From the NCBI GenBank assembly GCA_944333345.1, contig CALVKW010000003.1, positions 1-33,903 on the forward strand: 33,903 bases of DNA. The letters are read 5' to 3'. The notes beneath the pieces were generated by a model, which saw only the letters and a program-made list of their open reading frames with translations, had not been told where the DNA came from and did no database searches. This document shows, in pieces, positions 1 to 33,903 of this stretch; position 1 is the first letter of the stretch, and each line of letters opens with the position of its first letter. Both the position numbers and the translations under genes were made by a program. Source of the DNA: an uncultured Bacilli bacterium. GTDB lineage: Bacteria > Bacillota_I > Bacilli_A > RF39 > UBA660.

Positions 1-5
1 ATGAG

Positions 6-2318
6 GTGAAAGGTATGGGATTATTAATAGATGTTACACCATATTTAAAAACAATACCAGGTATGACCGATGAAGAAATTTCAAATATAAAAACAAGACA
101 ACAATTAGCACAAATCATACAAAAAAATAACTTAACTGATAAAATCCCGCTAAGTATTCAGTTAAAAAACAACTTCATATTTTTAAAAAATGTGTCAAAA
201 AATGCTAGAAAATATGGAGCCTATAGTAAAGGATATATAACCTTAAAAGGATTAATTCAAAATACACATGGCATAAACTGGACTTACAATAACAATAGTA
301 ATATGGAAGAAATTATCACGAACTTAGCAATAAACTCAGATGCTTCTACAAACATAGAAGAGTTAAATATCAAAGCAGTTGCCATAAATAATCTTTATAG
401 AACAGAGGTTGCTTACGATAATTTAATAGAGGATTTTAAAAGCGGAAAATTAGAAGATGATGCCTTTTTCCATTTATTAGAAGAAAGTCTAAAAAAATAT
501 TATGAGGAAAACAATGAATTAGAGTCCATGGTAGAAACAATGAAGTACTGCTATAGGAATTATGATAAAGATGAGGCATTATTTAACATGTCTTGTTTAT
601 CGGTTTTAGTGACCATATTTGATATGAGTGTAGAACTAGGACCAGCGAGTTTTTATCATGAAGGAGATTGGGATTGTAATATTGTCATTGATAAGGATTC
701 CAAAAGAAAGTCAAAAACACATTGCCATGAACTAGGTCATGCCATTTATTCTAAATTAAGGAATAGAAAAACTCCAACAGACATGAAAAGACTAATAGAG
801 GAATTATCTGGAAAAAATATAGATAAAGTGGAAGAATTTATAAAAAATATAGAGAAATACTATGACTATAATATGGATATTTATCATCAAAAAATAGAAG
901 AATGGAGAGAAAAATATAAAGAATCTTACTATAGCAAATTAGAAAATTGTGATAGAAATAATTATTCTGTATTCTTAGAAGAAGTAAGAAAATTATGTAA
1001 AAGCGAAGAGATATATCAGTACTTACTTCATGATTTGGATTTCTTTCTACCAGAAGAAGAGTATCATTCACTAGATGAAAAGGAGTACAAAAGTAGACTG
1101 GATAATATATTTAATAAACTATTTGACCACAATAATTCTATGGAATTAGATAGAGACATAACAATGAAATTAGATGCCGTAGTAGGCCTTGCAGAAGATT
1201 TATTATCTGGAATATATGTAGACAACTATACCAGTGATGGGTTTGCTCTAAATTATGGAAGATTTCATCTCAGCGACTACTATTACGACATGGACTTCGA
1301 AATAAGATACGAAGACAAAGTCTTTAGTGAACTATTTGCTAACTATAACGCACTAAGAATGACAAACCAAAAAATTCCATTAGAATTAGTACAACTATTA
1401 GGAGAGGAATTGTTTCAAAATTTAATTTCTGTCTATGAAGGTATTCCACAAGAAAAAGTAGAACTAGAAAAGTATGTAGCAACTTCTCCAATAATAACAA
1501 AAGAAATTACAGAATATCAACATCAAGATTCGAAACCGAATAGATATTATATTAAATATTCTGAAGAATCAAGAGATTCTCTAAGATTAGATAAAATACC
1601 TATGATGGATGCCCTATGTACAGAAGAAATAAAAAAATATGGAAAAAAAGAAGGAACAAACAGATTTATTAATAGTCTATTAAATTATTACGAAAGAAAT
1701 TGTGATGGTATGGATACCAAGACTCTTGAAACTTATGCTAGTCACAGTGATGGAGAGATTATTAATATAATAAATCAAAGAATTAATGCCGAAGATATGA
1801 ATGGTGAACCAGTCTTTACAGAAGAAGAAAAAAGAAAGTTAGAAAAAAGAAGAGATGAAGTCCTATATGATACATTAAAAATGTTAAAGGAGGAAGATTT
1901 ATTAGAAAATCTAAACTTTCCAACGGCTTATCTAGAGCCGGGACAATCTCCAACCTATGATGATAAATTATATGAAGTAGACGAAGGATATCTAGATTAT
2001 AACAATCCTAATGCATCAAGAATAGAATATTATAAAAAATATATTGATCGACTTAATATAGAATATTATGCGAATATAACGTTAGAAGATGATAGTATGG
2101 TTACCGAAATATCAAATCATATGTACGATTTGTTTGATGATGATCAATACGATATTACAAAAATCAAAAAAGTTTTCATCACCAAAGATGAAAAAAGAGA
2201 ACAAGAAACAGAAGAGGAAAGAAAAGAAGGAACTTTAGTATTTAAATATGATGAACCATTAAGCGAAATCAAACAAAGATTACAAGAACAATGTAAAAAG
2301 GAAGCTAAATCAAAATAA
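6..2318 (+). CDS. Large acidic protein with zincin-like metallopeptidase motif (probably 5'-truncated by the window edge)
   Basis: HELGH (HExxH) at ~nt 726-740, later DLLSG...H-x3-YY and FSELFANY (candidate third zinc ligand E). The frame is open to the window start (GAG at 3-5). Confidence 0.6.
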   Translation: MKGMGLLIDVTPYLKTIPGMTDEEISNIKTRQQLAQIIQKNNLTDKIPLSIQLKNNFIFLKNVSKNARKYGAYSKGYITLKGLIQNTHGINWTYNNNSNMEEIITNLAINSDASTNIEELNIKAVAINNLYRTEVAYDNLIEDFKSGKLEDDAFFHLLEESLKKYYEENNELESMVETMKYCYRNYDKDEALFNMSCLSVLVTIFDMSVELGPASFYHEGDWDCNIVIDKDSKRKSKTHCHELGHAIYSKLRNRKTPTDMKRLIEELSGKNIDKVEEFIKNIEKYYDYNMDIYHQKIEEWREKYKESYYSKLENCDRNNYSVFLEEVRKLCKSEEIYQYLLHDLDFFLPEEEYHSLDEKEYKSRLDNIFNKLFDHNNSMELDRDITMKLDAVVGLAEDLLSGIYVDNYTSDGFALNYGRFHLSDYYYDMDFEIRYEDKVFSELFANYNALRMTNQKIPLELVQLLGEELFQNLISVYEGIPQEKVELEKYVATSPIITKEITEYQHQDSKPNRYYIKYSEESRDSLRLDKIPMMDALCTEEIKKYGKKEGTNRFINSLLNYYERNCDGMDTKTLETYASHSDGEIINIINQRINAEDMNGEPVFTEEEKRKLEKRRDEVLYDTLKMLKEEDLLENLNFPTAYLEPGQSPTYDDKLYEVDEGYLDYNNPNASRIEYYKKYIDRLNIEYYANITLEDDSMVTEISNHMYDLFDDDQYDITKIKKVFITKDEKREQETEEERKEGTLVFKYDEPLSEIKQRLQEQCKKEAKSK

Positions 2319-2328
2319 GGTGTAAAAA

Positions 2329-2778
2329 ATGAAAAAAAGTTTTAAAGTGTATTTACCAAAAGTATACAGTAGATTTATACTAACCGTTTTTTTTATCATT
2401 ATGCTTGTTCCTATAATATTTACAATAATAAATAAAAATAATTGGATATCGCTGATTGTATTTTTCTTATTATTTTGGCCTTTTCTTCTTGCAGCAATAT
2501 GGAGTTATCGCTTTAAAATTATAGTAAAAAACGATACTATAACTGTAAAACGGGGAATAGGAAAAGAATATAGTTTTAATGTCAATGAAATAACTAAAGT
2601 AGTTCATCGTATAAATAAATACAACCAGACAGAAACACTCGTTAAAATAACGATATACACAAAAAGAAAAAAGGTATCTATAGAGTCTCTTATGATAGGT
2701 ATGGAGAAGATGTCTTCTTATATCACAGAGAATGTAGATTCCAATAAGATAATAACAAAAGAAAGAGTATGGAGATAA
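2329..2778 (+). CDS. Membrane protein, two N-terminal TM helices plus a beta-rich (bacterial PH-like/DUF6560-like) domain
   Basis: Two hydrophobic segments, then a soluble beta-rich region; SD AAGGTG upstream. Confidence 0.6.
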   Translation: MKKSFKVYLPKVYSRFILTVFFIIMLVPIIFTIINKNNWISLIVFFLLFWPFLLAAIWSYRFKIIVKNDTITVKRGIGKEYSFNVNEITKVVHRINKYNQTETLVKITIYTKRKKVSIESLMIGMEKMSSYITENVDSNKIITKERVWR

Positions 2779-2790
2779 AAAGGAGTAAAA

Positions 2791-3927
2791 ATGAAAGATT
2801 TAGATAAAAAAATAATTGTGTTTAGTATCATAGGATTTTTATTTTTATTAGGATATTTTAGCCTATCTATTATTGTAGTAATAGAAGAAAGTATAATAAA
2901 ATCATTTTTCTTATTTATCATACAAATAAGTCTTTATATATTATTTTTAATATTTGCTGCTATTGCAATCATATTCGCTATAATAAATTATAAAAAAAGT
3001 AATACAAATTCTAAAACAAGAAAAATATTAATAGCTATATTTAGTTGTTATGCAGTAATTATTATCTTTTCTTTATTATTTCCAAAAATGATAGGAATAA
3101 TAAAAGAACAGATAATAGAAGAAAGAATTGTAAATCCTGCCAAAAAAGTGATAGAAGAAACAATCACTGACAAAAAAGACATATACTTAATAGATGATAT
3201 TAAAAATAAAAATGTAGACTATGCAAACAATTCTTATATAAAGAACTTTAATAATAATCCAACTTTTTGTCTAGAAGGAAAGAATTATATAATATCAGGT
3301 ACATTAGATGATTATAAAGTAAAAACATCATTAACCAAAAAAAATAACTGTGAACTAACTCTTACCGAAGATGAAGTAAAAACATATCTAAAAAAATATT
3401 ATGAAGAAAACTATAAAGATTTAAATATAGAGGAAATCACCTCAGAAAGAGAATGTTTTTCCAGCGGTTTTTCGATAAAATGTACAAACAAATATAACGC
3501 CCAAATAGATACTTACTATGGACAAATTAACTCAACTTTAAGCATAGAAAATAAAAAAATCAAAATAACAGATAATACAGAGGAAGTATATAATAATTTA
3601 GATGAGAAAACAAAAACACTAAGTAAAGTAGCAACCTATGTAGAAGACTATCAGAATACAGATACAATAACAATAAATAACGATATATATGATGTCTATT
3701 ACAACTCATCAAATCCTGAAATTATAATGATTATGAGTTCTCTAGATATAGAAGAGGGATATCAATTTATGGAAAGTCTTGCTAATTATATGAAAGAGGA
3801 TAATGTTTCCATCCTTTTTGGTAGAAAAGTATGGACAGAAGATAGAAAAGAAATAGTATTTGACTACACGATATATTTAAAAATTATAAATGGTGAAATA
3901 TCTTTGACCAAGGAAGGAAATAGTTAG
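2791..3927 (+). CDS. Membrane-anchored protein, three N-terminal TM helices plus a large extracellular domain with paired Cys
   Basis: Hydrophobic N-terminal ~100 aa; SD AAGGAG upstream. Confidence 0.65.
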   Translation: MKDLDKKIIVFSIIGFLFLLGYFSLSIIVVIEESIIKSFFLFIIQISLYILFLIFAAIAIIFAIINYKKSNTNSKTRKILIAIFSCYAVIIIFSLLFPKMIGIIKEQIIEERIVNPAKKVIEETITDKKDIYLIDDIKNKNVDYANNSYIKNFNNNPTFCLEGKNYIISGTLDDYKVKTSLTKKNNCELTLTEDEVKTYLKKYYEENYKDLNIEEITSERECFSSGFSIKCTNKYNAQIDTYYGQINSTLSIENKKIKITDNTEEVYNNLDEKTKTLSKVATYVEDYQNTDTITINNDIYDVYYNSSNPEIIMIMSSLDIEEGYQFMESLANYMKEDNVSILFGRKVWTEDRKEIVFDYTIYLKIINGEISLTKEGNS

Positions 3928-3944
3928 ATACTAACTATTTTTTT
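3918..3944 (+). terminator. Intrinsic terminator
   Basis: AAATAGTTAG-ata-CTAACTATTT followed by a T run. Confidence 0.75.
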
Positions 3945-3967
3945 CATTTATTTTTAAACAAGGAACA

Positions 3968-3976
3968 TGATATAAT
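3968..3976 (+). promoter_or_regulatory. Extended -10 sigmaA promoter
   Basis: TGATATAAT, followed by SD AGGAG and ATG at 4001. Confidence 0.7.
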
Positions 3977-4000
3977 ATTGCCAAAAAAGAAGGAGATAGG

Positions 4001-4910
4001 ATGAATCAAAAAATATTAAAATTACTTTTTGATTATTCAAAACAAGGAAAGATAGTAGACATAAACTACATAGACAAATTAATAGAAATTGTAGTAAGTG
4101 AAAAAGACCTTAATAGATATGTTAAAGAAAAAAATAATGACAAAGGATGATTGCTTTACAAAAGAAGATAGAGATTATAATCAAATTACATTAGCAATCT
4201 ATGATGGATTTGAAACGATACGTCTTTATGCAAATAATATAAATAAGGTATTAGGATATTATACCCAGTACTTTCCACTATTTACTTCTATAGAACAATA
4301 CTTTTTCCAAAACATAATAATATCACAATCGGTTTTACATGAATTTGAACACGTCAATCAAGATAAAATGATAGCTGAAGATAACGAAGAAGAAAGTTTA
4401 GAAACAACGATATTAAAATTAACTGTCAAAAAATTTGATCCCGAAGATATACAAAAATTAATAGAAGATGGATGGACTTTTCAGGAAATAGAAATTGCTA
4501 TGTGTCTTGAATATAGAAAGAAAATAGAAAAATATAAGATTAATCCAAGTGAAAGACTGGCCGAAATTAAATCATATCAACAAATATTAGATATGTTAGA
4601 AATAATAAAAGTTTTTACACCGAATCTCATAGATTATGAAGAAACATCTCAGATGGAGAAATTTTTAAGAGGTTATAAAGAGTACTGGGGGATGATAATT
4701 GCGCCAACCTATGAATATATCCTAGATTCTAGAGCCCTTCAAAAACTTTCTAAATTTCATGCCTATCTGAATTATGATGACAGTCTAAAAGGAATAAAAA
4801 AATACCATTCCTTAGAAACAAGACTAACTTACGGATTGCCAATTGATTGGCAAGAATATCAATATGGCCAAGATGTAGTTCAAATGTCAAAAAAATATAA
4901 TGGAGGATAA
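4001..4910 (+). pseudogene. Frameshifted HExxH zincin-like protein (true start 4001; +1 shift near 4124-4134)
   Basis: The promoter and SD point to ATG 4001 (MNQKILKLLFDYSKQGK..., TGA at 4148-4150). Removing one base at the A7 run joins it to the 4098..4910 frame, which contains VLHEFEHVNQ and PSERLAE. Confidence 0.65.
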
Positions 4911-4922
4911 AAACAGTAAAAT

Positions 4923-4951
4923 TTGACATATAACCAAACAAGAAGTATAAT
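4923..4951 (+). promoter_or_regulatory. Perfect consensus sigmaA promoter
   Basis: TTGACA (4923-4928), N17, TATAAT (4946-4951). Confidence 0.85.
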
Positions 4952-4976
4952 ATGCACTACTTAAAGGGGGATTAGT

Positions 4977-5615
4977 ATGGACTTAAAAATGGTAATTACT
5001 GGATTAACAGGTCAAATTGGTGAGTTAGAAAAAGAGATAAAAGAGGTAAAACAGGAAAAAGAAGTACTAGAGCTTATGGATGGTTAAAAAAATGTTAAAA
5101 ATCCTACACTAGGATATAATACAATGTTTTTTAATCAAGAAATATCAAAAGATGCAATGGAAGAATTTATCAGTTTATTAGAGGCTGATGAATATTTAAA
5201 AGGTCAATCAAATGGAGGACATGATTTTGGTGGGGAACATAAAAGAGAATCAACGTTTGATCATTATTACTTAACATTTGGAGAAGGAACACTACTAGAG
5301 TTGACATTTAGAGAGTCAGAGTTCAAGGGGTATGAAGAAATATCTAGAGAACCAATCAAAGAGTGTGGTGTATCATGTAAAATGTATATCAGTGAAGAGG
5401 ATTTAGTATTTCAAACATCATATGAATATGGATTCCCTATGTTAAAGATGAATCAAGGAGAAAATGAAATCTTTTCATCACCAACACTAAAAAATGACTA
5501 TAGTCAATGTAACGGTAGAAAAGTAAATGAAGTATTATCTCCAATTTCACCAGAGACATTAATTGAAAGATTTTATGAAAAAAAACAACAAGAAGTAAAG
5601 AAACAGACCAAATAA
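4977..5615 (+). pseudogene. Hypothetical protein with in-frame premature TAA (codon 37)
   Basis: SD AAAGGGGG and ATG 4977 (MDLKMVITGLTGQIGELEKEIKEVKQEKEVLELMDG*) are in frame with the 5124..5615 ORF; single stop at 5085-5087. Confidence 0.7.
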
Positions 5616-5651
5616 ATATATAAAATCAAATGATAAAAAGGAGAAAATTAA

Positions 5652-6641
5652 ATGAGAAAAAATGAATATATGAGAAATAAAACTGAGTTTGAAAACGCAA
5701 TGGAAAGACAAGGATTTAGAAAACATAAAAAACGTGGTGCTTGGATAAAATGTGGATTAGGTATGTTTTTAACAAATACGAGTGATTTTGATGAGAATGA
5801 TGATTATTTAGATATCATGAAAACAGATCAATTCTACCAAGGTTATTTAGAGATGGGTTGTGAATTAGTTCTTGGACCTGCAGTAGCAACAACAGCTGAT
5901 GGAAAAACACATGCTAAACATGCAGTATATTTAAAAAATTATCAAGAATATTTTGAAAAACTAGAAAAAATATATCAAGAAAGACAAAAAAATGATACTC
6001 TACCAAAATCCATTTCTGAAGAAAGAAAACAAGAAACAGCACCTACTCCAGAAGAAGTAAATAAAGATTCTGAAGAAAATGAAATAGATAAAATTGTTGC
6101 TCAATTTCAACGCATTGCAAATAATTACGAGTTGGCCAGAAAACATTCAATGATTGGGTTTGGTTTTAACATGGAAGATATGATTGATACAGCAATTGAC
6201 AATCTATATAGTTTAGAACAAGAAGTAGCAAAAAAACATCAGGGAAAGGAACTATACGATATCATATGTAGCTTACAAACCAACCTAACTGGAATAGAGT
6301 CTTGTAAGCCTCATATCATTTATGCACTAGAGACTAGTTTATTTAACCAAATTGCAAAAGATAAACAAACAGCACCATCCGATAAAATAAATACCAATAT
6401 TGCTTATGGTTATACTGCGTTAAATGAAAGAGGCTCTAGTGATATAAGTGACTTTGTAGAAAGAGTAAATACCTATCCACTAGAAGAAAGATGTGCAATA
6501 ATAACTGGTATAGCAAAGCAATATGCAGATAAGAATACTGAACTTCCCAATAGCGCAGTAACAATGTTTCATAATATAAGAGAAGGAATTTTTCAAGAAA
6601 TATTTTCTGATCAGTCAATGAAAAATATAGTTAAACAATAA
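5652..6641 (+). CDS. Hypothetical protein; N-terminal domain shared with the 11035 ORF, then a linker and a helical C-terminal part
   Basis: 329-aa ORF, SD AAGGAG; motifs GCELVLGPA and HAVYLKNYQE. Confidence 0.75.
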   Translation: MRKNEYMRNKTEFENAMERQGFRKHKKRGAWIKCGLGMFLTNTSDFDENDDYLDIMKTDQFYQGYLEMGCELVLGPAVATTADGKTHAKHAVYLKNYQEYFEKLEKIYQERQKNDTLPKSISEERKQETAPTPEEVNKDSEENEIDKIVAQFQRIANNYELARKHSMIGFGFNMEDMIDTAIDNLYSLEQEVAKKHQGKELYDIICSLQTNLTGIESCKPHIIYALETSLFNQIAKDKQTAPSDKINTNIAYGYTALNERGSSDISDFVERVNTYPLEERCAIITGIAKQYADKNTELPNSAVTMFHNIREGIFQEIFSDQSMKNIVKQ

Positions 6642-6674
6642 AAACTACTTGAATACTACGAAAAGTAGTTTTTT
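6641..6674 (+). terminator. Intrinsic terminator
   Basis: AAAACTACTT...AAGTAGTTTT inverted repeat with a T tail. Confidence 0.65.
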
Positions 6675-6689
6675 ATATTAAAAAAACTA

Positions 6690-6698
6690 TGTTATAAT
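6690..6698 (+). promoter_or_regulatory. Extended -10 promoter
   Basis: TGTTATAAT upstream of the SD and ATG 6721. Confidence 0.7.
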
Positions 6699-6720
6699 AA
6701 AAAACTAAGGAAGTGATAAA

Positions 6721-7509
6721 ATGGCAGATTCAAAGAAAATAGAAGGGGAACTATATATCGCAACCTATGGTAGTAGTAAAGAACGTGATTTCAGTAAAAG
6801 AAATCAAATCTGGAAAGAAATAAAAGATAACAAAGAATTATTACTAGATGCCATTCAAGTAATAAGAAATAGATGGAATGACGGAGATACATTAAAAAGT
6901 TTGGCCATATCAGAAGCAATACTATCATCTGCAGTAACAGAAGACAAAGCACCAGATAAAATTTATAAAAAACTAGCAGGAGAAGTTTACAGCAACAAAG
7001 ATATCGCAAGAATAGCACTAACTGCCCCAGGTTTCGGAGGACAAGGGAACTCTTTCTTATTAATCAGCCTATGGAAAGAAGATTTCCCCCTAACCGAAGC
7101 ACAAAAACAATTTGCGGTATCAGAAGCAAAAGAAAAAGTTAATAATAATATCACCCATGGCTATGGTGAATATGATATAAGATATTATATTTTAAGGAAT
7201 CAAAATTGGACCGAAGAAGAAAAATCACGTCTTATAATGGACTTTTATCCAAGACAAGAAGAATATGAAAATATGTTAGATGCTTGGGAATGGGGAATAG
7301 TAAATGGATGTGTGGGTCACGGACCTATACTAGATAAAACGGAACTTTATGAATATTCTTATGATCAAATACATCATCTTTATCGAAATCAAGAAGTAGC
7401 AGACAGTATATGGAGTGAAATAGAATTCTGTAGACAAATGAATAAATTAAGGACTTGGAAAAATATACCAGTACAAAAAAAGAATGCAAGGCCTATACCA
7501 AAGAATTAA
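6721..7509 (+). CDS. Hypothetical protein
   Basis: 262-aa ORF with promoter and SD; no recognised family. Confidence 0.7.
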   Translation: MADSKKIEGELYIATYGSSKERDFSKRNQIWKEIKDNKELLLDAIQVIRNRWNDGDTLKSLAISEAILSSAVTEDKAPDKIYKKLAGEVYSNKDIARIALTAPGFGGQGNSFLLISLWKEDFPLTEAQKQFAVSEAKEKVNNNITHGYGEYDIRYYILRNQNWTEEEKSRLIMDFYPRQEEYENMLDAWEWGIVNGCVGHGPILDKTELYEYSYDQIHHLYRNQEVADSIWSEIEFCRQMNKLRTWKNIPVQKKNARPIPKN

Positions 7510-7525
7510 GAAAGAAGGAAAGAAT

Positions 7526-8536
7526 ATGGAACAAAGAAAAGAATTTAATTGTAGGGTAAATGATTTACTTGCCCTATATCATATACAAGATGATTTTGAA
7601 AACTTTAATGAACAGTTAAAGGAATTAGCTAAAAATAATAAAATGGCTGATATTATTCATTATCTAATAAAAGCATCCATGGGAATGTTTAGTCTAACAA
7701 AAAGGAAAATAACTAGATTTTATCGTGAAAATCAAACAGTCATGGATAAAATTAATAAACATTCTGATATTTTTATATTTCTATCTTCCAATTATGAAAG
7801 AAATGGAACCGCAAAAGAAGGTATCCTTGGTTACTATCATTATTTATTAGCTCATAAGGATCAACAAGACAATATTTTAGCGTTATTAGAGAAACTAAAA
7901 GACTTAGAAATAAAAGATATCAAATTGATAGAAGGAAAAGATTTTAAAAACGAAGAATATAGCATAAGTAGCAATAGTTTTTGCTCTCCACCACGGTTTT
8001 CTTTTCTAGAAAATATGAAGATAATACCAGAATATCCATCTTCCACTATGAAATATAAAACAACAGGCTCCAATTATAAATTAATGATAGGTTCCTCTTT
8101 ATCCTACAGTAGCACTCCGCTTATTCCTGGTATGAATCATATTGAGGTAAGCAATCTAACATTCAATCCGCAATCTCTTCCAAACAAAATCACTAAGGAA
8201 TCTACCTATGATAAAATTATACAGCTATCTAAAGGAACAAATATTCAACAGGAGTTAAGGGAAGTGGTTAACTTGAGCATAAGTATTCATGATTTAGAAG
8301 AACAAGCAAAATCTACGGCTACCACTTTTGGAAAAGTAGACGGGATGAATGAAAGTCCAGATTTTTTAGAGGCGCTAACACAAATTAGAAGTGGAATTAG
8401 TAAGCTATACGCATTAGAAGAAAGCCACGAACAAGCTTTAACAACAGAAAATCCAGAGCTTACTAGACAATTAATTCAAGAAGAACAGAAAAAACATTTA
8501 AAAAGAAGAGAACTTAGTACATTAGACATTGATTAA
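7526..8536 (+). CDS. Hypothetical protein (start moved from 7484 to 7526)
   Basis: SD GAAGG before ATG 7526 removes the overlap with the upstream gene. Confidence 0.7.
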   Translation: MEQRKEFNCRVNDLLALYHIQDDFENFNEQLKELAKNNKMADIIHYLIKASMGMFSLTKRKITRFYRENQTVMDKINKHSDIFIFLSSNYERNGTAKEGILGYYHYLLAHKDQQDNILALLEKLKDLEIKDIKLIEGKDFKNEEYSISSNSFCSPPRFSFLENMKIIPEYPSSTMKYKTTGSNYKLMIGSSLSYSSTPLIPGMNHIEVSNLTFNPQSLPNKITKESTYDKIIQLSKGTNIQQELREVVNLSISIHDLEEQAKSTATTFGKVDGMNESPDFLEALTQIRSGISKLYALEESHEQALTTENPELTRQLIQEEQKKHLKRRELSTLDID

Positions 8537-8554
8537 GAAAAAAGGTGAAGAAAT

Positions 8555-9538
8555 ATGAAAAACAATTATCCAATTAAATATGCAGCGATGCCTATTATGG
8601 GTTATGTTGCATGGCAAAGAGAAGAAGCAATCGCATACATTGCCTCAAAATGTTTTCAACTAAAAGAAACAACAGAATACTTTAGAAATGGTGACATAGA
8701 AACAAGCTATTCCGTACTATTTCCATATAAAAAAGTAGTAGATAACAGCAACTCTATGAGATGGGAAAGAATAGAACCATCTATAGAAAATGAACAAGAA
8801 ATAATAACCGTAAGAAACGTATATAACACGATCGAAGAAGCAGAGCAAGAAGCGGAAAGAAACAATAAAATATTATTAGAGCAAAAACTAAGAAATATCT
8901 ATACAACCGCCGATAATTTTCAACAGGAACGAAAAAAAGTAGAAAAAAACCATCAAGAACAAATAGAATTTTACAAAAAATTAGAACAAGAAATCGAAGA
9001 AAAAACAAAAGATTTAACGATAGGCCTTCCACCAAAGTTACAAAATGTTATTGTCATGGATAATAGTGGAATAAAGGAATACGAATTATCATTATATGAA
9101 TACGTTTGGTTTGTAGATAGAACCCCTTTTACTGTTTTTCATATATCGGAAGATGCTTATCAAAATTTAAGTAAAAAAATAGCCGAATATAAAGAAATAG
9201 AACCAGGGGATATCATAGAAATAGAGCCTATTTTAATATACGATTCAGAAAAGAAATTAATGCAACTAAGAAATCCTAATGGAGAAGAAAATGAAGGCTT
9301 CCTATATCTAAGATCTCACAGAGGTCAAAAATATATGTATTACGAGGAAAGTCAAGAACTAACCTTAGAGGATATAGCATCTCATCCAGATGAAAAAAAG
9401 ATATTTACCATGGAAACCTATGAAGATATTGTAGCCTCTTATCTTCCATATTTTATTTTCCCAGAGGAAAAATCTCCCGAGAAGAAAAAAACACATTGCA
9501 AAACAATGGTTAATCCTAATATTACTTTGGCAAAGTAG
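8555..9538 (+). CDS. Hypothetical protein with central coiled coil
   Basis: 327-aa ORF, SD AAGGTGA. Confidence 0.7.
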   Translation: MKNNYPIKYAAMPIMGYVAWQREEAIAYIASKCFQLKETTEYFRNGDIETSYSVLFPYKKVVDNSNSMRWERIEPSIENEQEIITVRNVYNTIEEAEQEAERNNKILLEQKLRNIYTTADNFQQERKKVEKNHQEQIEFYKKLEQEIEEKTKDLTIGLPPKLQNVIVMDNSGIKEYELSLYEYVWFVDRTPFTVFHISEDAYQNLSKKIAEYKEIEPGDIIEIEPILIYDSEKKLMQLRNPNGEENEGFLYLRSHRGQKYMYYEESQELTLEDIASHPDEKKIFTMETYEDIVASYLPYFIFPEEKSPEKKKTHCKTMVNPNITLAK

Positions 9539-9688
9539 GAGAAAGCCCTGACTTAGACAACACATTAAAAACAGAAATGGTAAATAATCTTATATCTTAT
9601 CAAATAGAGAAATCTTAAACGCAACAAAACCATCATCATTTAAGAAATTTGATAACACACGATTCTAAAAAGAAACGAGGAAATTATT

Positions 9689-10801
9689 ATGTTAGTAGAA
9701 AAGTATAGTTCTCTAAATCAAGAAAGAGCGGATAAAAGATTAGAAAGATATTTTAAAACAAAAACACTACAACGTCTAAAAGGAAAAGGAATGTTCTGTG
9801 GAATGGATTATACGGGCATAAAAATAATAAGACCTATAGAATATTATTCTAGATATGACCATTCAAAAAATGTAGCGAATACTGCCTGCAAACTATCAGA
9901 TGAACTAAAAGTAGCTTTAGCCGGAGCTTTTCATGATGTAGGAACATTATCCTTTGCTCATGTAAATTCATTTAAAAAGAAAGACGCAATGCACCAAGCA
10001 TCCGATGAATTAAAAATAGAGTCCGTCCTAAAACAAGATGAAGAACTTTTAGAATACTTACATGAAGATAAAATAGAATTAAAAGACGTCACAAATCCAG
10101 AACAATATCCTCTAATAGATAAAGAAATTCCAGCACTTTGTCTAGATAGATCGGATGGTATATTAGCTACTTGTCTTTTCTGGGCACATACACATTCCTT
10201 CGAAGAAATCAAAGCTCTATATTACATGCTTGCTTATTTTGAAAATTTAAATGGCCAGTGTGTAGATATTTTTAATTCTCGTTTTGAAAACTTTACCGGA
10301 GAAATGGCCTTAGATGAAGGTTATGATGCAGAATTTGAAGACTTTTTTAGCGCAATCAACATATATAGTAAATTACAATTAACAAAAGAAGACCGCTATT
10401 TTATGGAGCTTCTTGGATTGGCTCTAAACTATTATGAAGATATAGGGACCATTCAAGAAGAAGACTTATTTTGCTTAAGCGAACAAGAAATTATAGATAA
10501 AATATTCGATAGTAAAGAAAAAAGTGTTTTAGAAGATATTTTATCCCTAGAAGAAGTCCGTTACGCAACGTCAGAAGATAATGGTATTGTAGTAATAACA
10601 CAACCAAAAATTCGTCAATGCAACCCTCTATGTTTCAATCACATGGCGTTATGCGAAATTAATGATATTTCCGGACAATTTTATCAGGAATTAAATCCGC
10701 TATTTAAGGATATCTGTCTAACGAAGAGACCAATTACAGGAAGTTTAAGTAAGGATACCGTAAAGAAACTATCCAAATATCTAAAACCTAGACAAAATTA
10801 G
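9689..10801 (+). CDS. HD-domain phosphohydrolase (SAMHD1/YwfO-like HD superfamily)
   Basis: SRYDHS ... AGAFHDVG..FAH ... LDRSD motif order (H...HD...D). Confidence 0.8.
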   Translation: MLVEKYSSLNQERADKRLERYFKTKTLQRLKGKGMFCGMDYTGIKIIRPIEYYSRYDHSKNVANTACKLSDELKVALAGAFHDVGTLSFAHVNSFKKKDAMHQASDELKIESVLKQDEELLEYLHEDKIELKDVTNPEQYPLIDKEIPALCLDRSDGILATCLFWAHTHSFEEIKALYYMLAYFENLNGQCVDIFNSRFENFTGEMALDEGYDAEFEDFFSAINIYSKLQLTKEDRYFMELLGLALNYYEDIGTIQEEDLFCLSEQEIIDKIFDSKEKSVLEDILSLEEVRYATSEDNGIVVITQPKIRQCNPLCFNHMALCEINDISGQFYQELNPLFKDICLTKRPITGSLSKDTVKKLSKYLKPRQN

Positions 10802-10808
10802 TTTTTTA

Positions 10809-10817
10809 TGATATAAT
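10809..10817 (+). promoter_or_regulatory. Extended -10 promoter
   Basis: TGATATAAT before SD AGGGGTG and ATG 10844. Confidence 0.65.
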
Positions 10818-10843
10818 ATGCCCAAGTAAGAGGGGTGAATATT

Positions 10844-11011
10844 ATGAAAAGAATAGAAAAGAAAATATTTTTAACGGATAAAAAAAGTGGTAAAAAAATA
10901 TTAATAAGTAGTCAAGAAAAACATTTATCAAAAAGTAATAATAATATCAAGAGTAACTTTTATTTAAGAAGTTATAGAAATCCACAAACGATAGAAAACT
11001 ATGTAAGATAA
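10844..11011 (+). CDS. Small basic protein, 55 aa (not in ORF track)
   Basis: MKRIEKKIFLTDKKSGKKILISSQEKHLSKSNNNIKSNFYLRSYRNPQTIENYVR*; has its own promoter and SD and fills the intergenic gap. Confidence 0.55.
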   Translation: MKRIEKKIFLTDKKSGKKILISSQEKHLSKSNNNIKSNFYLRSYRNPQTIENYVR

Positions 11012-11034
11012 AAGAAAGAATAAAGGTGAGAAAA

Positions 11035-11577
11035 ATGCATACCAAACAAATTCGAGGGGTTATTATAAGTGAAGACTCATGTCGAGACACTAATAGAAAA
11101 AAGCTAGTACGAAATAAAGATTATATAAGAAGTAGAACTTATAACGCATACATATTACCAGGGTTTGGTGCCTGGATGGGAAATGTATCTGACCCTCCCA
11201 ACATCCATTCTCCTCATTATAGCGAGTTTGCTGAAGCGGGGTATGAATTAGTAGTAGGGCCAGCAAGTAATAGTTGGTGTGAGCATGGAATTTACTGTAA
11301 AAATTATCAAGAGTTATATCAATCAAAATTAGATGCCGTAGACAGATTAATAAAAAAGGATATATCTCCAAATAGCAAAAGAAAAGCGGTAGAACAATTG
11401 CTAAAAAGACAGCATATTACAACAAGCGACACACTAGACCAAAAGTTAAGAAAAGTACTAAGTGTAATGGATTTTCTTGGTACAAAACAAGAGGTTAGAA
11501 AAAGAACGGAAAATTTTAGTGCAGAACAAATAGCAGAAAATCCAAAAGTATATAAAAGAGCAATCACAAGAAGATAG
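11035..11577 (+). CDS. Hypothetical protein sharing a domain with the 5652 ORF
   Basis: SD AAAGGTGAG before ATG 11035; motifs GYELVVGPA and HGIYCKNYQE. Confidence 0.75.
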   Translation: MHTKQIRGVIISEDSCRDTNRKKLVRNKDYIRSRTYNAYILPGFGAWMGNVSDPPNIHSPHYSEFAEAGYELVVGPASNSWCEHGIYCKNYQELYQSKLDAVDRLIKKDISPNSKRKAVEQLLKRQHITTSDTLDQKLRKVLSVMDFLGTKQEVRKRTENFSAEQIAENPKVYKRAITRR

Positions 11578-11590
11578 ATTGTTCTTTTCT

Positions 11591-11619
11591 TTTACAAAAA
11601 ATATAATCTTTGTTATAAT
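11591..11619 (+). promoter_or_regulatory. sigmaA promoter of tkt
   Basis: TTTACA-N17-TATAAT with extended TG. Confidence 0.7.
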
Positions 11620-11641
11620 GAACTCATAAGGAGTGATTTTT

Positions 11642-13633
11642 GTGATAAATCCCAAAAGAGACGAGAGTGAAATTAATGAGGAGAAAATCGTAGATCAAAT
11701 TCGTTCATTAGGAATAGATATGATTGACGAAGCAGGAAGTGGTCACCCTGGAATAGTCTTAGGTGCAGCACCTATCATCTATAGTCTATATGCTCACCAT
11801 TTAAAATTTGATCCTAATCATCCGGATTTTTATAACAGAGACCGATTTATTATGTCATCAGGGCATGGATCAGCATTGTTATATGCAACACTTTATATGG
11901 CTGGATATCCACTAACACTAGAGGATTTAAAATCATTTAGACAAATAGATTCCAAGACACCAGGGCACCCAGAATATAAAACTACCCCAGGAGTAGAAGT
12001 AACAACAGGTCCTCTTGGGCAAGGATTCGCAACTGCCGTAGGTATCGCTATGGCAGAAGCAAATTTAAGTGCGAAATTTAATAAAGGTAAAAAAGAAATC
12101 ATTAACTACCATACTTATGTATTATGTGGTGATGGTGATTTAATGGAAGGGATAAGCTATGAAGCGGCATCTCTTGCTGGAACATTAAAACTAAATAAAT
12201 TAATTGTATTATATGACTCTAACGATATATGTCTAGACGGAGATACCTCTCAATGTTTTACGGAAAATGTAGCGATGCGTTTCATTGCCCAAGGTTGGAA
12301 TGTTATTTCAGTTCCAGATGGAAACAATATCCCATCAATTACAAAGGCAATAGACGATGCCAAAGCATCAACCGATAAGCCAACCTTAATAGAAATAAAA
12401 ACAACAATCGGTAAATATTCTAAATTAGAAGGAACAAATCTTGTTCATGGAGGACCATTAGAAAAAGAAGATATTACTTCTATTAAAGAAAAAATGCAAA
12501 TTAGAGATATTCCATTTACAATTTCTCAAATAACTATGGATGACTTTCAAACATTTATCCATAATCGATGCAAAAATATCGTAGAAAAATTTGAAAAACA
12601 ATTGGAAGGGCTAGATGAAAAAGAAAAAAAAGAACTACAAGATTTCATGAATGGTAAAAAAACATTTGATATTAAAGATGTAATTTATGAAGCTCCACAA
12701 GAAAAAGAGGAAGCGACAAGAATCACCTCTGGAAAAATACTATCATCTATCACTCGAACATATCCATCCATTATTGGAGGAAGTTCCGATGTCTTTAAAC
12801 CTACAAAAACTTATGTAAAAGAAGTGGGAGATTTTAAAAGCGATAATTACCAAGGAAAAAATATTTTCTTCGGTGTCAGAGAACATTGTATGGGAGCAAT
12901 TCTAAATGGGTTTGCCTTATGTGGATATCATCCATATGGATCAACATTCTTAAGTTTTAGTGACTATTTAAAGCCAAGTATTAGAATGTCTGCCATGATG
13001 GATTTACCAGTAACTTATATTTTTACTCACGATTCTATCAGTATAGGGGAGGATGGCGCGACTCATCAACCAGTAGAACAATTATCTTCACTTAGAGCCA
13101 CTCCAAATCTAGAAGTCTTCCGTCCTGCAGACGCTAACGAAGTAATCGGGGTATATCGTACTATCTTTGAAAAAGAAAGCGGGCCATCCGTTATAGTATT
13201 ATCACGAAACAAAACTCCAATATTAGAAACAACCAAAATAAATGAAATTTCTAAAGGTGGATATATTGTATTCGATACCGAAAGGAAACCTTCTGGTATC
13301 TTAATCGCAACAGGAGAAGAAGTCCATCTAGGAATAGAAGTCGCCAAAAGATTAAAAACCAAAGGAATGGATATTAGAGTAGTATCTATGCCATGTATCA
13401 AACGTTTTGAAAATCAAGATCAAGAATATATAGATAATGTTTTACCGGTAGAAATAAGAAAAATAGTTATTGAAGCAGCCTCATCTATGTCATGGAATAG
13501 CATAGTCTTTAACAAGAAATATCTAATCACTCTAGATAATTATGGGGCATCTGGTAAAAAAGAAGATGTCTATAAAAAATTTGGATTTGACATCGATTCA
13601 TTAGAAGAAAAAGTAGAAAATTTATTAAAATAA
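11642..13633 (+). CDS. tkt: Transketolase
   Basis: SGHPG, RDRFIMSSGHGSALLY, TTGPLGQG, GDGDLMEG (ThDP motif), FGVREH, GEDGATHQPVEQ; probable GTG start at 11642 after SD AAGGAGTG. Confidence 0.97.
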   Translation: MINPKRDESEINEEKIVDQIRSLGIDMIDEAGSGHPGIVLGAAPIIYSLYAHHLKFDPNHPDFYNRDRFIMSSGHGSALLYATLYMAGYPLTLEDLKSFRQIDSKTPGHPEYKTTPGVEVTTGPLGQGFATAVGIAMAEANLSAKFNKGKKEIINYHTYVLCGDGDLMEGISYEAASLAGTLKLNKLIVLYDSNDICLDGDTSQCFTENVAMRFIAQGWNVISVPDGNNIPSITKAIDDAKASTDKPTLIEIKTTIGKYSKLEGTNLVHGGPLEKEDITSIKEKMQIRDIPFTISQITMDDFQTFIHNRCKNIVEKFEKQLEGLDEKEKKELQDFMNGKKTFDIKDVIYEAPQEKEEATRITSGKILSSITRTYPSIIGGSSDVFKPTKTYVKEVGDFKSDNYQGKNIFFGVREHCMGAILNGFALCGYHPYGSTFLSFSDYLKPSIRMSAMMDLPVTYIFTHDSISIGEDGATHQPVEQLSSLRATPNLEVFRPADANEVIGVYRTIFEKESGPSVIVLSRNKTPILETTKINEISKGGYIVFDTERKPSGILIATGEEVHLGIEVAKRLKTKGMDIRVVSMPCIKRFENQDQEYIDNVLPVEIRKIVIEAASSMSWNSIVFNKKYLITLDNYGASGKKEDVYKKFGFDIDSLEEKVENLLK

Positions 13634-13682
13634 TCGACAAAAATAGACTCCAATCTAGAGTATAGTAAATCTAGGTGATAAG

Positions 13683-14114
13683 ATGAGAGTCTATTTTATT
13701 TTTGATATTAAAGAAGAATTTATTAATTTATATCGAGGTAACGAAAGAATTCTATATAATATTTTAAAACAAATTTATTATTTAGAAAAAGAAGAAGTAG
13801 AATACGGATACAATTTATTTAGACAATTAATTAATACGATGGATAAAGAAAAAATAGATAGATATTTATTCATAAAACTTCATCAAGATATTCCATATTC
13901 TAAAAGAAAAGATATTCACTACTACAATAACTTATATCGTGACGAAGTAAGCAGACTAACCGTAAAAAAAAGTTATATAAAAATAGAAGCAGAACAGCTA
14001 TCTTCTTCCTTCTTCCATTATCTAAATCAATTAAATCTTAGACTATTTGTATGTGAATTTAAATACCAAGACTATTTCTTTTTACAAGAATTTGAAGAAA
14101 AAGAGACAATATAA
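13683..14114 (+). CDS. sirA: Sporulation inhibitor of replication SirA (YneE)-like
   Basis: N-terminus YFIFDIKEEFINLYRGNERILY resembles SirA; ~143 aa; lies between tkt and yneF as in Bacillus. Confidence 0.8.
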   Translation: MRVYFIFDIKEEFINLYRGNERILYNILKQIYYLEKEEVEYGYNLFRQLINTMDKEKIDRYLFIKLHQDIPYSKRKDIHYYNNLYRDEVSRLTVKKSYIKIEAEQLSSSFFHYLNQLNLRLFVCEFKYQDYFFLQEFEEKETI

Positions 14115-14115
14115 C

Positions 14116-14144
14116 TTGTAGAATAGATAAATTTCTAGTAAAAT
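14116..14144 (+). promoter_or_regulatory. Probable sigmaA promoter of yneF
   Basis: TTGTAG-N17-TAAAAT. Confidence 0.5.
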
Positions 14145-14167
14145 ATGAGTAGTAAGGAGATGAAATT

Positions 14168-14377
14168 ATGTTACATGATATATTAATGGTATTATTGGGA
14201 TTAGTAATCGGCTTAATTATCGGAGTCGTTGTAGCAAGAAAATTAATGAAAAAATATTTAAAAGAAAATCCTCCAATCAACGAAGAAATGTTGAAAGGGT
14301 TAATGATGCAAATGGGTAGAAAACCTAATCAAAAACAAATTAATCAAATGATGAAAGCCATGCAAAAATATCAATAG
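14168..14377 (+). CDS. yneF: YneF family (UPF0154) small membrane protein
   Basis: TM helix plus [23 protein letters not shown] signature. Confidence 0.93.
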
Positions 14378-14398
14378 AAGAAGAGAAATCTTCTTTTT
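14378..14398 (+). terminator. Intrinsic terminator
   Basis: AAGAAGA-gaaa-TCTTCTT plus T run. Confidence 0.7.
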
Positions 14399-14445
14399 AT
14401 TTATCTAAAAATACGATATAATAAATTAGAATTGTTGGTGATACG

Positions 14446-16209
14446 ATGAAAAACTTTAAAGAAAAATTAGCTTTAGTTCCTAATAAACCAGGTAGTTATC
14501 AAATGAAAAATAAAGATGGTGTAATTATCTACGTGGGAAAAGCAAAGAATTTAAAAAATAGATTAAAAAGTTATTTTACCGGAACTGTAACTGGAAAAAC
14601 TAGAGCCCTAGTAGAAGATATTGACGATTTTGAATATATTGTAACCTCTAGCGAATTAGAAAGTTTAATTTTAGAAATTACCCTAATAAAAAAACATGAT
14701 CCTAAGTATAATATCTTATTAAAAGATGATAAAACCTATCCCTATATCGAATTAACAAACGAAAAATATCCAAGACTTAAAATTGTTAGAAATACAAAAA
14801 GAAAAAAGACCAAAGATCATTTATATGGTCCCTATCCCAATGTAGCGGCAGCAAGAAAAACCGTAGAAATGATTAATAGAATTTATCCCCTAAGAAAATG
14901 TGATAAATTAAAAAAAGAATTATGTCTTTATTATCATATCCATGAATGCCTTGGATATTGTGTAAAAGAAGTATCACAAGAAGAAATCAATCAAATGAAA
15001 AAAGAAATAACTTCTTTTCTAAAAGGGGATTCTAAAGAAATCGTCGAAAAAATAAAAAAAGAGATGGAACAAGCTAGTGAAGCTATGAATTATGAAAAAG
15101 CTTTAGAGTTAAAGAAAATGTTAGAAGATATTGATATTACTCTTCGTAAACAAAAAATAGATTTAAATAAAGGTTATCAATTTGATTTAGTAAATTATTA
15201 TAAAGATGAAAATTATTTATCGATAGAAATATTTTTTATTCGTGATGGATTATTATTTGGGAGACATAACGAAATTATTCAAACGATGATAGACCCGGAA
15301 GAAGAAGTAACAGAATACTTAATTAAATTCTATGACAAACAAGGAATGTTACCAAAAGAGTTATATTTACCAGAGGAATTAAATAGTGAACTAATCAGTG
15401 AATATTTTGAGTTAAAAACATATACTCCTCAAAAAGGAAAACTAAAAAAACTTTTAGATCTAGCCAAAGAAAACGCCAAGGAGCAACTAGATTTACAAGA
15501 AGAAACCTTAAAGAAAGATGATAACCTAAGACAAGAAGCGATTGAGGAATTAAAATATTTATTACATTTAGATAACGTATCCAGAATGGAATCCTTTGAT
15601 AACTCTCATTTATTTGGAACCTTCTATGTAGGAGGAATGGTAGTATTTGAAGATTTTTTACCATTAAAAAATGAATATCGAAAATTTAAAATATCTACAG
15701 AAGTAAAAGATGATTTAAGTGCTATGAAAGAAGTTTTATATCGAAGATATTATAAAGTATTGATGGAAAATTTGCAAAAACCAGATTTAATCGTTATGGA
15801 CGGAGGAAAACTTCAAATCAGTGTAGCAAAAGAAATAATTGACTCCTTAGGACTACACATACCAATTATTGGACTAGTAAAAGATGAAGGACATAGAACA
15901 AGTTATATTATGAACGATAAATATGAAATATTAGATGTTCCTAAAGACTCAAATTTATTTTTATTCTTTACAAGAATTCAAGAGGAAGTTCATAGATATG
16001 CAATTACATATCATAGAAACATAAAAGCCAAAGGAATGTTATCTAGTGTATTAGATGTAGTTCCTGGCATTGGAGAAGTAAGAAAAAAAGAATTATTAAA
16101 ACATTTTGGGTCACTAAAACGGTTAAAGGAAGCATCAGAAGAAGAACTAGCCGAGGTTGTTTCTAAAGAGGTAGCAAAAAATTTAGTTACTTACTTAAAA
16201 GAGTTGTAG
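14446..16209 (+). CDS. uvrC: Excinuclease ABC subunit C
   Basis: GIY-YIG (IYVGKAKNLKNRLKSYF), Cys cluster, UVR domain, FDNSH, PDLIVMDGG, C-terminal HhH (VPGIG). Confidence 0.97.
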   Translation: MKNFKEKLALVPNKPGSYQMKNKDGVIIYVGKAKNLKNRLKSYFTGTVTGKTRALVEDIDDFEYIVTSSELESLILEITLIKKHDPKYNILLKDDKTYPYIELTNEKYPRLKIVRNTKRKKTKDHLYGPYPNVAAARKTVEMINRIYPLRKCDKLKKELCLYYHIHECLGYCVKEVSQEEINQMKKEITSFLKGDSKEIVEKIKKEMEQASEAMNYEKALELKKMLEDIDITLRKQKIDLNKGYQFDLVNYYKDENYLSIEIFFIRDGLLFGRHNEIIQTMIDPEEEVTEYLIKFYDKQGMLPKELYLPEELNSELISEYFELKTYTPQKGKLKKLLDLAKENAKEQLDLQEETLKKDDNLRQEAIEELKYLLHLDNVSRMESFDNSHLFGTFYVGGMVVFEDFLPLKNEYRKFKISTEVKDDLSAMKEVLYRRYYKVLMENLQKPDLIVMDGGKLQISVAKEIIDSLGLHIPIIGLVKDEGHRTSYIMNDKYEILDVPKDSNLFLFFTRIQEEVHRYAITYHRNIKAKGMLSSVLDVVPGIGEVRKKELLKHFGSLKRLKEASEEELAEVVSKEVAKNLVTYLKEL

Positions 16210-16236
16210 TATAATGGATATGAAAGGGTGAAAAAA

Positions 16237-16659
16237 ATGAGAGAATTAAATAAAAAGGGATTCACAATTGTTGAGATGTTAGCTACCTTAGTAATATTAG
16301 CAATAATGATGGGGGTTGCAATAGGAGCTGTTTATATTCATGCTCAAAATTCAAGAAAACAGTCCATGGAAACGATAGCTTCTACTTCCTATGATGGCAT
16401 GGTAAACTATATGATGGAAAATGGTATACTATTAAACCCTTCTGGAACAGCAGGAGATAGTCAAAGCATAACCATAGAAGAACTATATGATAACAATTAT
16501 GTAGAACGTCCAAACGACCCATACAATGATGGAGCGATGTGTTCTGGAACCGTAACAGTAACAAATGAATCAACATCAGCATCCACTGGAATAGACGATT
16601 ATCGTTATGATGTACATGTAGAGTGTTCAGGAGATCATGTATTAGATGTAACATACTAA
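16237..16659 (+). CDS. Type IV pilin/pseudopilin-like protein
   Basis: Class III signal peptide KKG|FTIVEMLATLVILAIMMGVA; C-terminal Cys pair; ATG 16237 after SD GGGTG. Confidence 0.85.
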   Translation: MRELNKKGFTIVEMLATLVILAIMMGVAIGAVYIHAQNSRKQSMETIASTSYDGMVNYMMENGILLNPSGTAGDSQSITIEELYDNNYVERPNDPYNDGAMCSGTVTVTNESTSASTGIDDYRYDVHVECSGDHVLDVTY

Positions 16660-16677
16660 TAGAGTAGGAAGTGACAT

Positions 16678-18447
16678 ATGAGCAAAATCAAAGTCATGGA
16701 CGAGATTCTTGCGAATAAAATTGCAGCAGGAGAAGTCGTAGAAAAAACAATGAATGTTGTAAAAGAATTAGTAGAAAATTCTATTGATGCCCAAAGTGAT
16801 GAAATAAAAATAGAATTAATGGATTCTGGTGTAAAAGAAATTAAAGTAACAGATAATGGAATAGGGATGGATAGAGAAGACACCAGTCTTGCTTTCTCAC
16901 GACATGCAACATCCAAATTAAAAAATTTAGATGATTTATTTAATATTGAATCCTTAGGTTTTAGAGGAGAGGCATTACCATCCATCGCCTCTGTTTCTAA
17001 CATTGAGTTAAAGACATCAAATGGTGAGATAGGAACCTATCTAACATTATCCGGTGGTAAAGATATGCACGTAGAAGACAGTGACTTACAACCCGGTACC
17101 ACAATTACAGTAAAAGATTTATTCTATAATACTCCAGTAAGACTAAAATATTTAAAGAATTTATATACAGAATTAGCAAATATAACAGAATATGTAAATA
17201 AAATGGCTCTATCATATCCAAATATTAAATTTACTTTAATAAATAATGATAAAGTTTTACTAGCAACCGATGGAAACGGTGATTTAAAAAAGGTAATATA
17301 TCAAATCTATGGAGCAGATATTACCAAAAAAATGATTGAAATATCAGGAGAAAATGATGACTACTATATTCATGGATACATATCTTATCCAGAAATGACA
17401 AAAAGTAATAGGAACGCTATCACAACCTTGGTAAACGGTAGAGTAATTAAAAATAACGAATTAAATAAAATTATTACAGATAGTTATCATACCTATATAC
17501 CAAAAGATAAATTTCCAATTATTGTTTTAAATATAGACGTAGATCCAATCTTAATAGATATCAATATACATCCAACCAAAATGGATATTAAATTTTCCAA
17601 AATGGATACACTAAAAGAATTAGTATCAGAAGAGATAACGAAAAAATTAAAAGAATTAACGCTAATTCCAACGATTTCAACAAGAACGGAAGAAGCATTA
17701 AGAGAGGCAACGATCCCCTTATATCGAGCTTTTAAAAAAGAAGAAATTCAAGAGCCAAAATATGAAGAGACCGTACTTGATTTTTCAGTAGAGGAACCTA
17801 CATCAAAAGAAGAACAAGAAGAATCTCCGGGTGAAACTAGTGAACAAGAAGTAGTAAGTACTCCAAGAATCAAAAAAATGATTCCAAGAGGAATCGTATA
17901 TTCTACTTATATTATTGCTGAAAATGAAGATGGAATGTATATCATTGACCAACATGCCGCAGCGGAAAGAATTAATTATGAAAAGGTATTAAAATCAATC
18001 AAAGAAAAAGTAATTCCTATAGACTTATTAATACCGATAAAAATTGAACTAACAACAAATGAATTTCTAATTATTAGAAACCACCTAGACATTTTAAAAG
18101 AATATGGATTTTTTGCCGAAGAATTCGGAATGAATACAATAATTATCAGAAGTCATCCTAATTGGATTCCAAATGATATTGCAGAGGAATGTATTAGAAA
18201 AGCAGTAGATATAATCATTACCAAAGAAAACTTTGACCTAGACCAATTTGTATGGAGAATGGCAGCAACAATGGCTTGTCGTATGTCCGTAAAAGCCAAT
18301 GACTATTTATCCTATGATGATCAAGTTTGGCTTTTAGACACCCTAAGAAACTGTGAGAACCCATTTACATGTCCGCATGGCAGACCAACAATTATTACAT
18401 ACACAAAATATGATTTAGAAAAACTATTTAAACGCTCCCTAGATTAG
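16678..18447 (+). CDS. mutL: DNA mismatch repair endonuclease MutL
   Basis: IAAGEVVE, HATSK, GFRGEAL, DINIHPTK, DQHAAAERINYE, ACR, CPHGRP. Confidence 0.97.
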   Translation: MSKIKVMDEILANKIAAGEVVEKTMNVVKELVENSIDAQSDEIKIELMDSGVKEIKVTDNGIGMDREDTSLAFSRHATSKLKNLDDLFNIESLGFRGEALPSIASVSNIELKTSNGEIGTYLTLSGGKDMHVEDSDLQPGTTITVKDLFYNTPVRLKYLKNLYTELANITEYVNKMALSYPNIKFTLINNDKVLLATDGNGDLKKVIYQIYGADITKKMIEISGENDDYYIHGYISYPEMTKSNRNAITTLVNGRVIKNNELNKIITDSYHTYIPKDKFPIIVLNIDVDPILIDINIHPTKMDIKFSKMDTLKELVSEEITKKLKELTLIPTISTRTEEALREATIPLYRAFKKEEIQEPKYEETVLDFSVEEPTSKEEQEESPGETSEQEVVSTPRIKKMIPRGIVYSTYIIAENEDGMYIIDQHAAAERINYEKVLKSIKEKVIPIDLLIPIKIELTTNEFLIIRNHLDILKEYGFFAEEFGMNTIIIRSHPNWIPNDIAEECIRKAVDIIITKENFDLDQFVWRMAATMACRMSVKANDYLSYDDQVWLLDTLRNCENPFTCPHGRPTIITYTKYDLEKLFKRSLD

Positions 18448-18458
18448 AAGGTGAAAAA

Positions 18459-19337
18459 ATGAAACCAATAATTGTAATTGTAGGTCCTACTGGGGTAGGA
18501 AAGACAAAGCTAAGTATAGAACTAGCAAAAAAGTTGGACGCCGAAATCATTAATGGAGACTCTGTTGCAATTTATAAAAGATTAAATATCGGAAGTGCTA
18601 AGCCAACCAAGGAAGAACAACAAGAAGCGGTCCATCACTTAATTGATATCAAAGAGCCAACTGAAGAATACAGTGTCTATGATTATCAAATAGATACTAG
18701 AAATAAAATAGAAGAAATTACAAAAAAAGGAAAAAGAGTAGTGATTGTAGGTGGAACAGGACTATATATAAAAGCAGCATTATACAACTATATATTTAGA
18801 AAAGGAACAACCTATAATACCTATGATGACTTATCAAATGAAGAATTATTAGAAAAGATAAAAGAATACGACAAAGATACTGCCATTCATAAAAACAATA
18901 GAAAAAGACTAATTCGTGCACTAAATAAATATGAAAATAAGGAACCCATAACAACAAACAAAGATGAATGTCTATATCCAATAAAAGTGGTAGGTTTAAC
19001 TTCCCAAAGAGAAGAGATATATGGTAGAATAAATAAAAGAGTAGATAAAATGTTTAGAGAGGGACTATTAGAAGAAATTATTTCTTTAAAAGACGATTAT
19101 AAATCTTCTAGAGTATTAAAAAGTGCAATAGGATATAAAGAGTTTTATGATTACTTATATCATGATAAACCATTAGAAGTAGTAAAAGAAGAAATAAAAT
19201 TAAATTCTAGACACTATGCAAAAAGACAATACACATTTTTTAATCATCAATTTAATACAGCGTGGTATGAAGTAAATTTTGAAAACTTTGAAGAAACAAT
19301 TAACAAAATATATCAAGACATAAAAAAAGAAGCTTAA
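18459..19337 (+). CDS. miaA: tRNA dimethylallyltransferase
   Basis: GPTGVGKT, IGSAKP, VGGTGLY, AIGYKE, YAKRQYT. Confidence 0.96.
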   Translation: MKPIIVIVGPTGVGKTKLSIELAKKLDAEIINGDSVAIYKRLNIGSAKPTKEEQQEAVHHLIDIKEPTEEYSVYDYQIDTRNKIEEITKKGKRVVIVGGTGLYIKAALYNYIFRKGTTYNTYDDLSNEELLEKIKEYDKDTAIHKNNRKRLIRALNKYENKEPITTNKDECLYPIKVVGLTSQREEIYGRINKRVDKMFREGLLEEIISLKDDYKSSRVLKSAIGYKEFYDYLYHDKPLEVVKEEIKLNSRHYAKRQYTFFNHQFNTAWYEVNFENFEETINKIYQDIKKEA

Positions 19338-19354
19338 TCAAAAGCTTCTTTTTT
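19323..19354. terminator. Bidirectional terminator between convergent genes
   Basis: AAAAAAGAAGCTT-N6-AAGCTTCTTTTTT. Confidence 0.8.
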
Positions 19355-20267
19355 AGACTAGTTCGGAATAAATAGAAGTATCAAACTGATGCTCTGTTTG
19401 TTCAATAGAAAGTAAAGTAGGAGTATCAATCAAGAAGAAATCATGCTCCAAGACATTTTGACCAGTCGTAGTAACAGGGTCATCCCAAGTAAGATCTAAG
19501 TGTAACCATTGATGATTAAGATACACAGCATTCCATACATGTTGTTCACTAGATACTTTATAACTTTCAATTCCCATCTCTTCTAAAAACAACTGCATAG
19601 CATCAGTATATCCCCCACAGATTCCATATCCCTCTAATAATGGACCATAAGCAATATCAGAATGATAAGTGGTATCATTATAATCACTACGATTAGAATC
19701 ATATACACTATGATCAATAATATAATCATGAACTCTAAGAATATTATTGATATCTGTATCCGTTGGAACAATCAATTGATCAGCAAGTTCAGAAACTCGA
19801 TCAGAAACTTCTTGAATTTGTTCATCTGTATAACTTTTTTCAATATGAATATTTACTTCTCCCAAAGAATCATACTGAGTCTCAATATGATTAAAACCAT
19901 TAAAAGGATGAACAAAATTATTAATATGAGAAAGTAATTCTTGATCATTCGCTAAATTTTCCACTTCATTTAAACAAGAACTATATTCTCCTGGACAATA
20001 AAAAGTAAAATCATCTATCCCACTATTAATAGCAGTATAGAAAATATTTAAAAGATCCTGACGAGACATAGGAGATAAATCATCAACATTTTGTACAAAT
20101 TCAAAATCATAATCTCTATAATATTCATTTTTATTATCTAAATTAGAGCTTTCATCACGATAACTTCTCAAAAAAGAATAATAAGCTTTCTGCAAATCTT
20201 GCTGATAAAAGAATAAAACTCCAATAATAATTAAAGTAATACCCAATAAAAATAACCCTTTTTTCAT
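19353..20267 (-). CDS. Membrane-anchored transglutaminase-like (Cys-His-Asp) protein
   Basis: N-terminal TM; HDYIID, GICGGY, HVWNAV, HLDLTWDD. Confidence 0.85.
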   Translation of the reverse strand: MKKGLFLLGITLIIIGVLFFYQQDLQKAYYSFLRSYRDESSNLDNKNEYYRDYDFEFVQNVDDLSPMSRQDLLNIFYTAINSGIDDFTFYCPGEYSSCLNEVENLANDQELLSHINNFVHPFNGFNHIETQYDSLGEVNIHIEKSYTDEQIQEVSDRVSELADQLIVPTDTDINNILRVHDYIIDHSVYDSNRSDYNDTTYHSDIAYGPLLEGYGICGGYTDAMQLFLEEMGIESYKVSSEQHVWNAVYLNHQWLHLDLTWDDPVTTTGQNVLEHDFFLIDTPTLLSIEQTEHQFDTSIYSELV

Positions 20268-20334
20268 AATTCCTCCAGTAAATAATATTCTATAGTTAAC
20301 TTAATTCTATCGTAAGTAACAACAAATGTAAATA

Positions 20335-20360
20335 AAAAACCAATCAAGGATTTGATTGAT
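20335..20360 (-). terminator. rpsT terminator
   Basis: CAATCAA-N4-TTGATTG with a T run on the minus strand. Confidence 0.65.
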
Positions 20361-20621
20361 TTACATAGCATTTTTCATTTTAGTTAATCTTGATTTTAAA
20401 CGTGCAGCTTTATTCTTATGTATTTTACCACTTGCCATTGCTTTATCTACTCTTTGAATAGCAATATTGTAGTTCGTGCTTGCTGCTTCTTTATTACCTG
20501 CTTTAGCTTCTTTTTCGAACTTTTTAACAGCTGTTCTCATACTTGAAACAACTAAAGTATTTACAGTAGTCTTCTTAGCATTAGAACGTACTCTTTTTTT
20601 AGCACTTTGAATATTTGGCAT
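20361..20621 (-). CDS. rpsT: 30S ribosomal protein S20
   Basis: MPNIQSAKKR ... IHKNKAARLKSRL. Confidence 0.98.
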   Translation of the reverse strand: MPNIQSAKKRVRSNAKKTTVNTLVVSSMRTAVKKFEKEAKAGNKEAASTNYNIAIQRVDKAMASGKIHKNKAARLKSRLTKMKNAM

Positions 20622-20722
20622 TTTTTCACCTCACTTTTATAAACACATTAATTTTATCAAAAATTTTACTAAAAAGCAAATATTTTTTCTCTATTTGTAA
20701 ATATTAAAAATAGGTGATAAAA

Positions 20723-21760
20723 ATGCATACAATTGATTTAAAAAATAATAGCTTAAGAACCGACTTAATTATTGATGAAATTAGTAGAAATAAAGAAAGT
20801 AAAATCGAAACTAAAAAAATAATAGAAAAGGAAAATATAGTCTTAGAAGAAATAAAAATAGATAAAGAGTTAGAAAAAAAATTAAAAAAGAAGTCTGGAA
20901 TATATCGTACAGTAACTTTTAAAGATGTAACAGATAAAAATAATTTTAAAGAAGTAGAACAAGCAGTAATTCGAGCCTTAAAAAACACGTATGAAGATAT
21001 TAATCTAACAAAAGACAGTAAAGTATTAGTGATAGGATTAGGAAATGAAGAATCAACCCCAGATTCTCTAGGCCCGAAAAGTATAAATCATGTATTAGTA
21101 ACAAGACATTTATTTCTATTAGGAGAAGTAGAAGAAGGATATCGAAACGTTGCTAGCTTCAAACCAAGCGTAACGGGAGTAACAGGAATTGAAACAAAAG
21201 ATCTAATTGAAGGAATAACATCGAAAACAAAGCCAGATTTATTAATTGTAATTGATGCTCTTGCTTCCAACTCTATAGAGCGGCTAAATAAAACAATTCA
21301 AATCACAACATCCGGTATTTCTCCAGGAAGTGGAATTGGAAATAACAGAGTGGAAATTAGTAAAGAAACAATGAATATCCCAGTCATCGCCTTAGGAGTG
21401 CCAACGGTAGTAGAGGCGACAACGATTGTGCAAGATACCTTACAACTATTATTAAAACAAATAAGTTATAAAATGGAAAACCAACAGAATATGAAATTAA
21501 AATTAATACCCAATGAAAGCGAAAACTATCAAAACCACGAAGAAAAATTAAGTGATAAAGAAAAAGAAGACGTGTTAGGAATGGTCGGCCTTTTAGATGA
21601 ACAGGAACTAAAAAAACTACTATTAGAAGTATTAATACCAGTAAATTACAACATGATGGTAACTCCAAAAGAAATAGACTATGTAATAGAAAAACTTAGT
21701 TTGTTAATAGGAAATGCAATAAATAAAAGTCTCCACGAACACTTTAATCCGACAAATTAA
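20723..21760 (+). CDS. gpr: Spore germination protease GPR
   Basis: RTDL, GLGN..STPDSLGP, TRHLF, GVTGIET, IDALAS, PGSGIGN, GVPTVV, VTPKEID; divergent from rpsT; ATG 20723 after SD AGGTGA. Confidence 0.95.
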   Translation: MHTIDLKNNSLRTDLIIDEISRNKESKIETKKIIEKENIVLEEIKIDKELEKKLKKKSGIYRTVTFKDVTDKNNFKEVEQAVIRALKNTYEDINLTKDSKVLVIGLGNEESTPDSLGPKSINHVLVTRHLFLLGEVEEGYRNVASFKPSVTGVTGIETKDLIEGITSKTKPDLLIVIDALASNSIERLNKTIQITTSGISPGSGIGNNRVEISKETMNIPVIALGVPTVVEATTIVQDTLQLLLKQISYKMENQQNMKLKLIPNESENYQNHEEKLSDKEKEDVLGMVGLLDEQELKKLLLEVLIPVNYNMMVTPKEIDYVIEKLSLLIGNAINKSLHEHFNPTN

Positions 21761-21796
21761 TAAATAAAAAAGTGATAATCTCATCTTGGTGATAGA

Positions 21797-22720
21797 ATGA
21801 AAAAAAGATTTTATTCTAAAAAAAACAAGAAAAAAAATAGAGCGAAGAGAATAATTTTTTTACTCATTTTTGTATTTAGTTTATATACAAGCTATCAAAT
21901 TCTTGATGAAAGAAATAAAAAAATAGACCAAAAAGAATTAGTACAACTATTATTATCTCCTAAAAAAGAAACCAATATAATAAAACAAATAATTTCACGA
22001 TTTATACCAACCAAAGAAGAAACAATTAAAACAATGTTAGATACCACATATAAAGGATTAATTAAAGAAGAACAAATCATTCCAGTAACAAAAGAAGAAA
22101 AAGAACCTCTAGTTTATATATATAATTCCCATCAAACAGAAGAATACACTCCCAGTAGCTTTGTAGAATATAGTGTAATGCCAACAGTACAAATGAATAA
22201 TTATATATTAGAAGAAAAGTTAGAGGAAGCAAATTACAATACAATTGTAGAAGAAAAAAACATCAAACAAGTATTAAATGAGCATGGATGGAATTATGCA
22301 GGAAGTTATAATGCCAGTAGAATTTTCTTAGAAGAAGCGAAAAAAAACTACCCTACGTTAAAATATTTTATAGATGTACACAGGGACAGTTTGCCAAAAG
22401 AAAGAACAACAGTAACAATTGATAATAAAAACTTTGCCAGTATCTTATTTTTAATAGGTCTAGAAAATCCCGACTATAGCGAAAACTTGGCATTTACAGA
22501 AAAAATAAATGAAAAAATAAATGAGAAGTACCCAACGCTTTCAAAAGGTATCTATAAAAAAGAAGGGGAAGGAGTAAATGGAGTATATAATCAAGATTTC
22601 TCCCCCTTTACCATTCTTGTAGAAATGGGAGGACCAGAAAACACAATTGATGAAATTCTAAATACATCACTGGCATTTTCGGAATGTCTAATCGAGGTGA
22701 TAGATGAATATGAAATATAA
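21797..22720 (+). CDS. spoIIP: Stage II sporulation protein P (engulfment peptidoglycan hydrolase)
   Basis: TM anchor; IYNSHQTEEY, IDVHRDS, GVYNQD, LVEMGG; directly after gpr. Confidence 0.9.
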   Translation: MKKRFYSKKNKKKNRAKRIIFLLIFVFSLYTSYQILDERNKKIDQKELVQLLLSPKKETNIIKQIISRFIPTKEETIKTMLDTTYKGLIKEEQIIPVTKEEKEPLVYIYNSHQTEEYTPSSFVEYSVMPTVQMNNYILEEKLEEANYNTIVEEKNIKQVLNEHGWNYAGSYNASRIFLEEAKKNYPTLKYFIDVHRDSLPKERTTVTIDNKNFASILFLIGLENPDYSENLAFTEKINEKINEKYPTLSKGIYKKEGEGVNGVYNQDFSPFTILVEMGGPENTIDEILNTSLAFSECLIEVIDEYEI

Positions 22721-23033
22721 AAGACTAGCAGAAATTATTTTTGGCATATTAGTAATTTTATTTTTAGGTCTTTATATCAGCCAAATGACAGGGTATTATC
22801 AATATGCTGAAAGTAAAAAGACAACTCTTACTACAGAAGCAATAAAGCGCTTTGAAGAAGATATAAGAAACGGTAAAGAAATAAGAGCAGAAAATTATTT
22901 AGAGCAAGAAGTGGATTATAGTAACAAATTATCTTCCCTAGGAATGAAATTATCATCGTTTATTGAAAAAGGCTTTAATAAGGCAATGAATAGTATATTT
23001 AACGAAATATCAAATGCAATCAGTGACGAATAA
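22704..23033 (+). CDS. Small single-TM protein (positional equivalent of Bacillus yqxA)
   Basis: 109 aa, one TM helix, follows spoIIP; identity is inferred from position only. Confidence 0.6.
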   Translation: MNMKYKRLAEIIFGILVILFLGLYISQMTGYYQYAESKKTTLTTEAIKRFEEDIRNGKEIRAENYLEQEVDYSNKLSSLGMKLSSFIEKGFNKAMNSIFNEISNAISDE

Positions 23034-23056
23034 ATGCTTGGAATTAATGAATAATA

Positions 23057-23065
23057 TGATATAAT
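23057..23065 (+). promoter_or_regulatory. Extended -10 promoter
   Basis: TGATATAAT before SD AGGAG. Confidence 0.6.
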
Positions 23066-23095
23066 ATAATAAAATAAAGAGTAGGAGCTATATAT

Positions 23096-24511
23096 ATGTA
23101 TTGTAATAAGTGTGGTTATCAAAATTCAGAGAACGCCAAATTTTGTCAAAAATGTGGAAATGAGCTTTTGAGTCAAAACAGTCAGAATATTTTAACAGAA
23201 AAAAATGTGGACGATTCTATAATTCGAAGAAGTATAAAACTAGATGCCAAGAAAAAACAAAAGGCACCGTTATACGGAGTGATATTCATCATCCTAATTG
23301 TCGGTATAGTATTAAGTGCATTTTTGATAAGGAACATTAGTACGTCCACCATGCAATTAGAAACTAACATTTCAGGAAATCAAATAATAATGCCTTTACT
23401 ATTACTATTTATTTATTTTTTTGTCGCAGCATTATTAAATATTAGTATTGCCAAAGCAAGTCTTGATATTAGTAGAGAAAAACAAATAACAATAGGAGAT
23501 ATCTTACGATTCCCATTCCATAATTTTTCTGTTTGTCTTAAAATGATAGGAGTAGGAATATTAGTATCCATTATCTTAGGGGTATTACAATTAGCGCCTA
23601 TCATAGGTACGATTGCCTATCTAATTTTATTATATTATTATGCTCCAGCTTACGTTATATTTAACTATATTATGGTAGATAGTACAGAGAATAACTTATC
23701 AGTAATAGACGCAATAAAAAAAGCAATTGAATTAGTAAAAGGGCAAAGAATAGCCTTCTACGGATTAGTATTTAGTTTTCTTGGGTGGTATTTACTAAGC
23801 GCAGTAACGCTAGGAACTTTATTAATATGGGTACTTCCATATTTAAATGTATCACTAGCTAATTACTACCGTAGATTAATAAAAGAAAAAGAATTTACAT
23901 CTGCAACTACAGGCCTAAGTAATAAAGCTATCATTGGAATATGCTTTGGCGCGACCTTTGCACTAATTATTGTTATGATTATTATTGTTGCCATAGGAAT
24001 TCTAATAAATACTAGACCATTAACAACAGAAAAAACGATTCCTAATAATCTTTATGAAGATACATATGAAAATAACAATACAAATTATAAAGATATCTAC
24101 GATAGTGGTGAAGTGAGAAAAGCTACTGGAGTAAATATTTATGTTCCCAATGAGTTTAGCGAAATTCAAATTGATGGATATACAAATGCGTATGCCTCAC
24201 CTTCTAAGAATACAGTGTTGGGGGTTATAATTCAAGAAATACAAGCCGAGCAAACTTCATTAGACGATTATGCAAATACCATGAGATATTTGATGTCAGA
24301 AGAATATACTTGCGACGAACTACAAACAAAGACACTAAATGGCGAAGACTGGAAGATATTAAATTGCCAAAATGCCGACTATAATATTAGATGCTATATA
24401 ATAATAAAAGGTACAACTGGGTATATAATAGCTATAACATATAAAGACACCAGCGCAGGAAATACGGAATTATTATCAAAAATAGAACAAAACCTATCTA
24501 TAGAATATTAA
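23096..24511 (+). CDS. Zinc-ribbon plus DUF975-like multi-pass membrane protein with extracellular C-terminal domain
   Basis: MYCNKCG...AKFCQKCG; FSFLGWYLLSAVTLGTLLIWVLPY...ANYY typical of DUF975; soluble C-terminal domain. Confidence 0.75.
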   Translation: MYCNKCGYQNSENAKFCQKCGNELLSQNSQNILTEKNVDDSIIRRSIKLDAKKKQKAPLYGVIFIILIVGIVLSAFLIRNISTSTMQLETNISGNQIIMPLLLLFIYFFVAALLNISIAKASLDISREKQITIGDILRFPFHNFSVCLKMIGVGILVSIILGVLQLAPIIGTIAYLILLYYYAPAYVIFNYIMVDSTENNLSVIDAIKKAIELVKGQRIAFYGLVFSFLGWYLLSAVTLGTLLIWVLPYLNVSLANYYRRLIKEKEFTSATTGLSNKAIIGICFGATFALIIVMIIIVAIGILINTRPLTTEKTIPNNLYEDTYENNNTNYKDIYDSGEVRKATGVNIYVPNEFSEIQIDGYTNAYASPSKNTVLGVIIQEIQAEQTSLDDYANTMRYLMSEEYTCDELQTKTLNGEDWKILNCQNADYNIRCYIIIKGTTGYIIAITYKDTSAGNTELLSKIEQNLSIEY

Positions 24512-24538
24512 AGTAGTTAAAACTACTTTTCTTTTTTT
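24510..24538 (+). terminator. Intrinsic terminator
   Basis: AAAGTAGT-taaa-ACTACTTT plus T run. Confidence 0.7.
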
Positions 24539-24611
24539 CTGGAAAATATATTCTCATCACTTGAAAAATATGATATACTCTATTATAGAATATAAGATAG
24601 GGGTGCTAGTG

Positions 24612-25514
24612 ATGAAAGAAGAAATCATCAAAAAGTTAAAGTTAGATATTGAAGAACGGGAACGTTCCTATCAAAAAGAGTTACAAAAAATAAGAGCCGA
24701 AGACAATCTTTTAAATTACATTAAAGGAATGTTAGATATCACAAAAGATAACGTGGCTAACTTCCCATATTATGACAGCAAGGATAAGGAAGAAGAATCA
24801 GAAGAAGACTTTAATGTAATGTTAAAATATACTCTAAAAGATGATAAAGTAATTTCAGAATTTAAATCAGAAATAAAAAATCTATACTTTCTAGAAAAGA
24901 TAGGTTATCAACATGCAGAACAATATGAGGATGCTAAAAGAAAATTAGAAGAATATAGAAATAAAATAGAAGAAGCATATGAAGAATTAAAAAATAACGA
25001 AACTTTAAAAAAAATAACCGCAAAAAAAGAAGAAATATTAGAAAAATTAGCAACTCTAAAAGAAAAACTTCAAGAGGAAGATACAGAAATAGAAAATATT
25101 GATACATTCTACGAATGCATGCAATATGCCAATCTTTCAGACAAAGAAAAAACCACAATCTTAGTTTCAATATTAGAAAAAAATTTATTATATCAGCAAA
25201 GAAAATTACAAGAATTAGAAGAACTAGAGCATTCTAGAAAAACAGCAATTACAAAAGAAATAAGTACTTTATCAGAAACAGAATTAAACAGAATATTAGA
25301 AACACTCATAAACAACAATACCCTAGAGCAACGACTAGCCATAAAAATAACTTATCCTAAGAGAAAGACTGAAAAGAATTTCGAACAAGAATTAAATGAT
25401 ATAACACAATCCCTAAAAAAGCAAGTAACAGAAATGTTGAATAAACAAGCATCAGAAAGAAGGTCTTTAATAGAGAAAAGGAAAAATGATGGATTATTAA
25501 TTGTAGAAGAATAG
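24612..25514 (+). CDS. Coiled-coil hypothetical protein
   Basis: E/K/L-rich heptads; likely start ATG 24612 after SD AGGGGTG. Confidence 0.7.
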   Translation: MKEEIIKKLKLDIEERERSYQKELQKIRAEDNLLNYIKGMLDITKDNVANFPYYDSKDKEEESEEDFNVMLKYTLKDDKVISEFKSEIKNLYFLEKIGYQHAEQYEDAKRKLEEYRNKIEEAYEELKNNETLKKITAKKEEILEKLATLKEKLQEEDTEIENIDTFYECMQYANLSDKEKTTILVSILEKNLLYQQRKLQELEELEHSRKTAITKEISTLSETELNRILETLINNNTLEQRLAIKITYPKRKTEKNFEQELNDITQSLKKQVTEMLNKQASERRSLIEKRKNDGLLIVEE

Positions 25515-25529
25515 ATAGTAGGTGAAATT

Positions 25530-27296
25530 ATGACAGAACAAACAGAATTAATTACTATATTAAAGGATGCAATCAACCACAAAAAAATGGACGTGAAAGA
25601 ATATAACGATCGGCTAGATCAGAATCTATCAAAAAAAATGCAACTATTAGAGAACTTAAAAAAAGATGTAAACGAGATAACAAAAGCAAATATAAATCAA
25701 ATTAATGAAATGATAGATGCTTTTCAAATTAGCGAAGAAGAAAAAAATAATCTAAAAAAAGAATTAGATATTATTAAAGCAGTCTTAACATTAAATCAAA
25801 CAGAAAATACAAATTATACTCTATTGCCAAACCAACTAGCAGCACTTACAAGATTTATAGAGAATTTAGAAAAGTATATTGAAAATAAAAATCTAGAAAA
25901 ACAATCCATAGACCCAGAATATAATCAAATTATGTTATTAACAAAGCAATATAAAAAACTTCTATCTCAATTAAAAAAACCAACACAGGAAACACTAATT
26001 ACAGATATAGATACAATACTTCAAATGTTTCAAGAGGAAGAAATACAAGAAGAAGAAAAACAAGCAATTCTGCTATCGTTAATTAAATATAATTATGAAA
26101 TAACAAGAAAAAAAGAAACGACCTTAGCCCGCAACCACAAAAAAATGACATCACAAGAGTTATCATTAATATTTAAAAAATACGGGTATAGCTATGACAA
26201 ATTAGATAAAAATTTTAGAGATAAATTAAAAAAAGAAGGCATCAGGAAACAGATAAGCGAAGTTTTTTCAACCATGCAAAAATTAGAGTTTTTTAAATTA
26301 GATGAAAAGACTGAAGGGCTTTTGCTAACAACCTACCTTTTAGCAACAACAAAAGAAAATTTAGAAGAGATTACTAAAATTGCCCAACAAAGAGGAATTA
26401 ACATGATAACAATTGAAAGGTTAGTCAGTATCTATATTTCTGATGGATACAAATATGATGGCAAATATAGTATCGGAAAAAAAGAAGATTTTAAAAAAAA
26501 TGTGCAACTATTAGTAGAACATGGAATTAGTATTCCTTACGTGGCTGAGAAAGGAAAAGATTTGTTGATTCTCGCTAATAAAAAATTACAAGAAAATCTA
26601 GAATGGCTAGAACGTTATGGTCTATATAGTGAAGAAAGAGAAACCTCACTTCTAGATGACTTCTTATCCGCATTAAAATCACCATATATACCAGAGATGA
26701 TAGATTTATGGATAGAGAGCCATCCATTGGGGCTAAGATACATCAAGAATAATTTAACAGCATTATCAACCAATATTGAAACAAATAAATTAATATTCCA
26801 CAAACTTCATTTATCAGCAACCATTGGAAACAATGAAGCCTTTCGTTTAACAATGTCTAACGGTGTAAAAAAACTATTATTGCGAAAAGAAATTACAAAC
26901 GATGACATAGAATACCAAGGAATAAGTGATATAGCTAGTGCGAAAAGAATAAATGGTCAGAAAGAAGTTCATTTTAAAATGGAAAAAGAATATCAACGAA
27001 TTGCTAAAGAATCCATACATCATGCCATTTCCAGTACAATATTTGAATGTCCCGAAATTGAATATTTGGATAGATTTAGTGATAGCGAAGAAAGTCTATT
27101 ATACAATATCAACAATCTCAGAATATCTAAATTAAAAGTATTAAGAATATATAATGCATTATGTGAACAAAATTTAGGTAAAACAATAGATGCTTTATTA
27201 TTCGCTATTACTTACCATAAAATTTTAACAGAAGAAGAATATAATGACTTAGTAATGAATATCAAGCAAACGACAGGATTGGAGGAAATCATATGA
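25530..27296 (+). CDS. Hypothetical protein, N-terminal coiled coil plus helical repeats
   Basis: 588-aa ORF; recurring hxxxG(I/Y/L) helix-turn motifs. Confidence 0.7.
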   Translation: MTEQTELITILKDAINHKKMDVKEYNDRLDQNLSKKMQLLENLKKDVNEITKANINQINEMIDAFQISEEEKNNLKKELDIIKAVLTLNQTENTNYTLLPNQLAALTRFIENLEKYIENKNLEKQSIDPEYNQIMLLTKQYKKLLSQLKKPTQETLITDIDTILQMFQEEEIQEEEKQAILLSLIKYNYEITRKKETTLARNHKKMTSQELSLIFKKYGYSYDKLDKNFRDKLKKEGIRKQISEVFSTMQKLEFFKLDEKTEGLLLTTYLLATTKENLEEITKIAQQRGINMITIERLVSIYISDGYKYDGKYSIGKKEDFKKNVQLLVEHGISIPYVAEKGKDLLILANKKLQENLEWLERYGLYSEERETSLLDDFLSALKSPYIPEMIDLWIESHPLGLRYIKNNLTALSTNIETNKLIFHKLHLSATIGNNEAFRLTMSNGVKKLLLRKEITNDDIEYQGISDIASAKRINGQKEVHFKMEKEYQRIAKESIHHAISSTIFECPEIEYLDRFSDSEESLLYNINNLRISKLKVLRIYNALCEQNLGKTIDALLFAITYHKILTEEEYNDLVMNIKQTTGLEEII

Positions 27297-27580
27297 AATT
27301 CTTACTAGAATATGGCATATCGAAAGAAACCATAGAAGAATTACAAGAAACTCAAGAAGATAGCACAATATTTTACTTTCTATGCTCCAAAGAAAATGTT
27401 AAGGAAGTAATGGAGTATTTAAAATCAATTCATGTCGAAGTAATTGATAAATTATTAATTAATAGATTAGAACTATTCTTCTTACCAGTAGACAAAATAA
27501 AAGAATGCTTTGAAGCATATAATATTGAAGTTTTAGTACAATTAATGAACGAAGATATCAATGTATTAAATAATATATAA
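27293..27580 (+). CDS. Small acidic helical-repeat protein
   Basis: ATGA overlap with the upstream stop, SD GGAGG. Confidence 0.7.
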   Translation: MKFLLEYGISKETIEELQETQEDSTIFYFLCSKENVKEVMEYLKSIHVEVIDKLLINRLELFFLPVDKIKECFEAYNIEVLVQLMNEDINVLNNI

Positions 27581-27611
27581 AAAACTCTTAAATAAATTGA
27601 AGAGTTTTTTT
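27581..27611 (+). terminator. Intrinsic terminator
   Basis: AAAACTCTT-N10-AAGAGTTTT plus T run. Confidence 0.7.
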
Positions 27612-27619
27612 AGTTAATA

Positions 27620-27628
27620 TGATAAAAT
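27620..27628 (+). promoter_or_regulatory. Extended -10 promoter
   Basis: TGATAAAAT, then SD AAAGGAGG and ATG 27647. Confidence 0.65.
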
Positions 27629-27646
27629 ATTGGAAAGGAGGAAAAT

Positions 27647-28622
27647 ATGTTAAGCTGTAAAGAAACAGAAAAATGCGTAAAATTACAGGAAGACTTAATT
27701 AGAAAGATAAAAGAAAAGTTGTTAGAAAATACCCAAAAAATTTAACGAAATTAACCTAGAAGAATTATCCGAAGCAGTAGATAACTTAATTGCCTCAGCA
27801 GAAATATATGAACAAGAAATAGAAGTATTCAAAAGAGAGCCTGAAGAAGTAGCTAGAGCCTATTTTGGTGAGGAGTTTATAAGACAATATGAAGAAATGA
27901 AAAAGACAATATTAGAACAAGACTGTTTTGTTGTAATCCACGGAACATCCCCTAAAGATATAGAAAGCATTTTAGAAACAGGACTTTACTATAATACTGC
28001 AGGTTTAAGTAGTCATACATATGCAATGCAAGATGAAGATGGATTTTTATATACAAAACTATTAAACTGGCAACACCACGAGGCAAAAGGATTAATTATC
28101 ATTTCACTCCCCATAGAGTGTTGTGGTGGAAAAAATCCTAAACCGTTATGGAACGTTAACAAGGATATTAAAGATAGACCTGATTATGTCCTAAAACCAG
28201 AGTTTATATACGCTGCAATTGATGTAAATAAAAAACAGATTATTAAAAATCCTAGATATAAAAGAGATCACCAATATAGTGAAATAGATGAGGTCGATGA
28301 ACTTCCAATAAATCCATGCTTTAAGGTAGAAGAAGCAAAGGAAATCCAGAATTCCAATAATATAGAAAGCCAAAACCAATCATCGCCTGAAGATAACAAA
28401 CTAAATCAATTATTCATGGAATTATTTGAAATTGCAAATGAGAAAAGTAAAGAAGAACAATATAGAGAATGTATAGATAATCTAAATGCTTTTTTAGAAA
28501 GCTATGAAATATTTACAGAAACATGGGGAAATTATCCATTAAGTACTTTTGAAAATGGTAGACGACTAAAAGAAATTTCCCAAGAATTAAAACAAATATC
28601 CTCTACGAAAAAAACTTTATAA
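27647..28622 (+). pseudogene. Frameshifted gene with putative ADP-ribosyltransferase-fold (HGT motif) domain
   Basis: The ATG 27647 frame stops at 27743-27745. The 27897 frame is open from 27726 (FNEINLEELSEAVDNLIASAE...) and contains IHGTSPKDIESILETGL. Confidence 0.6.
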
Positions 28623-28625
28623 AAT

Positions 28626-28661
28626 AAAAATACACTCGTAAATAATAACAAGTGTATTTTT
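28626..28661. terminator. Bidirectional terminator
   Basis: AAAAATACACT...AGTGTATTTTT between convergent genes. Confidence 0.7.
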
Positions 28662-29533
28662 TATTGATATAGTTCTTGTCGAAGCAAATCTAAATTATTA
28701 TTCATAATATCAATATAATCAAGATTATCAGAACGATCACTATCAGATAAATTATCTAATTTATGTAACTCTTGTCTTTTTAAATCAGGGTAGTCATCAA
28801 GTAATTTTTGTGCATTATCATTTAATGAATCACCTTGGAACATATATAAATATGATATTTCACCACTCTCAATCAATTCTTCAGCATCACTTATCGTCTT
28901 AGCAGTAGCATCACTATCAATACATATAACAGTTAATCCAAACTTTTCTAAATAATTCAAAGTAGAGCTAGCAACAACAATAGTTTTATGACTTGTATTT
29001 TCAACCATCAAACGATAATCAGCATCAAGTTCAGAAAGATCAACTTTTAATTTTTCATACGCTTCATCAATATCACGTTTTATATAATTACTAGTAACAT
29101 ATTCTTCTAGGCCAATGCGCACATTTTGGGCCATCATTAATAAAGAAGAAGGGTTTAACCATAACTCTTCAGGAGAGTAATCTGTTTCTAACACATAAGC
29201 AGAATCAATTATTCTTAAATTAGAATTTAAATCTAACAAATCAAACGTCAAATTACTCTCTTTTTTTATCAGTCCATTATAAATAAATAAGTCATAATTA
29301 CTAAAATCACGTTTTTGCTTTTTATTAATACGATATTCATCAATATCGACTCCATCTGGATAAACAGAAGTAACGGTAGAATGTTCACCATACAACTTTT
29401 GCGTAATATATTCATTAGGATAATTAGTGACTAAAATACGTATATCATCCATATTATCTTGCTTACAACCCGTAGTAGTAAATATTATAGTAATAAATAA
29501 CACAAATAATAGTAATAACTTTTTTCTTTTCAT
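28661..29533 (-). CDS. ZnuA/TroA-like ABC substrate-binding lipoprotein (atypical ligands)
   Basis: Own SD AAGGAG and ATG; signal peptide with TTGC lipobox; [31 protein letters not shown]. Confidence 0.75.
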
Positions 29534-29755
29534 TCTTTTTCTCCTTACTTTCGTTACCGGATCATAACCATATCCTCCAAGAGGATGACATCTAAGAATT
29601 CGCTTTATCCCAAGATATATTCCATACCAAACACCATGAATTTCAATAGCTTCTATCATATAATTGGAACAAGTTGGGATAAAACGACAACTTGCGTGAA
29701 ACCTTCCTGGTATCTTTTGATAAAAGCGAATAAGCGATATAATTGTCCTCTTCAC
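29534..29755 (-). CDS. yidD: Membrane protein insertion efficiency factor YidD (no stop codon; reads into the downstream lipoprotein)
   Basis: [27 protein letters not shown]; GTG start at 29755 after SD GGGGG. Confidence 0.9.
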
Positions 29756-29844
29756 AAATGGTCCCCCAGTCATTATATTACATATTTCATTTTACTATAA
29801 ACCACATAAAATAGCAATTATAAGTATACTATTTTCTATATTTT

Positions 29845-29853
29845 TGTTATAAT
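29845..29853 (+). promoter_or_regulatory. Extended -10 promoter of rnc
   Basis: TGTTATAAT. Confidence 0.6.
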
Positions 29854-29868
29854 GAGTATGGTGATTAT

Positions 29869-30567
29869 ATGGACGAGTTATTTGAAAAATTAAATATGAA
29901 ACCAAAGAACATAGAATTATATAAAACAGCCTTTTCACATAGTTCTTATGCAAATGAGCACAAGGCAAAACAAGATTATGAACGACTAGAGTTTTTGGGA
30001 GATGCGGTAGTGGATTTAGTAATAGCCGACTATTTATATTCCAATAAAAAAGAAAACGAAGGAGAAATGACAAAAGTAAGAGCAAGTTATGTATGTGAAA
30101 ATGCACTTTACGAATATTCTATGTCATTAGGCCTAAACAAATTTATTAAAGTAGGTCACGGAGAAGAAAAGGAAGGCGGAAAATTTAAAAAAGCAATTGT
30201 TGCTGATATCTTTGAAGCGTTCGTTGGGGCCATTTATTTAGATTTAGGTTATGCAACAGCCAGAAAAACGGTCTTAAATATTATAGTGCCATATATTGAA
30301 AATCCAGCTATTACATTCTTTAGCGACTATAAAAGCGCATTACAAGAATATGTACAGACAACCCAAAAAAGTCTTCATTATGAATTAATAAAAGAAGAAG
30401 GACCAGCCCATAATAAAAGATTTACTGTCCAAGTAAAAATTGATAATATGATATATGGAAAAGGCATTTCCACCTCAAAAAAAGAAGCAGAGCAAGAAGC
30501 TGCCAAAGCAGCCCTAAGCAAGCTAGCTATCAAAAAAGATAATAGCAAAAGAACCCCAACAAAATAG
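29869..30567 (+). CDS. rnc: Ribonuclease III
   Basis: ERLEFLGDAV signature, ADIFEAFVGAIYLD, dsRBD (DYKSALQE...GPAH...SKKEAEQEAA). Confidence 0.97.
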   Translation: MDELFEKLNMKPKNIELYKTAFSHSSYANEHKAKQDYERLEFLGDAVVDLVIADYLYSNKKENEGEMTKVRASYVCENALYEYSMSLGLNKFIKVGHGEEKEGGKFKKAIVADIFEAFVGAIYLDLGYATARKTVLNIIVPYIENPAITFFSDYKSALQEYVQTTQKSLHYELIKEEGPAHNKRFTVQVKIDNMIYGKGISTSKKEAEQEAAKAALSKLAIKKDNSKRTPTK

Positions 30568-30599
30568 AAAAACAAAATGCTAAGAGTGATAATTTTTAT

Positions 30600-30628
30600 T
30601 TGTCTAATACATTAAAATATGCTATAAT
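30600..30628 (+). promoter_or_regulatory. sigmaA promoter ~300 nt upstream of the RNase J gene
   Basis: TTGTCT-N17-TATAAT with extended TG. Confidence 0.65.
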
Positions 30629-30935
30629 AGCAATGTTATTGAAAAGGGAATCCATAAAATATTCATCAATTATAGAATAGAGAATAAAGAAAACTAACTA
30701 AAGCTAAGATAGGAATTACGATGTGCGAGCAAAAAAGACTATAATTAGGCAATGTTATAGAATAATGACTGCTATAAATTTTAATTGAACTAAATAAGCA
30801 ATTAAGAAATAATGATATAAGTACCATTTAAAATTTCAATATTTAGCTAACAAATAGAAACATAGAAAAATTATAATAAAAGAAAAATAGAAAATGAACT
30901 GGATGAAAAAATAGGAAAGAGGAAAGGAGATAAAC

Positions 30936-32588
30936 ATGAGTAAAATTAAAATTTTTGCATTGGGCGGCCTAAATGAAAATGGAAAAAATATGTATATTGT
31001 CAACGTAGATAAAGATATTTTTGTTTTTGATGCCGGACTAAAATATGATAATGATATTAAATTAGGAATTGACTACATTATTCCTAACTTTGATTACTTA
31101 ATAAAGAATAAGAAAAATATTAAAGGAATATTTTTAACCCATGGACACGAAAGTAATATGGGAGCGGTTCCAGACATATTAGAACAACTACCAAATATTC
31201 CAGTATATGGAACGAAACTAACACTGGAAATGGTAAGAAATGATTTAGAGCCAAACCAGATAAAGAAAGCAAATTTAAAAGAGCTAAAGCCACATACAAA
31301 ACTCAATTTTGGTAAAAACTCAATTTTCCCAATCAGTGTAACACATTCCATACCAGATGCAGTATGTTACGTATTATATACTCCAGACGGCGCTATCGTA
31401 TATACCGGAGATTTTGTTTTTGACGCAACGATGCGAGGGGCTTTCAAAACAGATATCGGAAAACTTGCCTATGTCGGAAAACAAGGAGTATTATGCTTAA
31501 TGGCAGAGTCATTCTATGCCGAAAAAGAAGGTCATACTTCACCGAATAATAGAGTAGCAGGATTTATAAGAGAAGTATTTGCAAAAAATCAAAATAGAAT
31601 TATTGCCACTATATTCCCAGCCCATTTCTATCGTATCCAAGAGATTTTTAATGAAGTATCAAAGACTCATAGAAAGCTGGTAATCATGGGAAAGACTCTT
31701 CAAGATACTATCAACAAAGCGATAGAAGAAGGATATCTAGTATTAGATAAAAACAAAATAGGAACGCTCTCTGACCTAGAGAATAAAGATACTATAGTTT
31801 TAATTTCTGATGAAAAAGAAAAACCATTCAATAACCTAGAACGTATTATCAAAGGATACGATAAATATATTAAGATTAAAGAAACGGACACCATATTTAT
31901 TACGGAACCGTCTTATCCAGGGATAGAAAAAAGATCAGCTTTAATCATGGACGAAATTGCTATGCTAGGTGCCAATGCTGTAAGTTTATCAAGTAAAAAA
32001 CATTTGCTACACCATGCATCACGGGAAGATTTAATGTTAATGATAAATTTAATGAATCCTAAATACTATTTTCCAGTAAAAGGGGAATATAGAAATCAAT
32101 ATGCTAATGCCGAAGTGGCCGAAGAATTAGGCATTCCTAAAGAAAATATTATTTTAAAAGAGAATGGGGATGTTGCAGAGTTCATGAAAGGAAAACTTAC
32201 TGGAAGTAAAGAGCATATTGAGATAGATCAAATATTAATTGATGGAAAAAGCCAGGGGGATATTGGAAATCTAGTTTTAAAAGATAGAGAAATGCTTGGT
32301 GAAAATGGAATCGTAATTATTAGCTGTACTCTCGACAAGCAAACAAAAGGAATTTTAGGTGGGCCAGAAATTTTGACCAGGGGATTTGTTTATGTAAAGG
32401 AAAGCCAAGATTTATTAGAGCAAACAAAAATTATTGCCAAAGAAGTAATAGAGGCAAACATTGAAAAAAACACCAAAAGAGTAGATTATGCAAAAATAAA
32501 AAATGAAGTTAGAGAATACTTAGGAAAATATTTCTATCAAGAAACAGAATCAAAACCAATGATTATCACAGTAATTCAGGAAGTGTAA
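30936..32588 (+). CDS. rnj: Ribonuclease J family protein, J2-like (degenerate catalytic motifs)
   Basis: ALGGLNENGKNM, THGHESNMG, THSIPD, YTGDF, GPEILTRGFVYV. Confidence 0.92.
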   Translation: MSKIKIFALGGLNENGKNMYIVNVDKDIFVFDAGLKYDNDIKLGIDYIIPNFDYLIKNKKNIKGIFLTHGHESNMGAVPDILEQLPNIPVYGTKLTLEMVRNDLEPNQIKKANLKELKPHTKLNFGKNSIFPISVTHSIPDAVCYVLYTPDGAIVYTGDFVFDATMRGAFKTDIGKLAYVGKQGVLCLMAESFYAEKEGHTSPNNRVAGFIREVFAKNQNRIIATIFPAHFYRIQEIFNEVSKTHRKLVIMGKTLQDTINKAIEEGYLVLDKNKIGTLSDLENKDTIVLISDEKEKPFNNLERIIKGYDKYIKIKETDTIFITEPSYPGIEKRSALIMDEIAMLGANAVSLSSKKHLLHHASREDLMLMINLMNPKYYFPVKGEYRNQYANAEVAEELGIPKENIILKENGDVAEFMKGKLTGSKEHIEIDQILIDGKSQGDIGNLVLKDREMLGENGIVIISCTLDKQTKGILGGPEILTRGFVYVKESQDLLEQTKIIAKEVIEANIEKNTKRVDYAKIKNEVREYLGKYFYQETESKPMIITVIQEV

Positions 32589-32589
32589 T

Positions 32590-33057
32590 ATGAAAAAGAA
32601 AGTAGTTATATCTATGGTAATGACAATAACGATTTTTTGTTGTACTGCCTGTAATCCGGAAACAGGTACAATGACCTGCAAAATGAGTTCTTATCCCACA
32701 GATGGAATTACACTACGTTCCACATATACTGCAGAATATAAAAATAATATTGTAAAAACTCTAGAAACAACAGAACAAGTCACTGCAGAAGACAAAGATA
32801 ATTTAGAAGTATACAAAGAACGAATACAAGAGTTATATCAAGGATATCAAGGAATTGATTATTATCAAAATAAAACAGAAATTAAAGGAAATACATTAAC
32901 AAGTACTACTAAAATCAACTATGAAAAAGTAGATACAGATAAATTAATTGAAGTAGATAGCGATAATGGTGGTATAATAAGAAATGGAAAGGTTAACATT
33001 GATGATTTAAGAGAAATGTACGAACAAAACGGATGTAATTGCAAGAAGGAGGAATGA
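32590..33057 (+). CDS. Lipoprotein, YehR/DUF1307-like
   Basis: Signal peptide with CTAC lipobox; beta-rich body, INYEKVD, C-terminal YEQNGCNCK. Confidence 0.65.
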   Translation: MKKKVVISMVMTITIFCCTACNPETGTMTCKMSSYPTDGITLRSTYTAEYKNNIVKTLETTEQVTAEDKDNLEVYKERIQELYQGYQGIDYYQNKTEIKGNTLTSTTKINYEKVDTDKLIEVDSDNGGIIRNGKVNIDDLREMYEQNGCNCKKEE

Positions 33058-33058
33058 C

Positions 33059-33448
33059 ATGTTCGTAACAAATAATATATATAGAATACCAGTATATAGT
33101 ATAGTGAAAGATAAATTAATATCCGAAAAAAGGACAATAGAAAACATTGGTTGGGGATTAGTAGAAAAAGGCCCATTTCATCCAGCAACAGATGCGATTA
33201 GTAATTTCTCATTTGCTGAAATAGAACAAACGTCCGAAGGAAAAATTTTAGGCTATAGTGAGCAAGCATTACAAGACGATAAACAAGTATTGGCCGTGTT
33301 CAAAACAGATTTTACTCCAGAAAATATAGCAAATAAACAAGTCAGACAAGATTATATAGAAGAGTATTTTCAATCAGGGGTAATAAAAGAACGTCAAGAA
33401 GCCATCGTAACGGAAAGAAGATTAAAAGGAATGAAAAATACAAAATAG
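33059..33448 (+). CDS. Hypothetical protein
   Basis: 129-aa ORF with SD AAGGAGG. Confidence 0.65.
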   Translation: MFVTNNIYRIPVYSIVKDKLISEKRTIENIGWGLVEKGPFHPATDAISNFSFAEIEQTSEGKILGYSEQALQDDKQVLAVFKTDFTPENIANKQVRQDYIEEYFQSGVIKERQEAIVTERRLKGMKNTK

Positions 33449-33472
33449 TTTTAACAATCGTTAAAGCTTTCT

Positions 33473-33512
33473 GTCCTCGTAGCTCAGCAGGATAGAGCAA
33501 TCGCCTCCTAAG
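33473..33512 (+). pseudogene. 5' half of tRNA-Arg(CCT), truncated just after the anticodon loop (candidate att site)
   Basis: GTCCTCG TA GCTC AGCAGGATA GAGC A ATCGC CTCCTAA G, then no matching anticodon stem or T arm. Confidence 0.85.
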
Positions 33513-33520
33513 GGGTTGTT

Positions 33521-33557
33521 TAAAATAAAGGAAAATGTTTTAGAAACCTTTATTTTA
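33521..33557. repeat. Perfect 11-bp inverted repeat
   Basis: TAAAATAAAGG-N15-CCTTTATTTTA. Confidence 0.85.
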
Positions 33558-33586
33558 CGAGGAAGGACAGAATTTAAAGAAATAAG

Positions 33587-33608
33587 ATAGTCGCAAAATA
33601 GTCGCGAA
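33587..33608. repeat. Tandem 11-bp direct repeat (integrase arm-site-like)
   Basis: ATAGTCGCAAA ATAGTCGCGAA. Confidence 0.75.
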
Positions 33609-33693
33609 AATTTGTCTTTATCTTTAAAAAAAACAATAAAGTTTTGAAAAATTACCTTAATTTTGATATTTATTTGTTAAGATTAAGGTATAT

Positions 33694-33770
33694 GTCCCTG
33701 TAGCATAATAGGAAAATGCCTTCGCCTCCTAAGCGAAAGATTGGGTGTTCGAGTCACCTCAGGGACGCCA
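33694..33770 (+). tRNA. tRNA-Arg(CCT), complete, CCA encoded
   Basis: Acceptor GTCCCTG/CAGGGAC, D stem GCAT/ATGC, anticodon stem TTCGC/GCGAA with loop CTCCTAA, T arm GGGTG-TTCGAGT-CACCT, G-CCA end. Confidence 0.93.
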
Positions 33771-33785
33771 TTTTTGTGTTAATTC

Positions 33786-33824
33786 AACTGATTTAGATAC
33801 TATAAACTAAATCAGTTTTATTTT
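33786..33824 (+). terminator. Terminator after the tRNA
   Basis: AACTGATTTAG-N10-CTAAATCAGTT plus TTATTTT. Confidence 0.7.
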
Positions 33825-33828
33825 GTAA

Positions 33829-33903
33829 ATGTTAGGAGAAAATGGTATTGTTATTATTAGTTGTACTCTAGATAGAGAGACTAAAAAGATATTAGCAGGA
33901 CCA
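33829..33903 (+). pseudogene. 5'-truncated diverged copy of the RNase J C-terminal region (runs off the window)
   Basis: MLGENGIVIISCTLDRETKKILAGP vs MLGENGIVIISCTLDKQTKGILGGP at 32292-32366; in-frame TAA immediately upstream. Confidence 0.85.

What the first reader, a model, noticed from the sequence alone, without database searches (positions are those of the whole stretch)
33473..33824. tRNA-Arg(CCT) broken at the anticodon loop and replaced by a complete, divergent isoacceptor 180 nt downstream
Seen: a canonical 5' half ends at ...CTCCTAAG (33512). A complete tRNA-Arg(CCT) at 33694-33770 shares the 12-mer TCGCCTCCTAAG, but its stems are self-complementary and differ from the fragment (GTCCCTG vs GTCCTCG; GCAT vs GCTC), so it is not the rejoined host gene. 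It has a possible extended -10 (TGTTAAGAT, 33675-33683) and a terminator. Knowledge: tRNA-targeting tyrosine integrases often cross over in the anticodon loop and normally restore the gene using a partial copy in attP. Inference: this element destroys the target and supplies a whole replacement tRNA, which could make the host dependent on it and also provides a fresh att core for tandem integration.
Basis: partly seen in the sequence, partly recalled or inferred. Interest (0 to 1): 0.8.

Follow-up and report, generated by a model that had tools for sequence, protein, structure and literature searches.

The report
Mobile element replaces host arginine tRNA
An integrating mobile element cut this gut bacterium's tRNA-Arg(CCT) gene in two at the anticodon loop, did not repair it, and brought its own complete copy instead, a trick so far described for some phages.

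Summary
Window 33473-33512 is the 5' half of the native tRNA-Arg(CCT). Eleven of 21 genomes of the same genus carry that tRNA intact at the same place, after RNase J and a DUF1307 gene. The gene is cut after the 8-bp core CTCCTAAG (anticodon loop plus one base).

What follows is the left arm of an integrative element. It holds a hairpin, the repeat GTCGCAAAATAGTCGCGA and a promoter-like stretch, then a complete, well-folding, foreign tRNA-Arg(CCT) (33694-33770) with a terminator.

In a sister species (G007) the missing native 3' half lies 5.3 kb downstream. It sits behind the same core, the element's right arm and a tyrosine integrase remnant. Related elements have a 594-598 aa integrase, an excisionase-like gene and, in one, a conjugative coupling protein.

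The same design, with at least seven different host 5' halves, occurs in 10 of 13 genome loci and 3 of 3 metagenome contigs found with the element tRNA.

The element tRNA carries the core too and is itself a target. L065 shows two nested insertions, and G000 contig C15 shows a right arm joined to the 3' half of another element-type tRNA.

In this genome the integrase is a 140-aa stump, so the insertion is fixed. The principle was published for actinobacteriophages in 2024 as tRNA-dependent lysogeny. This is a non-phage, Bacillota variant. Host dependence is not shown.

The parts
30936..33448 (+). Chromosomal backbone upstream of the tRNA: RNase J (30936-32588), a DUF1307 protein (32590-33057) and a 129-aa ORF (33059-33448).
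   Evidence: Pfam hits. RNase J-DUF1307 lies just upstream of tRNA-Arg(CCT) in relatives at 73-80% DNA identity.
33473..33504 (+). 5' half of the native tRNA-Arg(CCT): acceptor strand, D arm and the 5' strand of the anticodon stem. This is the host side of attL.
   Evidence: 86-93% identical to the 5' half of intact tRNAs at the same site in relatives. ARAGORN and Rfam call no tRNA here.
33505..33512 (+). Common core CTCCTAAG: the anticodon loop CUCCUAA plus the first base of the 3' stem. This is the crossover region of attL.
   Evidence: It is the only stretch shared by attB, attL, attR and the attP-like junctions in the table.
33513..33613 (+). P' arm of the element's attachment site, with a hairpin (33523-33531 pairing with 33547-33555) and a GGACAGAATTT...GTCGC...GTCGC block.
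   Evidence: Conserved behind the core in 10 of 13 loci. Its positions 51-117 align to the right arm on C15 (score 40 against a shuffle maximum of 36). Fold.
33590..33607 (+). Direct repeat GTCGCAAAATAGTCGCGA. It is a putative arm-type integrase binding site: two GTCGCRA units 11 nt apart.
   Evidence: One match in the window against 0 in 100 shuffles. The motif stands in 38 of the 85 loci fetched by then. Where an arm was read it lies in that arm; G007 has one in each arm, on the same strand (L025 5590 and 10638).
33614..33693 (+). tRNA-proximal stretch, probably captured together with the tRNA gene. It holds an extended -10-like TGTTAAGAT at 33675-33683.
   Evidence: The matching 80 nt of element L060 align to the native upstream region of the same tRNA type in L066 (score 78 against a shuffle maximum of 44). 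For G000 itself the alignment is borderline (41 against 40). TGTTAA[GA]AT is conserved. The strict promoter scan was negative.
33694..33770 (+). Complete element-borne tRNA-Arg(CCT), type v1, with encoded CCA.
   Evidence: ARAGORN; Rfam 62.2 bits; 21 of 21 cloverleaf pairs; cloverleaf as minimum-energy fold. A near-identical tRNA follows different broken host tRNAs in 10 loci.
33726..33733 (+). Second copy of the core CTCCTAAG, inside the element tRNA, flanked by a near-identical anticodon stem (TCGC/GCGA). It is a potential secondary attB.
   Evidence: It was used as a crossover point in L065 (v1 5' half + core + P' arm). An equivalent site was used on G000 C15 (right arm + core + v2 3' half).
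33786..33826 (+). Intrinsic-terminator-like hairpin (33786-33817) with a U-rich tail, behind the element tRNA.
   Evidence: -10.7 kcal/mol, z -2.74. Conserved behind the tRNA in G007, L056, L061, L064, L065 and L068.
33827..33903 (+). In-frame fragment of a foreign RNase J gene (NGIVIISCTLDRETKKILAGP), joined to the element flank at the 12-nt microhomology AAATGTTAGGAG. It replaces the HTH_36 gene that follows in other elements.
   Evidence: 100% identical over 77 nt to the RNase J gene of another MAG (L085) and 78-91% to relatives. Only 28 of 32 nt match the window's own RNase J. The join is bridged by a contig of another study (X2 record 13).

Best explanation
A tyrosine-integrase element integrated by site-specific recombination into the anticodon loop of the chromosomal tRNA-Arg(CCT) gene. 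Intact relatives of the element look like integrative conjugative or mobilizable elements.

The element's attachment site shares only 8 bp (CTCCTAAG) with the tRNA, so neither junction rebuilds the gene. The 5' half stays at the left junction (33473-33512). The 3' half is pushed to the far end, behind the integrase gene.

The element carries, 181 nt inside its left end, a complete tRNA-Arg(CCT) gene with its own promoter-like stretch and terminator. This gene was probably captured from another Bacilli lineage, where the same tRNA type is chromosomal. It takes over AGG decoding.

This tRNA keeps the core and a near-identical anticodon stem, so it is also a landing site for further copies. That produces nested or tandem arrays.

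In this genome the element has decayed. Only the last 140 residues of the integrase remain, and a foreign RNase J fragment has replaced the first cargo gene. The replacement tRNA is therefore now a fixed part of the chromosome.

Shown: the four kinds of junction, the core, the synteny, the integrase and its decay, the foldability and wide recurrence of the design, and the nested junctions.

Inferred: that the integrase makes the cut, that the GTCGCRA repeats are its arm sites, that the element tRNA is expressed and charged, and that it was captured.
For: attB (empty site). An intact native tRNA lies after RNase J-DUF1307 in G003, G006, G008, G009, G012, G016, G018 and G019, in G014 and G020, and in G010, where it is cut 7 nt before its end by the contig end. 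That is 11 of 21 genus genomes.

attL. Broken native 5' half + core + arm + complete foreign tRNA stands in G000, G004, G007 and G002.

attR. In G007 the native 3' half lies at L013 11807-11843, 2 mismatches from the G012 sequence. It directly follows ...AAAACTCTTCT + CTCCTAAG, 5.3 kb from attL. A Phage_integrase ORF lies about 270 nt before it.

Matching halves on two contigs of one MAG, with a full-length integrase:
- L065 and L026
- L068 and L027
- L073 and L031

Integrase. It is 594-598 aa with SAM-like and catalytic domains. An HTH_17 excisionase-like gene precedes it in L032 and L031. L032 also has an SNF2 protein and a TraG/VirD4-type coupling protein.

attP-like junction. Right arm + core + left arm stands in L029.

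Recurrence. 10 of 13 genome loci and 3 of 3 metagenome contigs that hold the v1 tRNA show a broken host 5' half upstream. There are at least 7 different host sequences.

tRNA quality. All 12 compared tRNAs form 21 of 21 pairs, and 12 of 21 pairs carry double-sided changes.

Capture. The v1 tRNA sits among chromosomal-type genes without the arm in L057 and L066.

Nesting. L065 reads N5'-core-arm-v1 5' half-core-arm-complete v1. G000 C15 reads right arm-core-3' half of the v2 tRNA seen whole in G002.

Decay in G000. tblastn finds integrase residues 455-594 only.
Against: - No recombination, expression or charging was measured; every step is read from sequence.
- The strict promoter scan found nothing before the element tRNA.
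- In G000 the native 3' half was not found. The window ends 133 nt after the tRNA, so the two ends are not joined on one contig. The only right-arm junction in G000 (C15) abuts a v2-type 3' half, not the native one.
- No excised circle was found. The attP junction occurs in 1 genome contig, inside an array, in 0 viral contigs and in 0 metagenome contigs.
- No contig holds a full-length integrase together with both ends.
- A conjugation gene was seen in one relative only (L032). None was found in G000.
- Three genomes (G021, L029/L092, G436) show a different layout: an intact tRNA directly abuts the element's HTH_36 gene. So the attP core is not the only place where these elements have recombined.
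- Need for the element tRNA is doubtful.
Confidence: 0.85

Rival explanations
1. Canonical restoring island. The complete tRNA at 33694 is the regenerated host gene (element-supplied half plus host half). The fragment at 33473 is the displaced piece, and only about 180 bp of the island remain.
For: Most tRNA-targeting islands work this way (abstract of PMC4383910, seen in the listing). Three related genomes do show an intact tRNA directly abutting element genes.
Against: Both halves of the 33694 tRNA differ from the native gene of the genus in compensating fashion. Near-identical whole tRNAs follow at least 7 different host 5' halves. In G007 the native 3' half lies 5.3 kb away behind the right arm.
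Confidence: 0.02
2. Assembly chimera, or local duplication and decay of a tRNA gene without any mobile element.
For: G000 is a fragmented MAG: 189 contigs, 63% complete. The contig ends 133 nt after the tRNA, and its last 77 nt come from another gene.
Against: The same junction appears in independent assemblies of other species and in a contig of another study (X5 record 29). Right arm, integrase and the displaced 3' half are present in relatives.
Confidence: 0.01
3. The element tRNA is kept mainly for something other than complementing the broken gene. It could serve as a portable landing site for related elements. It could also be a variant that escapes anticodon nucleases aimed at tRNA-Arg. 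The host does not need it.
For: - AGG is rare.
- tRNA-Arg(TCT) exists in relatives.
- Three 92-94% complete genus genomes lack any CCT tRNA in their assemblies.
- The element tRNA has served as an integration target.
- The Discussion of PMC10865867 raises defence against tRNA-degrading systems as a possible selective force.
Against: All element tRNAs keep a perfect cloverleaf with compensatory changes, an encoded CCA and the CCT anticodon. That argues for selection on translation. In L029, where an intact tRNA stands beside it, the second copy has lost its anticodon (CTCATAAG). This is what one expects if one working copy is what matters.
Confidence: 0.15
4. The junctions were made by homologous recombination between tRNA genes of element and host, not by the integrase at the 8-bp core.
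For: Element and host tRNAs share 12-40 nt runs. The layout in L029, G021 and G436 (an intact tRNA next to element genes) could arise by a crossover anywhere in the tRNA-terminator homology.
Against: In the window-type layout the partner of the host tRNA is not a tRNA. It is an arm that shares only CTCCTAAG, and the break is at the same base in every host despite different flanking sequence.
Confidence: 0.03

Closest known systems
tRNA-dependent lysogeny of actinobacteriophages (Fionnbharth, LeBron, Gaia and others; Guerrero-Bustamante and Hatfull, mBio 2024, PMC10865867; I read the abstract, sections 5, 6 and 10 and the Discussion)
   Same: A tyrosine integrase recombines at an attB inside a host tRNA gene. 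The common core is short (8-17 bp there, 8 bp here), so no tRNA is rebuilt. [quoted passage not shown] Putative arm-type sites flank the core. Close relatives that rebuild the tRNA exist alongside.
   Different: - Those are temperate phages of Actinobacteria. Here no phage gene was seen, and relatives carry an excisionase-like gene, an SNF2 protein and a coupling protein.
- The host is a low-GC gut Bacilli lineage.
- The target is tRNA-Arg(CCT), which reads a rare codon and may be dispensable. There the target is an essential single-copy tRNA-Lys, tRNA-Ile2 or tRNA-Leu.
- Here the tRNA gene sits 181 nt from the core on the attachment-site arm, keeps the core, and is itself used as a target. 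The sections I read describe the Fionnbharth tRNA as lying elsewhere, overlapping gene 37, and do not report this.
- Necessity was shown by genetics there and not at all here.
Prophage Lj965 of Lactobacillus johnsonii (known to me only from the Discussion of PMC10865867; I did not read the primary papers)
   Same: A Bacillota element that is reported not to rebuild the tRNA at its junction and to encode a cognate tRNA.
   Different: It is a prophage. I could not compare tRNA identity, core or layout.
Canonical tRNA-targeting genomic islands (Islander database; abstract of PMC4383910 as listed)
   Same: A tyrosine integrase, a tRNA gene as target, a crossover in the anticodon loop, and a displaced tRNA fragment marking an island end.
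   Different: Canonical islands regenerate the target from island sequence. Here both ends are fragments, and a separate whole gene is supplied.
Tandem accretion of integrative elements at one attachment site
   Same: Successive elements pile up at one site because a usable att site persists after integration.
   Different: There the regenerated host site is reused. Here the reusable site is a tRNA gene that the previous element brought in.

Membership tests
tRNA-dependent lysogeny type of integration (PMC10865867) | Tyrosine-integrase recombination between attP and an attB that overlaps a host tRNA gene. | tested here: met
   attB, attL, attR and attP-like junctions share CTCCTAAG. A Phage_integrase gene lies next to attR. 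This is sequence evidence only.
tRNA-dependent lysogeny type of integration (PMC10865867) | The common core is too short to rebuild a functional tRNA at either junction. | tested here: met
   The core is 8 bp. No tRNA is called at the attL fragment, in the C15 contig, or beside the one element tRNA in the G007 locus L013, which spans both junctions.
tRNA-dependent lysogeny type of integration (PMC10865867) | [quoted passage not shown] | tested here: met
   tRNA-Arg(CCT) at 33694-33770. The same holds in 10 of 13 genome loci and 3 of 3 metagenome contigs.
tRNA-dependent lysogeny type of integration (PMC10865867) | The element tRNA is required for survival of integrants. | not testable with these tools
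   Indirect signs point to a weak requirement: AGG is 7% of Arg codons, tRNA-Arg(TCT) is present in relatives, and some genus genomes show no CCT tRNA.
tRNA-dependent lysogeny type of integration (PMC10865867) | The element is a temperate phage. | tested here: not met
   No phage structural or lysis family appeared among the element ORFs scanned. L032 has a TraG/VirD4-type coupling protein. The attP junction is absent from viral contigs. Only parts of elements were seen.
Integrative conjugative or mobilizable element | An integrase plus excisionase module together with conjugation or mobilization genes. | tested here: inconclusive
   L032 has Int, HTH_17 (excisionase family, 22.8 bits, below the 28.8 cut-off), SNF2 and a coupling protein. 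L031 has the same ORF layout (2100, 171, 193, 110 and 597 aa), with no family scan run. No relaxase was looked for or seen. G000 has none of these.
Heterobivalent (lambda-type) integrase attachment site | Arm-type repeats on both sides of the core and an extra N-terminal domain in the integrase. | tested here: inconclusive
   GTCGCRA-N4-GTCGCRA stands once in each arm, on the same strand. About 170 residues precede the SAM-like domain without a Pfam hit. Binding was not tested.
Canonical restoring tRNA island | An intact target tRNA is regenerated at one junction from island sequence. | tested here: not met
   Window, G007, G004, G002 and others have fragments at both ends. A restoring-like layout does exist in G021, L029 and G436.
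tRNA (Rfam RF00005) | The score reaches the gathering threshold and the cloverleaf forms. | tested here: met
   62.2 bits against 29; 21 of 21 pairs. The whole-window gathering scan missed it.

The most novel reading that the evidence does not exclude
The element-borne tRNA-Arg(CCT) is a portable attachment site. Each integration kills the resident copy, whether native or brought by an earlier element, and installs a new whole gene. That gene becomes the next landing site. Arrays therefore grow by a tRNA relay, and the tRNA-Arg(CCT) gene of whole lineages of gut Bacilli is replaced horizontally by one foreign allele. The same family can also recombine at the tRNA itself, giving layouts with two whole tRNAs.
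Probability: 0.55. Interest if true: 0.65.

Novelty: new variant of a known kind. Interest (0 to 1): 0.5.

Why it matters
First, it extends a mechanism shown in 2024 for actinobacteriophages to non-phage integrative elements of uncultured, small-genome gut Bacillota. The mechanism is integration that breaks a tRNA gene and pays for it with an element-encoded copy. This suggests the strategy is broader than lysogeny.

Second, tools that map islands by looking for a regenerated tRNA plus a displaced fragment would misplace or miss these elements.

Third, it is a concrete route by which a tRNA gene is replaced across species. In at least 13 genomes, the only whole tRNA-Arg(CCT) seen at the locus is the foreign one.

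Fourth, the tRNA doubles as a target. This gives a simple, testable explanation for nested arrays at this locus. It also offers a compact attP-tRNA-integrase cassette that could be tried as an integration tool in low-GC bacteria.

Tried and rejected
Native 3' half in G000. A search allowing up to 9 mismatches found none. The assembly is 63% complete, so this says little.

Exact expected strings. CCTAAGCGAT was not found in G000.

Promoter. The strict promoter scan of 33300-33903 gave 0 sites. I keep the promoter as an inference from conservation.

Excised circles or further arrays.
- The attP junction pattern found 1 genome contig, the L029 contig.
- It found 0 viral contigs.
- It found 0 metagenome contigs.

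Right end of the G021 element. No right arm, arm motif or integrase lies within 10 kb.

Laid contigs. Most records start at 33478-33483 because the tRNA 5' half is shared by many organisms. By the 31-letter rule only X5 record 29 bridges the left junction. I do not use the depth peak at 33478-33511. No RNA run holds the stretch, so expression could not be examined.

Last 77 nt of the window. I first thought they were an assembler tip. I rejected that after X2 record 13 bridged the join and after finding that only 12 nt are shared between the two sources.

Type-B layout (L029). I considered integration at the element tRNA's own core, two deletions in a tandem array, and homologous recombination. 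I could not decide among them.

MAFFT alignment A2. It misplaces the 2-nt longer variable loop of the v2 tRNA, so I counted pairs by position in a script instead of using count of structure pairs. Alignment A1 used coordinates that were wrong by 7 nt and was discarded. The first pair count used acceptor indices that were off by one and was replaced.

Not used. Structure prediction, complex prediction, the large protein searches and the atlas were not used, because the question was answered by DNA comparison.

Supplements. Supplementary files of PMC10865867 (its Fig. S1/S2 arm sites) were not seen.
Full report
WHAT IS THERE

The window is a whole 33.9-kb contig (C3) of a fragmented metagenome-assembled genome: 189 contigs, 1.59 Mb, about 29% G+C, 63% complete. 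Its genes are ordinary chromosomal ones: transketolase, UvrC, MutL, germination protease, SpoIIP, RNase III, RNase J and a DUF1307 protein. Runs that hold the stretch are mostly labelled chicken gut metagenome.

At 33473-33512 the sequence reads as the first 40 bases of a tRNA-Arg(CCT): acceptor strand, D arm, 5' anticodon-stem strand, loop CTCCTAA and one G. It then turns into AT-rich non-tRNA sequence.

ARAGORN and Rfam call one tRNA in the window, a complete tRNA-Arg(CCT) at 33694-33770 (62.2 bits against a gathering score of 29), and nothing at the fragment.

THE FRAGMENT IS THE NATIVE GENE

I searched 60 related genomes with the last 1.3 kb of the window. In the same genus, RNase J-DUF1307 is followed by an intact tRNA-Arg(CCT) whose 5' half matches the fragment at 86-93%. 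Its 3' half reads GCGATAGGTCGGCAGTTCGA.TCTGCC.G.GGACACCA.
- Intact in G003, G006, G008, G009, G012, G016, G018 and G019.
- Intact in G014 and G020.
- Intact in G010 up to the contig end, 7 nt before the tRNA's end.

That is 11 of 21 genus genomes. The others are as follows.
- Four (G000, G004, G007, G002) have the broken 5' half followed by a complete foreign tRNA.
- G011 starts a contig inside the foreign tRNA, and G005 has another decayed arrangement.
- G017's contig ends exactly at the core.
- G001, G013 and G015 show no CCT tRNA.

THE OTHER END AND THE ENZYME

In G007 the missing native 3' half lies 5.3 kb downstream. It directly follows TTTTGAAATTTAAAACTCTTCT + CTCCTAAG. Between the two ends lie, in order:
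- the foreign tRNA
- an HTH_36 gene
- an Xre-type gene
- a TetR gene
- an ABC-2 membrane protein
- the C-terminal part of a Phage_integrase protein, about 270 nt before the right junction

Using that integrase piece I found 10 loci in other species.
- Five have an open frame of 594-598 aa: L026, L027, L030, L031 and L032.
- Four are truncated: L025, L029, L033 and L034.
- One is cut by a contig start: L028.

The full protein has SAM-like and catalytic domains, about 170 unassigned N-terminal residues and a C-terminal extension of about 110 residues. It is at most 30% identical to integrases in the phage and plasmid collections. In L032 and L031 it is preceded by an HTH_17 excisionase-like gene and a 2100-aa SNF2 protein. 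L032 also has a TraG/VirD4-type coupling protein. That points to a conjugative or mobilizable element rather than a phage.

THE ATTACHMENT SITES

I lined up the empty site, the left and right junctions and an attP-like junction. The only shared stretch is CTCCTAAG, the seven-base anticodon loop plus the first base of the 3' stem.

The left arm (33513-33613) has a hairpin and the block GGACAGAATTT...GTCGCAAAATAGTCGCGA. The right arm has a homologous block in the same orientation, about 130-175 nt before the core.

The repeat GTCGCRA-N4-GTCGCRA occurs once in the window against none expected. It stands in 38 of the 85 loci fetched by then, and wherever an arm was read it lies in that arm. These repeats are good candidates for arm-type integrase sites, as in lambda-like systems. 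Binding is inferred, not shown.

THE REPLACEMENT tRNA

The tRNA at 33694-33770 (type v1) differs from the native gene on both sides of its stems and forms all 21 cloverleaf pairs. So do a second element type (v2, 79 nt, in G002), a third (G005) and the native genes. Among the 12 tRNAs compared, 12 of 21 pairs carry double-sided changes. Its minimum-energy fold is the cloverleaf, it encodes CCA, and a hairpin with a U tail follows it.

No canonical promoter was found. However, TGTTAA[G/A]AT, an extended -10-like motif, is kept 11 nt before the tRNA in diverged elements.

The v1 tRNA also occurs without any arm, among chromosomal-type genes, in two other lineages (L057 next to a GreA-like gene; L066). 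The 80 nt before the tRNA in element L060 align to the native upstream region in L066, with a score of 78 against a shuffle maximum of 44. I infer that the element captured a whole tRNA gene with its promoter from such a lineage.

HOW GENERAL IT IS

An exact search for the v1 5' half in one genome per species gave 13 loci.
- Ten show a broken host 5' half + core + arm + complete v1 tRNA.
- Two show the native context.
- One is cut by a contig end.

Two of the ten are the G004 and G007 contigs again. The host halves differ widely; for example, GTCCCATTAGTAAAATGGATATTACAAGCCC stands in L063.

All three metagenome contigs found with the same pattern show the design as well.

A lineage whose integrase is only 70% identical has the same layout, with a diverged arm and its own tRNA variant. 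There the host 5' half (L073) and 3' half (L031) fit each other perfectly.

In a sample of 401 genomes of the family, 5 hold the tRNA end plus the v1-type flank.

THE ELEMENT tRNA AS A TARGET

L065 reads, in order:
1. host 5' half - core - arm (GGGTTG form)
2. v1 5' half - core - arm (GAGTTG form)
3. complete v1 tRNA

So a second, slightly different element went into the tRNA brought by the first.

In G000 itself, contig C15 holds right arm - core - 3' half of the v2 tRNA that is whole in G002, followed by the v2-type flank.

A DIFFERENT LAYOUT, UNEXPLAINED

A different layout exists in G021, L029 (identical to L092 over the roughly 430 nt that both printed) and G436. There an intact host-type tRNA directly abuts the element's HTH_36 gene. 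In L029 the far end reads right arm - core - left arm - chimeric tRNA (v1 5' half, CTCATAAG, host-type 3' half). A crossover in or next to the element's tRNA would give this. I could not tell whether the integrase or homologous recombination made it.

STATE IN THIS GENOME

Only integrase residues 455-594 remain (C15, 96% identical to L026). No second copy, HTH_36 gene or conjugation gene is in the assembly.

Directly behind the tRNA terminator, the last 77 nt of the window are an in-frame piece of a foreign RNase J gene. It is 100% identical to that gene in another MAG and is joined at a 12-nt microhomology. A contig from another study bridges the join. The insertion is thus an immobile remnant.

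DOES THE HOST DEPEND ON IT?

This is not shown.
- AGG is 21 of 298 Arg codons in 23 window ORFs.
- Relatives have a separate tRNA-Arg(TCT), which by wobble rules (my knowledge) can read AGG.
- Three genus genomes of 92-94% completeness have no CCT tRNA in their assemblies.
- In favour of selection for one working copy, element tRNAs are structurally perfect, and the redundant copy in L029 has lost its anticodon.

COMPARISON WITH WHAT IS KNOWN

The principle was published as tRNA-dependent lysogeny. Integrases of Fionnbharth, LeBron, Gaia and other actinobacteriophages use 8-17-bp cores in tRNA-Lys, tRNA-Ile2 or tRNA-Leu genes, do not rebuild them, and the phage-encoded cognate tRNA is required (PMC10865867; abstract, sections 5, 6, 10 and Discussion read). 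Its Discussion also mentions prophage Lj965 of Lactobacillus johnsonii.

A full-text search for the phrase found 23 papers. None of the 22 listed titles concerns conjugative or mobilizable elements, and I read none of them beyond the listing.

The present case shares every sequence-level feature. It differs in several ways:
- the element class (no phage genes seen)
- the host phylum
- a probably non-essential target
- the tRNA sitting on the attachment-site arm
- the tRNA's use as a secondary target

I file it as a new variant of a known kind.

VERDICT

The finding is of moderate interest.

Noticed in passing
window 33827-33903: The contig ends in a 77-nt in-frame fragment of an RNase J gene. 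It is 100% identical to that gene in another MAG (L085) and only about 88% identical over 32 nt to the window's own RNase J. It is joined to the element flank at AAATGTTAGGAG. Genes that follow RNase J in L085 (a 98-aa membrane protein and an ORF beginning MEEYKEVYK) also lie beside the integrase stump on G000 contig C15. This suggests that a chromosomal piece from another species was captured inside the remnant.
   Followed up: partly
L095 (G013:C42) about 140-453: A tRNA-Arg(TCT) gene is broken after its variable loop. A complete tRNA-Arg(TCT) follows about 190 nt later, and two HTH_3 regulator genes follow that. This may be a second family using the same break-and-replace design at another tRNA and another sublocation.
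   Followed up: partly
L078 (G005:C16) 140-304: At the syntenic site of G005, a decayed v1-like 5' half (with CTCGTAAG in place of the core) is followed after about 45 nt by a complete third variant of tRNA-Arg(CCT). This looks like a further layer of replacement.
   Followed up: no
L029 10985-11061: This is a chimeric tRNA: element-type 5' half and host-type 3' half. Its anticodon has changed from CCT to CAT, and ARAGORN calls it tRNA-Met. It stands next to an attP-like junction inside an integrated element.
   Followed up: partly
window 1-33903: The Rfam scan of the whole window at gathering thresholds returned no match. The same tRNA scores 62 bits when only 33300-33903 is scanned with permissive filters. 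The speed filters can evidently lose an AT-rich tRNA.
   Followed up: yes
window 28661-29773 (-): One 370-aa ORF carries both a YidD membrane-insertion-factor domain (residues 8-73) and a ZnuA zinc-binding lipoprotein domain (113-366). It is either an unusual fusion or two genes read through.
   Followed up: no
L077 (G198:C1) 1-11700: The element behind the v1 tRNA in this genome carries ORFs whose N-termini look like metal-sensing regulators and heavy-metal P-type ATPases, plus a TnpB-like ORF. I judged this from the first residues only and ran no family search.
   Followed up: no
L037 (G017:C20) contig end: This contig stops exactly at the last base of the core CTCCTAAG. That is what strain mixtures with and without the element would do to an assembly.
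   Followed up: no
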